64,000 nt of DNA, taken from positions 32,001 through 96,000 of IMG/VR virus record IMGVR_UViG_3300014204_000127. One strand, 5' to 3'. The notes below the pieces were generated by a model that saw only the letters and a list, made by a program, of their open reading frames with translations, was not told where the DNA came from and did no database searches. Source of the DNA: a virus (Duplodnaviria > Caudoviricetes). Numbering within the stretch: the first letter of the stretch is position 1; every line of letters starts with the position of its first letter. The translations under genes were made by a program, and so were the position numbers. This document shows, one piece after another, positions 1-64,000 of the stretch.

Positions 1-32
1 GTTGTATCGTTATCTAATATAAAAATATAAAA

Positions 33-215
33 TTATTCTACCGGTCTACCATCATCAGTCAGTAGACTAAAGCAGTCGGGCTTTTCTATAAACTTGCAAA
101 TAGGAAGCCCAAACTCTTCCGCTTTTTTATATATTTCTGGTGTAAGTCGTCTATCACAGTCAGTATTGTGACACGCTAAAAACTCACAAAATGTTCTATC
201 TTTGTAACATAACAT
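33..215 (-). CDS. small Cys-rich hypothetical protein
   Basis: 60-aa ORF in the minus-strand gene run. Confidence 0.6.
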   Translation of the reverse strand: MLCYKDRTFCEFLACHNTDCDRRLTPEIYKKAEEFGLPICKFIEKPDCFSLLTDDGRPVE

Positions 216-231
216 GGGGTTTATTTCCTTT

Positions 232-501
232 TTAATTTACTATCCAATCATCTAGGTCATCTAAATCATATGGGTCTCCATAACCGTTATATTCATCATA
301 TTCATTATATTCATTATATTCATTTGAATCGTCAGGGACATTCGAATCCCTTAATTCAGTACTCCTACTATCTTTAATTCTTTTTCTTGACTCTATCTCC
401 CCGTCACAGTCCGGTTCAATACAGATATATCGGTCGGGGAGTCCAACACACCCATAATCTACAACCATATCCCCACCACATTTTGGACAGTATTTTTTCA
501 T
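232..501 (-). CDS. Zn-ribbon hypothetical protein with acidic repeat tail
   Basis: CPKC..CIEPDC; NEY/DEY 9-bp repeats at about 290-325. Confidence 0.6.
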   Translation of the reverse strand: MKKYCPKCGGDMVVDYGCVGLPDRYICIEPDCDGEIESRKRIKDSRSTELRDSNVPDDSNEYNEYNEYDEYNGYGDPYDLDDLDDWIVN

Positions 502-512
502 TTTTATTTTCC

Positions 513-1508
513 TTATAATGTTTCTTTAAACACCAACCCACTGTCTTTGGCAGCCTTGTTTGCCAATTCTATTTTTTTAATAATTTCCCGTCTGTTTTTT
601 ATAATTTCTTGTTCTTTACTAGTCTTTTTAACATTATCAAACATTTCTACAATGTTATCAGATATTTTGTATCTATTTAAATCAGTGGAACTCACTGCAT
701 ATTCTTTCCTAACTGCATCTATGTACATGGTGTGCCGCCCATCGTCGCCCATATAAAACTCGTTCCATTCATATTCTGACAGCAATCTCTTTACATCTAG
801 TTGTTTAATAGCAAGATTGTCAAAACACACCACCTTAAACCATTTAAGTGAAAGCATATCAGGGAGTACATTGTACAATCCTTTTTGATTAAAGTCAACA
901 ATATTCTTCATGTTTTTTAGATATGTTTCGCCCTTTCGGATGTTCTTGTATCCAAGAATAAGAACTTTAAGTCCATTATTGGCAATGCTTTGGTAGTCTT
1001 TCATACTATGTACGCCATTTATAGTATGTATTACAGCATGTTCGAACCGTTTTACTTTTTCTAAAAATTCTGGTGTGGCTTCTACTATAGATACACCAAT
1101 ACCTTTGAAGAGATTCTCTTCGCAAAGGGATTTAATGTAGTCAAAATCTCGTTCAAAATGTACCTGATTTACAGTAATATTGGCAACAATTTGCTTATTT
1201 TTAAGTTTTATAAGAAATTCTTTAAAATCAGGATGGTCTGTGGGGCTTCCTCCTCCAATCGCAATTTCGGTATGTGGCATGAGGGTGTCTATAAACTTTA
1301 GTCCAAGAATGTTGGCATGTTTGCCATTTATTGACGAGTTCTCGTGACACATCGGACAATTTCTGTCGCAAAAGTCAGTTATCTTACAGTCAATGTTTTC
1401 AGGAAATTCTGCATCAAAGAAGTCTGCTTCGGTTTCCCTTATCTTTGTACCATCGTCAAACAAAGTTACAGTATAGTTGCCATTAATATATTTTCCAAGT
1501 AGCTTCAT
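513..1508 (-). CDS. radical SAM protein
   Basis: CDRNCPMC (CxxxCxxC), IAIGGG motif, NITVNQ. Confidence 0.9.
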   Translation of the reverse strand: MKLLGKYINGNYTVTLFDDGTKIRETEADFFDAEFPENIDCKITDFCDRNCPMCHENSSINGKHANILGLKFIDTLMPHTEIAIGGGSPTDHPDFKEFLIKLKNKQIVANITVNQVHFERDFDYIKSLCEENLFKGIGVSIVEATPEFLEKVKRFEHAVIHTINGVHSMKDYQSIANNGLKVLILGYKNIRKGETYLKNMKNIVDFNQKGLYNVLPDMLSLKWFKVVCFDNLAIKQLDVKRLLSEYEWNEFYMGDDGRHTMYIDAVRKEYAVSSTDLNRYKISDNIVEMFDNVKKTSKEQEIIKNRREIIKKIELANKAAKDSGLVFKETL

Positions 1509-2161
1509 TGTATTTCCTTATTGCTGTTGCATTTTTCTATTGCTCTTCGCACTCTTTGCCTATAATTCCTTTTCCTTCTCTCTAGTAGCCAACATATTTT
1601 TGGCTGTTGTTCATTAGTACGGTATTTGCTATTCAAATCCCTTGCATCTGTTATTGTTTTTAGAATGCTATGTATTTTTCTAACACTTACAATGCCAAGT
1701 TTATTGTCGTTAAAATATTTGGCAGACTTGTGTAATATGTTTTCATGTCCAGCATATAAATATTTCTCCACAGTTGCTTTAGTTTCTGGCAATAAAGTTT
1801 GCCACATTTTTTGACACTTTTCTACAAGTTCCCTATATTCAGGGGAAATGCAGTCAAATATCTCTAATGCATCCAGATACGCAAAAATATAGGGGGTATT
1901 TGTAGAAGAGGGCAGTATATTACACAAATAACAAGGTCTTTTGCTGTCCTTTTTAATAAAAGACACAGCGAGGTGTATAGAACTTTTTGTAATTACATCA
2001 GCACATGGAATTTTTGTATACTGGGGGTCAAACCTTGCCCAATATTTTTCTTCATATTCCATAATTTTATTAGCATATTCAATAACCCTATTATGGTCTA
2101 TTGTTACGCTTGTTTTATCTAACACTACTTGTGCATCTGGATGTATAGGTCTATCTATCAT
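1505..2161 (-). CDS. hypothetical protein
   Basis: 218-aa ORF with ATGA overlap to the radical SAM gene. Confidence 0.65.
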   Translation of the reverse strand: MIDRPIHPDAQVVLDKTSVTIDHNRVIEYANKIMEYEEKYWARFDPQYTKIPCADVITKSSIHLAVSFIKKDSKRPCYLCNILPSSTNTPYIFAYLDALEIFDCISPEYRELVEKCQKMWQTLLPETKATVEKYLYAGHENILHKSAKYFNDNKLGIVSVRKIHSILKTITDARDLNSKYRTNEQQPKICWLLERRKRNYRQRVRRAIEKCNSNKEIQ

Positions 2162-2164
2162 GGA

Positions 2165-2458
2165 TTATTCTAAACTTCTTTGCCTTAATTTTCTATCTAT
2201 TTCTTTTTTAGTTATGTTTTTAAGTATTTTTAACACATTTGGCCATTCAATATAACCATCATAGGGATTGTCTGATAACATTTGTTCAAAAATAAGAACA
2301 CCATCTACAGCTGTCACTACATGGTCAGAAGTACCCACTGATATAGTAAGGCATCCGTGACGATACCTTACATACACCCATCTATCCTCAAATGTCTGAA
2401 ATGTCCATTGAGATGGGCATTGTGTTACACCACCACTAAGATTTTTTATAGGTATCAT
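2165..2458 (-). CDS. phage hypothetical protein (CPSQW..VYVRYR)
   Basis: start placed at ATG 2458, just downstream of the promoter at 2470-2498. Confidence 0.6.
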   Translation of the reverse strand: MIPIKNLSGGVTQCPSQWTFQTFEDRWVYVRYRHGCLTISVGTSDHVVTAVDGVLIFEQMLSDNPYDGYIEWPNVLKILKNITKKEIDRKLRQRSLE

Positions 2459-2469
2459 AATAACTCCAT

Positions 2470-2498
2470 ATATTATCACACTGTTTTTAATATGTCAA
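2470..2498 (-). promoter_or_regulatory. sigma70-like promoter
   Basis: TTGACA-17-TAATAT with TGn extension. Confidence 0.7.
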
Positions 2499-2824
2499 TC
2501 CAAATTTTCAAAATTTTTAAGAATATTTGCAGCCCCTATATCCCCTTTTTCTGCCAAACCCTTAATATATTCAAACATAATAGGGGAGTTGACCATCAAT
2601 GCAACGTTCCCAACTGATTCTTCGTGGAAAACCCTCGTGTTATTAAGTCTTTTCGAAACGGGGCTTAAAACAAGATTATCTGGAATTTGGGACTTTATTA
2701 TAGCAATTTCCTGCCGTCCCCTATCACCAGAACAATCTATGGTTATTTCTGCCACAACTTTTATACCCTTATCCACATATTCAAAGGATGTTCTTGGTTT
2801 CCAAGTTCCTTTTGTATACTTCAT
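2495..2824 (-). CDS. hypothetical protein
   Basis: 109-aa ORF; 3' end nearly duplicates a segment near the 3' end of the upstream gene. Confidence 0.6.
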   Translation of the reverse strand: MKYTKGTWKPRTSFEYVDKGIKVVAEITIDCSGDRGRQEIAIIKSQIPDNLVLSPVSKRLNNTRVFHEESVGNVALMVNSPIMFEYIKGLAEKGDIGAANILKNFENLD

Positions 2825-2825
2825 A

Positions 2826-3446
2826 TTATATCTCCCAGATACTTTCTATATTTTCAAAATTTTTAAAAATATTTTTAATCTCATTGTATTCAAATGGTCT
2901 GAATTCCGAATGGTTGTCTATACCCACATCAAGTGCATAATTACCCCTGTAGGGCGTTCCATGTGCATGACCGTAGAAGTGCATGTCTGCAATACCATTT
3001 TGCCATCCTGGGTCAAATATATGCCTTAGATACACCGTTGAGCATCCTTTTTCCTGTTCGGCATCTTCCACATCAATATATACACCCTTTTTTGTGCTGC
3101 TATGAAAAGAAACAAACCTACTTGCCATCTTTTTCATGTAACTATCGTGATTTCCACTAATAAAATGAATCTTACCGTGCAGAGCGTCAATTATATCAAG
3201 AACTTTGGACTGGTTTTGTTTAAAATCAAAACAAAAATCACCTAAAAAGAAGATATTAGCATCGTCTGGCACAGTTTTATTCCAATTTTTTATAATAGCA
3301 CTGTGCATCTTGTCTAAAGATTCATAAGTTCTGTTTGCACAATACTTTAGAATGTTTTTATGAAAGAAATGTGTATCCGAAGTGAAATACACGGGGGATT
3401 CATAATAATTATTCATACATTTCATACGTTTTTGTCTCTCTTCCAC
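2826..3446 (-). CDS. calcineurin-like metallophosphoesterase
   Basis: SDTHF, LGDF, GNHD, GHAH motifs; true start may be 3419. Confidence 0.9.
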   Translation of the reverse strand: MEERQKRMKCMNNYYESPVYFTSDTHFFHKNILKYCANRTYESLDKMHSAIIKNWNKTVPDDANIFFLGDFCFDFKQNQSKVLDIIDALHGKIHFISGNHDSYMKKMASRFVSFHSSTKKGVYIDVEDAEQEKGCSTVYLRHIFDPGWQNGIADMHFYGHAHGTPYRGNYALDVGIDNHSEFRPFEYNEIKNIFKNFENIESIWEI

Positions 3447-3642
3447 AGAAAGAACATCTATATGATGTCACCAAATATGTGTTCCAATTGTTACCCATAG
3501 AAACGTACTTATGAGTTTGTTCAAAAGGAACATAATCATGCCCTTCAAAAGAACCACAGGTCTTTTGTCTAATTATTTGATCACGCTTGGCAGATATGAT
3601 GTAAAATAATAACCATATAAAGAGCAATAGAAGTAATTTCAT
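3409..3642 (-). CDS. small membrane protein
   Basis: N-terminal hydrophobic helix, CxxC. Confidence 0.6.
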   Translation of the reverse strand: MKLLLLLFIWLLFYIISAKRDQIIRQKTCGSFEGHDYVPFEQTHKYVSMGNNWNTYLVTSYRCSFCGRETKTYEMYE

Positions 3643-3752
3643 TTAGTCACCATTCTGTATAATGCTATAAGTGTTGAGTATTTATAAGAATTTCTTTGTT
3701 TTTCATCTAATATCCCATTTACATCCAAATAAAGATTCCAATATTTATACCA

Positions 3753-4079
3753 CTAATCATCTAATATCTGTCTTATCAACACATCCTTAATTCTCTCGCT
3801 CATTGCCGAACAGGATGTTGCACTTCTTTCTATCCATTCCCTGTTTGTTATACTGCCATGTACATTTCTATCATACTTCACCATAGGTTGCCCACATTGG
3901 TAATAATAATTCAAGGGATGTCCGTTCCGTTCAAGACAGTTGGTACATATTTTATTGTATGTTCCACATGTATCCTCAATAGGGCTGCTTAGTCTTTCCG
4001 TTGCTTTACTTTGAAAAGTGAGAAAATCCTCACTGTTTGCAGTGAATGCTTCCATTATAATTTCATTTTTCGTTTTCAT
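3753..4079 (-). CDS. hypothetical protein (possibly interrupted by an amber codon)
   Basis: ends in TAG; frame stays open for 37 more codons to TGA at 3639. Confidence 0.6.
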   Translation of the reverse strand: MKTKNEIIMEAFTANSEDFLTFQSKATERLSSPIEDTCGTYNKICTNCLERNGHPLNYYYQCGQPMVKYDRNVHGSITNREWIERSATSCSAMSERIKDVLIRQILDD

Positions 4080-4086
4080 ATCAAGT

Positions 4087-4114
4087 AGTTTACCACATTC
4101 TTTTATTTTGTCAA
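4087..4114 (-). promoter_or_regulatory. sigma70-like promoter, probably leaderless
   Basis: TTGACA-16-TAAACT, TGn; ATG 7 nt after the -10. Confidence 0.7.
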
Positions 4115-4123
4115 GTACTATTT

Positions 4124-4744
4124 TTAAATATTTATTTTGGAATATAAATCGTTAGGTTTTTTAATAATGTGGTCTATTATTCCTAGTTTTAAACATTCTT
4201 CAGCAGAAAGCCAAGTGTCTTTTGACATGATATCTTTTAACTGTTTTTTTGTTATTTTGGTACGTTTTAAAATAATATCTACCATTCGTTTTTCTTCTCG
4301 TTTCCACATATTTTCAACATAATTGTCCACTTCCTTTATATTCCCTCTTGTTTCCCCTGTAGAAGAATGTAACATTATTGTAGCATTTGGAGTACAAAAT
4401 CTCTTTCCTTTTGTTCCAGATAAAAGCAACAATCCTGCCGCACTTGTTGCCCATGATGTACAAATTGTTGCCACATCAGAATAAAGTATATTATGCATAA
4501 TATCATGCAACCCTAAAAATTTAGACAGGTCTCCCCCATATGAATCAATATAAACTAGAATGTCCCTACATATCTTATTTTCATCCAGTCTATTTTTATC
4601 ACAGCTAAACAACCTTTCAATAGTATATTTATACAAAGCATAGTCAAATTTTTCTGATACACATATTATACGGTTGCTATCTAAAAAGGGAGTGGTTCTA
4701 TTTTCCAAAATACTATTCCTTTTGATTATCCAATACTTTAACAA
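4124..4744 (-). CDS. clpP: ClpP-like protease proteolytic subunit
   Basis: YIDSYGG, ATSAA (catalytic Ser), GTKGKRF, IMLH, KDTWLSAEECLKLGIIDHI. Confidence 0.9.
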   Translation of the reverse strand: MLKYWIIKRNSILENRTTPFLDSNRIICVSEKFDYALYKYTIERLFSCDKNRLDENKICRDILVYIDSYGGDLSKFLGLHDIMHNILYSDVATICTSWATSAAGLLLLSGTKGKRFCTPNATIMLHSSTGETRGNIKEVDNYVENMWKREEKRMVDIILKRTKITKKQLKDIMSKDTWLSAEECLKLGIIDHIIKKPNDLYSKINI

Positions 4745-5414
4745 AATTATTTTTAATTTCCCTCGCCCGTCTTATTGATTTTTTAAATGACTTTTGTACT
4801 TCTTTTCTTACATTTTTGTCATTTTTGGCAGAATTTATTGAATATTCGTAAATAACTTCCATATTTTCATTGTTAAGAAATGAATTGCAGGTATATGCCC
4901 ATTTCTTTGTAGGATGTCCAAATATTTTAATATTTTCCAGTTTTGGATTAAGAAACTCATATGCCTTTGCCGTAAGCTCATGGCAATAAAAACGGGTGTC
5001 ATCCGTATCAAAATTAAAGTCATACGGTTTGTTTAACTGATGTTTTGCAAAACTTACTGCACGCCTTGCACCTTTGTTGGGGCGTACTATACAAAAAGCA
5101 TCACATTCAAGAAAGTCCAGTATGTCTATAATCTGAACACCCTCGGCAATAGCATGTATTACTTTACCGCTGCCTATATAGATTCCACTATGGCTGTAAG
5201 CCCCTTGAATGAAATATCCGTCTAGATACCTGACATATTTTCGCATAACTATATCACCTGTTTTCAGAATTTTCATAGCATGTCGCTTCTGAATGCCCTT
5301 GACAAGATATGTCTCAGGTTGGTATAGAATCCAAGCAGGCCACGGAAATATCTTGATATCCCCAAAAATGCTTAGAATTTGGGATTGAACTTTGTATTTA
5401 ATTGTTTTTAACAT
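4713..5414 (-). CDS. permuted papain-like NlpC/P60 (YiiX/YebB-like) protein
   Basis: GDIV, YSHSGIY, KPYDF, FYCHEL. Confidence 0.85.
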   Translation of the reverse strand: MLKTIKYKVQSQILSIFGDIKIFPWPAWILYQPETYLVKGIQKRHAMKILKTGDIVMRKYVRYLDGYFIQGAYSHSGIYIGSGKVIHAIAEGVQIIDILDFLECDAFCIVRPNKGARRAVSFAKHQLNKPYDFNFDTDDTRFYCHELTAKAYEFLNPKLENIKIFGHPTKKWAYTCNSFLNNENMEVIYEYSINSAKNDKNVRKEVQKSFKKSIRRAREIKNNFVKVLDNQKE

Positions 5415-5420
5415 AATTTT

Positions 5421-5732
5421 TTACCATTTAGCGGGTTTATCGCTCTTATCATAAACAAGATAAACTACAATACTTGCCAACAATGCAACTGGTCCAAACA
5501 GGGAAAAAGCAACACCATTTCTTCTGTCTGCTACAGTCCAACCAAGTCCCCCATTTATATCCGATGCCTTGTTGATTATGTATGACAAAACACCACACAA
5601 TATCCAAATAACCACACCGATAAAAATAAGCATAATATATTTTCCTTTCCTGTTATATTTCCAGATATTCTGGAATAGTTGTTTTAATGTCATCAACCCA
5701 AATCTTTGATACTTTAACATAAATATCAACAT
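5421..5732 (-). CDS. membrane protein
   Basis: two hydrophobic helices; probably starts at internal MLIFIG; weak similarity to 16247..16489. Confidence 0.55.
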   Translation of the reverse strand: MLIFMLKYQRFGLMTLKQLFQNIWKYNRKGKYIMLIFIGVVIWILCGVLSYIINKASDINGGLGWTVADRRNGVAFSLFGPVALLASIVVYLVYDKSDKPAKW

Positions 5733-6030
5733 TATATTTCTTGTTTGGTTTTAAAATATATTGTAAAATATATTGTTTCTTTTTATAATATGTACTTATT
5801 TTTAATATTTTAGTACACGGTGTTTTATTTATTATAAACAATGTTCCATTAGTCTTTTCCAATTTAATATCAGTATCATCAAATATAACCATACTTTTTG
5901 ATATCTTATTTGTTTCACTTGTTTTGATTAATTTGCTTTTAACGGCGTATCCTACAAAAAATGCTATTAATAGTACTAGAATAGTAATTATACCGATCAT
6001 ATAGTTCATACTTCCACTGCTCCCATGCAC
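5653..6030 (-). CDS. membrane-anchored hypothetical protein
   Basis: N-terminal TM helix. Confidence 0.55.
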   Translation of the reverse strand: MHGSSGSMNYMIGIITILVLLIAFFVGYAVKSKLIKTSETNKISKSMVIFDDTDIKLEKTNGTLFIINKTPCTKILKISTYYKKKQYILQYILKPNKKYNVDIYVKVSKIWVDDIKTTIPEYLEI

Positions 6031-6314
6031 TCTTTAATGTTTTTCAATACTGTCTTAAGTCTTTCTACTTCATCAACAAGTTCCGAATTTGATTTAAGGA
6101 TATAAAATTCGTCATTAATATCATATGCACAACCATCGTCTGCCAAAAATGTGGTATCGTTTATAATGGATTCTACTGTTGTTTTATAGACTGTTGCATC
6201 GAAATAACACCATGTATATAATATGGTGTCCTCTTTCATATCATTAAAGTTTGCCAAACGGAACATATCAAGGGTTTCTATGTTATGCTGTGTTTTTTCA
6301 TAATTTGTGTTCAT
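6006..6314 (-). CDS. hypothetical protein
   Basis: ORF in contiguous gene run. Confidence 0.6.
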   Translation of the reverse strand: MNTNYEKTQHNIETLDMFRLANFNDMKEDTILYTWCYFDATVYKTTVESIINDTTFLADDGCAYDINDEFYILKSNSELVDEVERLKTVLKNIKECMGAVEV

Positions 6315-6526
6315 TCTTTAATCGCCCTATAAAATTCTCTATAAATGTCCTTTATATCCACTTTATTATGTACAAACTTGTCCACCATAGAAGATAGTTT
6401 ATAATTTATTTCCTTAATCTTTTCGGAGTCTTTTATGTTGTTTTTGGAACAAAGGTGTTTTGTTATCTCAAAAAACTGTTCTATTCTCTTACGTTCTCTA
6501 CTAAATTTGTCTTTATTTTCCTGCAT
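6311..6526 (-). CDS. hypothetical protein
   Basis: ATGA-coupled ORF. Confidence 0.55.
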   Translation of the reverse strand: MQENKDKFSRERKRIEQFFEITKHLCSKNNIKDSEKIKEINYKLSSMVDKFVHNKVDIKDIYREFYRAIKE

Positions 6527-7172
6527 TTTTAATAACCTCTTTTCTTAACTTATCAAGGTCTTTATATCTGGTAGAATACATGGATGCTTTTACAAATCTA
6601 TCGGACAATTTAAAAAACTTATATTCCGAATATCCATTGAAAACAAGTTTTTCATACCCAACATCTGTATAATTCCTTGAAAAATTTGTGATCCCAATAA
6701 AAGGCAATTCCAATGCTGTAACAAGCATTATGTTATTATGAAGTAACGTATCCTCTTTCATGGTAAATCCATCTAACCCAATGGGTATTTCATACATAGG
6801 TGCCGCTACAACAGTAATGATATCACCTATATTAATATTCTCAAAAGGAACGCTTATATCAGGCTTTTTGAGATTTTTTGGTTTGTTTTGCTTATTTGGT
6901 AGGTTCTTGGCCAAACCATATGATTCTCCAAAGTTGTCCTTATCAAACAGTTCATTCATCATACTCATGGCATCAAAATCATTATCATTAATATCTCCAA
7001 AATCATCCCGTTCATCAAAATCTTCCGGTTCTTCTGTTTCATCAAACCCACCTAAATTATTTGTCATTTTGTACATTCTTTCTTTTTGGAAGGTAATTGC
7101 CTTTTGCAGCCTGTATTTTGAAATACTTTTTGATGTTCTTGTATTCCCTGAGTTCCTTGCATGTCTGACCAC
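6513..7172 (-). CDS. hypothetical protein with acidic region
   Basis: 219-aa ORF; start uncertain. Confidence 0.6.
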   Translation of the reverse strand: MVRHARNSGNTRTSKSISKYRLQKAITFQKERMYKMTNNLGGFDETEEPEDFDERDDFGDINDNDFDAMSMMNELFDKDNFGESYGLAKNLPNKQNKPKNLKKPDISVPFENINIGDIITVVAAPMYEIPIGLDGFTMKEDTLLHNNIMLVTALELPFIGITNFSRNYTDVGYEKLVFNGYSEYKFFKLSDRFVKASMYSTRYKDLDKLRKEVIKNAGK

Positions 7173-7240
7173 TTGCAGTATTCATTTTAAATCTCCTAAT
7201 GGGTTGTTAAAATATAGTTAAGTCCTTCAACACAAACCAC

Positions 7241-7268
7241 ATTATATCACAAACACGAGGGGAGTCAA
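7241..7268 (-). promoter_or_regulatory. sigma70-like promoter
   Basis: TTGACT-16-TATAAT, TGn. Confidence 0.75.
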
Positions 7269-7278
7269 GATAAAAAAT

Positions 7279-7503
7279 TCAACAAATATTGTCAATATCG
7301 TCAATATCGTCAACATCATCGGCATCCAAATCATCAAGGTCCTGAATACCATCCTCAATATTTTGAGAAAGTGCTGCAATAAAGCAGGATTCACATAAAA
7401 AATATCCCTTTTTGTCATGCCAATAATTATCATTAGGCTTTATTTCTGATTTGCAATCTTCACATGCTAAGTTCATTTTTGTTTTCCTTTTCCTTAATAG
7501 CAT
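7279..7503 (-). CDS. small Zn-finger acidic protein
   Basis: CEDC..CESC, acidic DDI-repeat tail. Confidence 0.55.
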   Translation of the reverse strand: MLLRKRKTKMNLACEDCKSEIKPNDNYWHDKKGYFLCESCFIAALSQNIEDGIQDLDDLDADDVDDIDDIDNIC

Positions 7504-8123
7504 TTTCTATTCTTTGTTTAGATATATTAAAATAAGTTTCATCAAGTTCAATACCTATAAAATTACGGTTTGTATTAAGACACGCAACACCAGTTGTTCC
7601 ACTTCCCATAAATGGGTCTAAAACAATATCTGTTTCTTTTACAGAACATCTTTCCAATAGTTTAGTCCATAATCCGATGGGTTTGGGACACGCATGTCCT
7701 TTTTTTTCGCTTCTCTCATTACTACATAGAATGTCAGGTCTAGCCCCCATTCTATTGGCTCTAAATGGGCATTTGCCATATACTAAAATGGGCTGCCAAC
7801 ATGTAAATCCCCACTTGTTCTGTCCTGCCCCTGCTGTAATGACCCAAGCCATTGTCCAATCTGGGGGGGTATAAATGTTGATTTCCATTCCCACATGTTA
7901 CTGCTATTCTTTTAGCCACTCTCATTGCAACTGGCATAAAAGAGTCTACAAGAGATTTAAGATGTTCCTTGGTGTCGTCATACATATTATACTTGTAATT
8001 AACACCATAAGGGGGGTCTGTCAAAAGCAGGTCTATGCTCTTGTCATGCATTTCCCGCATCTTTTCTATGCAGTCACCTTGAATCAAATTAAATGTATTA
8101 TTATTGTGCGTTAGTACTTCCAT
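7460..8123 (-). pseudogene. N4-C/N6-A DNA methyltransferase (beta class), frameshifted at a C7 tract
   Basis: DPPY in ORF 7761..8123; HACPKP and VLDPFMGSGTTG in ORF 7460..7894; removing one C from 7863-7869 gives one 220-aa protein. Confidence 0.88.
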
Positions 8124-8802
8124 TACTGCTTTCCTTTTCTACTTTTATCTCAGGTATATTATAATAACACTGTGCAAGAGGCCCGTATATTACCTCCGAC
8201 AGACTAACAAAATGCGTATTTTTAACATCATATTCTACATAATTATGATGATGTCCGTGTATCCAATACTCTGGACTGTGTATTTCCAAAAGATTGGATA
8301 GAAATTTGGTAGTACTAGAAGTACCTTCATATTTTAAACCATTTGTACAAACATACTTATAACAATCTCTGGGACAATCATGCGAACACACATATCTTGG
8401 CTTAATCCTTTGATAAAGTTCAATACATTCTTTTTGTTGATTATAGTTAAATTCTTCATCTGGCCACCAACTAATATAAGGTTTTCTATATATTTTGTCA
8501 ATAGAAAAAGCACCAGATATATGAAAAATTTTAGTATTTTCGTTGTATCCAAAGTCCCCCAAATATCTGGGATGTTCTTCACAATCTCTGGGACTATCAT
8601 GATTGCCCCTAAGAAATGTGTGGTTGCTTCCCAAATCGGGGGAACAGGACTTCAATCCACGTTTGCCATGTGGAAAACCAATGCCCATGTCACCGAGCTG
8701 AATTGAACAGTCCATGCCAACAATTCCCTTCTTTAAAGGCATTTTGGCAATCATGTATTCATAGGTATTAAATCCGCCGTGTATATCACCAATAAAATAC
8801 AA
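8101..8802 (-). CDS. metallophosphoesterase
   Basis: GDIHG, LGDMG, GNHD, SHDCP, GHHH. Confidence 0.9.
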   Translation of the reverse strand: MYFIGDIHGGFNTYEYMIAKMPLKKGIVGMDCSIQLGDMGIGFPHGKRGLKSCSPDLGSNHTFLRGNHDSPRDCEEHPRYLGDFGYNENTKIFHISGAFSIDKIYRKPYISWWPDEEFNYNQQKECIELYQRIKPRYVCSHDCPRDCYKYVCTNGLKYEGTSSTTKFLSNLLEIHSPEYWIHGHHHNYVEYDVKNTHFVSLSEVIYGPLAQCYYNIPEIKVEKESSNGSTNAQ

Positions 8803-8810
8803 TGGAGCTC

Positions 8811-8993
8811 CTATTTAAAAGACAACCAACCATTTTCATTTCTTGCAATAAAAATGGGTTCTATTTTGTATGATTTTACAAATAAATTATAATACCAAAG
8901 GTGGTCTCTTGCCACTTCTCTTGTTTTAAAAACATCTTTTATTTCCATTGTTTCTTTATCAACAATGGCCCACCAATTTTTATTCTTTTTCAT
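8811..8993 (-). CDS. small hypothetical protein
   Basis: NWW..DVF.TR..AR motif shared with its neighbour. Confidence 0.65.
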   Translation of the reverse strand: MKKNKNWWAIVDKETMEIKDVFKTREVARDHLWYYNLFVKSYKIEPIFIARNENGWLSFK

Positions 8994-8996
8994 TTT

Positions 8997-9167
8997 TTAA
9001 TGTTCCTTTACTTTGACATCAAGGGGGACTACTTTGCATGTGTCGTTTGTATCAATCTCATACTCTTCTTTCCATTCTCTTGCTATGTCCCGTGTGGGAA
9101 ACACATCCATAATTTTCTTTGTGGAAAGACTTTGTAATCCCCACCAATTTCTATTTCTTTTAATCAT
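8997..9167 (-). CDS. small hypothetical protein (tandem paralog, not in ORF track)
   Basis: 56 aa, MIKRNRNWWGLQSLSTKKIMDVFPTRDIARE..., similar to 8811..8993. Confidence 0.65.
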   Translation of the reverse strand: MIKRNRNWWGLQSLSTKKIMDVFPTRDIAREWKEEYEIDTNDTCKVVPLDVKVKEH

Positions 9168-9483
9168 TTTTATTTTCCTTTAAACAATATTTCAACACCT
9201 CTAACTGGGCAACACCAAAAGAGTCAAATGTTTTATCATCAGCTTCAATCCCGTGTACCAGATACAATCCACCACCCATACTTTCAAATGATATTGGGCA
9301 TATATTGGAGTCCAGCCATTCACGACAGGCCCGTTCAAGGATGGCATCAACAATCTCATCACAAACACTGTGCCCTATTTTTAAATGGTACCAACAGATA
9401 GCATTGCCAAGCATTTTTCGACTTAAACCACAATCAATTCCTAATTGATTCATTAATTCATATTTTTCTAAAGCTAAATCCAT
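9160..9483 (-). CDS. hypothetical protein, paralog of 59559..59906
   Basis: shared KYELM and [10 protein letters not shown] motifs. Confidence 0.7.
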   Translation of the reverse strand: MDLALEKYELMNQLGIDCGLSRKMLGNAICWYHLKIGHSVCDEIVDAILERACREWLDSNICPISFESMGGGLYLVHGIEADDKTFDSFGVAQLEVLKYCLKENKND

Positions 9484-9484
9484 T

Positions 9485-9745
9485 TTATTCCTCTTTATGA
9501 TTTCCTGTCAAAATAATATTATCCACCTCTATCTTCGGTAGTGTGGCTACAAAACTAAATACACAGTTTCCCATTTCAACATCAATATAATCCGAACTGT
9601 TTTGCCCTACTATTTTCATATAGGTTAGATATATATTTTGTTCATGGTGATGCTTTAGAAGATCAATACCCACTTTAATTTTTAGTTCACAATTATCTAA
9701 TTTATATGTTTTGCCTATTTTGTATTCCATTTTAACTGTTCTCAA
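9485..9745 (-). CDS. hypothetical protein
   Basis: ORF in contiguous gene run. Confidence 0.55.
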   Translation of the reverse strand: MRTVKMEYKIGKTYKLDNCELKIKVGIDLLKHHHEQNIYLTYMKIVGQNSSDYIDVEMGNCVFSFVATLPKIEVDNIILTGNHKEE

Positions 9746-10562
9746 TCATATTGTGAATATTTACACAAGCTACTTGTGTCATGTAGTTTTCTAATATATT
9801 TTTGCTATTGCCATTAGCATGTAAAACACATATCTCACTAGTGTACCCTAACTTATGTAACTTTCCATCTTTGTTCTTAACATGTGTTGCGCCTTTTTCA
9901 TGGTTTAGTATCTGTCCAAAATCACCAAAATCGTGATTGCCACTATATATCCATGTATTAAACTCGCCTTTTTCTGAAGTGGTTTTGCCCTGATTGTGCA
10001 AGCAATAACCATTAAAATAAATATGGTCTCGTACTTTCATGCAGTAAACACCACTATTAAGAAGGAGCAGCATTGAATAATTCTTGTCAATAATTTGAGA
10101 ATACTGTGGATGCTGTGATATGGGTAGGCAATCGTCTGCACAAAATATGGCATGTTTATACTCATATTGAGCAGGATTCTTGTAGAACACTGTATCAAAA
10201 GCATCTGAATAGAACAACACTGTGTTTAAATCAAAACCAGATATTTCTTTAAGTCCATATTCTATAAAGAGTTGTATTCCTTTTTGCTTATTTCCATGTA
10301 ATACACCATACTTTGAATTTTCTCTAAAGTCTTTATGCCATGTCATTTCTTCTATAAGAAGCGTTTTAACTCGTGACTTTATATTTGCCAGTATCTTTTC
10401 TGGCACATCGTTGGTCAGAAGAATATGTGCATGGTTTTTAGCATCAAATCCTGTACTTTCAAGTGAAGAAAGCCATCGGAATACAAGCGGAGTATATGAA
10501 CATACTGTAAAAACTTCAATATTTTGAACAGGCTTATCTTGTTTTTCTGTGATTACTTTCAT
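9732..10562 (-). CDS. GT-A fold glycosyltransferase (PLOD GT-domain-like)
   Basis: FYSDAFDTVF, LNSGVY, LHANG. Confidence 0.6.
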   Translation of the reverse strand: MKVITEKQDKPVQNIEVFTVCSYTPLVFRWLSSLESTGFDAKNHAHILLTNDVPEKILANIKSRVKTLLIEEMTWHKDFRENSKYGVLHGNKQKGIQLFIEYGLKEISGFDLNTVLFYSDAFDTVFYKNPAQYEYKHAIFCADDCLPISQHPQYSQIIDKNYSMLLLLNSGVYCMKVRDHIYFNGYCLHNQGKTTSEKGEFNTWIYSGNHDFGDFGQILNHEKGATHVKNKDGKLHKLGYTSEICVLHANGNSKNILENYMTQVACVNIHNMIENS

Positions 10563-10572
10563 AATGTCTTTC

Positions 10573-11076
10573 TTAGTTTTCTATTTCGTTCCAAGAGATT
10601 ATATTAATTAAGTGAATATTTCTATCATAGCCACAAGTATATAAATAGTTTTTCATTGCTTCAATACTCTTGATACTGCCCAGTTTAAAGGACAATGTGG
10701 TATGCCTGCTTGCCACCCTCTGCCCATCAAGAGAACACACCATAAAAGATACATAATATGTATATGTCTTTTGCTCCTTATTTTCAAGATCCCTAAGTGT
10801 TTCAGTCTGTTGAACACCTTTCTTCTGGTTTTCTTCAACATCCTTAATCCACACCAATTCAGCATCCCCATTCACCATTGCCACATAGTTTGAATCAGAA
10901 AAGAGGAACTTGCTTCCTTGTTCTACGGGTGCATATGAATCAATGGCATTCTTGCACTTATAATCAGTTATAATAAGCTCATTAGTAAGATAATAATGCT
11001 TCTTTCCGGTTACTTTCCTTACTGTGGACTTATTGGGAATATCCTTTGCTTTCATTTGTATTTCTATTGTTTTCAT
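10573..11076 (-). CDS. hypothetical protein
   Basis: 167-aa ORF with AAGGA RBS. Confidence 0.6.
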   Translation of the reverse strand: MKTIEIQMKAKDIPNKSTVRKVTGKKHYYLTNELIITDYKCKNAIDSYAPVEQGSKFLFSDSNYVAMVNGDAELVWIKDVEENQKKGVQQTETLRDLENKEQKTYTYYVSFMVCSLDGQRVASRHTTLSFKLGSIKSIEAMKNYLYTCGYDRNIHLINIISWNEIEN

Positions 11077-11091
11077 TTTATTTTCCTTTTC

Positions 11092-11430
11092 TTAATTATA
11101 ATTTTTATCTATTCTAGGGTAACTAACTGATGTCCAATATTCACACCCATCACAATCATATAATCTTCCTCCTTGACTGTCCATATCAAAACAACTTAAT
11201 TTTCCACCACAACACAGACAAATGCCATTGTTAAATCTTTTCTTTTCGGGTCTGTAACCAAAAAAATAGCCGAAAACTGCCCACACTACTACAAAGCCCA
11301 CTAAAAATATTATGCCGTTCAACATTATTTTATTTCCTTTTTTAATTATCAAACCAAAACACCAATCTTGACGTATATCCTCTTTTTTCAATTGCTTCCA
11401 TGCAGGCCATAAGGCAGTCATGGGAAACAT
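11092..11430 (-). CDS. membrane Zn-ribbon hypothetical protein
   Basis: TM helix then CLCC..CDGC; likely starts at internal MLNGII. Confidence 0.55.
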   Translation of the reverse strand: MFPMTALWPAWKQLKKEDIRQDWCFGLIIKKGNKIMLNGIIFLVGFVVVWAVFGYFFGYRPEKKRFNNGICLCCGGKLSCFDMDSQGGRLYDCDGCEYWTSVSYPRIDKNYN

Positions 11431-11860
11431 CGAAACAGCGGGGATGCTCTTGTCCTATAACAATCTTTTCAACTCGTTTAAAACACTCTCTAAGTTCATT
11501 CAAAGTCAGCCAAGAGTGGGTATGCCAATCTGGGTGCGTAACTCGCCTATCGCCTACCATTTTGCTGTACCCCCTTGATATCCAATCGTTTGCGGTTTCC
11601 TCAGTAACATATCCCTCGTCATCACACTCGTCTTTATACACAATATATAGAGTGTTTCCCTGTTTGGCTTGCCATGCAATATCTTCTGGAAGTCCCTTTG
11701 GTTCTGATACAGGTTCATATTCCTTGTAATTTCTTACCCCTGCCATGACTGCAAACATGTCATAATCACGACATAGATAAAAATACTCATGCCCAAAGGA
11801 ACGCCATTCTTCACCTTCTTTTTCTTTGTATTCTATATATGCATGTATGTCGCAACCCAT
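11342..11860 (-). CDS. conserved phage protein (MGCDIH family)
   Basis: MGCDIH...HTHSWLT...RLVFWFDN. Confidence 0.75.
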   Translation of the reverse strand: MGCDIHAYIEYKEKEGEEWRSFGHEYFYLCRDYDMFAVMAGVRNYKEYEPVSEPKGLPEDIAWQAKQGNTLYIVYKDECDDEGYVTEETANDWISRGYSKMVGDRRVTHPDWHTHSWLTLNELRECFKRVEKIVIGQEHPRCFDVSHDCLMACMEAIEKRGYTSRLVFWFDN

Positions 11861-11945
11861 TATAAATCCACCTTTCTATTTTATTTCCTTTAATATATTT
11901 TCAAATATTTCTACTATTTCAACATCTTTTGTCTTACTAAGCCCA

Positions 11946-11974
11946 AGTATAGCATACTTTTTTATATTTTGCAA
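11946..11974 (-). promoter_or_regulatory. sigma70-like promoter
   Basis: TTGCAA-17-TATACT, TGn. Confidence 0.7.
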
Positions 11975-12021
11975 GTGAATATTTTTATTTTTTATCACAA
12001 ATTCATCAATTTTTTCAGATT

Positions 12022-14493
12022 TCATACCAGACCCCCTATTATATAGCTATCTGCTATCTCACCACAGGCATAAACAAGGGCATCAAGGTAGTCAGGTGAT
12101 TTTTCTTTACCTCCCCTACGTTTTTTAAAATCTTTTTTTGCCTCTATTGTAAACTTGTTTTCTGAGGCATTCCGCATAAACTTTATTTCAAGCATCTCAT
12201 CTACAAGTTCTTGGCAATCAGGAAGTTGTATTTTACCATCCCTTAAAAGCTCATACAAATTCCAATAAAGTTCGGCTCTTCTATTTAAAAATCCATCCTT
12301 GAGTGCCCCTCCTATAATAGATTGTATGGGGAGACCTCTATCCAATAATATAGAATCTATATTATTTCCTACTGCATCTATGCGAATTTCCAGAGGTTCA
12401 TACTGTTTATATAGTTCCTCTACCACATCAGCGAGTTCCATTGGGTCTAGTTTCTTGGATTCAAAAATGATTTCTGCCTTAACGCCCTCTGAATCCCCCC
12501 TTGCAAGTACTATAACTGCTCTGTCATCACCATAAAAAGCAGGGTCTACGCCCATAAAGACATTACAGTCTTTGGATGGAACTATGTTTGCTGCAACGGC
12601 TCTTGATACAAGCATCTCCGAATAAAGATTATCAATAACTGCATCACTATCCCAGTTACCATTAATCATTATATCTATGAATTCTTTAGTTTGAATTATT
12701 TTTAGATTATCAATATAGTCTTTGCCTATATGAGGATTATCATAAGAAGTTGATTTAATAAACTTATGCAACGGAGTCGGGTTATCTATCCATGTCTTTT
12801 TAACCCATCCTGGATGGGGATTACATGAACAAATTAGCCGTTGTGGTGGAATGACTGAAGTTCCGGTAGATGGGTCTATTGCGTGTTTACGTCCTATACG
12901 GGCACAAAGGAACTTAAAAACATGTTCAGGCATATCAGTAACTTCATCCACAAACATGGCTGTACGTTCAAATGACTTGATAATAGAACAAAGGTCGGCA
13001 TTTGAAGAGGGTTTAAGTCCACCATAGAAGATTTGACTCCCATTTACAAGGGTTATAACTTTTTTTGATTTATTATGGTTTAGAATTAGCTTGCTTGCGG
13101 CATCATTGTTTAGAATCCATTCTTCCACAGTCTGCATAGTTGATTTTTCAAATGCCTGATTCTCCCAACGATATATACCTACAACATTGTTATTGTATTC
13201 CAAAGCTCTCTGTAACATATCATTAACACCGGCCACAGAATTATGAGTAGGTATAAGGGATTTGGTAGCAAGATACGTCTTTGTAGGGGAATCTACTGCA
13301 ATACACTTTACAGGAACTGACTCGACTTCTTTTATGTCAGTAATGTAATGATATTTGCAAGTTTCCCCCACTTTTTTAGGAAGTCTGTCTAGTTTGCGTT
13401 TAAGTCGGAAAATGGGGAGTGTTGTCCTAAATGTAGTTCTATATCTGTCTTTGCATCTTTTGCCATAAAGTGTAGATTTATTCCTATTTACACCACATTT
13501 TACGCCAATAGACTGAAGCAGAAAAACCAAAGATTCAGTAAGATTTGGCAAAGATGATGTAAATTCTGCCTTTCCTTCCTTGCTTACAGTTCCATCTGTG
13601 TCCATCAATCCTTGAATTAGTGCCAATCTTTGTTCGTAAGAACCAAATAAATATTCTGTAGGTACATGTTTATTATTCAAAACACCTATTTCTTTTAATC
13701 TTGGTTTAATTCCATCTATAGAAAATACATATGGCTGGTTCATCTGTCTCCAGGGAAGGTTCTCCTCCTTTGCCACATCCTTTATTGTTTGAACATCTGG
13801 GTAATCACAAGCAATATAATTAGTATCCATAGACCCATTACCAAGAAAAACCCCAAGAGCATATGGAGATACCTTGTACTTCTTTTCTGTAAATTGTAGA
13901 GGCTTTGTAACAGGAATAGTATAATTGACTATGGGGGAATACTTTGGTCTAAATACAAGTTTAGTTTTAAATAATTCTTCGGTGGTTAGTACCCGCAATT
14001 CTGGTTTATCAAGGTATGTATATTCCCTTTCACTATTCATTTTTGCTAGAAACGGCTTTGCCCCTGTGCCCCTACTGGGCCTGTTAGCACGTCTTTTGGC
14101 TCTATATTCCTCAGACCGCTTAGCTAATTTTATTCTATCCTTATATGAATAAACTGCCCAAAGATGTTCAGCATCTACTGTAATTGTTTCCCCTGTATCA
14201 AATGTTACTTCATAGCACTTATGGTTATACATGTGGTCAGTACATGTTAATACCTGTACTAGCATGCCCTCTGTGTCGAACACAAAGTCACCCGCTTCAA
14301 TATCACCTAGTGTTCTAAACCCATGTGGCGTAATAATTGGTGTGTCTAGTTTGCTGCCTTTGCCCCCGGCGATGGACCCGCCAAATAGAATAAATGGCGA
14401 ATTACATGTATGCAGTTCCATTTGCTTTTCAGTAGGCACATATTCTAATTTAATATCCTGGGGTGCGTTTTTGTTTTTATTTGTCTTTTCCAT
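12022..14493 (-). CDS. terL: terminase large subunit, intein-containing
   Basis: Walker A GGSIAGGK|S, Walker B MFVDE, SCNP coupling motif, nuclease GVDPAFYGDD and SPDYLDAL. Confidence 0.93.
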   Translation of the reverse strand: MEKTNKNKNAPQDIKLEYVPTEKQMELHTCNSPFILFGGSIAGGKGSKLDTPIITPHGFRTLGDIEAGDFVFDTEGMLVQVLTCTDHMYNHKCYEVTFDTGETITVDAEHLWAVYSYKDRIKLAKRSEEYRAKRRANRPSRGTGAKPFLAKMNSEREYTYLDKPELRVLTTEELFKTKLVFRPKYSPIVNYTIPVTKPLQFTEKKYKVSPYALGVFLGNGSMDTNYIACDYPDVQTIKDVAKEENLPWRQMNQPYVFSIDGIKPRLKEIGVLNNKHVPTEYLFGSYEQRLALIQGLMDTDGTVSKEGKAEFTSSLPNLTESLVFLLQSIGVKCGVNRNKSTLYGKRCKDRYRTTFRTTLPIFRLKRKLDRLPKKVGETCKYHYITDIKEVESVPVKCIAVDSPTKTYLATKSLIPTHNSVAGVNDMLQRALEYNNNVVGIYRWENQAFEKSTMQTVEEWILNNDAASKLILNHNKSKKVITLVNGSQIFYGGLKPSSNADLCSIIKSFERTAMFVDEVTDMPEHVFKFLCARIGRKHAIDPSTGTSVIPPQRLICSCNPHPGWVKKTWIDNPTPLHKFIKSTSYDNPHIGKDYIDNLKIIQTKEFIDIMINGNWDSDAVIDNLYSEMLVSRAVAANIVPSKDCNVFMGVDPAFYGDDRAVIVLARGDSEGVKAEIIFESKKLDPMELADVVEELYKQYEPLEIRIDAVGNNIDSILLDRGLPIQSIIGGALKDGFLNRRAELYWNLYELLRDGKIQLPDCQELVDEMLEIKFMRNASENKFTIEAKKDFKKRRGGKEKSPDYLDALVYACGEIADSYIIGGLV
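13240..14358 (-). mobile_element. class-3-type intein with LAGLIDADG endonuclease (373 aa) in the TerL P-loop
   Basis: begins GSKLDTP; WCT signature (HLW, VKCIAVD, PTHN); Ser+1; LGVFLGNG and LIQGLMDTDG. Confidence 0.88.
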
Positions 14494-14518
14494 AATACAT
14501 TATACACCAAACCAAGTC

Positions 14519-14556
14519 AAATTCTGTAAAAATTCTATAAAAATTCTATAAAAATT
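14519..14556. repeat. 11-bp tandem repeat upstream of terL
   Basis: aaattctgtaa aaattctataa aaattctataa aaatt. Confidence 0.6.
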
Positions 14557-14579
14557 ATGGAATAATTAAAAAATATTAA

Positions 14580-14972
14580 CTATTCCACAAACACCTTTTT
14601 ACCAGAATAATCATAGACAAATAGACACTTCTTAGACACTTTTGCTATGTCTATTGTATGTCTAGTTCCTTTAGATATTCCATTCCAAAATGCTATAATT
14701 ATATCACTGTTTTCAACAATAGCCACATTTCTTCTATATCCTGCTGACTTACCATATTTATCCCAATTGGCTTTAAAAATAAGTGTTTTGGTTCCAATAT
14801 CATTTGCCAACTGTTCTGCAAGGCTATCAGCACCCTTTGCACCCCCTGAGACAATAGTAAGACCTTTACAGTCCCACTTATTTTCTTCCACAAGATTGGC
14901 AAAAGTTGATACAAGAATGTCATAATTATTGAAATCCCTGCCACCTACTATGCCTATATTCATTTTACCCAC
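14580..14972 (-). CDS. SLOG/YspA (DUF2493-like) protein
   Basis: IVGGRDF, VSGGAKGAD, AGYRRN, SKGT. Confidence 0.88.
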   Translation of the reverse strand: MGKMNIGIVGGRDFNNYDILVSTFANLVEENKWDCKGLTIVSGGAKGADSLAEQLANDIGTKTLIFKANWDKYGKSAGYRRNVAIVENSDIIIAFWNGISKGTRHTIDIAKVSKKCLFVYDYSGKKVFVE

Positions 14973-15322
14973 TTCCTAATATATCCATAATCTGTTTCAT
15001 CCAGTCTAATAGTTAAGGCACGTCTAGATAATAGGTATATATCCTCTATAGTCCCTATTGTATTCCAATACCACATCATATTTATTCCCTCATATACTGC
15101 ACCGTTGTCTCTAATATCGGCAAGCATTTCATTGAGTGATTTATATGGAGTCTCAAAATAGAAGAAAGGAAATGTCTTTTTAAAACAAATCCAGTACCAT
15201 TTCCTTTTATTAAAATATTCCATTCTTTTGGCTTTTCTTTTGCGATACCAATATTTTAGAGCTTCAAAGGCAGCCTTCCTTACTACTTTACTGTCCATTG
15301 TTATTTTCATTTTATAATGCAC
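14960..15322 (-). CDS. hypothetical protein
   Basis: 120-aa ORF. Confidence 0.55.
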   Translation of the reverse strand: MHYKMKITMDSKVVRKAAFEALKYWYRKRKAKRMEYFNKRKWYWICFKKTFPFFYFETPYKSLNEMLADIRDNGAVYEGINMMWYWNTIGTIEDIYLLSRRALTIRLDETDYGYIRKWVK

Positions 15323-15345
15323 CTCTTTTCATAACTTTATATTCC

Positions 15346-15489
15346 TCAATATGTTACAACATAGCTTATTATAGATGCCGCAAACCAATAAACAGACCTT
15401 CGCCAATCAGTTGCAACATAAAATATACCACTGCATAGCATCAGTGCCATGATAATAGTTGGAAATAGTTTATTTAGTGGAATTAGCAT
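15346..15489 (-). CDS. small membrane protein (not in ORF track)
   Basis: 47 aa, MLIPLNKLFPTII...YWFAASIISYVVTY; fills the gap. Confidence 0.55.
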   Translation of the reverse strand: MLIPLNKLFPTIIMALMLCSGIFYVATDWRRSVYWFAASIISYVVTY

Positions 15490-15857
15490 TATTTAACCAC
15501 TTTTGTGCCAAATGGGGTAACATAATCAGAAATTTTAATGGGCTCGGATTCTATTCTGTCAAACACCACATTTGCAGGAATATAGTAACTTGAATTAGTG
15601 TCAATTGTGTAAACAAGGCATTCTTTTCCCCTATAAAGGGATACGGTTTGCTTTGTACAAGATATGTTTGAAAGCAAATAAGAAGCTGTTTTATCTGAAT
15701 AAGACATTGTTATATCTTTTGTATTAAGGGCAACACCATATTTTCCATTTGGTTTGCTATCATCCGTTGGGAATAACCATATACAACATATCATTGCCAT
15801 TAGGCAAATAAGAATCGCCGTTTCTCTAACTGTAAACCCACTCTTCTTTTTAATCAT
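15489..15857 (-). CDS. membrane-anchored hypothetical protein
   Basis: KKSGFTVRE plus hydrophobic helix (weakly prepilin-like). Confidence 0.55.
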   Translation of the reverse strand: MIKKKSGFTVRETAILICLMAMICCIWLFPTDDSKPNGKYGVALNTKDITMSYSDKTASYLLSNISCTKQTVSLYRGKECLVYTIDTNSSYYIPANVVFDRIESEPIKISDYVTPFGTKVVK

Positions 15858-15884
15858 TTTTGTTTTCCTTTTTATATAATAAAC

Positions 15885-16094
15885 TCACAACCTAATTCCC
15901 TCCATACCACATGAGGGACAATAAACAAATGTATAGGTGTGTCCACCTATTTGTATATAACTTATGGACGGGAAAGATACCATTTCCTTGCCGCACCTGT
16001 CACACAGCACCAATGCACTTGTGGAGTTTGCTGGCAATGGGATGCTTTTTCTGTGAGGTAGAAATGTGCAATTATTTTCAGAAAGTTTTAACAC
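15885..16094 (-). CDS. Zn-ribbon hypothetical protein
   Basis: CDRC..CPSC. Confidence 0.55.
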   Translation of the reverse strand: MLKLSENNCTFLPHRKSIPLPANSTSALVLCDRCGKEMVSFPSISYIQIGGHTYTFVYCPSCGMEGIRL

Positions 16095-16246
16095 TTATTC
16101 TATTTCCTTATTAGCATCATTTTTAAACCTTTTTCTACTCTTTTTAGCATCTTTTTTCCAAACTGGAACCACTCTGGTTTTTAAATCCAGTCTTTTTGTT
16201 TTAAGTCTATGCAGATTTTTAAGTGTTCTTGGCCTCATAATACATC

Positions 16247-16489
16247 CTACCAGTTAGCATCATCCTGCCATCCATTTGACAATTTCATTGCCACAATCCA
16301 TGTTATGCCTATCATTATTGCCAAAATAAACATGGGGAGTACCAAAAGAGAACTTAAAATTACCATAACCCTGTCCCCCGATGTCCATTGTTCTGACAAG
16401 CATTTAATCCAGTTTTTCATAAGTATATATGAAACTGGAAGCCAAATCAAGTAAATAATCAACCAAAATATAACAGGATTTTCTATCAT
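16247..16489 (-). CDS. membrane protein
   Basis: two TM helices. Confidence 0.6.
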   Translation of the reverse strand: MIENPVIFWLIIYLIWLPVSYILMKNWIKCLSEQWTSGDRVMVILSSLLVLPMFILAIMIGITWIVAMKLSNGWQDDANW

Positions 16490-16491
16490 TT

Positions 16492-16983
16492 TTAATCTCC
16501 TATTTTATAATAATTTTCTACTGCTTTATTTGCCACATATATTCTTTTTTGCCATTCTTTTTCGGATATTCCAACACCTTCGTGTCCATGATATCCGTCT
16601 CTATTGGCATCAAGACCATCCAATAGTCCATCAAGTACAGTATAGAGACTGTTGCATAGGGATTTCCAGTCAACATCCTGTCTGAGGACACCCTCTATGG
16701 TTTTCATGCTGCATCTCGCCCACCACCAAAGACTTTTAGAACTCCATTGTATGTCATCTTTATGTAATAAAAGGAATAATCCACGTTCTTTAGATATCTT
16801 TTTAACACGTCTAAACCCACTATATCTAAATCTCTCCCCATCATCGTCTAGCACAATGTGTCTATCATTTTCCATTCCCTCGTAGAATCCCACACACCAT
16901 TGGTCTTGAGGGTCGCCATCAGGGTATTTTGTTGCCAAAACATAATCACCTTTATTTAGTGTTTTATTCATATTATTCCTCAA
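16492..16983 (-). CDS. hypothetical protein
   Basis: GDYVLATKY.DGDP N-terminal motif. Confidence 0.65.
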   Translation of the reverse strand: MRNNMNKTLNKGDYVLATKYPDGDPQDQWCVGFYEGMENDRHIVLDDDGERFRYSGFRRVKKISKERGLFLLLHKDDIQWSSKSLWWWARCSMKTIEGVLRQDVDWKSLCNSLYTVLDGLLDGLDANRDGYHGHEGVGISEKEWQKRIYVANKAVENYYKIGD

Positions 16984-17444
16984 ATCTCATCCAAATTAAT
17001 TCTATTAAGAATAATTTCTTTTATTTTATCAGGAGTACTTTCCTGTATAATATGAATAAACATCCTACTGTCCTTTATTTTTCTCTGATATTTAGGATGC
17101 AAATCATCATAACCCATTGTGGTAAAATCTTTTAGGTAGTCTAAATCAGTCAATTTTAGAGACTTGTCCACAATAAAATGCTTAATGGCGGGCAGAACGT
17201 GTGATGCATATACGCTAATGCATTCCCATTTATTGTCTTTTTCCATAAAATAAAGGGGCCTGTTGGGAATATCATGTACCATCATACGTTCTATTACACG
17301 AGATTCGACACCAGCAACCATTTCAGTATTTGCATACTCCTTGTCCTCAAATATAAACCTATTGGCATTCATTAGGGCGAGTATATTGTATACCGACATC
17401 TCTTCGATAAAAATTCCCAAATTTTCCAAGTTCTCTATATTCAT
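16980..17444 (-). CDS. hypothetical protein
   Basis: starts 9 nt after a promoter -10. Confidence 0.65.
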   Translation of the reverse strand: MNIENLENLGIFIEEMSVYNILALMNANRFIFEDKEYANTEMVAGVESRVIERMMVHDIPNRPLYFMEKDNKWECISVYASHVLPAIKHFIVDKSLKLTDLDYLKDFTTMGYDDLHPKYQRKIKDSRMFIHIIQESTPDKIKEIILNRINLDEI

Positions 17445-17453
17445 AATACAAGC

Positions 17454-17482
17454 ATATTACCACAAATAATTAGCAATGTCAA
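17454..17482 (-). promoter_or_regulatory. sigma70-like promoter
   Basis: TTGACA-17-TAATAT, TGn. Confidence 0.72.
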
Positions 17483-17600
17483 GATAAAAGTTGCCTAATT
17501 TTATTTAAAAGAACAGTATCCTCATTTTCTCGATATTCACACCTTATTACGTTAGATAGATTGCCATACTGCATTTCAAGGCATTCTATCATAAGTCCCT

Positions 17601-17628
17601 ATATTATCATAAAATTTTAATAAGTCAA
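17601..17628 (-). promoter_or_regulatory. sigma70-like promoter (ahead of a 37-aa ORF 17479..17592)
   Basis: TTGACT-16-TAATAT, TGn; ATG 8 nt downstream. Confidence 0.62.
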
Positions 17629-17704
17629 GATAAATACTTTAAAATAGAATAAAAAATTTATTATTTTTATATCTACTTAGTATATAATATATTAAGGAGA
17701 TGAT

Positions 17705-18904
17705 ATGCAAGATATGGACAATATAAATAAAAACGCGGACAAAAAATATACCCCCTACACCTATTTTATTGGGTGGTCTACGATGAATAAATGGTACTAT
17801 GGTGTTAGGTACTCTAAGAGAACTAAATGTATCTATTCATCTGGATGCCATCCTGATGATTTATGGGTAACTTATTTTACATCCTCCAAAGAGGTTAAAA
17901 ACTATATAAGGACATATGGGCACCCCGATATAATAAAAATAAGAAAAACATTCACTACCGCAAAAAAAGCCATGAAGTGGGAAAGAACTGTTCTTCATCG
18001 GATAGATGCCAAGAACAGAGAAGACTTTTTAAACAAATCCAATGGGGTTGTCACCTCCTATGATAAAGAACATTGGATAAAAAAAGCTAGAGATAATAGA
18101 AGAAAATGGGAAAACTTGTCAGAAGAAGAGAAAGAAAAGATAAGAAGAGAGCGTTCAGAAAGAACCATAAATGCATGGAAAAATATGAATCCTGAAAAAA
18201 GAATGCAGATTAAAAAGGAAATTGATGAAAAAAGAAAAAAACGGAGGGGGTTACTGACAGAAGAAGACCTTTTAAAAACAAAAAGAAAAAAACAAGAAGC
18301 ATGGGATAGGGATGGAAAAAGAGAGATACATTCTCTAAAGATGAAAGAAATAGGGAAGAAGTTGGAGGCCAAAAAAACAGAGAAGCAAAAGCAGGAATTT
18401 AAATTGATATGTAAAAAAGCATATGAAAACATAACAGATGAAAGAAAAAAAGAGATAAGTGAAAAAAGGAGCAAAACTTTAAAAGAATGGCATAAAAACA
18501 TGCCCGAAGAAAAGAAGAGAGAAAGAATAGAAAAAATGAAAAAATATAAAGCGGAACACCCCCGCAGAACCATGTACAAGGAAGAAAATAATAAAATAAT
18601 CATAAAAAGGGTATTAAAAGAACAAGTAGAAGAATATCTAAAAAATGGGTGGATTTTGGGAATAAAAAGACCCAACGCCAAACCGGTGAGTATGGAACAA
18701 CTAAGGAGTATGGGACTAAAAGGGGGAGGGGTGCAAAGGGATAAAGCAATAAAAAGACATGAGGAATACTTTGCAATTTTTATACAAAATGACAAGGACT
18801 TTAAAAAATTTAAAGATATTTCTGGATATAAGCAACCGTGGAACTATTTTAAGAACAATTTATTAAAATATAAAACATGTTCCGAGGAAGACTTACTATC
18901 ATAG
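17705..18904 (+). CDS. free-standing Seg/GIY-YIG-like homing endonuclease
   Basis: YTY..KWYYGVR..YFTSS N-terminal nuclease motif, long basic helical tail; own TATAAT (17683) and AAGGAG RBS; only convincing plus-strand gene. Confidence 0.75.
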   Translation: MQDMDNINKNADKKYTPYTYFIGWSTMNKWYYGVRYSKRTKCIYSSGCHPDDLWVTYFTSSKEVKNYIRTYGHPDIIKIRKTFTTAKKAMKWERTVLHRIDAKNREDFLNKSNGVVTSYDKEHWIKKARDNRRKWENLSEEEKEKIRRERSERTINAWKNMNPEKRMQIKKEIDEKRKKRRGLLTEEDLLKTKRKKQEAWDRDGKREIHSLKMKEIGKKLEAKKTEKQKQEFKLICKKAYENITDERKKEISEKRSKTLKEWHKNMPEEKKRERIEKMKKYKAEHPRRTMYKEENNKIIIKRVLKEQVEEYLKNGWILGIKRPNAKPVSMEQLRSMGLKGGGVQRDKAIKRHEEYFAIFIQNDKDFKKFKDISGYKQPWNYFKNNLLKYKTCSEEDLLS

Positions 18905-19029
18905 TCTGATTCCTCTGTATTACAGCCATATGCCATACTGCCCATTATTGTGGCATAATGCACGTTATCCACAAGGAACTTTGGAGGATGTATCTTATTT
19001 TCATTTTGTAGATTTTTAAGTAGTTTCAT
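18844..19029 (-). pseudogene. truncated pol-beta-superfamily (RlaP-like) nucleotidyltransferase N-terminus
   Basis: IMGSMAYG...SDYD motif; resemblance stops where the endonuclease gene ends. Confidence 0.75.
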
Positions 19030-19034
19030 GTAAT

Positions 19035-19529
19035 TTATTCCACTACTTTGACATTCTGTTTAATAAGTTTAACGGTATTTTCAAATGCTTTCATAAGCAA
19101 TTCGGGTTTGATTTCTAAAGGGTACACATTGCTAGCTCTTGCCATTCCAGCCATTACGCAATCCACAATAAGTTCAAGTACATCAACAAGATTTACATCA
19201 TCCCTAATACCGTCTTCTTGTAAAATGTGATGCCTATTGACTTTCCTGTGGTTGTCCCACCATCTAGTTTCTTTAAAGCCTGTTTGAAAATCCTTCAAGA
19301 ACCTGTCAATTTCTGAAAGTTTATCAAAATCATGCGATTGTCCGGCATCATGCAGCATCTTTTTAAAGAATTCCATACCCTTTTGAACATCTTTGATATG
19401 GGATATAGAACTGTTTTCAAGTGTCTCTTTCTCCACTTTATTCCAATCACATGTTCTTGTATCCGCTGTAGGTGACTTTTTAATCTCAATCATAATTTTT
19501 TCCTCAATAATTGTTAAACCAATTGCCAA
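19035..19529 (-). CDS. HD-like DUF5662-type protein
   Basis: HDFDK, HRKVNRHH, DVLELIVDC. Confidence 0.6.
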   Translation of the reverse strand: MAIGLTIIEEKIMIEIKKSPTADTRTCDWNKVEKETLENSSISHIKDVQKGMEFFKKMLHDAGQSHDFDKLSEIDRFLKDFQTGFKETRWWDNHRKVNRHHILQEDGIRDDVNLVDVLELIVDCVMAGMARASNVYPLEIKPELLMKAFENTVKLIKQNVKVVE

Positions 19530-20145
19530 TTCTTTTCATTATTGGCAACAATTGTCCAGTTTCTATATCCACATTCTTATTATTCAGCATGTGCTGCTTA
19601 ATCTCATCATAGGAAAAAGGTTCCATATTTTTATGACAATCTATGCCAACTTCCATAGATAGTCTGTTTTTTGGTGTAATATGCTTGCCGTGCGAGTGCC
19701 CAAACACATGCCATGTACCATAATGCATCTTATTCCAGGTATCAAGACAATAATGGCAACATTCTATACTTTTCCATCCACTTTTAAAACTTTCGTCCTT
19801 TATTTTGAAAGTTCGTATCTGAGAATAGCTTATAAATTCATTTCTAAGACTATACATAATATCATCATGGTTGCCCTCAATAAAATGAATTCTGCCATTA
19901 AGGGAATGAATTAGTTCTCTAGCCATTTCCTTTTTGTTATCATTAAGCCAACAAAAATCACCCAAAAAGACTACAAGAGCATTTTCAGGAACTTTGGCAT
20001 TCCATATGTCAACAAGTTCGGTATTCATTTCATACTCATCTTCAAACACCCTATTAGGACAGAAATCAAGTATCCTTCTGTGATAAAAGTGTGTATCAGA
20101 AGTAAAATATATAGGTTCGTCAACTTTTGTAAGGTTTCTGCTCAT
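19504..20145 (-). CDS. calcineurin-like metallophosphoesterase
   Basis: FTSDTHF, LGDF, GNHD, GHSHG; paralog of 2826..3446. Confidence 0.9.
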   Translation of the reverse strand: MSRNLTKVDEPIYFTSDTHFYHRRILDFCPNRVFEDEYEMNTELVDIWNAKVPENALVVFLGDFCWLNDNKKEMARELIHSLNGRIHFIEGNHDDIMYSLRNEFISYSQIRTFKIKDESFKSGWKSIECCHYCLDTWNKMHYGTWHVFGHSHGKHITPKNRLSMEVGIDCHKNMEPFSYDEIKQHMLNNKNVDIETGQLLPIMKRIGNWFNNY

Positions 20146-20336
20146 TTTTTACCAGTCTTAAATGTTTCGCAAAGGTTTATAAGTACCTCTGCTTCATATA
20201 TACTATCTACCATAACTTCAATAAAACAATTTCCATATCTTAGAGCATGGGAAACAAAAGTAATTTCCCTACTGGTGGGTTCTCTACCTAGAAAGAATTC
20301 AAGTTCTGTTTTAATTTTATCGTCATCTACTATCAT
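20142..20336 (-). CDS. hypothetical protein
   Basis: ATG 8 nt after a promoter -10. Confidence 0.55.
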   Translation of the reverse strand: MIVDDDKIKTELEFFLGREPTSREITFVSHALRYGNCFIEVMVDSIYEAEVLINLCETFKTGKK

Positions 20337-20344
20337 AATAAATA

Positions 20345-20373
20345 AGTATACTCCTCTTTCATTAGAAAGTCAA
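20345..20373 (-). promoter_or_regulatory. sigma70-like promoter
   Basis: TTGACT-17-TATACT. Confidence 0.7.
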
Positions 20374-21792
20374 GTATTTTTCAGCATATCTTTTATCATG
20401 TTTTTCTATTTCCCTTATGCCTGATGATGATATATGTTCATATTCTGGCTTTGAAAAATAATAGGCAAATTTGATATTTGGAAGGATATCTTTGCAATAC
20501 TTGGCAAAATCCTTTTCATATTCATAATCTTTAACATTTCTTATGCCTCGTATAATAGTAACATCATAGGGCAAAGTAGCAAGATAATCAACCAACATAC
20601 CACTATATGTTGTATACTCATAACTATTTATAACAATATCTGGTATAGGATATGATGGTGTTTGTTTTGCATCATTACACCCCCTGCTTACTATTACTTT
20701 ATCAAAATCCTGCTCTGCCTGTGTCAAAATATCATAATGCCCTATATGAAATGGATTAAAACTTCCTACAAACATACCAATTTTGTATCGTCTGTTGTTA
20801 ATATAAGCAACCAACTTTTGCACATTTTCACAAATAATTGGCCTATTTTCAGCAGCCTTCAAAACCGATTCTAAAAATTTAATTCTTTCTTTTTTATAAA
20901 CATCCAAATGACATTTGGAAAATTCTGTAAATATGTTTCTCTCATATTTATACAGTTGTTCATCATTTTCCTCAAGAAACACATGCCAGTCAAGTGCCTG
21001 AATTTGGTTCATATTATTAAAATCAGGGATTCCCTTAGTGGACATAATTAAATTAACCATATCATCTACTTCTGGACACCCACCATACTTTGATTTAACA
21101 ACATTTGTCGCATAATCTTCATGGGAAGCCCCATACACTCGTTTGGCATAGCATATATCATGATAAATAATGGCATGTACCAATGCTATGTCCAATGATG
21201 ACATTTTTGACAACATTTTCATAGGGTGTATTATGTTGTGATAAGCATTATCAACCAGTGCTTTGTTTCTGGTATATTCTGCAAATAACAAGGGAAATGT
21301 GGCAAATGCCGTTTTGGTAGTCACCTGATTATAAACAGGGAAATCCTTCTGAAGTTCCAACATATTGGCTACAAAATTGTCAGAATGCTTGTAAGGTTTC
21401 TGTATCTCGCCAACTATCGTAAAAATATCAGTACAAAGATTTTGTAATCTGATATCCTGATGAATATTGGCACATTCTATTAGAATATAGTTGCGCTTGG
21501 TTTCGGTTACTAGAGTAAATATCTCGGAAAACATGGAGGTCTTTATTTTGCTAAGTACTTTATTAATAAGTTCTTGTGTTTCTATTGCAAGAGTTTCTTT
21601 AAATATATTAGGATATCTTTGCAGATACCCCTTTATTTCCCCAACTTCATGCATATCTTTTGTATACTTCTTGGCAATACTATCACAATCTATGTGCAGT
21701 ACAGAGTCAAATGCAGACAGTTTTTTGCACAAAGTGCTCTTTCCACTGCCCATTTTACCATTAATTCCAATAATTATTTTATCTTTAATCAT
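20362..21792 (-). CDS. fusion: dephospho-CoA kinase-like + HD domain + phosphopantetheine adenylyltransferase (CoaD)
   Basis: GINGKMGSGKST..IDCDSIA; YH..H..IYHD; GSFNPFHIGH, IRGIRN.KDYEYE, ISSSGIRE. Confidence 0.85.
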   Translation of the reverse strand: MIKDKIIIGINGKMGSGKSTLCKKLSAFDSVLHIDCDSIAKKYTKDMHEVGEIKGYLQRYPNIFKETLAIETQELINKVLSKIKTSMFSEIFTLVTETKRNYILIECANIHQDIRLQNLCTDIFTIVGEIQKPYKHSDNFVANMLELQKDFPVYNQVTTKTAFATFPLLFAEYTRNKALVDNAYHNIIHPMKMLSKMSSLDIALVHAIIYHDICYAKRVYGASHEDYATNVVKSKYGGCPEVDDMVNLIMSTKGIPDFNNMNQIQALDWHVFLEENDEQLYKYERNIFTEFSKCHLDVYKKERIKFLESVLKAAENRPIICENVQKLVAYINNRRYKIGMFVGSFNPFHIGHYDILTQAEQDFDKVIVSRGCNDAKQTPSYPIPDIVINSYEYTTYSGMLVDYLATLPYDVTIIRGIRNVKDYEYEKDFAKYCKDILPNIKFAYYFSKPEYEHISSSGIREIEKHDKRYAEKYLTF

Positions 21793-22166
21793 TCCAAAAT
21801 ACCTCTTTTATGTTCGATTATCTGCATTTTGCCCCCAAATCCATTTTTAATAGCCGGAATAACATCATATGGGTTCTTTGTTCCACACAAAAATACATCC
21901 AATGCCGCATAATTTATTTCAGGCCACGTATGTATACTAATATGGGATTCGCTTAGTATACCTACACTGGTTAGTCCGGAATCTTCTCCAAAATGATGTG
22001 TATGAATGTGTAGCAATGTTGCATCAGCATCTTTAATTGCCTGTTTTAATACCAATTCCACATGTTCAACATTATTAAGATTCTTTGCATCCCATAGTTC
22101 TATAATAAGGTGTCTGCCTGCAAAATAATGATGTGCATCCTTGCCTATGTATTTTTTGTCTTTCAT
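21789..22166 (-). CDS. speD: S-adenosylmethionine decarboxylase proenzyme
   Basis: GRHLIIEL, LSESHISIHTWPE, AALDVFLCG. Confidence 0.93.
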   Translation of the reverse strand: MKDKKYIGKDAHHYFAGRHLIIELWDAKNLNNVEHVELVLKQAIKDADATLLHIHTHHFGEDSGLTSVGILSESHISIHTWPEINYAALDVFLCGTKNPYDVIPAIKNGFGGKMQIIEHKRGILE

Positions 22167-22169
22167 TTT

Positions 22170-23408
22170 TTATCCTTTTAAAAATTCTATTATATCACAA
22201 AGTTTTTTATTTTCAAGCACCATATTCTGCAATTCTGCTACAGTTGTTTGTTTTTTTATCTCAAACTTACCATATTTTTCATTTGTAAAGAAGGATTTGG
22301 CAAACTGTTTAAAAATTTCAAAAGTTACATATGAAACATGCACCTTTAAGTCTATTCTGCCTGGCCTGAGCAAAGCAGGGTCAAGTTTATCTATATGATT
22401 TGTGGTAGCAATTAGTATCCTGCCATGTGATGAAAACAACCCATCAAGGGAGTTCAATATACTAGATATATTTAAAAGGCTATCCACAAATCCAGTCCTA
22501 TCCTCTTGTTCGGTATTATAAACCTCTTTGACTATATGTGGGTTTTCTGGTGTTGTTAATCGTTTTTCTTTTCTTTTATGAGTTATTTTATTACCATCTA
22601 TATCTTCTATGACCAGTATAGACTTGTCTGGCAATCTGGACACTAATCCTCCTATTTTATAAAGACTGTCACAATCAAGATAGTATATGGCATAGTCAAG
22701 ATAAGATGCAATTGCTTTTATAAGGCTTGTCTTTCCTGTTCCGGGTTCCCCATACAATAGTATACCAAGTTGATAGGGGATGCCCTTATCGGTATACCAT
22801 TTCTCATTTTTTACAAAAGAATCTATTCTGCTTACAATACTGTTCCTTTTTTCTTTTTCCAGAAAAATGGTATTAAAATCCCTTTTATTGATGTCTCTAA
22901 CGTAGTACCAATCCCCACTGTTTCCCTTATTTATCTGAAGAATCTTACTGTTTTTCTTTTCAGATACAATAAATTCCTTCATAAGATTATCAAATATTTT
23001 ATGGCTTCTACCTAGTTTCTTTATTGCCAGAGTTTCTTTATCATATTCCGCTATACTCTGTGCATCTTTTGACAATGCTACTAATAATATTGTTCTATGA
23101 TATACAATAAAATGTACACCGTATCCGAAAGATTTAGTTGTTTTGCTATCCCTGCCCCAACGTCCATTAGTTAGTTTTATGGTTCTGTAATTTTTGTTTC
23201 TAAACTCATTTTCAAACCACTTTAATGCCAGATGGTATATATCATTCTGGCTGGTCAATGTAAGAGTTGTGGTAAAATAACGAAGAAATAGATTATATAT
23301 CTTGGTGGGCACATTTCTTAATAGGAATGTCAAAACACCTGCACCATATAGGCTTATCAATGACAAAGCTATTGGATTGCTTTTAAATGCTTCTACTATT
23401 TCGTGCAT
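22170..23408 (-). CDS. BCS1-like AAA+ ATPase
   Basis: N-terminal TM helix, WY..GIPY, LLYGEPGTGKTS, IEDID, LNSLDG, TTNH, LLRPGRID. Confidence 0.88.
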   Translation of the reverse strand: MHEIVEAFKSNPIALSLISLYGAGVLTFLLRNVPTKIYNLFLRYFTTTLTLTSQNDIYHLALKWFENEFRNKNYRTIKLTNGRWGRDSKTTKSFGYGVHFIVYHRTILLVALSKDAQSIAEYDKETLAIKKLGRSHKIFDNLMKEFIVSEKKNSKILQINKGNSGDWYYVRDINKRDFNTIFLEKEKRNSIVSRIDSFVKNEKWYTDKGIPYQLGILLYGEPGTGKTSLIKAIASYLDYAIYYLDCDSLYKIGGLVSRLPDKSILVIEDIDGNKITHKRKEKRLTTPENPHIVKEVYNTEQEDRTGFVDSLLNISSILNSLDGLFSSHGRILIATTNHIDKLDPALLRPGRIDLKVHVSYVTFEIFKQFAKSFFTNEKYGKFEIKKQTTVAELQNMVLENKKLCDIIEFLKG

Positions 23409-24082
23409 TATTTCAGCCTTTCTGTACCATATTCAGTAGTATGTTCCAATTCTTTTTTTAATGTGCCCATAATGGTCTTTTTCATGTTCTCAAAAAAAGT
23501 GCGAAGTTCTCCTAATGATGTTGTATAATTTCTAATTGTTTCTTTTACTTCAATATTATATCCATTGCCAATCCATTTATACTCTGATGCAGTTTCTTTT
23601 GTAACAAAGGTATCCAGCGACAGTCTGGAGCAGCATGTCAAAACCCCTTTTTGGGGATCTTCTACATTTGATTTGGCAAAAAGACTCACAGAAGGTGTAT
23701 TGGTATCCTCTTTGCCCCAATATTCATCCTCTTTACACAAAAGCCTTTCTATATTTGTATCATTTCCAAAAAATGCCCCCATTGCATTTGAAAAGCAACT
23801 TTTAAACTCAGCACCACCATCATCATAACTTATACCTCCAACTCCTTTTGCATAGTGTTTTGGATTTTTATTTTTTAGTCCCCATTTTGCAAAACCAAAC
23901 ACGGAAAAACAATGTGGGTAAATATTTATCTTTGTACTGAGAACACCCTTTGGAATCAAGAAAGAATAAAATATTTTAGATATCTTTGCATCATTAATAT
24001 TCCAGATTTGTTTAGAATTCCTAAGTGTACCCCCCATTAGAAGTGTGGTGGTATTAGTAGAATCCTTTACATTATATCTCAT
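23408..24082 (-). CDS. hypothetical protein
   Basis: 224 aa; ends TTEYGTERLK like the upstream deaminase. Confidence 0.65.
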   Translation of the reverse strand: MRYNVKDSTNTTTLLMGGTLRNSKQIWNINDAKISKIFYSFLIPKGVLSTKINIYPHCFSVFGFAKWGLKNKNPKHYAKGVGGISYDDGGAEFKSCFSNAMGAFFGNDTNIERLLCKEDEYWGKEDTNTPSVSLFAKSNVEDPQKGVLTCCSRLSLDTFVTKETASEYKWIGNGYNIEVKETIRNYTTSLGELRTFFENMKKTIMGTLKKELEHTTEYGTERLK

Positions 24083-24118
24083 TTTATTTCAGCCTTTCTA
24101 TACCATATTCGGTAGTAT
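23408..24118. repeat. 35-bp direct repeat (23408-23442 / 24084-24118)
   Basis: 33/35 identical: ttatttcagcctttct(g/a)taccatattc(a/g)gtagtat. Confidence 0.85.
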
Positions 24119-24461
24119 AATATACTGGAAAATCCCAATTTTTAAGCAATATCTGACATTTTATACAAGGTTTTGCTATCGCAATAGTCTTTGTTTCTTT
24201 CTTATAACGCAGTACAAACATATTAAGATTATTATACCTGCGGTTCAAGCACATTTTATATGCCTTTGATATAACCACTTCCTCGGCATGAATAGTAAAT
24301 TTACCTGAATTCGTGTTTCTATAAAACCTTGTATTACAAGCTGTTGCAAGAATTTCACCCCTGTCTGTATAAATAACAGCAGCAACCTTTCCCCGTCGTA
24401 CATTGGATGTTACTGCTGTTTCTATTGCCTTATTCACGATGTTTTTGTTTATCTTTATCAT
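24084..24461 (-). CDS. Zn-dependent CMP/dCMP-type deaminase
   Basis: IHAEE and KPCIKC. Confidence 0.85.
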   Translation of the reverse strand: MIKINKNIVNKAIETAVTSNVRRGKVAAVIYTDRGEILATACNTRFYRNTNSGKFTIHAEEVVISKAYKMCLNRRYNNLNMFVLRYKKETKTIAIAKPCIKCQILLKNWDFPVYYTTEYGIERLK

Positions 24462-24471
24462 AAGACAAACA

Positions 24472-24500
24472 AGTATATCATATTATTTTGGAAATGTCAA
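24472..24500 (-). promoter_or_regulatory. sigma70-like promoter
   Basis: TTGACA-17-TATACT, TGn. Confidence 0.78.
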
Positions 24501-24511
24501 ATAAAATATTC

Positions 24512-25126
24512 TCATAGATTGTAAATATATACCACTTTTCCAGCAGTTTCTTTATAGTATGCTTCACCAGTTGCCAATGCGTCTCTCAATCTAATGGCAT
24601 ATGGTTTTAGTTTACCCTTATAAAAGGTTCTAATGGCTTTATCATGGTATCTTTTGCCATTGTGTATAATAACTTTTGCACCTTTTATTGTACCCAAACA
24701 CTTAAAATTACTGGCTTTATATATGGTACCCTCGTGTCCATACTCCATATCAGCATATGACACAACAATTCCATCAGATTTCCAGTCCTTTTTTAGCATT
24801 CGTAGAGCTTTACCTATAAAATAGCTTTCTGTGTTCTTAGGCGTATCATTTATACAACAAAGTCTACGAAGCTCTATTATGTTTTCTGGATTATCAGTAT
24901 ATTTCTTCCACTGATTTGCCATAGCAAGCCTACCAAAAAACAAAGCCCCCTTTAATACATCTCTATCATAAAGTCCATAACAATAATCAGTTATACAACC
25001 ATTTATTGAGCCAGAGTAATGATTCTTTTCAATAAAAGATTCTATTTCTTTTCTTTCAACTTGTTTTACAATCCATGTACGAAGTTCACTCATTATATGT
25101 TTTTCATGTTTCCATAAACCATACAA
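24512..25126 (-). CDS. Mom-like (GNAT) DNA modification protein
   Basis: NHYSG, IELRRL, NTESYFI, VVSYAD..GHEGTIYKASNF. Confidence 0.8.
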   Translation of the reverse strand: MYGLWKHEKHIMSELRTWIVKQVERKEIESFIEKNHYSGSINGCITDYCYGLYDRDVLKGALFFGRLAMANQWKKYTDNPENIIELRRLCCINDTPKNTESYFIGKALRMLKKDWKSDGIVVSYADMEYGHEGTIYKASNFKCLGTIKGAKVIIHNGKRYHDKAIRTFYKGKLKPYAIRLRDALATGEAYYKETAGKVVYIYNL

Positions 25127-25151
25127 GTTTAGATTAACTTATAAATATAAG

Positions 25152-25335
25152 CTACTTTAGAAAATAGTCTATTTCGTTCTGTGTTAAATTATCTTTTGCC
25201 ATAATATTTGCCCCCCCCTCCATGTACCCAAAAAGGATTTCCATTGGGAGGAATCCATATTCTATACCCACGGGGTTGCATTTTACCTGCTTTTACTTCT
25301 ATATCTAGTGAACTCGCCACTGGTATGTTATTCAT
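25152..25335 (-). pseudogene. small ORF possibly frameshifted at a G8 tract (25211-25218)
   Basis: MNNIPVASS...; one fewer G gives a 60-aa ORF that fills the gap. Confidence 0.45.
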
Positions 25336-25991
25336 TTTACTATCTCATATTCCATAAGTGTAGGTCCGTTTGCCATAGCAAAAGCATAAAAACGTTCTGG
25401 GGTGTCTATTAATATGTATCTGGTTTTTCCACTGCGTTTTGATACCTTTTTCTTGTCAGAATAGAACCATTCTACAAAAAATTCAATATCTATACCATAA
25501 AGATTACATATTGTCTCACAAATAATATCGGATGACAGTTCTATATTACGAACTACATGACTACCCATATCAAACCCAAATTCAATAAGTTCCCTACTTT
25601 TCTTGTCCAACGTAAGAACATTGTTTAACAGTTCCACAAAGTTTTCCTTTGTGGTAGCATTTGTAATCTCTTTTGTTGATTCCTCACAAGAACTTGCCGT
25701 GATGCCATTAACATTGTTTTTTGTCATTTTTGTTTCCTTTTTCTTTGAATTTTTTATATATCCTTTTTCCTTACACATGGGACTGGAACAAAAATAGGAG
25801 GCGTAATCCCCATTTTTATTTTTGCATAAAACAACCACAGAACCACAAAATGGACAATTTTTTAAGGCAGTCTTTAGTAGAGGTTCTTCCCTCTTTGTTC
25901 TTCCCATTGCCCGTAAAAGTGATGTTTGAAATGATACTACTTCTTTGTGGCCATTATGACTACAGTTTTCATATTCTATTGCTGCTTCCAT
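25332..25991 (-). CDS. hypothetical protein with Lar-like Zn finger
   Basis: LKNCPFCG..C....C. Confidence 0.6.
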   Translation of the reverse strand: MEAAIEYENCSHNGHKEVVSFQTSLLRAMGRTKREEPLLKTALKNCPFCGSVVVLCKNKNGDYASYFCSSPMCKEKGYIKNSKKKETKMTKNNVNGITASSCEESTKEITNATTKENFVELLNNVLTLDKKSRELIEFGFDMGSHVVRNIELSSDIICETICNLYGIDIEFFVEWFYSDKKKVSKRSGKTRYILIDTPERFYAFAMANGPTLMEYEIVK

Positions 25992-26013
25992 TTTTGTTTC
26001 CTTTTAATTATAA

Positions 26014-26084
26014 AGCTAGGGGCGGGAATCGAACCCACATCTCCCACTTGTTGTAGGTATTTTTCCGATTTAAACTACCCCAAC
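26014..26084 (-). tRNA. tRNA-like gene with aberrant anticodon loop (pseudo-tRNA)
   Basis: acceptor GTTGGGG/CCCTAGC, D-loop GG, T-arm GTGGG-TTCGATT-CCCGC; anticodon stem CCTAC/GTGGG with 5-nt loop AACAA; no CCA. Confidence 0.72.
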
Positions 26085-26092
26085 CATGTCAT

Positions 26093-26120
26093 AATATACC
26101 ACAATATTTTTAAAAAGCAA
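26093..26120 (-). promoter_or_regulatory. promoter for the tRNA-like gene
   Basis: TTGCTT-16-TATATT, TGn; 8 nt upstream of the cloverleaf. Confidence 0.65.
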
Positions 26121-26463
26121 GTACATTTTATAAATTATTTACATTTTTCATAACTATCATACACATCTTTTACAAAAAATCTATATTTTTCTATAATATA
26201 ATTGAGTTCATGTTCTTTGGCAAACTGTACATAGCTGACTATGTAACCACTATCTAGTTTTTCATGCACGTGTACCATTGTGCCATTTTTTAGATATTTT
26301 ATTGAACTATACAACATCTTTAGATTAAATCCTTATAATAATACAAAAGGTTATATATATTGCACTCACACTTGTCGCCAACAAACCCAGAAAAGACACC
26401 ATCCACACTGCATAGCAGCACCATATAATAAAATCATCATTCCTAGAAGTATTAACAGATGTT

Positions 26464-26955
26464 TCATTTTCCTGTACTCCCAAAACCCCCTTTTCTGTCC
26501 GTCTTTTGAACTGGTTTTTCGGATATAGTTTCTATGGTTATTTCATTGTTTTTAACAAGCCCCCCCTGACACAAACGGGTTCCTGATTCAATTTCAATAA
26601 ATCTATCAGTAGTATTATACATCTGGACAATCACCTCATGTACATAATCACTATCAATTATACCCACAGAATTGGCCAAAATAAGTCCTGTCTTTAGAGG
26701 CGTGCTACTGCGTACATACATTTTTACATGATATCCCTTTGGAATATCAAAAATATATCCAGTTGGTATAAGACAAATAGACTGAGGAGGGAGGCTGAAA
26801 ATATATTTTCCATTTTTCAAATGTATTAATCCCCTTCCCTTTATTTCCGAATTGGTGTTAAAATTAACAGGAATATCAAAACATGCTGAACCCTGTGTGG
26901 CTATTTTGGGTGTTTCTATACCCCCAAGCAATTTATAAACCTTTAGTGTATCCAT
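26464..26955 (-). CDS. dut: trimeric dUTPase
   Basis: SACFD, RSS, GIIDSDY, RKGGFGSTG. Confidence 0.95.
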   Translation of the reverse strand: MDTLKVYKLLGGIETPKIATQGSACFDIPVNFNTNSEIKGRGLIHLKNGKYIFSLPPQSICLIPTGYIFDIPKGYHVKMYVRSSTPLKTGLILANSVGIIDSDYVHEVIVQMYNTTDRFIEIESGTRLCQGGLVKNNEITIETISEKPVQKTDRKGGFGSTGK

Positions 26956-26962
26956 AGTTATA

Positions 26963-27313
26963 TCAATTTTCCTTTCCTACTATTTTTACTTTATATCCCA
27001 ATTCTTTACTTATTTCATTAACAGTCATTTCTTTTATGGGGTCAGGTTTTGGAGAGGCACCATCAAGTTCATGTGCGTGTTCTAGTACCCAATATGGGGA
27101 AACCACATAGCAATTTTCTGCGCTTCCATCCCATATTTTAAAAACCATACCACCACGCAAACTACACGAATTAAGCCATATAAATTTTATATCGTCTCGT
27201 AAATATGTTCCGGCATGTGGAATGTGCCATGCGAATCCAGCACTAAACAATGCCTCTTGGACTTTTTTAGATAATTCCTCATCTTTTCCAATGGGTATAA
27301 AATATTCTTTCAT
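26963..27313 (-). CDS. hypothetical protein
   Basis: VQEALFSAGFAW, EMTVNEISKELGYKVKIV phage motifs. Confidence 0.65.
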   Translation of the reverse strand: MKEYFIPIGKDEELSKKVQEALFSAGFAWHIPHAGTYLRDDIKFIWLNSCSLRGGMVFKIWDGSAENCYVVSPYWVLEHAHELDGASPKPDPIKEMTVNEISKELGYKVKIVGKEN

Positions 27314-27326
27314 ATCAATTTTCCTT

Positions 27327-27767
27327 TCATAATGCCAATAGCATTAACGCTTTTTTGTATTTTTCTATCTGACTATTTGAGGGGCTGTCTGTTAGATTGT
27401 CCAATATGTCAGCCGTTTTTATCATTCTTACCATTATATCACACTTTGTAAGTTCTTCAATATAATTCTCATATTTTATTTCTTTATTTTTGGTCAAATG
27501 TCTCACAAAATATAAAACTGTATCAGGAATGCCACTGTCCTTTAAAGACATTTCAGTGCATTTTGTGTCCTCAAGTACGTCATGCAACCATGCGGCAGCA
27601 ATAGCATCACTATCTTGTGTATACTTGGATACAAGACCTACAACACGTTCAGGATGCTTGATATAGGGTTCTTTTATACCAAACCTATTAGGTCGCCTAT
27701 ACTGCCCCTCGTGGGCTTTTGTTGCAATTTCTTTTGCAAATTCTACAATATCTGTGTTATTTTCCAT
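27327..27767 (-). CDS. HD-domain small alarmone ((p)ppGpp) hydrolase-like protein
   Basis: AHEGQYR, EPYIKHP, AAWLHDVLEDT, KTADILDN. Confidence 0.88.
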   Translation of the reverse strand: MENNTDIVEFAKEIATKAHEGQYRRPNRFGIKEPYIKHPERVVGLVSKYTQDSDAIAAAWLHDVLEDTKCTEMSLKDSGIPDTVLYFVRHLTKNKEIKYENYIEELTKCDIMVRMIKTADILDNLTDSPSNSQIEKYKKALMLLAL

Positions 27768-27773
27768 GTTATT

Positions 27774-28271
27774 TTAATTTCCTTTATAAAATTCCAAATG
27801 AGGATAATCAACATTAATATCAACATCCTTATCATCATTGTCATTGCCAGTTAATATAAAGCTCCTGTTCGAAAAGAGGTAGCTCAATAAAGTATCCTCC
27901 GAATTACAAACAGTTTCCACATAATCGACCAATTCTTCAACATTGTGTTCAATGTAATAATCATATCCCCCATATTCCCCTTCTTGGGGTTTTTCCTGAA
28001 AGTCACATTTTACATTGTTTGATTCCAAATAATGTTTAATCTGTTGAGTGTATTCCTCTAGAAGATTTAGTTCCAAAAGTGCCGTATATAGGTATGATGC
28101 TTTTTCTTGTGGGGTGTCAAGTTTGCGTACTTCCCATCCAAATTCCCCAAACTTAAAATATATTTTCTTAGGGGTTTCTACATTTGACATATCAAAATCA
28201 GAAGCAATACATATGCTGTGCGTACTACTTGAATTTGTTTCAAAAACACCTTTTCTTGTCGTTCTTTTCAT
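27774..28271 (-). CDS. conserved phage protein with FETNSSSTHS motif
   Basis: RKGVFETNSSSTHSI, FGEFGWE, KASYLYT, C-terminal KGN. Confidence 0.75.
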   Translation of the reverse strand: MKRTTRKGVFETNSSSTHSICIASDFDMSNVETPKKIYFKFGEFGWEVRKLDTPQEKASYLYTALLELNLLEEYTQQIKHYLESNNVKCDFQEKPQEGEYGGYDYYIEHNVEELVDYVETVCNSEDTLLSYLFSNRSFILTGNDNDDKDVDINVDYPHLEFYKGN

Positions 28272-28702
28272 TTTAATGTTCCTTTATACTCTGCTAACAC
28301 ATTTCCTTTTCTGTCATAGTATACCATATCCCATGTCGGATGGCAATTAGAATTTTCACCATTATCAAATAAAATATCAAAATTTTGACTATCATTGCCA
28401 TTTACAAGAGTTCCATAGTTTTTGCCACATTTTACACGCATTCCTGCAAAAACAAAAGGAAGCTCCCTTTTGCTTGCAACCTCTTGTATTCTTTTGGCAT
28501 TTTCATGTGGTATTCTAATGCCCTTTTGTAGTATTTGACATCGTATATCAAGATAGTCAATACCACAATCCCCATACTCTCTATAATATTCCATTTTTGC
28601 CTGTCCCCTTGTCTTGGCATAAAAGGTAGAAGGATACTCTGGATAGGAGCACCAAATACTATATGTACTCATGGGCAATATATTTAATAGTTCTTTTTTC
28701 AT
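28268..28702 (-). CDS. hypothetical protein
   Basis: NCHPTW motif, ATGA-coupled. Confidence 0.65.
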   Translation of the reverse strand: MKKELLNILPMSTYSIWCSYPEYPSTFYAKTRGQAKMEYYREYGDCGIDYLDIRCQILQKGIRIPHENAKRIQEVASKRELPFVFAGMRVKCGKNYGTLVNGNDSQNFDILFDNGENSNCHPTWDMVYYDRKGNVLAEYKGTLK

Positions 28703-28890
28703 TTTGATGCCCCTTTTAATGTTCCTTTTGGCAAATTAGCATCCCTGTCTACATAAATGTAAACTATCTTTTCTTTTTTAGAATTGCCCTTTTCTATTGC
28801 CTCTGATATACTTCCCACCCACATACTTATAATGAGTACAATAAGTAAGAATAAAAGAACTTTTCCACTAAACGTAAGTTCTACATCCAT
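28699..28890 (-). CDS. small membrane protein
   Basis: one TM helix. Confidence 0.55.
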   Translation of the reverse strand: MDVELTFSGKVLLFLLIVLIISMWVGSISEAIEKGNSKKEKIVYIYVDRDANLPKGTLKGASK

Positions 28891-28923
28891 TTTATTTTCC
28901 TTTTAATAAAAATTATTTACCAT

Positions 28924-29628
28924 TTAAACAGTTCTATTCATTTCCATAAGCACACGCTTAATTTTTTTGATATCCTGTTCTCTCTTAGACATTTTTGCCT
29001 GTGTTCTAACTGGAGAAAGCATCCTAGAACTTGACCATTCTTTAAATACTCTATATTTTAATACACGTCTTGACAAATTATATTGTTCAACCCATTCTGA
29101 CACATATTTTACTCTCCCCCCTACAGCAAGTTTCTTATGCTCCCTCCAATAACAGTTAGAAGGGGTAAAGTTCTTGCTCCTGTCTTTTCTGGTAAGTGTG
29201 GTGTGGTCTCTATATCCATTTTCCATAGCCCATCTAACAAACTTTTCAAAATCCATCCAAGCCCTGCACATATGTATACCCTTGCTACCATAATAGGCGT
29301 ATTCATATGAATTCTTATTATAACACCCTTCCTTTATATCTGTCCAAGCATGGTATATCTTTGTTTTTGCCAATCCCATTTTGCTTTTGTAGCCACATCC
29401 ACAACTTTTCATACCTTTACAGCTAATATGGTCATATGTAAGTATTTTTTCTTTTTTGCAAGAGGGACATATAGCCTTCCACACAGAGGAAGCAGTTCCT
29501 TTTCGCACACCCACTCTTTCTAAGAGTTTAAATCCATTAACCACTCTACCATATCTACGTTTGATATATTTTGGGGTTTTGATGCGTTTGATATCTTTCA
29601 ACTTAATTTCCAAATTAATTCCTTTCAT
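28924..29628 (-). CDS. phage HNH-type homing endonuclease-like protein
   Basis: KSCGC, W..IK..CYN, YYGSKGI.MC..W, TPSNCYW. Confidence 0.75.
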   Translation of the reverse strand: MKGINLEIKLKDIKRIKTPKYIKRRYGRVVNGFKLLERVGVRKGTASSVWKAICPSCKKEKILTYDHISCKGMKSCGCGYKSKMGLAKTKIYHAWTDIKEGCYNKNSYEYAYYGSKGIHMCRAWMDFEKFVRWAMENGYRDHTTLTRKDRSKNFTPSNCYWREHKKLAVGGRVKYVSEWVEQYNLSRRVLKYRVFKEWSSSRMLSPVRTQAKMSKREQDIKKIKRVLMEMNRTV

Positions 29629-29656
29629 ATGTAATAAAAAACTACTTGTTTTACAT

Positions 29657-29684
29657 AGTATATCTGGTATCTATAAAAAGTCAA
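29657..29684 (-). promoter_or_regulatory. sigma70-like promoter
   Basis: TTGACT-16-TATACT. Confidence 0.68.
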
Positions 29685-29713
29685 GTATTTTCTTTCAGTA
29701 CATATAAATAAAA

Positions 29714-30325
29714 TTATACCTGTTGTTCTTTTGATTCCCTATATCTTTTTATACCATAAACTATTGCAAACAGACACCAGATGTACCTATATGTGTAGTC
29801 TTCCGTGCCACCGCCTCCAAAACATTCGCCAAAATTCTCAAAAGTGTGTCCATGTGGTGACTTATAGTCCCAAATCTTTTGGGCAGCCACATCAATGCTT
29901 TTTATGTCCTCGGATTTAATATGAAAATCAACATCCTCTTTAACCCCAATCTTTTCTTCGTCACTTTCATACTCCCAATAGTCCTCTATGTACTCATCCA
30001 CACACTTACAGAAAGCATCAAAATCAAACTTTTTGTACCCATCACATCTGTCAACGCCCTCTAGTTTTTCTGCCCAATATCCTGGATTTATAGAACCTGT
30101 TCCAAAGAAATTAAACATATCATGGGCTCTTTCAAAAACATATGTTCCATAGTCACCAGAAATACAAAGATAATCAGGCCAAGTAGTTAGATAAAAGAAA
30201 CCCTCTCGTGTATCGGGCATCTTAAACAAAATATTCCTATGAACACCTGAATCCATGTTTATAGTCATTTCATACTTTTCAGCATATTTATCAAAATCTT
30301 CTTTTATTTTCTCATAATTTTGCAT
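29714..30325 (-). CDS. conserved phage hypothetical protein
   Basis: TWP..L.ISGDYGTYVF.R..DMF.FF, INPGYWAEKL. Confidence 0.7.
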   Translation of the reverse strand: MQNYEKIKEDFDKYAEKYEMTINMDSGVHRNILFKMPDTREGFFYLTTWPDYLCISGDYGTYVFERAHDMFNFFGTGSINPGYWAEKLEGVDRCDGYKKFDFDAFCKCVDEYIEDYWEYESDEEKIGVKEDVDFHIKSEDIKSIDVAAQKIWDYKSPHGHTFENFGECFGGGGTEDYTYRYIWCLFAIVYGIKRYRESKEQQV

Positions 30326-30339
30326 ATTATTTATTCCTA

Positions 30340-30642
30340 TTAAACAATTTCACCAGTTTCAATAAACTTAATTAAAATAGGTAGTAACTGTTCAACCTGT
30401 TTTTTTGTAAGGTGCATTCTAGTAGTTAGTAGCACATCATCTGAAATGGGGTACTTTACCCACCCCGTACCATTTTTCACAACCTTACTTGCCATTATTC
30501 GAGGATTAGCATCATCAACACCCATCCATATAGCATCCTTATCCCCAATAGAACTTTTTTGAATAGAACATTTTTCACCATAATAGTCTGTAAATTCTAT
30601 ATTATCAAACCCTCTATGTGTCTTATTTGTTTTCAGCTTCAT
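30340..30642 (-). CDS. conserved phage hypothetical protein
   Basis: THRGF..F.D.YG..CSIQKSS, RMHL. Confidence 0.7.
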   Translation of the reverse strand: MKLKTNKTHRGFDNIEFTDYYGEKCSIQKSSIGDKDAIWMGVDDANPRIMASKVVKNGTGWVKYPISDDVLLTTRMHLTKKQVEQLLPILIKFIETGEIV

Positions 30643-30643
30643 G

Positions 30644-31102
30644 TTATTTATCCGTATTTTGTTCCTGTTTTAGTGTACCACGCACACCCATTAGTATTCT
30701 GCCCAACCAGTTTTCGCCAACTCCGTTGCAAACACCCCAAAAAGTATCTTTCCAGTAGTTTCTTTCGACTATTTCGCCCTCTATTTCCAACAGCTTTACA
30801 GCAATATCTGAATTATATAAGAATTTCTTATACACCAATTCCATCATTATATCTGTTTGCAAATCGTGCCAATTATCCCTTAATTTTAGTGTTTTTCCAT
30901 AATGTTTGGACTCACTTGGCCTATATATGGTAGAAATATACATATGTATGTTGGTATCGTCTGTCTTTGACGCAACAAAGGCATGTTCAGTAGATGGGAA
31001 CCAAATGCCATTATAGTCTACTTTATTCTTTAGTAGATACATATTGGAAAGAAACCCAAATTCATCTCTAAATGCTGGTATTTTTTCTACTGGCATTCGC
31101 AT
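30644..31102 (-). CDS. NADAR (YbiA-like) family hydrolase
   Basis: FLSNMY, STEHAFVASK, KF..N, DTFWG, GENWLGRILM.VR. Confidence 0.9.
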   Translation of the reverse strand: MRMPVEKIPAFRDEFGFLSNMYLLKNKVDYNGIWFPSTEHAFVASKTDDTNIHMYISTIYRPSESKHYGKTLKLRDNWHDLQTDIMMELVYKKFLYNSDIAVKLLEIEGEIVERNYWKDTFWGVCNGVGENWLGRILMGVRGTLKQEQNTDK

Positions 31103-31103
31103 A

Positions 31104-31358
31104 TTATTTATCCTTTACACGTTCTATAAACTCAGTAAGTGCATCCTCAAGTTCATCATGTGTATTGACTATTTGGTGTTGTTTTTCCACAACCCTTTTA
31201 TTGCACACACGATACATGGATACATCTAAAGAGGCATCTGATATAAAATCATTGTCCCTAACATGCTTCAACAGTTTAAACCAATTATCAGGCGTTATTG
31301 GTACTTCCTCATGCATTTCACCATTATTAACAATTACTTTTGGCATGCTATCATACAT
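31104..31358 (-). CDS. hypothetical protein
   Basis: ORF in contiguous gene run. Confidence 0.55.
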   Translation of the reverse strand: MYDSMPKVIVNNGEMHEEVPITPDNWFKLLKHVRDNDFISDASLDVSMYRVCNKRVVEKQHQIVNTHDELEDALTEFIERVKDK

Positions 31359-31360
31359 CC

Positions 31361-31621
31361 TTATTTATTTGTATCGTTTCTATCATTTGCGTTAAACTCT
31401 ATAATCTTTATTCCATGTTGTTCAATCTTTTCTCTTATCTCATCAAACTTTGTGTTCTTGCCCCATATTTCAACAACATCACTGGCAAGAACTTTGATTC
31501 TTATTCTATTTTTATTTATTATACATGGTTCATTATCAATGTCAACCCTATTTCTAACAAAAATAGAAATATTTTTAGAATCATATTCAAAAACACAATA
31601 TTTATTGATAAGTTTAAGCAT
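31361..31621 (-). CDS. hypothetical protein
   Basis: ORF in contiguous gene run. Confidence 0.55.
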   Translation of the reverse strand: MLKLINKYCVFEYDSKNISIFVRNRVDIDNEPCIINKNRIRIKVLASDVVEIWGKNTKFDEIREKIEQHGIKIIEFNANDRNDTNK

Positions 31622-31622
31622 T

Positions 31623-31832
31623 TTACTTTCTTGTATTCCAATACTTTACAGCATTTTCAATGGTCTGTTCATCAGCATCACCAGGGTCGTCCATAAAAAG
31701 GAAGTGTGCTGGACAATCTTGATTAGAACACCCTAGATCAAAATACTCCCCATAATGGTCGCTCTCTATCTTAATATATCCATCTGAACCACAGAAAGGA
31801 CATGATTTTAGTTTATAATTTTTAGTATTCAT
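31623..31832 (-). CDS. Lar-family restriction alleviation-like protein
   Basis: LKSCPFCG...C...C...AVKYWNTR. Confidence 0.75.
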   Translation of the reverse strand: MNTKNYKLKSCPFCGSDGYIKIESDHYGEYFDLGCSNQDCPAHFLFMDDPGDADEQTIENAVKYWNTRK

Positions 31833-31843
31833 TCATACTTCCT

Positions 31844-32317
31844 TTATGTCCAAAGATAACTTCTTATTTTAACAAGCCTTATCAACATATATGTGTCGGT
31901 CTGCATCCTACACCTCTCATCGGAAAAATCAACATCATCTGAAAACCACTCTTTTTCTCTCTTTTTCCACCAATCATACAGAAATCTGATTTCTTTGGCA
32001 ACCTTTCTCCTCTTTCTGTAGTACGCCCTTTGGTCTTTCAACGCATCTGCAAGTTGAGACTTGTCCGATATTTCCCTTCTCAATCTTGCATATTCTTCTT
32101 TAGATTCTTGCCCCCAATCCGTTACCTCAAGTATTTGTTCCTTTTCTACAACATTACAAAGTTCCTGAAAACATGTAAAAAGAATCTTGGTATCAAAATC
32201 CATCCAACACCCTCTAAACTGTTTAAGTTCAATAACATGATATTTGTTAAAAAATCGGTTTATAATATACCTAAGTATACCAATTTGGTTATGAATCTCA
32301 AATAATTCTTTAAACAT
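31844..32317 (-). CDS. hypothetical protein
   Basis: LYDWWK, LIRLVKIRSYLWT. Confidence 0.65.
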   Translation of the reverse strand: MFKELFEIHNQIGILRYIINRFFNKYHVIELKQFRGCWMDFDTKILFTCFQELCNVVEKEQILEVTDWGQESKEEYARLRREISDKSQLADALKDQRAYYRKRRKVAKEIRFLYDWWKKREKEWFSDDVDFSDERCRMQTDTYMLIRLVKIRSYLWT

Positions 32318-32319
32318 CT

Positions 32320-32724
32320 TTATTTACCCCTTCCCTTACAAAACCCACAAACACCATTTGAATTAAGTTTACTACGGGGTACAAGAATATACTCATTTTT
32401 TCCACAAATTCTACATTTTCTTGTGGGAAATCCTTTTTCATCTATCTCATCCCACATCAGATTTCTATATATATTTGCAATATAAGGGGTTAGATTATAT
32501 TTAAGAATCCCTGCTCCAAATAATTTAGCATGTAGGTCGATACTTTTACATCTTTGTACCAATAATCCACTATATGTAGCATATCCCACATCCTCTGTTT
32601 TTTCACAATATGCTTTGGCCTTATTGCGATTTGATGCAAGGACTAGTGTCCCGTATTCACCATCTTTTGTACAAACTGTAAAACCTTTTAAATATTGTTC
32701 AGTTTTCATAAAACACTTCTCCAT
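32320..32724 (-). CDS. hypothetical Zn-finger protein
   Basis: CRIC..CGFC. Confidence 0.6.
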   Translation of the reverse strand: MEKCFMKTEQYLKGFTVCTKDGEYGTLVLASNRNKAKAYCEKTEDVGYATYSGLLVQRCKSIDLHAKLFGAGILKYNLTPYIANIYRNLMWDEIDEKGFPTRKCRICGKNEYILVPRSKLNSNGVCGFCKGRGK

Positions 32725-32736
32725 TTCTACTATTTG

Positions 32737-32764
32737 AGTATAACACCTTTTTCTAAAAAATCAA
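32737..32764 (-). promoter_or_regulatory. sigma70-like promoter
   Basis: TTGATT-16-TATACT, TGn. Confidence 0.65.
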
Positions 32765-32835
32765 GCATAAAATAAAAAATTCCTCAATTTTGTATAAGGA
32801 ATTTTTAAATATATAACTAATTTGTATATAATAAC

Positions 32836-33699
32836 TTATATTTTTAATTTTTCAAGCCTGTTTACAGTAGCAACAAGTTCTTTTCCATTCCAATTATGAA
32901 CATGAATGCCAGTTTCCTCAATACACACCACATTATTTTCCATATCCGCCCATGAACCGGAATTTACAAAAATACTATCCCCATTTGAAATCATGCCTGG
33001 AGTATGGGTGTGGCCTATTACAACAATATCATGGCTCAAAAGGGATTCAGATGCCTTTTTAAGTATCTTTTTTGCTCTTCCTAAACTGGTTCTAGGTGTT
33101 TTTATTAGTTTTCTTGTTATTGCGCCAAATATTGAATTTATAGGATGTTTAATCCACTCCGCAATGGCCAGTATAACACCCTCAGTTTGCTTTCCAAAAA
33201 CAGATATACCATACCTATCCTCTAGTATGCCTGCCCCAATACAGGCAATCCTGGCAAATCCTGGATAGGTTCTGGAGTTGAGCTTATCATACTCATGTCC
33301 ATGCTGTAAAAGCACATTGAATACAAATTTATTCATCTGAACATTTGTTTCAATTGGAACAGATGTCATATTTTTAAACAGCTTGCAACGGGAGAAATAG
33401 GATGTACTTTTAATAAAATTGTACAAATCTGTGTCATGATTGCCAAGAATGTATGTACAGTCCATAGAACCCAACTTCTTTATAATTTGCCTGTTTTTTG
33501 GATGGCAAAGGACTTCACTGATATTATGTTGCCATAAATCAAATAAATCGCCCAAAATATAAAGTTTTCCTTTGTTTTTCTTGACAAATGACAAAAAACT
33601 CATTAATTTGTCCCATCTAGTTGAATCTGCATTAAAATTGTCACGTTTCCCGTGATTACCTATATGCAAGTCTGATATAATGTAAATAGGTTTGGTCAT
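32836..33699 (-). CDS. LpxH-like metallophosphoesterase
   Basis: ISDLHIG, LGDLFDLW, GNHD, HGHEYD, GHTH, NSGSW. Confidence 0.85.
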   Translation of the reverse strand: MTKPIYIISDLHIGNHGKRDNFNADSTRWDKLMSFLSFVKKNKGKLYILGDLFDLWQHNISEVLCHPKNRQIIKKLGSMDCTYILGNHDTDLYNFIKSTSYFSRCKLFKNMTSVPIETNVQMNKFVFNVLLQHGHEYDKLNSRTYPGFARIACIGAGILEDRYGISVFGKQTEGVILAIAEWIKHPINSIFGAITRKLIKTPRTSLGRAKKILKKASESLLSHDIVVIGHTHTPGMISNGDSIFVNSGSWADMENNVVCIEETGIHVHNWNGKELVATVNRLEKLKI

Positions 33700-33711
33700 A
33701 TAAAATGGTTC

Positions 33712-34179
33712 TTAGTCTCTTGTCCTTTTCAGTTCTTCGGCAAAAGTACGCTGACCTGGAAATGCGTAACATCCTGCCGGAAGATTACAAACATTACCGT
33801 GTTCAGGATGTGTTATTGTAACAGAATCATCGGCTTCAATAATTGGGCCATCCACTGCATTTCCGTTTGCCAATTTATACATTTTAACACCACCAATTGT
33901 GTTAATTTCATGCCTTGAACCTCGTGTTGTTCCTGGTGCAACTTGTACATTAAAAAGGACTTCTTTCAAGTCGTTGGCATGTTCTTTTACAAAATTGTCA
34001 GGAAGGCGTATAATTCTAACGTCACCCTGTCGCCATTCATCATACACTTCCATTGAGGGGCAGTGGTCGCCATCATTTGCAATTTTTTCAGCATTTTGCT
34101 GAACTTCTGCAATAATATCATCAGTTTTGTGCAAATCTACTACTTTTTTCGTCTTTTTTGTCTTTACAGTTGTGTTCAT
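33712..34179 (-). CDS. conserved phage protein (RQGDV..HPEH), usual neighbour of DUF6745-type genes
   Basis: WRQGDV, SRH, ITHPEH, LPAGCY. Confidence 0.7.
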   Translation of the reverse strand: MNTTVKTKKTKKVVDLHKTDDIIAEVQQNAEKIANDGDHCPSMEVYDEWRQGDVRIIRLPDNFVKEHANDLKEVLFNVQVAPGTTRGSRHEINTIGGVKMYKLANGNAVDGPIIEADDSVTITHPEHGNVCNLPAGCYAFPGQRTFAEELKRTRD

Positions 34180-34204
34180 TTTAATTTCTCCAATTAAAAG
34201 GGGT

Positions 34205-35272
34205 TTATGACCTTCCGATTACACGGGGGGTCTGTATTAGTTTTTCAATATTACTGCCACTATGCAACCAATTTTGTGCCTGTTCACATTTTTTTATTTC
34301 AGCAGGTACTTCAAGAGAGTACACTCGTGGTGTACTCGTACAATGACTTACCAAAATAGTCATATTATCACACCTAAAAAGTGCTTCTAGCGTATTTTCA
34401 ATATCATTTCTTCTATAATCAAGCCTTGTGGCGTTGTTTTCTTTAAGATATCTATTCCACCCATAGCGTTCTATTCTAATTCGTCTAATTTCTTCATTTT
34501 GTTCTTTTTTTATCTGTTCTATTGTCTGTGTTTCAGGATTTTTTACTATCTGCTCATCAACTCTAACACCTTTTATAGCCCAAACTGAAAATCCATCAAA
34601 ATATTCAATAGCGGGGGCACTGTCACAATGGATAACACCATCCTGCATATTTAATGTTTTAGGCTTATCCTGAATAATACAAATATTTTCATAAGGCATC
34701 CACCAACCACAATATTTAGCTAGTTCCATTAGAGGAAGTAGTTTTTCACAGCAATTCAATTTAAAAACTTCTAAAAAATAATTATAAAAACCTAGCCAGT
34801 ATGCGTCGTGATTTCCATATCCCGAATCCCATACCGAATCCCATACCGAAGCCCTTACCGAAGCCCATACCGAAGCCCTTACCGAAGCCCATACCGAATC
34901 CCATACCGAATCCCATACCGAATCCCTTACCGAAGCCCTTACCGAAGCCCTTACCGAAGCCCTTACCGAAGCCCATACCGAAGCCCATACCGAATCCCTT
35001 ACCGAAGCCCTTACCGAAGCCCATACCGAAGCCCCCAATTGTGTTTTGTTTTTAAATATATGAAAAACAATACCCGCCGAGAGAGGCGACTCACAATACA
35101 CCCAATTCTGTGGGACTGCCCAACCTGCCACAGTATAGGCATCGGAAATATATTTTTTGGCTTTTTCCCTATCACATCTTCCGGTAGATAGTCCGATTTC
35201 CATCCACCTATCCTTATATGTAGTAAGAAGTGCTTCCTGTTCTTTTGTCAGATTTTCTATTTTGTTTATCAT
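34205..35272 (-). CDS. DUF6745-like protein with tetrapeptide repeat
   Basis: [42 protein letters not shown]. Confidence 0.78.
34823..35032. repeat. 12-bp tandem repeat, 17 full units plus a partial unit
   Basis: minus-strand unit G(C/A)TTCGGTA(T/A)GG encoding (A/D)SV(W/R). Confidence 0.95.
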
Positions 35273-35328
35273 TTTTGTTCCTGTTGTTTAATTCATTTAA
35301 TACAATACACTCTATATTCTTAATAAGA

Positions 35329-35356
35329 AGTATACCACATTTTTAGGCAATGTCAA
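35329..35356 (-). promoter_or_regulatory. sigma70-like promoter
   Basis: TTGACA-16-TATACT, TGn. Confidence 0.78.
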
Positions 35357-35359
35357 GCA

Positions 35360-36364
35360 CTAATTACATATAATTTTATGAAATTCTTCATATTTATTGT
35401 TGTAATCTATACACACATCAAGACAATTCTGCCTACATATACCATCACAATATGTATCATGGTTTTTATAATACTCATATCTATCCCGTCTTATAGTACC
35501 CTCTGACATCCTCCCAATTGGATTACACCCTTCTCGCATCTTTATTACACAAGGATAGTGATAATCGCCTTTTACAATCATATCATCCAGTATCAAAGGG
35601 CATTTATGGGTGTCATTTTCACAAATCCCTCGCACATTTCTGCCATTTTTGAAATTATTAAGCCTATATTTCAAAATAGGATGTTTATTCAATATTCGTT
35701 CATCTATTACCAAGTCCTTGAATATATCAAAACTATTCCACTGGGCTGCTGATATAATACGAATATCTGCCACTCCAAGTCCTGATGCAAATTCAATTAT
35801 ATTAACAATATCCTTAGCATTACTTTCGTTAAGTACAACACCTACAGTAACATATGTCAATTTTGAAAGACATTCAATTGTATTTACAACCTTATTCCAT
35901 GCCCCCTCTATTCCACCTGACATGATATCACCAACAGAGGCACAACAGGCATCTAAAGATATAGACCAGTCATTTACACCAAGTTCAGTAAGTTCCTTAT
36001 ATAACTCCTTATCAGCAAAGCCATTAGACGACACTGCTATATGTTTGATATCGGTGCATGTCTTCTTGGTATATCTGATAATATCCCTTATATTGGGGTG
36101 TATTGTTGGTTCTCCACCAGAAAAACGTATATTTTGTATGCGTTCTTTGGCAAAGAAGTCAAGTATATTACAAATATTCACATATTTCATATGCCCCTGG
36201 ACACCATTTATATCCGTTCCTCTACAATATGGACATTTAAAATTGCACAAGGATGTTATAATTACCTCGTTTCGCCATAAAGGGGAATATTGTGAGGCAT
36301 TTCTTGCCCTATCATCTCTTAGGGTATAAAATCCTATATCCTCTAGTTTATTTATGTTACTCAT
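35360..36364 (-). CDS. radical SAM protein (MoaA/PqqE-like)
   Basis: CNFKCPYC, FSGGEPT, SSNG, SISLD; Cys-rich C-terminus. Confidence 0.92.
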   Translation of the reverse strand: MSNINKLEDIGFYTLRDDRARNASQYSPLWRNEVIITSLCNFKCPYCRGTDINGVQGHMKYVNICNILDFFAKERIQNIRFSGGEPTIHPNIRDIIRYTKKTCTDIKHIAVSSNGFADKELYKELTELGVNDWSISLDACCASVGDIMSGGIEGAWNKVVNTIECLSKLTYVTVGVVLNESNAKDIVNIIEFASGLGVADIRIISAAQWNSFDIFKDLVIDERILNKHPILKYRLNNFKNGRNVRGICENDTHKCPLILDDMIVKGDYHYPCVIKMREGCNPIGRMSEGTIRRDRYEYYKNHDTYCDGICRQNCLDVCIDYNNKYEEFHKIICN

Positions 36365-36731
36365 TGTTTTTTCCAGATAATTTAAATATTATATCAAATT
36401 CTTCATTTCTAACATGAAACCAAAAATTCACACCATTCTTGTACAACATTATTGCCTTATTATATATCTTTGGCCTACATAATAAATTCTCACCATCACA
36501 ATATCCATAAATGTACTTCCTTAATATATTTATGCTTCTTTCAGAAGTTATATCATAATACCTACATACTATGGCAAGGTCTGCGAAATCACATTGTCGC
36601 CATGTTTGCCAGTCAAATAAGGAACTATCAAGTTTTTTAATGCTTACCACCATTTTATTAATGGGAAAGTATAGCATAAAAATGAACAGTGTCAACAATA
36701 AAATAAAAATACCCCACAAATTTTCATTCAT
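36357..36731 (-). CDS. hypothetical membrane-anchored protein
   Basis: N-terminal TM helix. Confidence 0.6.
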   Translation of the reverse strand: MNENLWGIFILLLTLFIFMLYFPINKMVVSIKKLDSSLFDWQTWRQCDFADLAIVCRYYDITSERSINILRKYIYGYCDGENLLCRPKIYNKAIMLYKNGVNFWFHVRNEEFDIIFKLSGKNNE

Positions 36732-36772
36732 GGGGTATCGTAGGGAACTATAAACTATGACAAATAAATAGT

Positions 36773-39700
36773 TTATATGTCTTTAACGTCCACAAACTTT
36801 CTGTTTTCAAATTCCCACTCTCGGCGAACTTTTGGCCAATTTTTAACACTGACTATGTAGCCAACCACCCGTGTATAGTAGTCTACAATCTTTCCATCAC
36901 ATGTAGGACAGTCTTTAAACTTGCCATGAGTCACATGATTGTTTTCGCACTGGGAATAAACCATGTTAAGAGCGAAGTGCTCAATTCCATTCTCAGAGGA
37001 GTACTCTATCAATTTTTTGGCTTGTATTGGGGACACTTCCTCCCCCACCATAAGGTGCGTAATTGACCCGCCCGTTAAAAAGTTTTCATATAGTCCAGAA
37101 GTCCTAATTCGGTCGAATATTGTAGAATCTTCCCACAAAGGAATGAATTGATTAGAATACATTTTATAGGGAACCAATTCTTTTCCAAATAGGAGTCTGT
37201 CGGCATCTGCCAATCGGACTGCCATAGACTCTCCTGGAATTTGTTCTATATTAACTGCTATATCATACTTTTTTCCCATTTCAAGAACAGTTTTATTAAA
37301 GAACTCTAGGATATCCCTGATAACATCATCGGATTCAATTTTTCCAAAACGATGTTCAAGAATCTCTCTACACTCGGAAATACCTATAATACCAAAAGTA
37401 GAAAAGGTTTTAGCAAGAGGGAGATAGCCATTTTTAATAAATGGTTGCAATCCCGCATCAGTTAGTTTATAAAGTAGAGATTTGTGTGCTTTTAATATCT
37501 TAGCAGCGTCCTCAATGTAAGTATACAGATTTTTATAGAAGTCTTTATAATTTAGAGGCATTAGAGCCATTCTGGGCATATTTACAGTAACAACCCTATG
37601 GCTGCCCAAACTAATTGCAACCCCACCAAAACTATTAACTTGTGATGCCATAGACATCATCTCTGCCTGCGACATAGACAATCTACAACACGAGGCCACT
37701 TTACTTCCACTACTTACGAATATATTGTATCTATATATATCGTATTTATTGCAGAAATCTTCTAAAAATTCTGTATCTATTATTTTCTTCGTTTTATCAT
37801 CTTTAGACAGGTTAATGCTAATAACCGGGAAGCGGAATTGCAAATTTCCCGCACAGGGGTCCCCCTTATCGAAGAAATCAATGAATATCTTCTGAAGTTC
37901 CATAATATACTGTGTTAGATATTCACTATCCTTATTAAAAGAATCAAAATACCAACTCATATCTTCCACCATTTTTTTCAATTTGTGTGAATCGAATATG
38001 GATAGGTTAGTAAAAGGGGAATTTCCTGATATAAATGTATTTTTATTTTTATCCCTAAATAGAACAATACCATTTTTAGTGGTGGGGCACCATACTTTTC
38101 CTTTGTATTGTATTTTTTCCTTGCTTTTGAGTGATTTATTGGCTCTTTTCCTTAAATAAACATATATTGTGGAGTTTTTATTTTTTCCTATGTGTCTTTC
38201 GGTTATTGTTGAACCATATCCAGCAATGACTGCCACTTGTTGTAATTGGTTTGCTATGGTATAGTTATCTGCTTGTAATTTTATCTTTTCATCCACTTTA
38301 TCAAAAGAACCATGTCCATCAAACTTAGACCAAATATCCAAAACAATTCTTGCCTGCCTTTTTGAAAGAGAACCAAACCATTTGGGAAGTTCTTTTTTCG
38401 TCTTATTCAGTAGTGTGAGCAGTTGTGTTTTCTCTTTCCCCATCAATAAATTATAGATATTACATATATATTTAGTATCTTTGTAGTTATCAGTTGTTAT
38501 AGAAAAAACATTCTCTTGTATGGAGTGGGTGTATTTAATATTTAACTTTTGTAACAGCTCTTCTATAAGTTCTTTACCAAATCTCCTATTTGATTTACAT
38601 ATCACTACTTTTTCATTAGAATCAATGCAGCCATCTGTTAAAATAATAGTGCACAATTTCAACAAATCATCAGATATATTGTAATCCTCTTTATTATACT
38701 CCAGAAAGGCAACTGGAATTGTAAGTGGTGTTTTATTATCAATAAGTTCGCTGGAGGGCTTTAGCCAGTATTCTGTACTGTTATTTTTTTTTGCTAATAT
38801 TCTGTGGTTTGGAGTAACACACTGGTATAAGTCTCTTCCACTGTATTGATGCATTTCTCCATCATAATCAAATATATTTACTTTTTCGATAGGTTTTATT
38901 TCTAAAACACCCTCTTTCCAAGTATAAACCAAATCCCCTTCTTTTACTTCATTATATTTCTTAAATCCCTCTGTTGTAAGTACTTCTGTATCTATTGTAA
39001 AACATTCACTGCCATTTCTACTTAAATGGTTAAGGGAATGAACAAACTGCTGAAACTCATTTTCAATTAGTTTTCTTATTTTTGGTTTTTTAAGGGATTC
39101 TATGTCATATCCATCTTTAAGAAGAACATGGCAACAATCCATAAAAAAGGTTCCTACTGCCAAAGCACCAGCCACATGATTTGAAAGTTGATGTAGTGTC
39201 TCACAAAGGGCTGAAATATAGCTCTGAATGTGCTTACTTGGTGCAGAATGCAACTGTCCAAACTTGCGTCCTTCTAGTACAATGGGCATAGCATTAAGGG
39301 CAAAGCAATAAATTCTGTCTGTCTTAGATGCGTCGTGAAGAGCGAGAGAGAAATCATATAAATTCCTAGAAAGTCTTTTTGCTTCTTCCTTTCCATATAA
39401 ATGCTTCATTTCTCTATATAGAATGTCATATCCTATTATCTTTCTGATGGGTATAACTGATTCCTGAAAAATACCTTCCAGTGTCGTATCATTCTTATTA
39501 CTATTATCGTCCACAGAAATATCATTAAGTTTCTGTAGCATAAAATTCTCAACATTGCTTATAAAATCAAACCGTCTTGCATCCATACCATGTATCTTCA
39601 ATATGGCATTAGTACACTCTGGTTTTGCGTATACTTCATTAAGCCTGAATAGGAGTTCTTTATAAATGTTCTTCCTCGTCCTATCAGTCTTTGCATCAGG

Positions 39701-39787
39701 TATATATAGATTGCTGTGTTCATCTTGTACTTTAGCTGTTTCGATGTTCTTCTCGTCTTTATTTATATTATTTATATTATTTATCAT
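36773..39787 (-). CDS. nrdD: anaerobic (class III) ribonucleotide reductase, intein-containing
   Basis: YCF, SPFTN, SCCRL, PGES, Zn site, YTRVVGY glycyl-radical loop. Confidence 0.95.
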   Translation of the reverse strand: MINNINNINKDEKNIETAKVQDEHSNLYIPDAKTDRTRKNIYKELLFRLNEVYAKPECTNAILKIHGMDARRFDFISNVENFMLQKLNDISVDDNSNKNDTTLEGIFQESVIPIRKIIGYDILYREMKHLYGKEEAKRLSRNLYDFSLALHDASKTDRIYCFALNAMPIVLEGRKFGQLHSAPSKHIQSYISALCETLHQLSNHVAGALAVGTFFMDCCHVLLKDGYDIESLKKPKIRKLIENEFQQFVHSLNHLSRNGSECFTIDTEVLTTEGFKKYNEVKEGDLVYTWKEGVLEIKPIEKVNIFDYDGEMHQYSGRDLYQCVTPNHRILAKKNNSTEYWLKPSSELIDNKTPLTIPVAFLEYNKEDYNISDDLLKLCTIILTDGCIDSNEKVVICKSNRRFGKELIEELLQKLNIKYTHSIQENVFSITTDNYKDTKYICNIYNLLMGKEKTQLLTLLNKTKKELPKWFGSLSKRQARIVLDIWSKFDGHGSFDKVDEKIKLQADNYTIANQLQQVAVIAGYGSTITERHIGKNKNSTIYVYLRKRANKSLKSKEKIQYKGKVWCPTTKNGIVLFRDKNKNTFISGNSPFTNLSIFDSHKLKKMVEDMSWYFDSFNKDSEYLTQYIMELQKIFIDFFDKGDPCAGNLQFRFPVISINLSKDDKTKKIIDTEFLEDFCNKYDIYRYNIFVSSGSKVASCCRLSMSQAEMMSMASQVNSFGGVAISLGSHRVVTVNMPRMALMPLNYKDFYKNLYTYIEDAAKILKAHKSLLYKLTDAGLQPFIKNGYLPLAKTFSTFGIIGISECREILEHRFGKIESDDVIRDILEFFNKTVLEMGKKYDIAVNIEQIPGESMAVRLADADRLLFGKELVPYKMYSNQFIPLWEDSTIFDRIRTSGLYENFLTGGSITHLMVGEEVSPIQAKKLIEYSSENGIEHFALNMVYSQCENNHVTHGKFKDCPTCDGKIVDYYTRVVGYIVSVKNWPKVRREWEFENRKFVDVKDI
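38021..39004 (-). mobile_element. intein (328 aa) with LAGLIDADG-like domain in NrdD
   Basis: starts CFTIDTEVLT, VTPNHR block B, ends FISGN|S; IILTDG and SKFDG motifs. Confidence 0.88.
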
Positions 39788-40217
39788 AAAATCGTATTTC
39801 CCTATTATTTTTTAAATCATAAAATTTTTGATTCGTCTTATTACATGTTAAACCACCTAGTTCTTTTACATAACGTCCTGTCTTTAAATAGTTTAAGTGC
39901 TGTTTAATATCTTCATTTACATCCTCTAATCCGGTATACAATGCCGTTTTTTTATTAAGTTTTTGAACTTCCTTAAGGTATTCAACTAAATCCTTTTCCC
40001 AATCACCACCAAGAAAGCAGACACAGGTTACAAAATTGTCATATTTTTTTATAAGATTCCGTAAGAGTTCTATAGTCAGTTTTCGTGTTTCACTGTTTCT
40101 AAAGTCATTCCAAAAGCAATCTGGACAGTTTAATGTGCATCCAGCTACTGAAAAAGTAAGGCAGATTTCATCAGGAACTTCAGAAAATGTGATGTCATAT
40201 TTATAAATTTGCATCAA
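39777..40217 (-). CDS. nrdG: anaerobic RNR activating enzyme
   Basis: EVPDEI, GCTLNCPDC, FLGGDW, LKTGRY..ELGGL, TNQ. Confidence 0.92.
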   Translation of the reverse strand: MMQIYKYDITFSEVPDEICLTFSVAGCTLNCPDCFWNDFRNSETRKLTIELLRNLIKKYDNFVTCVCFLGGDWEKDLVEYLKEVQKLNKKTALYTGLEDVNEDIKQHLNYLKTGRYVKELGGLTCNKTNQKFYDLKNNREIRFYDK

Positions 40218-40980
40218 GATTCACCATAGTTGTATGGGGTATTTCTAGTAAAGCCCTGTTATCATTAACACGTTTTAATCCTATATTGCAGAATTTTTCC
40301 TCTTTTTCAATACAAATCCAGTTTCTTTTTAGATTGTCACAGGCCACAGCAGTAGTAAATGAACCCGCACAATTATCAAGAACAACATCATTCTCATTAC
40401 TATATGTTTTTATTAAATATTCTATAAGTTCCAGTGGCTTTTGAGCATTGTGCAACTTAGAATAATTATTCACACAAGGATATTCTAAAATATTGGTGGG
40501 ATATCTTTCTGTACTTCCCCCTATATAGTTTCTTTTCTTTTTTCCATGATATGTATCACCATTATGGGAACCTATTGCTGAATTTGTGGGTGCATGTCCT
40601 TGTGTCTTTTGTGGAAAATACGTGTTCCCATAAAAGACACAAATTTCTTCTACTTTTCGTATAGGCATTCGTTTGGCATGAAAAAAGTTTGTTCCCTGAT
40701 TTTTTATCCAATACCAACAATATTTAAAATCTTTTAAATTGCTGTTTATCAGTTTTGTAGTAAAAGGTTGGGATGCAAATAGAACAATACTTCCGTTATT
40801 TTTTATAATCCTCTTATATTGTGCCCATAAAATATCTAAAGAAATGGGGCAATCCCACAATGATGCTACCATCCCATAAGGTAAATCGCACAATACCATA
40901 TCAATGGATTCGCTCTGAATCTTTGGCATAATAGCCAAACAATCCCCAAAAAACACTCTATTTTTAAAATTATCTTCCAT
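40201..40980 (-). CDS. N4-C/N6-A DNA methyltransferase (beta class)
   Basis: GDCL, CDLPYG, HNAQKP, VLDNCAGSFTT; ATG 40980 preferred over TTG 41001. Confidence 0.9.
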   Translation of the reverse strand: MEDNFKNRVFFGDCLAIMPKIQSESIDMVLCDLPYGMVASLWDCPISLDILWAQYKRIIKNNGSIVLFASQPFTTKLINSNLKDFKYCWYWIKNQGTNFFHAKRMPIRKVEEICVFYGNTYFPQKTQGHAPTNSAIGSHNGDTYHGKKKRNYIGGSTERYPTNILEYPCVNNYSKLHNAQKPLELIEYLIKTYSNENDVVLDNCAGSFTTAVACDNLKRNWICIEKEEKFCNIGLKRVNDNRALLEIPHTTMVNLDANL

Positions 40981-40995
40981 TTTTTTATTTTTTTC

Positions 40996-41023
40996 TTGCA
41001 ATATAACAAAAGTATGCTATACT
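40996..41023 (+). promoter_or_regulatory. plus-strand sigma70-like promoter, convergent with the MTase promoter
   Basis: TTGCAA-16-TATACT, TGn; close copy of the 11946-11974 promoter. Confidence 0.65.
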
Positions 41024-41083
41024 TCACGATTGTTAAGTTAATTAAGTTGTAGGGCATTCCCCCACAATATATTCAGGTATCTT

Positions 41084-41111
41084 ATTATACATAAGATAAG
41101 GATACAGTCAA
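41084..41111 (-). promoter_or_regulatory. sigma70-like promoter of the MTase gene
   Basis: TTGACT-16-TATAAT. Confidence 0.7.
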
Positions 41112-41114
41112 GGA

Positions 41115-41147
41115 TAAAAAGGGGAAAATAAAATTAATTATTCTCCC
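41115..41147 (-). terminator. intrinsic terminator
   Basis: GGGAGAATA-loop-TATTTTCCC followed by CTTTTT on the minus strand. Confidence 0.55.
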
Positions 41148-41207
41148 ATGAGTGTACAGAAAACCAAGATTTATACACACCCTTATGAGTATGTATAAAA
41201 CCAAGAT

Positions 41208-41702
41208 TTAACTAGATGTTTTCTTTTTTACGATATTTTTAAGACAACTCTCCAAACCCTTTGAAACCGCCTCTTTTTGTACGGCATATTTATCATCAAT
41301 AGTAAATTTCTTTTCATTGTATGCCACAAGCATTTTAGATAATTTGAATAGCTGTCCCTTCTTTTTATATAGATAAACTATTGCTATTGCTACACATATA
41401 ACAATTACAAATAAAATTGGTACAATAATGACAAGTGTACTGCCATCTACCACAAGATTACTTACATTAATACCCCAACCACCTGTATTAAGATTGTTGG
41501 TACTGTTTTGAGAAAGCTGTTTTGTAACCTCTTTTGATATCTCAGTTTGCAGACTGGATTTGAAATGGGGACTCGCAATATTGGCCTCTACTTCTGCCTT
41601 TACATCCGCCCTTATAGCATCCTTCTCTACACAACCTATTGTATATATAGAAATAAATACACAACATATGATGGTCAGTAACATGTTTTTTAATTTTATC
41701 AT
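41208..41702 (-). CDS. membrane/lipoprotein-like hypothetical protein
   Basis: signal peptide with TIGC and a second TM helix. Confidence 0.6.
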   Translation of the reverse strand: MIKLKNMLLTIICCVFISIYTIGCVEKDAIRADVKAEVEANIASPHFKSSLQTEISKEVTKQLSQNSTNNLNTGGWGINVSNLVVDGSTLVIIVPILFVIVICVAIAIVYLYKKKGQLFKLSKMLVAYNEKKFTIDDKYAVQKEAVSKGLESCLKNIVKKKTSS

Positions 41703-41761
41703 AATGTTTTCCTCTACTGTATTATATCCAAGTTAGGGATGTATTTTATTTATTTATTTTC

Positions 41762-42607
41762 CTATTTCATGTTACAATAACGACATAAGATACTATCATC
41801 CTGTGCTTTATATTTTGCCATAAATTGAATAAATTTATCAGATTTCATAAAATCTTCTGGATTATCATAGTCTAATATGTTTCCCATTATATATTCTTTA
41901 TTATAATCATTACAGCACAGAACTATATCCCCATTATATAAAATATGCATCCAATTGTACAACCTGCTGCATATAGGTTGGTTTCTTTTCTTGTGGTACG
42001 CTTTTTCTATCTGGCCACCCCTATCATTATATTTAAAAAATCTTATATTTTCAGCCTTAAAATTATTGTGTGTCTCTTTTGTGACATAATCGTAAAATTC
42101 TTCAGCATCATAATATTTTTCAGTGGTGTCGCACTCTATTTCAGGAATACCGCATCCTTGTATTCTAAACTCCATTTTCTTAATCATATAATTAACATTA
42201 TTCCAAACCTTTTCAGGGTCTATTTTCATCATATTTCTATGCTGCTGTCTGGAAGCACCCTGCACACTTACTATTAATCTATATGGGGTATGTATAAATG
42301 TCTCGGCCAATAAATCTATTTTGTTCTTTGTAAGCAACTCGGCATTGGTAGATATTTCTATAAAGCCAAATTTTAATTCATTTTTTACTATATTTATTCT
42401 TTCTATGATGTTTTTATCACTAAAAGGCTCGTTCATTAAATATAAGCATATTCTTTCTATATTCTTTACTTTTTTTAAATTGTTTACTATATTCCTAAAG
42501 ATAGTGTCATCCATTATAACAGGGTTTTTATTAAACCACGACCCCTCATAAGGACATATACTGCATCGGGCATTACATATGGTTGTTGTTTGTATTTGTA
42601 TATTCAT
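41762..42607 (-). CDS. radical SAM/SPASM-domain protein
   Basis: CNARCSIC, NEPF, STNA; SPASM C..GDIVLCC.D..GN..CRYC. Confidence 0.92.
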   Translation of the reverse strand: MNIQIQTTTICNARCSICPYEGSWFNKNPVIMDDTIFRNIVNNLKKVKNIERICLYLMNEPFSDKNIIERINIVKNELKFGFIEISTNAELLTKNKIDLLAETFIHTPYRLIVSVQGASRQQHRNMMKIDPEKVWNNVNYMIKKMEFRIQGCGIPEIECDTTEKYYDAEEFYDYVTKETHNNFKAENIRFFKYNDRGGQIEKAYHKKRNQPICSRLYNWMHILYNGDIVLCCNDYNKEYIMGNILDYDNPEDFMKSDKFIQFMAKYKAQDDSILCRYCNMK

Positions 42608-43144
42608 TTATTTTATGGCCTTTACGTTCAAATGCCAATCCTCACTATCATTTCCTTCTTTATATTCCTTAATATTCAGAAAACCACAAGAAAATAACAA
42701 GTCCCTTAGTGTACCGAATGTATATCCCCACAGGTGTCTGCTATATTTGCCTCCAGTTTCCTCTCTGTCCCAACCATAAAATCCTGCCATAGCGTGTTCT
42801 GGTTGGTTGTTGAGATTGCTTTTTGACATGCCCAGCAATTGCTTTGCGTGAAATTCTATATTGGGCACAATTATATGAAGTGTGCCCCCTTTTTTTAATA
42901 TATCGTACCAGTTTTTAATAACATTTATCGCCTCCTCCTTTGTAAAATGTTCTAAGACGTGTCTGGCGTATATTAAATCTACTTTCCCTATATACCTATC
43001 GTCGTCTATGGGATACCTGCTGTCCCACACTATATCAGGGTTTACTTCTCGTCTAATGTCTGTATTGATGTACCCATCTATTTTTTTATTACTGCAACCT
43101 ATATTAAATTTTACTTCTTTTATGTCTTTTATGTCTTTTTCCAT
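42608..43144 (-). CDS. class I SAM-dependent methyltransferase
   Basis: FNIGCS, YINTD, HVLEH, LKKGG.L.I.VP. Confidence 0.88.
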   Translation of the reverse strand: MEKDIKDIKEVKFNIGCSNKKIDGYINTDIRREVNPDIVWDSRYPIDDDRYIGKVDLIYARHVLEHFTKEEAINVIKNWYDILKKGGTLHIIVPNIEFHAKQLLGMSKSNLNNQPEHAMAGFYGWDREETGGKYSRHLWGYTFGTLRDLLFSCGFLNIKEYKEGNDSEDWHLNVKAIK

Positions 43145-43156
43145 TTTTATCCCATC

Positions 43157-44179
43157 TCATCTTACTGACATATTATCTATTAAAGGGTTTTGATTATTAT
43201 AAAAAACTGTACCAGGAAAAGAACAAAACCTATAAAAACCACTTACTCTCATTTTTCCACTATTTCTTTTTATAAAATCCAGTGTCATTTGCTTCTCTTG
43301 TGGTGTTTCAGTAGGCATATCATACATAAAGGAACAATATACTGGAAGACCTATCTTATTTGCAATATTTATTGCATTTTGATTGATTTCAACTGTACTC
43401 TTTTTATTAAGTAGTTTCAGTATCCTGTCACATCCACTTTCTGCACCAAATCTAACTCCCTTAAATCCCATTTCTTTCATTTTTATACATATATCGTCAT
43501 TGAACATGTTTGCTCTGATAAATGACCATAATTGCAATCTTTTATTATAACCCCTCTTCATCCATAATTCATATATCTCATAAAATCTTTTAACATTGCC
43601 GATAAACAGGTCATCCATTATATAAAGCCATTTTGCACTCGAACCGTATTCTATCAATAGGTGTTCTACTTCATTAATAAAATATTCTGCTGAAACATAC
43701 CTTACTTTTTTCCAATACTCAGTTGAACTACAAAAAGCACAGTCATAGGGGCACCCCCTGGAGGTAAACAAAGGTACTTTCGCCTCTCTAAGACTTCCCC
43801 TTTTTGGGAAATTTAAAGTATTTAAATCAGTAGTATAACACTCCAATATTCTGTTTTCGGTTCCGTCTATTATGTCCTGTAGTGATTTTTCACCATCCCC
43901 TTTAACAATGTGTTTAAAAGGGTATTTTTCCAAATCCCCCCACAGTGTAGACTGTCCTCCAATTATAACAGGGATGTTAGTTGTACTTAATATATCTATT
44001 GCCTCTTTTATACCATGTGCTGTTGCCGATATGCCTATATAATCACAATCTTTTAAATTATCTCTGTTTTTTTCAAATGAAATATCAGCGTTTTTAACAT
44101 TGGTCATTAGATAGCCAATACTAAGAGGAATTTCACTTTCCGGCCTTTCTGAGCCACAGGAATACAATTTAATTTTCAT
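43157..44179 (-). CDS. B12-binding radical SAM protein (class B methylase-like)
   Basis: PLSIGYL, VIIGG, KGDGE, TSRGCPYDCAFC, FGAESG. Confidence 0.92.
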   Translation of the reverse strand: MKIKLYSCGSERPESEIPLSIGYLMTNVKNADISFEKNRDNLKDCDYIGISATAHGIKEAIDILSTTNIPVIIGGQSTLWGDLEKYPFKHIVKGDGEKSLQDIIDGTENRILECYTTDLNTLNFPKRGSLREAKVPLFTSRGCPYDCAFCSSTEYWKKVRYVSAEYFINEVEHLLIEYGSSAKWLYIMDDLFIGNVKRFYEIYELWMKRGYNKRLQLWSFIRANMFNDDICIKMKEMGFKGVRFGAESGCDRILKLLNKKSTVEINQNAINIANKIGLPVYCSFMYDMPTETPQEKQMTLDFIKRNSGKMRVSGFYRFCSFPGTVFYNNQNPLIDNMSVR

Positions 44180-44726
44180 TTATAAAAACCTTTCCAGTCT
44201 CTCTCATAAACTCTCTTTTCATTGTACTACACTGTCTTACTTCTCTTGTGGCATACTCACATAGAGAGAAATCATATTTTTTAAACATATCTATCCAATA
44301 ATCCTCTGTTCTGCAATTAACATGATGATGTCCATTTTTTCCAGGAAGTGCGTGTGTCATGCAAATCACTTTACAGTTCTTTAATGTCCTAAATACATTA
44401 ACTAAATAAAGTTCTTCAATGTGTTCGAAAAACTCTACAGACCAACAGAGGTCAAAAAATCCTGTAATAATTCCAGACTCTGAATAATCATTACACACCC
44501 CCACTATATTTTTGGACTGCCATGTTTTAAATAATGACATGTCGCCGTCTATTCCCAAACAAGAAACACCATTGTTTTTGGCTATTTCTAGCATACCACC
44601 AGGGCCACAACCAATATCTAAAAATGTCTGGGGTTTAAATGTTTCTAATAAATAACTAAAAGCCCCCTCATCCAGATGAGTCACATTCTCATGACCCCCG
44701 AGATGAGATTTTTTTGAGTGTATCAT
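44169..44726 (-). CDS. class I SAM-dependent methyltransferase
   Basis: FLDIGCGPGG, FDLCWSVEFFEH, GHHHVNC..YW. Confidence 0.88.
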   Translation of the reverse strand: MIHSKKSHLGGHENVTHLDEGAFSYLLETFKPQTFLDIGCGPGGMLEIAKNNGVSCLGIDGDMSLFKTWQSKNIVGVCNDYSESGIITGFFDLCWSVEFFEHIEELYLVNVFRTLKNCKVICMTHALPGKNGHHHVNCRTEDYWIDMFKKYDFSLCEYATREVRQCSTMKREFMRETGKVFINEN

Positions 44727-44740
44727 TGAATCTTATCTTT

Positions 44741-45391
44741 CTATAGTGTTTTTAATATCTTTTCAGCAAAATCAAAATCATCTGGATAATCTATATCTAT
44801 ATTTTCAATAGATGACAAAACCTGAAAATAGGGGTTGTCCCCCAATCTTCTTCCTTTTTCTATCTGTTCTTTTGTAAAAATATAAAAACCCGAGGTTTCT
44901 ATGTAAATTGGCTTCAAATCCTGTGTTTTTTGTCTATTTAGAGGAGTAAAATTTAAAGGCTTTCCATCAAACCAAATAAATGTCTGATGTTTCTCAACAG
45001 AAGCAGCTGAATCATATTGACCCCCTGCCACCATGTCTATTGCGTTTTTTATAGAACTACTTTTTAAAAAAGGGGATGTTGTGTGTGCCAATATATACAG
45101 GTCGGCATCTACCTTGTCCACAAAGTCCCTATAAATAGAAATACCTAGTGTATTATCGTTGTCCAGACAGGCAGGACGTTTCAAAAAAGTAGCCCCTTTT
45201 GGAAGTATGTCTTCTAGTACTGGGTCACTAGAAAAACCAAAAACACCATCCAAATAATCTATATCAAGAAGTGTTTCAAATATGTATCTGCACAATGGTT
45301 TATCGCCCAATAGTTTTAAATTTTTCTTTGGTGTTCTTTTACTGTTAAAACGAACAGGCGAAAAAGCCACTATTTTTTTTGAATTATACAT
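44741..45391 (-). CDS. neuA: acylneuraminate (CMP-nonulosonate) cytidylyltransferase
   Basis: PVRFNSKRTPKKN, TTSPF, TQDL, ETSGFYI, IDIDYPDDF. Confidence 0.9.
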   Translation of the reverse strand: MYNSKKIVAFSPVRFNSKRTPKKNLKLLGDKPLCRYIFETLLDIDYLDGVFGFSSDPVLEDILPKGATFLKRPACLDNDNTLGISIYRDFVDKVDADLYILAHTTSPFLKSSSIKNAIDMVAGGQYDSAASVEKHQTFIWFDGKPLNFTPLNRQKTQDLKPIYIETSGFYIFTKEQIEKGRRLGDNPYFQVLSSIENIDIDYPDDFDFAEKILKTL

Positions 45392-45408
45392 TTTTAAACC
45401 TTTTTTAG

Positions 45409-46143
45409 TTATTTGTATATATCAGCGTCATTCAGAGATATGTATGGAAATAAGTCTTTTATTGCCGAATCAGCAGAACAATTAATAACCTCTATACCGT
45501 TATTTTTGTACCAACTGCTTAGACTATCCCATGCTGGAAAATGGTATTTATCCAAATTTGGAAGATTTAAAACATCTCCTTTTTGTAAATAACCTTCAAA
45601 CCCATAATTAATATTAGTAGGGTTATTGCCTACAATCACCCTTTTACCCCCTATCCGCTTTAATCCCTTCTCTCGTTTATGGTTTAAATCAATGCCAATC
45701 AAATATAATCTGTTATATCCCAGAGCTATGGCTATCTGACAGCAATTGGCTCCCGTACTGCCCACATTTTCAAAATAATATTTGCCATCCTGTGGTAATT
45801 TAAATCTAAAAGTTGGCTCAGTCCATCCAGTTTGTATTATCTTTTTGTTTAATGGTTTTTTATCTTTTTTTGTTATTCGTGGGGCATAAAAACATTTTAA
45901 TCTTTCATCAGATTTTTCAACATAATCTATAAAATTATTATTATGATGTGAACACACTAGTTCATCAAAACACCCATGATATGTTGGGAACCACCCTATT
46001 GATAAAAAATGGCGGTATGCACTGTTCATACCAAAAGAGGCTATTTTAACTCTTTTTAAATCCAATTCGGATACTGATGGCCCGTTTCCTATTATAAGTA
46101 TACTCTTATTCAAAGTTAACACCCTTAAAATACCCACTGTCAC
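45409..46143 (-). CDS. sialyltransferase-like (GT42/Cst-II or Maf/DUF115) protein
   Basis: IIGNGPS, GMNSAY, STGA..IAIALGYNRLYLIGID, VINCS. Confidence 0.72.
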   Translation of the reverse strand: MTVGILRVLTLNKSILIIGNGPSVSELDLKRVKIASFGMNSAYRHFLSIGWFPTYHGCFDELVCSHHNNNFIDYVEKSDERLKCFYAPRITKKDKKPLNKKIIQTGWTEPTFRFKLPQDGKYYFENVGSTGANCCQIAIALGYNRLYLIGIDLNHKREKGLKRIGGKRVIVGNNPTNINYGFEGYLQKGDVLNLPNLDKYHFPAWDSLSSWYKNNGIEVINCSADSAIKDLFPYISLNDADIYK

Positions 46144-46786
46144 TTAACAATATAAATTCATCTCTTGTCAAATGCTGTACATAAAAAGATTTGTCCCCTA
46201 TTGGTATAGGTCTGTTTCTCCCCCCTCGCATTGACATATATTGAATATCTTGTTTATTGTATTCTTTTAAAGACAGGAACTTTAATTCAGGTCTATTGTA
46301 TAAATAACCCTCATTACCACATAGAGAAAGGTACATGTTAATAAATTTTAAAATATAGTCTCTTTGAATAAAAACCAGACTCTGTTCTATTTTGTAATTG
46401 TGGTCAAAAAACCCCACCAACATTTTACATTGTTTTTCCTCTATGTCACTATACAACGAATCAACCCAATTACCAAAACAAAAACAATCCTCCTCTTTAT
46501 ATATGAAATCAGTGCCGTTCATGTAAGCACAAAGTGCCCCGTGCATGAATGCCAACCACCACCCACTAAAAGGAGTATTTTCTTTTAGATTTTGAACATG
46601 TCCGTAGTTGTGGGTATAATTATGCCAATTACATTTATAATCTGTGACATATTTGTCTCCCCCTGTATTGATTATCTCAATAGATTGGGGATTTGAATTT
46701 TCTAAAGTATTATAGACCCACAAGTTAAAAAAAGCAAAATTATTCTTTTTATAGTTACCAGATGTTATTGTGTATTTATTACTCAT
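46106..46786 (-). CDS. putative glycosyltransferase-like protein
   Basis: FIYKEEDC (DxD-like) motif; operon context. Confidence 0.5.
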   Translation of the reverse strand: MSNKYTITSGNYKKNNFAFFNLWVYNTLENSNPQSIEIINTGGDKYVTDYKCNWHNYTHNYGHVQNLKENTPFSGWWLAFMHGALCAYMNGTDFIYKEEDCFCFGNWVDSLYSDIEEKQCKMLVGFFDHNYKIEQSLVFIQRDYILKFINMYLSLCGNEGYLYNRPELKFLSLKEYNKQDIQYMSMRGGRNRPIPIGDKSFYVQHLTRDEFILLSDSGYFKGVNFE

Positions 46787-46787
46787 T

Positions 46788-47141
46788 TTATATTAACAGC
46801 GTAAATATTGCACCAATTGCCGCACTAATCAATCCCTTTTTAATAGCCTGTCCATATTCATACATCTGTTGATTATATTCATTGGCTTTAGTTATAAAGG
46901 CATTACCTATTGTAATCCATTGTTCATCACTACTATTTTCTCTCAGTAGCTTTTGAGCCTGTAACATTGAATCAATATCATCTGAAAATAGATTGTCTAA
47001 CACAACTTGTGCCTGTAATTTACCCATTTTAATCAATGCTGGTATAATTGGATTAATAAGGTCTATAAATTTCTCAAGATTACTATCACCCAAATCTAAA
47101 GAAACCGTCTGGTCATCCGTAATATTTATAGCTATTGTCAT
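46788..47141 (-). CDS. hypothetical protein with C-terminal TM helix
   Basis: ORF in contiguous gene run. Confidence 0.6.
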   Translation of the reverse strand: MTIAINITDDQTVSLDLGDSNLEKFIDLINPIIPALIKMGKLQAQVVLDNLFSDDIDSMLQAQKLLRENSSDEQWITIGNAFITKANEYNQQMYEYGQAIKKGLISAAIGAIFTLLI

Positions 47142-47356
47142 AATTATACAATCCTAAGACATGTCCCTAGTTCTAACATCGGGTTCTGAACCAAGTTCCA
47201 GTTTACTTATTGTATCTATTATAAATTGTAGTGCTTTCTCCTTTTCTTCTTTTGTTCCATCTAACGAATCAACACAAATAGTAATGATTCTTTCATCACT
47301 TCCTCTAACTGTTTTGTGTGTAATATTTAAACCCACTGTACTCATTTTATTTCTCC

Positions 47357-47686
47357 TTATTTAGAAATATTTGTACTTTCTATAAGCACATTTGTTGTCT
47401 GAGGCTTAGTACCACGAATATAGTCCAAAATTGGTCTATTTAGTTTTAAAGTGTATTCTGCCTGTGAATACAACATTTGGGACAATTGGTCTTTTGTATA
47501 TGCATCTAAAATGTTGTTTTCATTGGTCTTAAGTTTTTTAGCATATTCCATTCTATATTCAGAATCGGTCTGTATATTAACAACACAACTCTTAACCTCT
47601 TTTGGAACAAGCTCTTTACACCCAGATGTTACAAGAACAGAAAATAGTGTGCATAGAAATAGCATAATAATTAGTTTGTTTTTCAT
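47357..47686 (-). CDS. putative lipoprotein
   Basis: signal peptide with TSGC lipobox. Confidence 0.65.
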   Translation of the reverse strand: MKNKLIIMLFLCTLFSVLVTSGCKELVPKEVKSCVVNIQTDSEYRMEYAKKLKTNENNILDAYTKDQLSQMLYSQAEYTLKLNRPILDYIRGTKPQTTNVLIESTNISK

Positions 47687-47983
47687 AATTTATCCTTATT
47701 TTAATAATTTATTTAGATCTTTGGGCTTTACACACCCCATCTATTCTATATTTTAATTCTATCCCCAACCATTTAGCATATGCCTTTTTCTTATCAGAAA
47801 GCTCACCGGTTAAGGGGGTAACAATACAGTTAGGACACATACTGCCCTGTTCACATGGTATGGCTAGGTATGCTTGTATACACCCACAACTGGGGTCTCT
47901 AATCATGGCCCTTGCTATTTTATCTTTATTTTTAGCAACATCTTCGGGTATAATAATTAGTTTGTTTTTCATAATTTATCCTT
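47664..47983. repeat. 34-bp exact direct repeat (47664-47697 / 47950-47983) covering RBS plus MKNKLII
   Basis: ataataattagtttgtttttcataatttatcctt twice. Confidence 0.9.
47709..47972 (-). CDS. Cys-rich hypothetical protein
   Basis: same first 7 codons as the downstream lipoprotein. Confidence 0.65.
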   Translation of the reverse strand: MKNKLIIIPEDVAKNKDKIARAMIRDPSCGCIQAYLAIPCEQGSMCPNCIVTPLTGELSDKKKAYAKWLGIELKYRIDGVCKAQRSK

Positions 47984-47993
47984 GTTTTTTCCT

Positions 47994-48542
47994 TTATTCT
48001 ATAAGACCACGTTCTGTTAATGTTAGTTCAAGTTCTTTTTCTGCAATAACTTCACGAAGTCCCTTTTTGAACCCTGTTGCAGCATTTGTCAGAGCATTGC
48101 CAACAATACCAGTCCATATTGTCTGTTGTTCCTGATACTCTGGATAACTCCTTAGATACGCTTCAGCAGAACCAATAACACCCAGTATAAGCGTTTTAGT
48201 TACAGAACGCAGGTCAGCATCAGTAAGGCGTTCATCAAGATACTTGTCAATAATAGACACACCATTAGTAGGTGTAGTAAGTGCATTTACAATATTAGAA
48301 CCACTACCAATCTGTTCAAGAACTGTGCTAAAATCACCCACAACTGTTGCAATTTGTGTAGCTGCAATAACTTGGGCATCAGTCCACTTGTTGCTAGCTG
48401 TGGATGCTATGCCATATCCAGCAGTCCACGATACCGAACCCACCATTGTTGATACTTCATTTGAAGTCATTTCTACATTCTTGCAACCCATTCCTAGACA
48501 TGCAATCATTGCCATTACCATAGTTAAAACCATCTTTTTCAT
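47994..48542 (-). CDS. putative lipoprotein
   Basis: MKKMVL..LGMGC lipobox. Confidence 0.7.
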   Translation of the reverse strand: MKKMVLTMVMAMIACLGMGCKNVEMTSNEVSTMVGSVSWTAGYGIASTASNKWTDAQVIAATQIATVVGDFSTVLEQIGSGSNIVNALTTPTNGVSIIDKYLDERLTDADLRSVTKTLILGVIGSAEAYLRSYPEYQEQQTIWTGIVGNALTNAATGFKKGLREVIAEKELELTLTERGLIE

Positions 48543-48577
48543 TTTATTTTCCTTCTTTCTCTAAAATTTAGTAACAA

Positions 48578-48748
48578 TTAATCTTCGGACTTCAAAAGCA
48601 TTTCCGCCGGGTTTGGTTCATAAGCCACTTTAAGAACTTTAGTATCATCATCGTACTCAAAGCCCTTAACAACACTACCTACTAATTTTATTAAATCAAA
48701 CACAGCATCTCTACTTTCTATCCGTAAAGCCACATCATTACATTTCAT
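48578..48748 (-). CDS. small hypothetical protein
   Basis: start placed at the ATG within the repeated leader. Confidence 0.6.
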   Translation of the reverse strand: MKCNDVALRIESRDAVFDLIKLVGSVVKGFEYDDDTKVLKVAYEPNPAEMLLKSED

Positions 48749-48770
48749 TTTATTTTCCTTCTTTCTGTTT

Positions 48771-49058
48771 TTATTCAACTTTGATGTTTATTTCAAAAAC
48801 ATGTCCCAATGATTTATGACAAACCTCTGAATAGGCTTCAGTATCAAACCTGTAGACCACATCATCTATTTCAACATCAGAACAGTCTTTCAAAGTATTC
48901 TCAAGTTTTTTAACAAACATATCTGTTTTATAATCAATATGGTTAAAAAACTCATCACAACATCGTACTATTATTTTACTGCTGTCAGGTTTATTCTTTA
49001 ACTGAACACTAAAATCATCTATTATCAACTGTATCAATATTTCTACATCTTTTTCCAT
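48771..49058 (-). CDS. hypothetical protein, paralog of 56246..56770
   Basis: VRCCDEFF, KSLGHVF. Confidence 0.7.
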   Translation of the reverse strand: MEKDVEILIQLIIDDFSVQLKNKPDSSKIIVRCCDEFFNHIDYKTDMFVKKLENTLKDCSDVEIDDVVYRFDTEAYSEVCHKSLGHVFEINIKVE

Positions 49059-49090
49059 TTTATTTTCCTTCTTTCTTTAAACTATTTTTT

Positions 49091-49363
49091 CTATTTCTTG
49101 GCCTTACCAAAACCACTTAAAACACCACCAACTATTCCCCCACACAAAAGCGATGCAGCCCATTGATATGTAAACAACCCATAGGGAATCTGTCCAGCAT
49201 TGGGAATATATCCCAAAATAAGTGTATTTATTCCCCAAATCAAAAGAAGGGGGCCAAATAACACACATGCTACTATAAAAATCAATGCCACAAAAATAAC
49301 TGCCACCGATTGTCCAACACTCATGTTCTTTTCTCCTTGTTTATATTTACGTTTATTTTTCAC
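49091..49363 (-). CDS. small membrane protein
   Basis: GPLLLIWGINTL TM motif. Confidence 0.6.
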   Translation of the reverse strand: MKNKRKYKQGEKNMSVGQSVAVIFVALIFIVACVLFGPLLLIWGINTLILGYIPNAGQIPYGLFTYQWAASLLCGGIVGGVLSGFGKAKK

Positions 49364-49373
49364 TATCTATTAT

Positions 49374-49401
49374 ATTATACACCATTTTTATCGCATTGCA
49401 A
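49374..49401 (-). promoter_or_regulatory. sigma70-like promoter
   Basis: TTGCAA-16-TATAAT. Confidence 0.68.
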
Positions 49402-49429
49402 GCATAAAATAAAAAAAACTACAATAATT

Positions 49430-50413
49430 CTATTTATTTTTAAATTTAACATCCTCAGCATATTTATCCGACTCCATTTCTCTAACAGCCTTGCCAATGA
49501 TGTCCAAAAACGGCTGAAGATTCCCATCATCATATTCGTAAAGATATAATAAATACTTTCCTCTAGACCTATATATGTTAAAATCAGCGATAATTCTTGA
49601 AAACAGGTACTTGTTTTTAAGCACAAGTACTGGCCCACTACCACAAAACAAGTCTGGATAAGCACTTACAATCCTATTTCTTATTCCATCTATTCTATTT
49701 CTCATTCCCTGTATATCATAGTCCTTTATGGTATTATAAAACTCAAAAAGACCATAAAGATTAGCAGTCTGTGCATGATTTTTAAAATATTCCTTTGTCT
49801 GGTATCTAATTAACGAATCTAAATCAAGAACGCTATAGGGCTTATATGTATGATGAATCTGCTTAAATATGTTCTTTTTGTAGACGATAAAAGAAACAGG
49901 GGACTGGCATTTAAAAAGTGTGCCAGTTGTTCCCACCCATGCGGTAACATTTTCCGGTACATCTACATAAGGAAAACTATCACAACAATCCAAATAAATA
50001 TTTTTATACCTAACAACATTGCTCTTATTCTTATCTACATAAACCTCTCGTTTCATCATGTCAGGGTCTCTGACATACCCAGAAAAGGGGTTGTACATGG
50101 AACCATAGATAATATAATGAGAACCAGCCCATCGTTCTTCCTGCAATAACTTGTTTTTAATGTGCATAACCCTGTCTGGAGCAGGTTCATATCTAGTAAA
50201 AGAGCATGTTCGTATTTTGTTTTTGAGAGAGTTTATCAGTATTTCACATGCTGTAATATCATCGGCAAATACCCAAACCATGTCATATTCGGTTGAATCC
50301 ACACCAAAAGCGTTAAAAAACCTGGTCTTTAGTGCTTGTAAAAAATCTATATACTCATCATCATACTGACTTAGATACCTGTTATTAAAATATATTGTAT
50401 TTCTTTTAAGCAT
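49430..50413 (-). CDS. divergent PLP-fold (class V aminotransferase-like) protein
   Basis: IYLDCCDSFP ...WVGTTGTL..PVSFIV resembles VDAxSS/SxK..GL, but no canonical Lys. Confidence 0.45.
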   Translation of the reverse strand: MLKRNTIYFNNRYLSQYDDEYIDFLQALKTRFFNAFGVDSTEYDMVWVFADDITACEILINSLKNKIRTCSFTRYEPAPDRVMHIKNKLLQEERWAGSHYIIYGSMYNPFSGYVRDPDMMKREVYVDKNKSNVVRYKNIYLDCCDSFPYVDVPENVTAWVGTTGTLFKCQSPVSFIVYKKNIFKQIHHTYKPYSVLDLDSLIRYQTKEYFKNHAQTANLYGLFEFYNTIKDYDIQGMRNRIDGIRNRIVSAYPDLFCGSGPVLVLKNKYLFSRIIADFNIYRSRGKYLLYLYEYDDGNLQPFLDIIGKAVREMESDKYAEDVKFKNK

Positions 50414-50421
50414 TTATATCT

Positions 50422-50664
50422 TTATTTAGAATATTTAGGCACTTTATACCACGCCACAACAGGGGAAACACCATTAAAATCAATTTTGTCTCTCACATCA
50501 TACCACCCCAATCCCTCTATATAATATGCCTGCCCCTCTTTTAATATCCCATTATCATCATAAACAATATTGTGGTAGAGACAAGTGGGGATATTTTCTT
50601 CTGGTGCTGTATTTTCACAAGACATCCATCCAAACCTACTATCCTCATGTTTAATTATTTCCAT
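50422..50664 (-). CDS. hypothetical protein (DUF551-like)
   Basis: WMSCE...P..VVAW. Confidence 0.5.
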   Translation of the reverse strand: MEIIKHEDSRFGWMSCENTAPEENIPTCLYHNIVYDDNGILKEGQAYYIEGLGWYDVRDKIDFNGVSPVVAWYKVPKYSK

Positions 50665-51446
50665 TCTATTCCCAGTTCTTTCATTCGCTTGTTAAAAATA
50701 TAATCATCAACCTTTAACATTAAATTTCTTTTTTCATCCACTATTTCTTTGCTTTCCTCTGTTACAAGATACTTTGTGGAAACAGCTTGTGTATCTATTT
50801 TAAGAACATTCTGTCCATTTGACAACCGTAGAGTAAAATCTGTTTCATCTCTATATGATGCATCGGAATAGTTTACAAAAAAACCACCAATTTCTTGAGC
50901 CTTTTTAATATTATAGGCAAAACTAGAATATAAAAAAGAGGAGTCTAATATTACAGGTTCTTTCCATTTAAAAAATTGAACATGTTTTACATTATAATCG
51001 GGTACAAACAGTGCTTTATCATCAATATAGTAACAAAGACGCTGCTCAAAGTGTGGCGGGAACACCCCTCCTACGGCTGGATATCCCTCTAATGCTAAGG
51101 TAAATATCCTGTCAATACAGCCTTCTTGAGGCACACTACTATCATCCCATTTAAATGCTATGTCAATATTGTCATTGATAAACATATCTAATGCTGTTTG
51201 ACTGCCAGAAGGAACATTTTTACCATATTCTGATTTAACAATGTGTACAGGAACATCTGACTTTATTTTCCCCTCTAATACAGAGACTTCATTATTATCC
51301 ACAACCACAATATATTGTGGTTTATTAACAGAATTTTCAAAAGCACACACTATATCTTGTATATAAGGTATTCTTTCTATGCCCCTTGATGAAATACCCA
51401 CTGCATATGTCTTGTCTAAACTGGATGGTTTATCTTTTTTTTCCAT
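50655..51446 (-). CDS. GT2-family glycosyltransferase
   Basis: IVVVDN, KWDD, IGGF, DETDFTLR. Confidence 0.8.
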   Translation of the reverse strand: MEKKDKPSSLDKTYAVGISSRGIERIPYIQDIVCAFENSVNKPQYIVVVDNNEVSVLEGKIKSDVPVHIVKSEYGKNVPSGSQTALDMFINDNIDIAFKWDDSSVPQEGCIDRIFTLALEGYPAVGGVFPPHFEQRLCYYIDDKALFVPDYNVKHVQFFKWKEPVILDSSFLYSSFAYNIKKAQEIGGFFVNYSDASYRDETDFTLRLSNGQNVLKIDTQAVSTKYLVTEESKEIVDEKRNLMLKVDDYIFNKRMKELGIEWK

Positions 51447-51505
51447 TTTTTACCTTTTTGGTTTTATTATATTGAACTTTTTTTAAATTTATTAAAGTAT
51501 TATAT

Positions 51506-52411
51506 TCATTTCGTGCATCTATTTTGAAAATAGTCAACAATATGCTTAACCACGACATCAACATCTGGTTTCCATCCTTCCTTAATTATCTTACAGTATG
51601 CCCCAAACCAGTTAGTCTGGTTGTATACCTCTTCGTTCTGTTTATTGCCCCACACAATGTGGTCTGTTCCACATCTACTGGCAAGGTGCATTGTGCCAGA
51701 TGAACCCCCTACTGCAAGGTCTGAATTGCAGAGGATGTTAATACAGTCATTTATTGAAGTGGAGTTTACAAAGTTTTTAACACTCTTATCCGGCTTAAAT
51801 GTCTTATTCTTGACAAGTCCGATAGTTACAACATTATAATTCATATCACATAAAATTCTGGTAAGCTCATTCCAATATTCAAAATACCAATTTCTATGTT
51901 CAGCCAATTCCCTGTCTCTAAGACATAATGTTATTGTAGGGACATCTGTTTTATTAAATTTCATGCCTTTGTCTGTGAATATAAGTCTATCTGCACACCC
52001 CTCTGTTAGCATCCTATTATTAAAAATCTTTAAACTATTATACCAAAAGGTGTTAAAAGAAAGTCCCTCTTTTTTGAGTATTTCAAAACAAGATGCTCCA
52101 AGTTCATTAAGCTCCTTTTGTAGGCCACCGTCAAACTTATCCCAAAGAAGACACTGTGACTCATGTTTGGGAACATCTATTTCCCTATATTCAGCAAAAT
52201 TCCACAGAGCATCATATCCCTTTGAACCAAAAACTATACATCTTTTATAGTTGTTTTTATAAAAAATAGACCTAATAAGTGGCTGCCATGTAAAACAAAG
52301 CCACCCAAATTCACCCACATAGGGGCCTACCGCAAGAATATCACTTCTTTGTTGAATTTGATTATCCGGTTTATTTTGTTCTATTTCTATTTCTTTCTTG
52401 TTTTTTGCCAT
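51506..52411 (-). CDS. GT9 (heptosyltransferase-like) glycosyltransferase
   Basis: GEFGW, RNWYFEYW, VGGSSGTMHLASRCG. Confidence 0.8.
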   Translation of the reverse strand: MAKNKKEIEIEQNKPDNQIQQRSDILAVGPYVGEFGWLCFTWQPLIRSIFYKNNYKRCIVFGSKGYDALWNFAEYREIDVPKHESQCLLWDKFDGGLQKELNELGASCFEILKKEGLSFNTFWYNSLKIFNNRMLTEGCADRLIFTDKGMKFNKTDVPTITLCLRDRELAEHRNWYFEYWNELTRILCDMNYNVVTIGLVKNKTFKPDKSVKNFVNSTSINDCINILCNSDLAVGGSSGTMHLASRCGTDHIVWGNKQNEEVYNQTNWFGAYCKIIKEGWKPDVDVVVKHIVDYFQNRCTK

Positions 52412-52631
52412 ATTTATCCATTTATTCCTAAAACAGTAACCTCTATTATATCAAGTTCTTGTTCTATTTCAAGTTTATTTTTTATCTGTTTTTCTAGTTC
52501 TTTAACTGATTCTTCTGATATACACCAAGAATCTTCAAAAAAAAGAATCTCATTGCCAAAAGAGGGCATAATACTTCCGTCTATATAATATGCATAAGAA
52601 ATAAACCTAAATTTTCCCTTTATTACCATAA

Positions 52632-52892
52632 TTAACCATCCTTTTCCTGTGTTTTATATGATACCTTGCTTTTTATACGTCTAGGAAGGGCATTACACAA
52701 TTCTTTAGGCCATCCTAATTTTTCTTTAAAATAGTTTCCAGCCATGGCCGCATCCTCACACTGTTTTATTGTTTTACCATAAGTAGTTATGTGTTGGTGA
52801 TTTGTGTCTGGTTCATATGCAAATATAACCACTTCTGGCCAGTCATACTTATCAGCAATTTCTTTTGCTACTCTTATAGGTATGTTTTTCAT
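52632..52892 (-). CDS. conserved phage hypothetical protein
   Basis: IPI..AK.IA, HITTYG. Confidence 0.65.
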   Translation of the reverse strand: MKNIPIRVAKEIADKYDWPEVVIFAYEPDTNHQHITTYGKTIKQCEDAAMAGNYFKEKLGWPKELCNALPRRIKSKVSYKTQEKDG

Positions 52893-53356
52893 TTTTGTTC
52901 TCCTTGATTGTTATTTTCATCCCTGATAATAAGTGGAAATCCCACCTTGTCTTTTAATAATGGGATTATCCATTTAAGATTATATATACAATTTTTTGGT
53001 AAGTCATCAACATCAGCAAGCAACACTGTTTCATCAGTCATGTGTTTATAATTATAGACATCTGTTTTTTCATTTAGATTGCCTCTAAAAACATAAACAA
53101 CCCATTTTTCTTTAGATGAGTATAGTGTGATACAGTGTTCCCAATCAGTACTAAAAATGCCTGTTTCTTCTTTAAACTCTCTTATCATAGCTTCTAAAAT
53201 ATGTTCATTGGCTTCAAGTTTTCCCCCTATTCCATTAATTTTTCCTTTTTGCCATAGGGGTCTATTTTTGTTAATCAACAATAATCTATCCCCATAACAA
53301 TTAAACATAAACCCTAAAACATATTCTTTATAATCATCCATCCTTATTTTCCTCAA
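52889..53356 (-). CDS. Nudix hydrolase (MutT-like)
   Basis: Nudix box GGKLEANE...AMIREFKEETG. Confidence 0.92.
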   Translation of the reverse strand: MRKIRMDDYKEYVLGFMFNCYGDRLLLINKNRPLWQKGKINGIGGKLEANEHILEAMIREFKEETGIFSTDWEHCITLYSSKEKWVVYVFRGNLNEKTDVYNYKHMTDETVLLADVDDLPKNCIYNLKWIIPLLKDKVGFPLIIRDENNNQGEQK

Positions 53357-54110
53357 AAGATGCGTCTATCACTTCTTGTGTATCAGTTTCAGTTGCTATT
53401 TTAGGCACATTCATAGAGGGAACATTGCTAATAATATTAATGGTTCCTATGTTATTATTTATACCCCCCTTCTCATTTTCCTTGTCTATCTTTGACATCT
53501 TATGTAAAATGTCTGCAACAACAGTGGCAGATGGTAACTTTATTTTGATAACTGGATTGCCGTATTTATCCAAACTAGAGGATACTGATTCTATAACAGA
53601 AGTATCAATACCTTCCGCTCGAAGTTCTTTAAGTGTCTTTTTACCGCTTAGATAGTCTTCAAAATCAGCTATATCCACATCCTGAAGGGATTTTAGCTTA
53701 GTTATAGCCTCATTCTTGATATACTTAATATCAGCTATATTGGTATTAATAATAGACGATTCTACTCTTCCTCTTATTATAGAATTTACTTTGCCTATGC
53801 CGATGTTTAATTTCTTTGCAATCTTGGCCTTGTTAAACCCATTCGTAAGAAACTCATATACCACACGAATATTAAGAACATTATCTAGTTTATCTATTCC
53901 CTCTATGGGATATCGTTTTTCAATGACCTTTAAAAGAACTTCCCGCTTTTTACTCTTAGTCAAAGCAAGTTTAGTCTTATTAGGAAGAATAATGCCAAAC
54001 TCTGATGCTTCTTTATATTTTTCAGCCAAATTATCTCTATCCGGCTTATTATCTGGGTCAAAGGCATCTGGATTTATAGGGGCTATATCTGGTATGGGTG
54101 TTTCATCCAT
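53334..54110 (-). CDS. terminase small subunit-like protein
   Basis: HTH-like FNKAKIAKKLNIG; DIADF..KIKLP..DILHK region resembles TerS oligomerisation segment. Confidence 0.55.
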   Translation of the reverse strand: MDETPIPDIAPINPDAFDPDNKPDRDNLAEKYKEASEFGIILPNKTKLALTKSKKREVLLKVIEKRYPIEGIDKLDNVLNIRVVYEFLTNGFNKAKIAKKLNIGIGKVNSIIRGRVESSIINTNIADIKYIKNEAITKLKSLQDVDIADFEDYLSGKKTLKELRAEGIDTSVIESVSSSLDKYGNPVIKIKLPSATVVADILHKMSKIDKENEKGGINNNIGTINIISNVPSMNVPKIATETDTQEVIDASFEENKDG

Positions 54111-54111
54111 A

Positions 54112-54510
54112 TTACTTTATTCCCAAAAATTCAAAGTCTAATTTTCTACACTTTTTATGTGATTTTTTAACATCTTTCTCATCATGTGTATTAGACTGCA
54201 CTATAGCACTTCTTACTACATAAGATTCCCTTTTTTTATCTTTAAGGTAGTTGATAAGAATATGATAACATACTGTGGCACTATCAAAAAATTCTATGCC
54301 CTCTTTAGGATACTCATCTAACATCTTGTTAATCTTGGCACTGTTTTTATAAATATATTTGACAAAAGAAGTTATAGGAATATTAGCTTTTTCACCAAAC
54401 TCTTTAATAAGTTCAGTAGATAGGGACAAGAGGAACATTTTACTGTATTCACCTGTCTTATTGAGTTCGTCGTAGTACCGCTGATAATCTCGTTTTATTC
54501 TTTTTGTCAC
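54112..54510 (-). CDS. hypothetical protein
   Basis: GTG-start ORF with AGGA RBS. Confidence 0.6.
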   Translation of the reverse strand: MTKRIKRDYQRYYDELNKTGEYSKMFLLSLSTELIKEFGEKANIPITSFVKYIYKNSAKINKMLDEYPKEGIEFFDSATVCYHILINYLKDKKRESYVVRSAIVQSNTHDEKDVKKSHKKCRKLDFEFLGIK

Positions 54511-54518
54511 GTCTTTTC

Positions 54519-54891
54519 CTATATTTTTATTGTAATTACTGCACCAGGCATACTTGTGGCAGGGTAATTAGTTATATTATCCACACTAACAGTTGTATAT
54601 AATAAATAATTTTTTGAAAGTCTCCTCATAATCTCTAATATAATCTCATATCTTTTATCTTTAGCATGTTCTAAAATAAAAGAAGGATTACATTGTTCAA
54701 GATGTGTATGGTCTGAATCATCATCCGACTCCCCCCCATTTTATAAAAATAACTGAACTTTCTGGTGTATCCTTGTATACATCTAAATAACAGTCATGTT
54801 TTTTATAAGAACCCAAATAAATAAAATCTTTTCCATATGTAAGAGGTTCATATAGCTTGTTTATATTTTTAAATAATGGTATTGTTTTCAT
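54519..54891 (-). pseudogene. tandem paralog of 54900..55271, frameshifted at a G7 tract (54731-54737); not in ORF track
   Basis: MKTIPLFK..; removing one G gives 123 aa, same length as the paralog and aligning to its C-terminus (LLYTTV, NYP, TIKI). Confidence 0.85.
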
Positions 54892-54899
54892 TTTGTTTC

Positions 54900-55271
54900 C
54901 TATATTTCTATTGTTGCTACCAAACCGTCTCTTGTTACATTTGGATAGTTTCTCACATTGTTCAAATCAACCGTTGTGTACACAAGCATCTCGTTAGACA
55001 TGAGTTCTATAATCTTTTTAACAATAATATAAAACTTGTAATCATTTTTATGCATTAAAAAAGAGGGGCTACATTCTTCCATGTGTTGATGGTAGACATC
55101 TTCGTCTTTCTTGCCATGTCTTATGAATACAATAGAGCTTTGGGGGGCATCATCATATACCATAATATAACAGTCGCACCTCTTATATGTACCTAAATAT
55201 ACACATTCATCCCCATAGGAAAGTTCTGGATATATCTTTGTTGTTTTCTTAAATAATGGTATCGTTTTCAT
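54900..55271 (-). CDS. hypothetical protein
   Basis: 123 aa; has an adjacent paralog. Confidence 0.75.
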   Translation of the reverse strand: MKTIPLFKKTTKIYPELSYGDECVYLGTYKRCDCYIMVYDDAPQSSIVFIRHGKKDEDVYHQHMEECSPSFLMHKNDYKFYIIVKKIIELMSNEMLVYTTVDLNNVRNYPNVTRDGLVATIEI

Positions 55272-55957
55272 TTTAAATCCTTTAACTCTGCTAAATTGCC
55301 TTTTGTGTCAATTTCTTTAACTTCACTGTGTATTTTATCGGGCATTGTAACAAGATATGCCTTATCACAATACTTTATAATCTCTTTGGAATGGGTTACA
55401 AGAATTATCTGAATGCCCATTTCTTTAGATAAAGACTGTAAAAGACTTCCAAATGCCTGTTGCAATCCAGAAGACAACTGCTTAGTGGGCTCATCCAATA
55501 TCATTATGGGACTTGTTCTATTAGATGATAGGACATAAAATGCCAATCTTAGTGACATGGATACAATATCCTCAAACCCGCCACCAGTCGAATCCTCAAG
55601 GGGCATTTTTATACCGTTTTTGATATAATTAAAAACAGCTTCAGTCTGGTTTCGTTTTACCACAAAATCTATTTCAAAACCATATTCTTCACCATATACA
55701 GACGTTAGGGCAGTTGATACAATAGATTCTATGCACTGTTTCACCTCTGTCTGTGTATACATAAGAACATGATTAACAATGTCAAGGGCTTCTTTTGCTA
55801 CCAAAACTGAGCTTTCAGTCGTTTGTCTCCTTTGACTCAAACTGTTTAAACTATTCTGGGCAGCTTGTAAAGAAGCCTTTTTTGTATAAAGAAAATCCAG
55901 ATATCTGGATTCCTCTTGTTTATTCTGTTTAATCAGATTATTCTGCAAGATAGGCAT
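55268..55957 (-). CDS. SbcC/Rad50 C-terminal half (ABC ATPase)
   Basis: coiled coil, STGGG signature, MILDEP Walker B, LVTHS. Confidence 0.88.
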   Translation of the reverse strand: MPILQNNLIKQNKQEESRYLDFLYTKKASLQAAQNSLNSLSQRRQTTESSVLVAKEALDIVNHVLMYTQTEVKQCIESIVSTALTSVYGEEYGFEIDFVVKRNQTEAVFNYIKNGIKMPLEDSTGGGFEDIVSMSLRLAFYVLSSNRTSPIMILDEPTKQLSSGLQQAFGSLLQSLSKEMGIQIILVTHSKEIIKYCDKAYLVTMPDKIHSEVKEIDTKGNLAELKDLK

Positions 55958-56174
55958 TGAGCTTTTTAATATCCTGTTCTATTTCTGCTGATAAAGCTAT
56001 ATTATCTTGCTCTATTTTAGCAATATTCTGTTGTGCATCAGATGTTGTTGCAAATCCCATTTCTTTAAGTTGTTCAGCATACTGCTGCTTTTTGGTAGTT
56101 GCTTCAATAATTTGACGTTCAACACGCTCGTTCTTTTCTTTAGCTTTTTGTAATATTTGTAGTGCGTCTTCCAT
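55938..56174 (-). CDS. small coiled-coil protein (possible Rad50 segment)
   Basis: heptad-rich, overlaps the SbcC-C start. Confidence 0.55.
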   Translation of the reverse strand: MEDALQILQKAKEKNERVERQIIEATTKKQQYAEQLKEMGFATTSDAQQNIAKIEQDNIALSAEIEQDIKKLNAYLAE

Positions 56175-56245
56175 ATTTTCTTCCTATTCTATTATAGTCT
56201 TTTATTGACTAATTTGTTTACTTATTTTTTAAAAATTATAAAATA

Positions 56246-56770
56246 TCAAAATGAATTATAATCAATGTGACTGGGGCCATTACAAGAAGTAACGTGAATA
56301 AAACCTCCATCAGAGGGGCAAAAACTGACCGCCACATCCTCATCAGATTCCTCTATTATCCGATGCATCTCCTCCATTAGTTTTAGCTTGTCGCTACCAT
56401 AGGGGGATACGCATTCTTTTTTATTTTCATGTTGTTCTTGATTTGCAATATAAAAATCAAAGACGTGTCCCAATGATTTGGAATCTTCTTCATTATAAAA
56501 CTCTGTCTCGAATCTATAGCAAATACGACTTACACCAACAGTTGTTGAATTTTTTAAAGTTTTTTCAAGTTTTTTAATAAACTCTTGTGTTTTATAATTA
56601 ACATGTCTAAAAAATTCATCGCAACATCTCACTGTTATTAAAGTACTATTTGGTTTTTGTTTTAATTCCTTCATAAAATCAATAACTATGAGGGATATCA
56701 AACATTTTACATCTTTTTCAATCTTTTCAATTTCTTCCGTTGAGGGGTTCATTTTACTAATTCCTTTCAA
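56246..56770 (-). CDS. hypothetical protein, paralog of 48771..49058
   Basis: VRCCDEFF, KSLGHVF. Confidence 0.7.
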   Translation of the reverse strand: MKGISKMNPSTEEIEKIEKDVKCLISLIVIDFMKELKQKPNSTLITVRCCDEFFRHVNYKTQEFIKKLEKTLKNSTTVGVSRICYRFETEFYNEEDSKSLGHVFDFYIANQEQHENKKECVSPYGSDKLKLMEEMHRIIEESDEDVAVSFCPSDGGFIHVTSCNGPSHIDYNSF

Positions 56771-57710
56771 TTTGTTTTAGTTGTGTTTCAATGTATTTAA
56801 TAAACTCAATAACTTCATTGCGAACATTATCTTTTTTGCAGTAAGTTTGCAGATTATCTGGAAAAGATATTTTAACCTGTCTATCCGATTGCAGTATCTT
56901 TAATAATTCACTGTAATCCCTTTTAATTTCTATTTTAGGGGTTTCCTGTATCAAAAACACATCTTCAGGTTTCTTATCAGTTACTTCAAAATACTCTAAA
57001 GACTTATTATCAGTATCATATATTGCCACTTTAGGTATTCTATTCATGTCCCTGTCTGCAACAGAAAGCCTAACAAGACTACCTGGATTCACAACAGTAA
57101 TCCCATCTTTTTGATAATTATAAGGATAATGATAGTGGCCTACTATATATAGCGTATATCCTTTATATTTATCTATATATTGTGGTGGGTCAAATATCTG
57201 TTGATTGATAAACAACGGCTTATCCCCAACCATATCATGTGAAACAAGTATATCAGCATTGCATTTAGGTGTTTCACCATAAGAACAAAGGTCTACATTA
57301 ATATCTGAAAAATTCTTAACAGATAGGTATATACCATGCCCAAACAGGGGGGAGTGTGTGCTGTTATTTAGCTTATCAATAAATGATAGAATCGACACAT
57401 CTTTGTAGATAATACTGTGGTATTTTAGGTCATGATTTCCATGTATACAAAACATAGGAACATCTGGCAAAATGGTTTTCTTGGTCTGAAGGATATCAAA
57501 TACAAAAGCATAATTAGGATGAATAGTGTCAAATAAATCACCCGTTTGAAAAATGTAATTAACACCCTGTTGTTTGAATATGTTTAAAGCATTTTCAAAC
57601 TTCTTTAAACAAACCGAACCAAAATCCTGTTCCCCTCTGTTTACAGGGGATTCGGTTCTAAAGTGTGTGTCACCTATTATTCCGAACTTCATTATCAATA
57701 CTCTCCCCAT
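56757..57710 (-). CDS. sbcD: SbcD/Mre11-like nuclease
   Basis: GDTH, TGDLFD, GNHD, GHYH, NPGSLVR. Confidence 0.9.
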   Translation of the reverse strand: MGRVLIMKFGIIGDTHFRTESPVNRGEQDFGSVCLKKFENALNIFKQQGVNYIFQTGDLFDTIHPNYAFVFDILQTKKTILPDVPMFCIHGNHDLKYHSIIYKDVSILSFIDKLNNSTHSPLFGHGIYLSVKNFSDINVDLCSYGETPKCNADILVSHDMVGDKPLFINQQIFDPPQYIDKYKGYTLYIVGHYHYPYNYQKDGITVVNPGSLVRLSVADRDMNRIPKVAIYDTDNKSLEYFEVTDKKPEDVFLIQETPKIEIKRDYSELLKILQSDRQVKISFPDNLQTYCKKDNVRNEVIEFIKYIETQLKQIERN

Positions 57711-57976
57711 TTGCCAAGAGGAGTATATACATAAATGCCACTTTCATACATGCTGTGTGATTTTATATAGAAATCTATAGCAACATCGTTGGTTTTTGGT
57801 AATTCCCAGTAAGCACCACAAGGGCAAAACATTCTTTTGGTATAGTCAGACCATGTATTGGTATCTTTACAACACGGACATCTTTTAAAGGGCTTGGAAA
57901 TTTCTTTTAAAGCGTGCTTTCGCATACCAATTATATCATTTTCTTTAAACTTTATACCGTCAAGAAAAATGTTCAT
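57695..57976 (-). CDS. Zn-finger hypothetical protein
   Basis: CPCC..CPCG. Confidence 0.6.
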   Translation of the reverse strand: MNIFLDGIKFKENDIIGMRKHALKEISKPFKRCPCCKDTNTWSDYTKRMFCPCGAYWELPKTNDVAIDFYIKSHSMYESGIYVYTPLGKWGEY

Positions 57977-58425
57977 TTGAGGTTTGTTCTTTCCTTATCT
58001 GTTCCTATTTCTTTTATTGCTAAAGCATTAGTAATATCATCTACTTCTAATACCAATTGTTCCACACCATCAGCAAGGACTAGAATATCATGCACAACTG
58101 GTGACATTAGTGCATCTTTTTCTTTCTTTAATATATGAGGATGTGCTTTTTTTTCGGCATCCAATTTAGAGACATATCCTAATTTGCTGGACAGTCTATA
58201 AATACAACTACCCAATTTATCTAATCTGTTTGCCAGATAACCAAGAGCATTCTCAATATATAAATAAACATCATCTGATGTGGAACTATTTGAATATGAA
58301 ATACGCTTTTCATAATCAGCAGATACTAATCTAGCAACATCTTCCCCTGCTTTTTGAACTAAATCAACCAATTCTTGTCTTGTGATTTTTATATGTTCCT
58401 CGTTGTTTTTATGTGATTCTTCCAT
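57973..58425 (-). CDS. hypothetical protein
   Basis: 150-aa ORF with RBS. Confidence 0.6.
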   Translation of the reverse strand: MEESHKNNEEHIKITRQELVDLVQKAGEDVARLVSADYEKRISYSNSSTSDDVYLYIENALGYLANRLDKLGSCIYRLSSKLGYVSKLDAEKKAHPHILKKEKDALMSPVVHDILVLADGVEQLVLEVDDITNALAIKEIGTDKERTNLK

Positions 58426-58449
58426 AACACTATCCTTTCATATATTAAT

Positions 58450-59580
58450 TTATCTACCACAAAGGGGACATTTCCCCAATTCTTTCATCTTTATATCAAA
58501 ATCATTTTTAGACTCAATTGCCTCTTTTTCAAGTGACTGACACAATAGATGCTGTTTTTTAAAACTTTCAAGCAACTGCTTCATTTTTATCAATTTAGTC
58601 TTATTTTGATTATATTCATCTATTTTCTTTGTAATGCTGCCAAAATCATATTCAATCCTAGTAGGAATATTAATAGAATTATAGGCACCTAACATCCTTT
58701 TTATTCTATTCACTTCTGCAATGTTATCTTTGTATTTGCCTATTCTACCACTTATTTGCTCAAAGTCAAGAACTTTTTTGGCAGGAATAGTAATATTTTC
58801 AAAATCTCGTAAAAGTGTTCGTATTTTGTTAATAATTTGCATATTTTCATTATATTTATGCAAATTATTTTCAAGATTGTGCAATACTTTTACATCTAGT
58901 GACAACTTCGGGATAACAATGGAATCATATTTATTTATGATATCCCCAAGTTTTTCTATTTCCTGAACACCCTTATCATGTTTTTCTACATTCTGCTTAT
59001 ATCTATTTAATATTTCTTCATACTCAACAAGAAAAGAAAGGCCTTTTACAATCAACTGCTGTTCTTTTATTTGTTCATCTATTGTAGAAAGTTCACTATT
59101 AAATCCCTTTAATTGGGATGCTATCTTTCTGGACATTTCTTCGGCATGTTCCAATTGAGTAAGGTCATTAATAGCAGATGCTAATTTTCCTCCGCTCATT
59201 GTACCTGGTAAAAGGTAGTTACTTTCCGATTGCGATTGAAAGTTAATATCCCCCATGTTAGTCACATTTAATACCTCATCGGGTACATTTGTGCCAATAG
59301 CAGACAACTTTTCACCATTTAGGGTGTAGTTATTGTCCTTTTTATCCCTATAACGCCCTATTATGCTATCATTCTGTTCTATTGTTACTCTGGTAAACTT
59401 TGCCCAATGACTAATATACGATATATTGTTGGGCTTATTATACCACAGTAATTTAAGGGCACGAAGAATAGCAGATTTGCCATGTGTGGATTCACCTACA
59501 AAGGCTGTAACCCCATCAGCAAGGTCAACTTCGGTGTCAGGGTGGGATTGGAAGTTCTCTATTTTAAGTGATTTAAGCAT
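58450..59580 (-). CDS. SbcC/Rad50 N-terminal half ending in the Zn hook
   Basis: IENFQSH, GESTHGKS Walker A, Q-loop, coiled coil, terminal CPLCGR. Confidence 0.9.
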   Translation of the reverse strand: MLKSLKIENFQSHPDTEVDLADGVTAFVGESTHGKSAILRALKLLWYNKPNNISYISHWAKFTRVTIEQNDSIIGRYRDKKDNNYTLNGEKLSAIGTNVPDEVLNVTNMGDINFQSQSESNYLLPGTMSGGKLASAINDLTQLEHAEEMSRKIASQLKGFNSELSTIDEQIKEQQLIVKGLSFLVEYEEILNRYKQNVEKHDKGVQEIEKLGDIINKYDSIVIPKLSLDVKVLHNLENNLHKYNENMQIINKIRTLLRDFENITIPAKKVLDFEQISGRIGKYKDNIAEVNRIKRMLGAYNSINIPTRIEYDFGSITKKIDEYNQNKTKLIKMKQLLESFKKQHLLCQSLEKEAIESKNDFDIKMKELGKCPLCGR

Positions 59581-59906
59581 TTTTTATGTTCTAGACAATA
59601 TTCTAAGATTGCTATTTGGGCTTGGTCAAAAGAAGTAAACCAGTTATTGGTGGCAGAAAAGCCTCTTCCATAAATTGCATAAGTAGATTCATGAATTTCA
59701 ATACAGACATTATGATTCTTTTCTATCCATTCCCTACAGGCACGCTCAAGAATGGCGGCAACTGCCAATTCATTTATAATATTCTCTACGTTACCACGCT
59801 CATACCATGTTCCATCGCCATCATATACAAGCCAATCTATATCTTGTTCAAGAACTGGTATTTCTAGTTTTTTCATAAGCTCATATTTTTTAAGTGTTAA
59901 ATTCAT
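59559..59906 (-). CDS. hypothetical protein, paralog of 9160..9483
   Basis: [10 protein letters not shown]. Confidence 0.7.
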
Positions 59907-60213
59907 TTTTTAAACTTTCTGCCTTTTTTAGCAAATTAATCTCTGTTTTACAACAGTTCTTAAACTTCATTCCAGAACCACAGGGACAAACATCATTTCT
60001 ACCAACCTTTTTAAAAACCCTCTTTATTGGTTTTACTCTTGGGCCATATCTGTATTCTAAACACCCTATACATAGTCCATTCCTGAACGCAAGGTTCTTT
60101 CCACAATCAACACACTTTTCTTTATGTGTGGGTGCCTCTTGTGTAATAGTAGTATCAGCCTGTTTTGTTCTTGTTTCAAAATCTGTGGTGTTTAGTATTG
60201 ATTTTGTCTGCAT
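59890..60213 (-). CDS. SEC-C motif protein
   Basis: [20 protein letters not shown]. Confidence 0.85.
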
Positions 60214-60249
60214 TTATATAACCTGTGTTTCCTTTTTTCTAAAACTATG

Positions 60250-60290
60250 AAATAAGTTAGAAAAGATTGGAGGGTTTTTCTAACTTATTT
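60250..60290. repeat. perfect 15-bp inverted repeat with 11-nt spacer at a transcript 5' end
   Basis: aaataagttagaaaa ... ttttctaacttattt. Confidence 0.85.
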
Positions 60291-60296
60291 TATACT

Positions 60297-60324
60297 ATTA
60301 TATCATATAATTCTAGTTTGTCAA
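60297..60324 (-). promoter_or_regulatory. sigma70-like promoter
   Basis: TTGACA-16-TATAAT, TGn. Confidence 0.8.
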
Positions 60325-60334
60325 TATAATATTT

Positions 60335-60862
60335 TCAATTGCCCCAATCTAATTGACTGTGTTTTAGGTTCTTTTTTTCTATTTCCTCCAGTTTTTCACA
60401 AATTTCTTTATAATTCATCCAGTTTTCTTTATTTTGACCACTTTTTGAAAACTCTTTTAAATGTCTAACGCACCATTCATATTGATATAATCTGTTTTCT
60501 TTTAACCATTCGGCAAAAAATATGCCATTCTTATGTGCAGAATCCTTGCCAAATTTATGATGTCTACTACATAGGCAGATACCGACACGGGGGTCTAAGG
60601 ATAGCAAATAATAAGCTTCTTTGGCTAATGTGTGATGTGCCTGTGTCTTTATGTCATTGCCACAAATACAACATTTATAGCCATCAAACTGTCTTACAAT
60701 TCTTGACCAAAGTTCATATGCACGCCTCTTCCAATACATAGAAAATGGATTCTCACGGTTCTTTTCAAGTCTTGATTTCTTAACTTTCTTTGTATTGGGG
60801 GATTTTATAGTCTTTTTTACACGTTTACGTTTTGTTGGTTTTTTTGGTTTTGGCAGTGTCAT
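60335..60862 (-). CDS. NinG-like HNH nuclease
   Basis: WSRIVR, CCICG, QAHH, GICLCSRHH. Confidence 0.75.
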   Translation of the reverse strand: MTLPKPKKPTKRKRVKKTIKSPNTKKVKKSRLEKNRENPFSMYWKRRAYELWSRIVRQFDGYKCCICGNDIKTQAHHTLAKEAYYLLSLDPRVGICLCSRHHKFGKDSAHKNGIFFAEWLKENRLYQYEWCVRHLKEFSKSGQNKENWMNYKEICEKLEEIEKKNLKHSQLDWGN

Positions 60863-60982
60863 TTTATTACTAAAATCCTTGCATATAGTAGCAGAATAGA
60901 TGAAAAAGGAACTTCAGTTTGGTTCTGATTCTTCTAAACAAAAAAAAAGTGATTTGTTAGCTTATTAAAAGAATTGCGAATG

Positions 60983-62308
60983 TTAAAACCTCTTTTTACG
61001 CTGTTTAATAGTGTGCATCTGATTCCAAACCCTTTCCACATCCACTATTAACTCATTTTCAAGATTCTTATCCTCAACATATGCAACAGCATCCTCTAAT
61101 CCCTGTCCCATTGATTCTTCGCCCCATTTATACCAAGAACCTGATTTGCTTACAATAGGCTTGTATGCATCACAAAACTGCGTAATCTCTTTATCTTTTA
61201 GGCCATCTCCTAGCAGAAATTCTATATTACATCTTACATCATCAAGACCGAAGTCCCATAGGCAAATATAGGGGACACTCTGACAAGGGGAATATGTCTT
61301 ATTTTTTTCGGTAAAAGCTGTTACCTTAATGCCAGCCAACGTCTCTATTCCATAAATATTCTTGACATTTACTTTACCACCTGATGTCAAGTTCACTCGA
61401 ATAGATGCCATGAATTCTGCGGCCTTGCTTCCAACTGCTATAACAGACTTGCCCATTCCACTTAGATTTGCACGAACCTGGTCTACAAAAACAATGGTAA
61501 GCTGGGCACTGTTTAGTCTTTTTATATACTTTCTAAATCCTTCCGACATCTTTTTGTTCTTTTCACCACCAAAAGTGCCATCTTCCATCTTACGCTTAAG
61601 TTCGGCAGCAGATGTGATGGCAGTAATAGAATCGACGCACATTACAGCAGGACTTGATATTTCTCCCTTTTCTATACCCACAAGTACAGTATCAATATAA
61701 TCATCCCAAAGGGATTCAACTGTTTCTGGACTAAAACAGGCAAAATTAGTAGAATTAGCCTTTATATTGGATGTTATCATTGCTTTGATTGCAGTAGACT
61801 TGTTTTTGGGCTTATTTTGTGCCTCTTTTTCTTTGCTAACCATATCAGCTAAAAAAGCATCATCAACATAATTACCTACATCGCATCCAAAAACCGCCCT
61901 AGCCCTATCAAAATCAAAAGAACCTTCAATATCGCACATAATAGCGGTTCCCCCTTTGCGAATAGCGTCACCCATTATGGTCTTACACATAATGGACTTA
62001 CCAGTAGAGGGCTGCCCATGAAATGAAACAACACGTCCATAAGGTATTCCACCATTAGATTTGCCTGAAATACCTAAATTAAGCAGGGTGCTTCCTATAT
62101 TCAGATATCCAGTAATTTCCTCTGATTCCCTGCCTTCTGTAGAAAGGGATTCCGAAATTGACTTCTTTTCTGGGATTATGCTTGTTTCAGTTTTTTCTGC
62201 CATATCCTCATCCACCACAACATCATCATCACTAATTTCATTCATTTCTGTTTCAGTTTGTTCCATATTGGAACTATCTGCTTCTTTATTTTTTTTAGGT
62301 CTTCCCAT
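60983..62308 (-). CDS. recA: RecA/UvsX-like recombinase
   Basis: GSTLLN, GGIPYGR, GQPSTGKS, VDSI, DQVR, EKNK. Confidence 0.9.
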   Translation of the reverse strand: MGRPKKNKEADSSNMEQTETEMNEISDDDVVVDEDMAEKTETSIIPEKKSISESLSTEGRESEEITGYLNIGSTLLNLGISGKSNGGIPYGRVVSFHGQPSTGKSIMCKTIMGDAIRKGGTAIMCDIEGSFDFDRARAVFGCDVGNYVDDAFLADMVSKEKEAQNKPKNKSTAIKAMITSNIKANSTNFACFSPETVESLWDDYIDTVLVGIEKGEISSPAVMCVDSITAITSAAELKRKMEDGTFGGEKNKKMSEGFRKYIKRLNSAQLTIVFVDQVRANLSGMGKSVIAVGSKAAEFMASIRVNLTSGGKVNVKNIYGIETLAGIKVTAFTEKNKTYSPCQSVPYICLWDFGLDDVRCNIEFLLGDGLKDKEITQFCDAYKPIVSKSGSWYKWGEESMGQGLEDAVAYVEDKNLENELIVDVERVWNQMHTIKQRKKRF

Positions 62309-62329
62309 TTTTAATCTTTTCCTTATGTT

Positions 62330-62740
62330 TTATTTAACAGTATTGGACATGACAACCCATTTTTCAGAACTGCTTGATTCTATATGACAAGGCCATATGA
62401 TAAAATTTAATAGTGGCTGTGGTTTATAGTGTTCTATAATAAGGCAAAATACCGACGGTTGTTGTCTCTCTTGTAGTCGCGTGTATTTCATTGTTTCTTT
62501 GTAAGGGAGTTCAACATCATATGGCAGTATTTGTGTTGTTTTGATTGTTTGGGTTACAGAAGTATTTTGGTTTTTTTCGACACCATACTTTATTGAAAAA
62601 GCTGTTACAGTCCATAACCAAGATAGGCTTGTACATAGTAACACTACGGATGCTGCAAACAAAATCATATCCGAGTCCCCCTCCCATATTCCATAAATCA
62701 AGAGAGCAGCCACAATCAATATAAAAATAATAAGTAACAT
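62330..62740 (-). CDS. membrane protein
   Basis: two N-terminal TM helices. Confidence 0.6.
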   Translation of the reverse strand: MLLIIFILIVAALLIYGIWEGDSDMILFAASVVLLCTSLSWLWTVTAFSIKYGVEKNQNTSVTQTIKTTQILPYDVELPYKETMKYTRLQERQQPSVFCLIIEHYKPQPLLNFIIWPCHIESSSSEKWVVMSNTVK

Positions 62741-62743
62741 TTG

Positions 62744-63214
62744 TTATTCCTTTGTCAATTCGTTGTCATCATCAAAACTATCATTATTCAACTTGCTTAT
62801 ATCTGAACAATTAAAGTAATTTGACTTGTAAAGCTCTGTTTCCACCTGTATCATTGACTTCTTTTGAAGAAACGCTTGATAAAGTGCATTAGCAATATCT
62901 GCCTCATAATCAGCATTAGCCTGCTGTAGTTTGGCTAGCTTAACTTCTTTAGAATTGATGACAGCGGCAGAAATGGACGATTCTGTAACCTTGTCAAGAC
63001 CATAAGCATCTGGATTTTGACGAACTGACAGTGTGACAGCAGCCTCTACCTCATCCACGTGTATCTTAGCCTGTTTAGCAATCTTCTTTGCCTCTGCTGC
63101 AATAATTCCAGCCTGTTCACAATAAACTGGTTGTGACATTGCTTCCACATGCAATTGTTGTAAGTCTATGCCAAGCCTGTTTTTAAGTTCTTCTATTTTT
63201 TTATCGTTTTCCAT
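62744..63214 (-). CDS. UvsY-like recombination mediator
   Basis: helical, L.ID...L..E...QP; close to the recombinase gene. Confidence 0.55.
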   Translation of the reverse strand: MENDKKIEELKNRLGIDLQQLHVEAMSQPVYCEQAGIIAAEAKKIAKQAKIHVDEVEAAVTLSVRQNPDAYGLDKVTESSISAAVINSKEVKLAKLQQANADYEADIANALYQAFLQKKSMIQVETELYKSNYFNCSDISKLNNDSFDDDNELTKE

Positions 63215-63229
63215 AATTTATTTCTCCTT

Positions 63230-63520
63230 TTATCCTATCACTGCCAAAATGTTTTCTTGGTCAAATACTGAATATTCAGTGTTCATGCCAACCTTTATCT
63301 TAATGGCTGCATATTCCCTGAATATAACTCTATCCCCATCCTTGACAAGTGATTGTACAGTATTGCCATGTTCATCTTCATATGTTGAATTACAGGCAAT
63401 AACTGTACCCATATACCGGGGATTCTTGGTATTTTTAGGAATATAGATGCCCCCTTTAGTAATCCTATCAGGGGCATCTACTTCCACAATCACCTTGTTT
63501 TTAATTGGTTTAATTTTCAT
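63230..63520 (-). CDS. groES: co-chaperonin GroES
   Basis: IKPIKNKVIV, TKGGIYIP, VKDGDRVIF..YA, ILAVI. Confidence 0.92.
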   Translation of the reverse strand: MKIKPIKNKVIVEVDAPDRITKGGIYIPKNTKNPRYMGTVIACNSTYEDEHGNTVQSLVKDGDRVIFREYAAIKIKVGMNTEYSVFDQENILAVIG

Positions 63521-63531
63521 AAGTTTTTCAA

Positions 63532-64000
63532 TTAAAAGAGAATATCTTCTGGGTTGACATCCTCACCTGGTGTATTTTCTACATTTGTTGGAGTACCCCC
63601 TGCTATTCCTGCTACATTCTGACGTAGCTTTTCAAGAGCACTTGGAGTTGGTTTGCCAGAAAGACCAAAATCAATATTATTAATGACTTCCTCTTTCTTT
63701 TCAACAACCTTTTCAGGAGATTCAGCTTGTGGTGTTGAAAAATTCTGCATAATCTGTGCTATTTCCTCATATGTCTTGAAAACAAGAATATCAGTATATC
63801 GGGGAACATTGCGGAATTCTTCTGGCACTGGTGTATCTGCCTTATCATAATCCAGTCCTACATACTTAGTATCAAGAGGCCCCTTGCCTGTACGTTCAAA
63901 TCCTAGTACAAAACAGGAATCATAATCAGCAAAGTCATTATATCCCCCACTAATCTTGGATGACTTTGCTATAAGTTCCCTATAAAGACCTGATGGCCAT
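63532..64000 (-). CDS. C-terminal part of a probable gp32-like ssDNA-binding protein (runs off the window)
   Basis: frame open to the window edge; FERTGKGPLDTKY, acidic tail EDVNPEDILF. Confidence 0.5.
   Translation of the reverse strand, partial: WPSGLYRELIAKSSKISGGYNDFADYDSCFVLGFERTGKGPLDTKYVGLDYDKADTPVPEEFRNVPRYTDILVFKTYEEIAQIMQNFSTPQAESPEKVVEKKEEVINNIDFGLSGKPTPSALEKLRQNVAGIAGGTPTNVENTPGEDVNPEDILF

Follow-up and report, generated by a model that had tools for sequence, protein, structure and literature searches.

Characterized enzymes of the Maf and GT42 families use nonulosonates as their natural donors. Kdo, an eight-carbon 2-keto-3-deoxy acid, is to our knowledge made by every Gram-negative cell. 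Phage kdsA and kdsB genes have already been published, as has the presence of Kdo on phage DNA. Kdo transfer has been shown for Maf-family enzymes (bioRxiv 10.1101/2020.06.03.131540), and KpsC and KpsS are beta-Kdo transferases whose characterized members act on lipid-linked acceptors (PMC12220298). Phage glycosyltransferases are also reported to add a Kdo-mass sugar and heptose to 5hmC, some of them with a cytidylyltransferase partner (bioRxiv 10.1101/2023.12.21.572611). Here, we describe a locus of an uncultured large phage, for which profile and structure matches recover a CMP-sugar synthetase, a Cst-II/Maf-fold CMP-sugar transferase as well as SAM and radical SAM tailoring enzymes. The nearest relatives of the synthetase and of one radical SAM enzyme are found in the context of Kdo genes.

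The locus lies in a window of 64,000 nt (positions 32,001-96,000 of the IMG/VR record IMGVR_UViG_3300014204_000127), to which all coordinates refer. The whole contig spans 113,897 bp with a CheckV completeness of 57%, and is considered viral because of its TerL, NrdD/NrdG and UvsX-like genes and the IMG/VR record. Genes were assigned by profile searches (Pfam, NCBIfam, PHROGs), PDB sequence matches, AF2 models with Foldseek and ESM Atlas models. A sequence-only reading had proposed a tightly coupled gene run at 41762-46786, of which both the positions and the families or folds were recovered. These seven genes (46786-41762) form the conserved core. The minus-strand block from ~52.4 kb down to 41.2 kb is best read as a phage glycan cassette, with all genes on that strand. 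The best promoter-like site (52472-52445, minus strand; 11/12 positions matching, extended -10) has 51506-52411 as its first downstream gene, and two terminator-like hairpins (41199-41170 and 41147-41122) directly follow the last gene, 41208-41702. NrdD/NrdG, an N6/N4 DNA methylase, SbcCD-like genes and a Nudix gene are found around the cassette.

The gene at 45409..46143 encodes a DUF115/MptE-like, GT42-fold CMP-ulosonic-acid transferase ("Maf/Cst-II-like") of 244 aa, which comprises the catalytic domain only. Pfam matches include MptE-like/DUF115 (35.5 bits, cut-off 34.6) and CST-I (28 bits, cut-off 25), the GNGPS motif is present, and Cst-II is matched among PDB sequences (E 1.4e-5). The AF2 model (pLDDT 91.6) retrieves Cst-II, Cst-I, Maf (5mu5) and 9c08 as the top PDB structure matches in Foldseek, which include a Pasteurella sialyltransferase. 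The CMP-sugar-binding fold is hence of the Cst-II/Maf type, as had been proposed. Homologues were found in 11 viral, 69 metagenome and 15 bacterial loci, and identity to DUF115 proteins of Kdo-context loci is only ~27% over ~150 residues. The gene overlaps by 38 nt with 46106..46786, which encodes a GT-A-fold glycosyltransferase (226 aa) of a phage-specific family. Pfam, NCBIfam and PHROG searches with the latter were all empty, and its ESM Atlas model (pTM 0.86) matches phage clusters as well as GT2, GT8, Nucleotid_trans and WavE-like clusters (TM 0.63-0.84). In locus L014, a Maf-like gene is immediately preceded by a 34% homologue of the GT-A gene.

The cytidylyltransferase at 44741..45391 (216 aa) is NeuA/PseF-like, with a CTP_transf_3 match of 58.5 bits (cut-off 22.6). 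Profiles reach 59 bits for PseF compared to <=19 bits for KdsB models, and PDB sequences yield 54 bits for NeuA and 30 bits for KdsB. Because profile scores favor PseF/NeuA over KdsB, the assignment to Kdo rests on gene neighborhood rather than chemistry. Relatives are encoded in 331 bacterial loci, and neighborhoods were counted in the best 80 of these, which show 46-54% identity. A KpsF/GutQ arabinose-5-P isomerase (TIGR00393, 357 bits, cut-off 204) is directly upstream in 56-57 of the best 80 loci and a KdsA homologue is found within 10 kb in 10 of them, with small DUF115 transferases (19 and 15 loci) and a GT2 (21 loci) downstream. In the Bacillaceae Cytobacillus, Fredinandcohnia and Lederbergia, the sole true KdsA of the genome (TIGR01362, 404-411 bits, cut-off 314) abuts a member of the window-type cytidylyltransferase subfamily, and no strong KdsB-type match was found in the three genomes examined. 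Cytobacillus and Fredinandcohnia carry a strong NeuB at a separate locus, adjoining a different CTP_transf_3 paralogue. Alistipes timonensis encodes the window-type subfamily, and NeuB was not found there. By the gene neighborhood of its relatives, the phage protein is probably a CMP-Kdo (or Kdo-derivative) synthetase of a subfamily genomically tied to Kdo synthesis.

The radical SAM protein at 43157..44179 (340 aa; Radical_SAM 65.4 bits) has a class-B (B12-type) architecture, with an N-terminal Rossmann-like domain followed by the CxxxCxxC core (motif CPYDCAFC). NCBIfam yields partial matches to many B12-radical-SAM models, far below cut-offs (PhpK, ApyD, HpnJ, MgmA-type). The AF2 model (pLDDT 95.6) matches MgmA (9ccb, TM 0.74) and also TsrM, TokK, OxsB, CysS, AprD4 and MiaB. 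As AprD4 and MiaB score equal to true B12 methylases, the predicted architecture is no proof of cobalamin use or methylation. Members of the clade are 45-70% identical, and four have precomputed PF02310 matches. In the complete phage G005, a 57% homologue forms a single protein with a PF05159 KpsC/KpsS-like domain, with a KdsA gene before the fusion gene (passing both equivalog cut-offs) and a SPASM radical SAM gene after it. The clade is also paired with KpsC/KpsS-like genes in the phage loci L118, L127 (two copies), L198 and L202. The second radical SAM protein (41762..42607, 281 aa, motif CNARCSIC) has a C-terminal SPASM domain, with Radical_SAM (50.7 bits) and SPASM (35.7 bits) both above cut-off. 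The order of a class-B followed by a SPASM radical SAM gene is shared with L124, L125 and L001/L129.

Two methyltransferases complete the core. The class-I SAM methyltransferase at 44169..44726 (185 aa; Methyltransf_11 34 bits) has a 42% homologue in L019, located after Maf-like and cytidylyltransferase genes in the same order as in the window. The small SAM methyltransferase at 42608..43144 (178 aa) is a weak class-I match (Methyltransf_11 21.4 bits, cut-off 21.2; phrog_6636 E 1.9e-8). Its homologues adjoin Maf-like and cytidylyltransferase genes in 23 loci, and class-B radical SAM genes in L118, L119, L199 (43%), L127 (40%) and L202 (33%). This type of methyltransferase is common to both kinds of related cassettes and links them. 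Co-occurrence in relatives thus holds for sub-sets of the core, which recur in phages and bacteria, but the complete seven-gene set was found on no other contig. The gene order of the window is kept piecewise in L014, L013 and L019, and the complete marine phages G001 and G002 carry the transferase/cytidylyltransferase pair. Marine "triad" phages are without KdsA and NeuB, and might use a different sugar given that their cytidylyltransferases are only 24-33% identical. Beyond cassette genes, G001, G002 and G005 share almost nothing with the window phage, which marks the cassette as mobile.

The genes at 49430-52411 belong to the cassette by adjacency only, and their co-occurrence with the core was never seen in ~180 related loci. 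The proposed GT9-like (heptosyltransferase-family) protein at 51506..52411 (301 aa) is marginal, with Glyco_transf_9 at 23.4 bits just above the Pfam cut-off of 22, and 21.9 bits against the Heptosyltransferase II model (cut-off 134.6). The suggestion of a GT2 at 50655..51446 (263 aa) could not be confirmed, as Pfam, NCBIfam, PHROGs and PDB sequences gave no match and the call goes back to a GT-A-like "IVVVDNN ... WDDSS" motif (VVVDNN/DD-type) seen by eye. For the proposed PLP-fold protein at 49430..50413 (327 aa), the Pfam search was empty, but its ESM Atlas model predicts the fold of a class-V aminotransferase (TM 0.72-0.78 to Aminotran_5 / 2-aminoethylphosphonate transaminase clusters; DUF6024 nearest by features); a Lys in "FKC" and an Asp in "DCCDSF" can be seen by eye. 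Nine small ORFs of 63-182 aa occupy 46788..49363. Signal-peptide-like hydrophobic starts ending in Cys mark two of these (47357-47686 and 47994-48542) as putative lipoproteins, in agreement with the lipoprotein genes proposed in between, and likewise the last gene, 41208..41702 (164 aa), which has no homologue in related loci. The nine ORFs have no confident Pfam family, the sole match being AI-2E_transport for 49091-49363 (17.5 bits, far under the 34.3-bit cut-off). In related loci, tblastn yielded only a marginal match of 65 residues between 47357-47686 and L001, and the small ORFs show no conservation alongside the core enzymes.

The sequence-only reading had favored a nine-carbon nonulosonate as the sugar. 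A cassette activating a Pse-, Leg- or Neu-type sugar from the host or the missing genome part, followed by methylation and transfer to virion proteins, phage lipoproteins or the envelope, would match the best cytidylyltransferase hits (PseF, NeuA), the best structure matches of the transferase (sialyltransferases, Maf), and the bacterial transferase homologues (27-31% identity), which are often found, together with a CTP_transf_3 gene, in islands resembling those for flagellin glycosylation. The lack of NeuB and NeuC noted for the window extends to the full 113,897-bp contig, where KdsA, DegT and an SDR epimerase were not found either. With 43% of the genome missing, neuB/pseI or kdsA could be encoded outside the contig. 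A nonulosonate is nevertheless rather unlikely, as the cytidylyltransferase relatives are tied to KpsF/KdsA, with NeuB pairing with the other paralogue, and the radical SAM relatives are linked to KdsA and to adjacent or fused KpsC/KpsS-like domains. NeuB was also not found in the complete phages G001 and G002.

The core genes might also be neighbors rather than one pathway, with the pair handling a CMP-sugar and the radical SAMs and methyltransferases modifying a peptide, a small lipoprotein or a cofactor. Peptide maturation is typical of both SPASM and class-B radical SAMs, ApyD and several RiPP maturases are among the best partial NCBIfam matches, small ORFs are numerous in the vicinity, and the seven genes are not found together elsewhere. 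Phage genes are packed tightly whatever their function. The physical fusion in G005, the repeated adjacency of KpsC/KpsS-like genes to the radical SAM clade, the 42608-type methyltransferase adjoining both this clade and the Maf/cytidylyltransferase pair, and the lack of conservation of the small ORFs with the enzymes make separate pathways improbable. Alternatively, the cassette might hypermodify the phage DNA by adding an acidic sugar, similar to the Kdo/heptose-on-5-hydroxymethylcytosine pathways already described for phages. Its position among nucleotide-metabolism and DNA genes would suit such a role, and DNA is kept among the candidate acceptors because phage glycosyltransferases attaching Kdo to 5hmC DNA have been described (bioRxiv 10.1101/2023.12.21.572611). 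However, a C5-methyltransferase, a TET/JBP dioxygenase and a ThyA-type hydroxymethylase were not found on the contig, and the initial view that DNA is the less probable target still appears sound. The DNA glycosyltransferases described so far adopt a T4 beta-GT-like GT-B fold, in contrast to the DUF115/GT42 fold of 45409-46143, and relatives of the cassette use KpsC/KpsS-like domains, with characterized members acting on lipid-linked acceptors (PMC12220298). A DNA modification pathway is hence highly improbable.

We consider it reasonably likely that the phage takes Kdo or a close derivative from its host and activates it with CMP, followed by methylation and transfer. We infer an order of steps in which Kdo or a very close derivative would come from the host and be turned into a CMP-sugar by the cytidylyltransferase. 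Both SAM methyltransferases and both radical SAM enzymes, class-B and SPASM, would then tailor the sugar or the CMP ester, most likely by methylation and possibly at an unactivated carbon. The DUF115/GT42-fold enzyme would finally move the sugar onto its acceptor, with the GT-A enzyme (46106-46786) helping. DNA would be a doubtful acceptor and the virion or other phage proteins a tentative one, with something else accounting for the remainder. There is about an even chance that the sugar would be placed on an envelope glycoconjugate of the infected cell, of an LPS-core-like or capsule-anchor-like type.

Seven minus-strand genes, abutting or overlapping between 46786 and 41762, form the core of a glycan cassette and confirm the coupled gene run noted by the sequence-only reading. 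The first encodes a GT-A-fold protein (46106-46786) without a profile match, for which a confident Atlas model resembles phage GT2, GT8 and WavE-type proteins. In marine phages, a conserved gene of 283 aa lies upstream of Maf-like genes; a kinship of the GT-A gene with it was rejected, as the two share no significant similarity. A transferase (45409-46143) with both the MptE-like/DUF115 and CST-I profiles over cut-off follows, then a cytidylyltransferase (44741-45391) with a full-length CTP_transf_3 domain and a class-I SAM methyltransferase (44169-44726) recognized by profile. The last three genes encode a radical SAM enzyme of class-B architecture, in which a Rossmann-like domain at the N-terminus precedes a CxxxCxxC core (43157-44179), a class-I SAM methyltransferase with a weak profile match (42608-43144), and a SPASM radical SAM enzyme matching the Radical_SAM and SPASM profiles (41762-42607).

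A first line of evidence on the sugar comes from the cytidylyltransferase. The enzyme matches PF02348 (CTP_transf_3) over residues 12-212 of 216, with 58.5 bits against a cut-off of 22.6. It misses the PseF equivalog cut-off (TIGR03584, 59.3 bits against 205.7) as well as the KdsB cut-offs (at most 19 bits against 193-255, in the N-terminal region alone), and PDB matches to NeuA reach only 54 bits. Judged by profile, the enzyme is equally distant from every curated equivalog. Hundreds of bacterial homologues with 46-54% identity occur in Bacteroidales and Bacillaceae. Among the best 80 of 331 bacterial loci encoding relatives, a KpsF/GutQ arabinose-5-phosphate isomerase lies directly upstream in 56-57 (TIGR00393, 357 bits) and a KdsA homologue lies nearby in 10. 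Downstream genes in the same 80 loci encode small DUF115 transferases (in 19 and 15 loci) and GT2 enzymes (in 21). Cytobacillus massiliigabonensis, Fredinandcohnia humi and Lederbergia panacisoli each have a single equivalog-passing KdsA (404-411 bits), which abuts this cytidylyltransferase, and a search of these three Bacillaceae genomes found no match of KdsB strength. Cytobacillus and Fredinandcohnia encode a strong NeuB elsewhere in the genome, beside a different CTP_transf_3 paralogue, and L. panacisoli has only a weak NeuB-family match, also elsewhere. Bacteroides intestinalis carries a second KdsA ~3 kb from its copy of the cytidylyltransferase, and the genome of Alistipes timonensis contains the subfamily and no NeuB. 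Close homologues hence have KpsF/KdsD and KdsA rather than NeuB as neighbors, which is the neighborhood of a Kdo pathway. The simplest reading of this gene context is that the subfamily represents a NeuA-like lineage of CMP-Kdo synthetases.

The order KpsF, NeuA-like cytidylyltransferase, small DUF115 transferase and GT2 recurs as a widespread and apparently uncharacterized bacterial module (loci L232-L311). In Bacillaceae, which are Gram-positive and without LPS, the module accompanies the only KdsA of the genome. In ~20 Alistipes-type loci, a LuxE-like acyl-protein synthetase gene takes the upstream place of KpsF.

The transferase at 45409-46143 exceeds the cut-offs of PF01973 (DUF115/MptE-like, 35.5 bits against 34.6) and CST-I (28 bits against 25), and its N-terminal GNGPS motif aligns with Cst-II in a PDB sequence alignment. 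For an AF2 model built from an alignment of 28 homologues (pLDDT 91.6), strong PDB matches were confined to Cst-II, Cst-I, Maf and a Pasteurella sialyltransferase. Foldseek matches to GT42 reach an E-value of 2e-7 with a probability of 1.00 and a TM score of about 0.5, and Maf (5mu5) is matched at 1.9e-4. The sequence-only reading depended on a CMP-sugar-binding fold in this protein, and the fold is present given that the model matches Cst-II, Cst-I and Maf. The family is probably not simply GT42, since in a HMMER sequence alignment an invariant tyrosine (Tyr185) stands opposite the histidine of the Cst-II 'IGH' motif, presumably the catalytic His188. The window transferase has the same fold as Maf (5mu5) and the GT42 enzymes Cst-I and Cst-II (2p2v, 1ro7) and the same nucleotide-binding motif, GNGPS, near its N-terminus, and the donors of these enzymes are CMP-activated 2-keto-3-deoxy acids. 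Maf-family enzymes have been found experimentally to accept CMP-Kdo (bioRxiv 10.1101/2020.06.03.131540). The window protein differs by consisting of a catalytic domain only, at 244 aa compared to ~600 aa for Maf with its flanking domains, by an identity of 14-20% to the Maf/Cst structures at a TM score of about 0.5, and by the lack of a flagellin or LOS context. Identity to the DUF115 proteins of Kdo-context loci is only about 27%.

The transferase has homologues at 11 loci in viral, 69 in metagenomic and 15 in bacterial sequences. A CTP_transf_3 gene lies within 5 kb of the homologue in seven of the 15 bacterial loci, including a Desulfovibrio locus that also carries a radical SAM and an FkbM methyltransferase gene. 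The transferase, a homologue of the methyltransferase at 42608-43144 and a CTP_transf_3 gene cluster within ~7 kb as a triad in 23 loci, mostly on large marine viral contigs. There, the triad is surrounded by genes for a Gmd-like dehydratase, DegT, cupin, SDR and HAD-nucleotidyltransferase proteins and a second Maf/GT29-like protein. Short contigs retain the exact window order from GT-A gene to transferase (L014) and from transferase to cytidylyltransferase (L013), and a further locus (L019) continues from transferase and cytidylyltransferase to a homologue of the methyltransferase at 44169-44726. No second contig among the related loci carries the complete seven-gene set. A transferase with 100% identity across 99% of the query is encoded on a separate contig of 103,470 bp. 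Marine viral contigs of 155-190 kb encode a 554-623-aa protein (L003:13172-15043, L008:13390-15054) that contains a second domain of the Maf/DUF115 type and weakly matches GT29 sialyltransferases, located within the Gmd, DegT, cupin, SDR and HAD-nucleotidyltransferase sugar cluster. A PDB sequence search with a 309-aa protein of L003 gave nothing useful.

The class-B architecture of the radical SAM enzyme at 43157-44179 is supported by its AF2 model (pLDDT 95.6). The model matches the B12 methylases MgmA, TsrM, TokK and CysS, as well as OxsB, AprD4 and MiaB, and the B12-free enzymes AprD4 and MiaB match it as well as the B12 methylases do. The B12-binding domain PF02310 is undetected in the window enzyme, and four members of its clade have precomputed B12-binding Pfam matches. 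We infer that the enzyme would depend on cobalamin and act as a methylase. GenK/GenD1 and Fom3 are cobalamin-dependent radical SAM methylases acting on sugars or CMP-linked substrates, and Fom3, which methylates CMP-hydroxyethylphosphonate, serves here as an analogy for the tailoring of a CMP-linked sugar. The window enzyme resembles the B12 methylases MgmA, TsrM, TokK and CysS, which are among its best structural matches, in its N-terminal Rossmann-like domain and CxxxCxxC core, and its gene neighbors a cytidylyltransferase gene, as for Fom1/Fom3. However, its length of 340 aa falls well short of that of characterized B12 methylases, and it reaches no equivalog cut-off. Its clade is tight (335-365 aa, 45-70% identity) and has members in 14 viral loci and five small MAG contigs. 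Neighbors of clade members include homologues of the methyltransferase at 42608-43144 (33-43% identity), further methyltransferases, SPASM and other radical SAM enzymes, a second class-B paralogue, and KpsC/KpsS-like genes (PF05159). The SPASM enzyme (41762-42607) scores 50.7 bits against 29.5 for Radical_SAM and 35.7 against 21.5 for SPASM; a kinship with the radical SAM enzyme beside the Desulfovibrio Maf-like gene was rejected, as the two share generic N-terminal radical SAM similarity only. A separate minus-strand protein at 35360-36364 matches Radical_SAM (72 bits) and Fer4_12 and lies beside a DUF6745 protein (34205-35272). Together with NrdG, it brings the number of radical SAM enzymes in the window to four.

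The second line of evidence comes from G005, a complete, terminally redundant (DTR) phage genome of 102 kb (101,995 bp). Its homologue of the class-B enzyme (57% identity) forms the N-terminal third of a 1062-aa protein with a KpsC/KpsS-like C-terminus, with a 355-aa region assigned to no family between the two. A KdsA over both NCBIfam equivalog cut-offs directly precedes the fusion gene, and a SPASM radical SAM gene comes next in this stretch (L001:9192-14012). The beta-Kdo transferases KpsS and KpsC assemble the poly-Kdo anchor of capsules (PMC12220298). The G005 genome encodes no CTP_transf_3 gene, so that the phage presumably relies on the KdsB of its host. G005 and the window phage share six weakly similar ORFs and no more. 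Nevertheless, G005, unrelated in other respects, retains the window order on the minus strand of an SbcD-like gene (56757-57710), an SbcC-like ATPase fragment (55268-55957) and the glycan cassette. The complete marine phages G001 and G002, which carry the transferase/cytidylyltransferase pair, share only the triad with the window phage. With so little else in common to these phages, the cassette is mobile.

The parent contig, an IMG/VR viral sequence of 113,897 bp whose bases 32001-96000 make up the window, is a linear record, 57% complete by CheckV, with a GC content of ~33% and almost every gene on the minus strand. Genes for a large terminase, NrdD/NrdG, an N6/N4 DNA methylase, a UvsX-like recombinase and SbcCD-like proteins identify it as a fragment of a tailed-phage genome. 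No close deposited phage was found, with megablast of the cluster and of its marine relatives against 50,697 phage records returning zero matches. In tblastn searches of the same records, neither the window transferase nor that of G002 had a match, and the sole match of the window cytidylyltransferase was a mis-filed bacterial contig (Moritella viscosa). The large terminase (12022-14493, minus strand) is unusually long at 823 aa, its extra N-terminal region matches a DnaC-like loader PHROG, and tblastn matches span only 54-64% of the protein. The 1004-aa NrdD (36773-39787, minus strand) probably carries an intein or homing-endonuclease insertion, given that a LAGLIDADG_3 match at residues 489-548 splits the NRDD profile match into two stretches. 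A 476-aa protein (20362-21792, minus strand) combines an N-terminal P-loop kinase-like region (CoaE/AAA_18) with a C-terminal CTP_transf_like nucleotidyltransferase domain, and may be a salvage enzyme of the NMN/NaMN-adenylyltransferase type.

The genes upstream of the core appear attached by adjacency only. The genes at 49430-52411, with GT9, GT2 and PLP-fold assignments, and lipoprotein genes in between had been included in the cluster by the sequence-only reading. Three ORFs have lipoprotein-like N-termini. The GT9 call is marginal at the Pfam level (PF01075, 23.4 bits against 22, 95 residues covered), and the equivalog-level score is far below cut-off (TIGR02195, 21.9 against 134.6); a PDB sequence search with the 301-aa protein gave nothing useful. 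The GT2 call for 50655-51446 (263 aa) lacks profile support, as searches of Pfam, NCBIfam and PHROGs assigned the protein to no family at E<=0.01, and a PDB sequence search gave no meaningful match. The PLP-fold protein has no Pfam match, and its Atlas model shows a class-V aminotransferase fold. Essentially none of the small ORFs at 46788-49363 or genes at 49430-52411 has a homologue in the related loci examined, the lone exception being a marginal match of 65 residues between 47357-47686 and L001. Because the flanking genes lack such homologues, the conserved system is the seven-gene core. Just upstream of the GT9-like gene lies the region's best promoter-like site (52472-52445), and two terminator-like hairpins (41199-41122) lie downstream of the last lipoprotein-like gene. 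These ends are suggestive of a block that could form a single 11-kb transcription unit, with the promoter scan as a whole yielding 85 sites compared to 73 +/- 7 by chance and hence no excess. Just upstream of the promoter-like site, a minus-strand Nudix hydrolase (52889-53356, 38.6 bits) could act on nucleotide sugars or have an unrelated role.

We suggest that the host would supply Kdo and the phage cytidylyltransferase would make the CMP-sugar. The methyltransferases and radical SAM enzymes might act on the sugar itself, on its CMP ester or on the residue once transferred, and the DUF115 transferase would build the glycan together with the GT-A enzyme. Characterized GT9 enzymes add heptose onto Kdo, and the GT9-like gene in the block would fit an LPS-inner-core-like acceptor. 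The KpsC/KpsS-like relatives suggest lipid-linked envelope glycans as a candidate target. In its full form, the proposal joins an undescribed C-methylated (branched) Kdo-type sugar, a minimal 340-aa class-B radical SAM enzyme acting on Kdo or CMP-Kdo, activation by unrecognized NeuA-like CMP-Kdo synthetases, small DUF115 proteins as a new class of Kdo transferase, and a cassette mobile across unrelated phages in which DUF115 and KpsC/KpsS-like transferases replace one another. We regard this combination as tentative and doubtful as a whole.

The sequence-only reading assigned the cassette to the activation and transfer of a 9-carbon nonulosonate. Two independent lines point away from such a sugar, as relatives of the cytidylyltransferase go with KpsF/KdsA and relatives of the radical SAM enzyme with KdsA and KpsC/KpsS-like proteins. 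The absence of NeuB and NeuC from the window, noted earlier, extends to the entire 113.9-kb contig (PF03102, none at E<=1), as far as its 57% completeness reaches. The same contig encodes no KdsA, DegT or SDR epimerase/dehydratase, and homologues of NeuB and KdsA are both absent from the complete phages G001 and G002. A phosphonate pathway was considered given the PhpK-type top NCBIfam match of the radical SAM enzyme and the AEP-transaminase-like PLP-fold protein. It was rejected because no PEP mutase is detected on the contig (PF13714, none at E<=1) and the neighbors point to Kdo. DNA hypermodification is a minor rival, with Kdo known to be attached to 5hmC DNA in phage pathways (bioRxiv 10.1101/2023.12.21.572611). 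The DNA-glycosylation clusters described there (C5-MT, 5mYOX and GT) are likewise phage-encoded, draw on host sugar-nucleotide pools including a sugar of Kdo mass, and sometimes have a cytidylyltransferase partner as in the window. However, the window lacks their defining C5-methyltransferase and TET-like dioxygenase and its transferase has a different fold. Searches of the contig for C5-methyltransferase, TET/JBP and ThyA-like genes (PF00145, PF12851, PF00303) gave no match at E<=1.

The proposed Kdo cassette recalls the capsule-type Kdo supply and transfer genes of Gram-negative bacteria, such as kpsF-kpsU-kpsC-kpsS of E. coli group 2 capsules (PMC12220298), as both would combine a dedicated CMP-Kdo supply with dedicated Kdo transferases separate from the LPS pathway. 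Relatives of the window genes are found with KpsF, KdsA and PF05159 KpsC/KpsS-like domains. In contrast to the capsule system, the window synthetase is NeuA/PseF-like rather than KdsB/KpsU-type and the transferase has a DUF115/GT42 fold rather than belonging to KpsC/KpsS (GT107). The window set is also phage-borne, lacks export genes, and includes a pair of methyltransferases and a pair of radical SAM enzymes in addition. Ulosonic-acid activation or synthesis genes are known from other large phages, with kdsA/kdsB in cyanophage S-SCSM2R (PMC12801897) and Gmd, WcaG, ManC, NeuA and KdsA, together with WaaG, in a marine environmental viral genome (PMC5332604). Such sets have been interpreted as remodeling the host surface and as a 'lock-out' of other phages (PMC12801897, PMC5332604). 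These reports are at the annotation level and concern canonical KdsA/KdsB or NeuA; their gene lists contain no DUF115 transferase, no class-B or SPASM radical SAM enzyme and none of the methyltransferases.

Phage kdsA/kdsB, NeuA/KdsA/Gmd sets in marine viral genomes and Kdo on phage DNA are already published. New are the combination of a minimal DUF115 transferase and a NeuA-like cytidylyltransferase with links to KpsF/KdsA, the association of this pair with a class-B radical SAM enzyme, a SPASM radical SAM enzyme and two methyltransferases, and the evidence of phages swapping the transferase type inside an otherwise similar cassette. A full-text literature search retrieved no paper combining radical SAM, cobalamin and nonulosonic acid, and DUF115 appeared with Kdo in no paper beyond the Maf study (bioRxiv 10.1101/2020.06.03.131540).

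The NeuA-like cytidylyltransferase and small DUF115 families are widespread in Bacteroidales and Bacillaceae and also occur in phages. If the Kdo assignment is true, a large, uncharacterized branch of the "acylneuraminate cytidylyltransferase family", with hundreds of loci across Bacteroidales and Bacillaceae, would consist of Kdo-pathway enzymes, and the adjoining small DUF115 proteins would be an unrecognized class of Kdo transferases. The annotation of many capsule loci in gut bacteria and of many glycan loci in Bacillaceae would change. The tailoring of a 2-keto-3-deoxy sugar acid by radical SAM enzymes would constitute new sugar chemistry, encoded by a modular acidic-sugar cassette exchanged among phages. 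The target of the cassette, be it the masking of host receptors or the decoration of virions, would bear on superinfection exclusion and phage host range.
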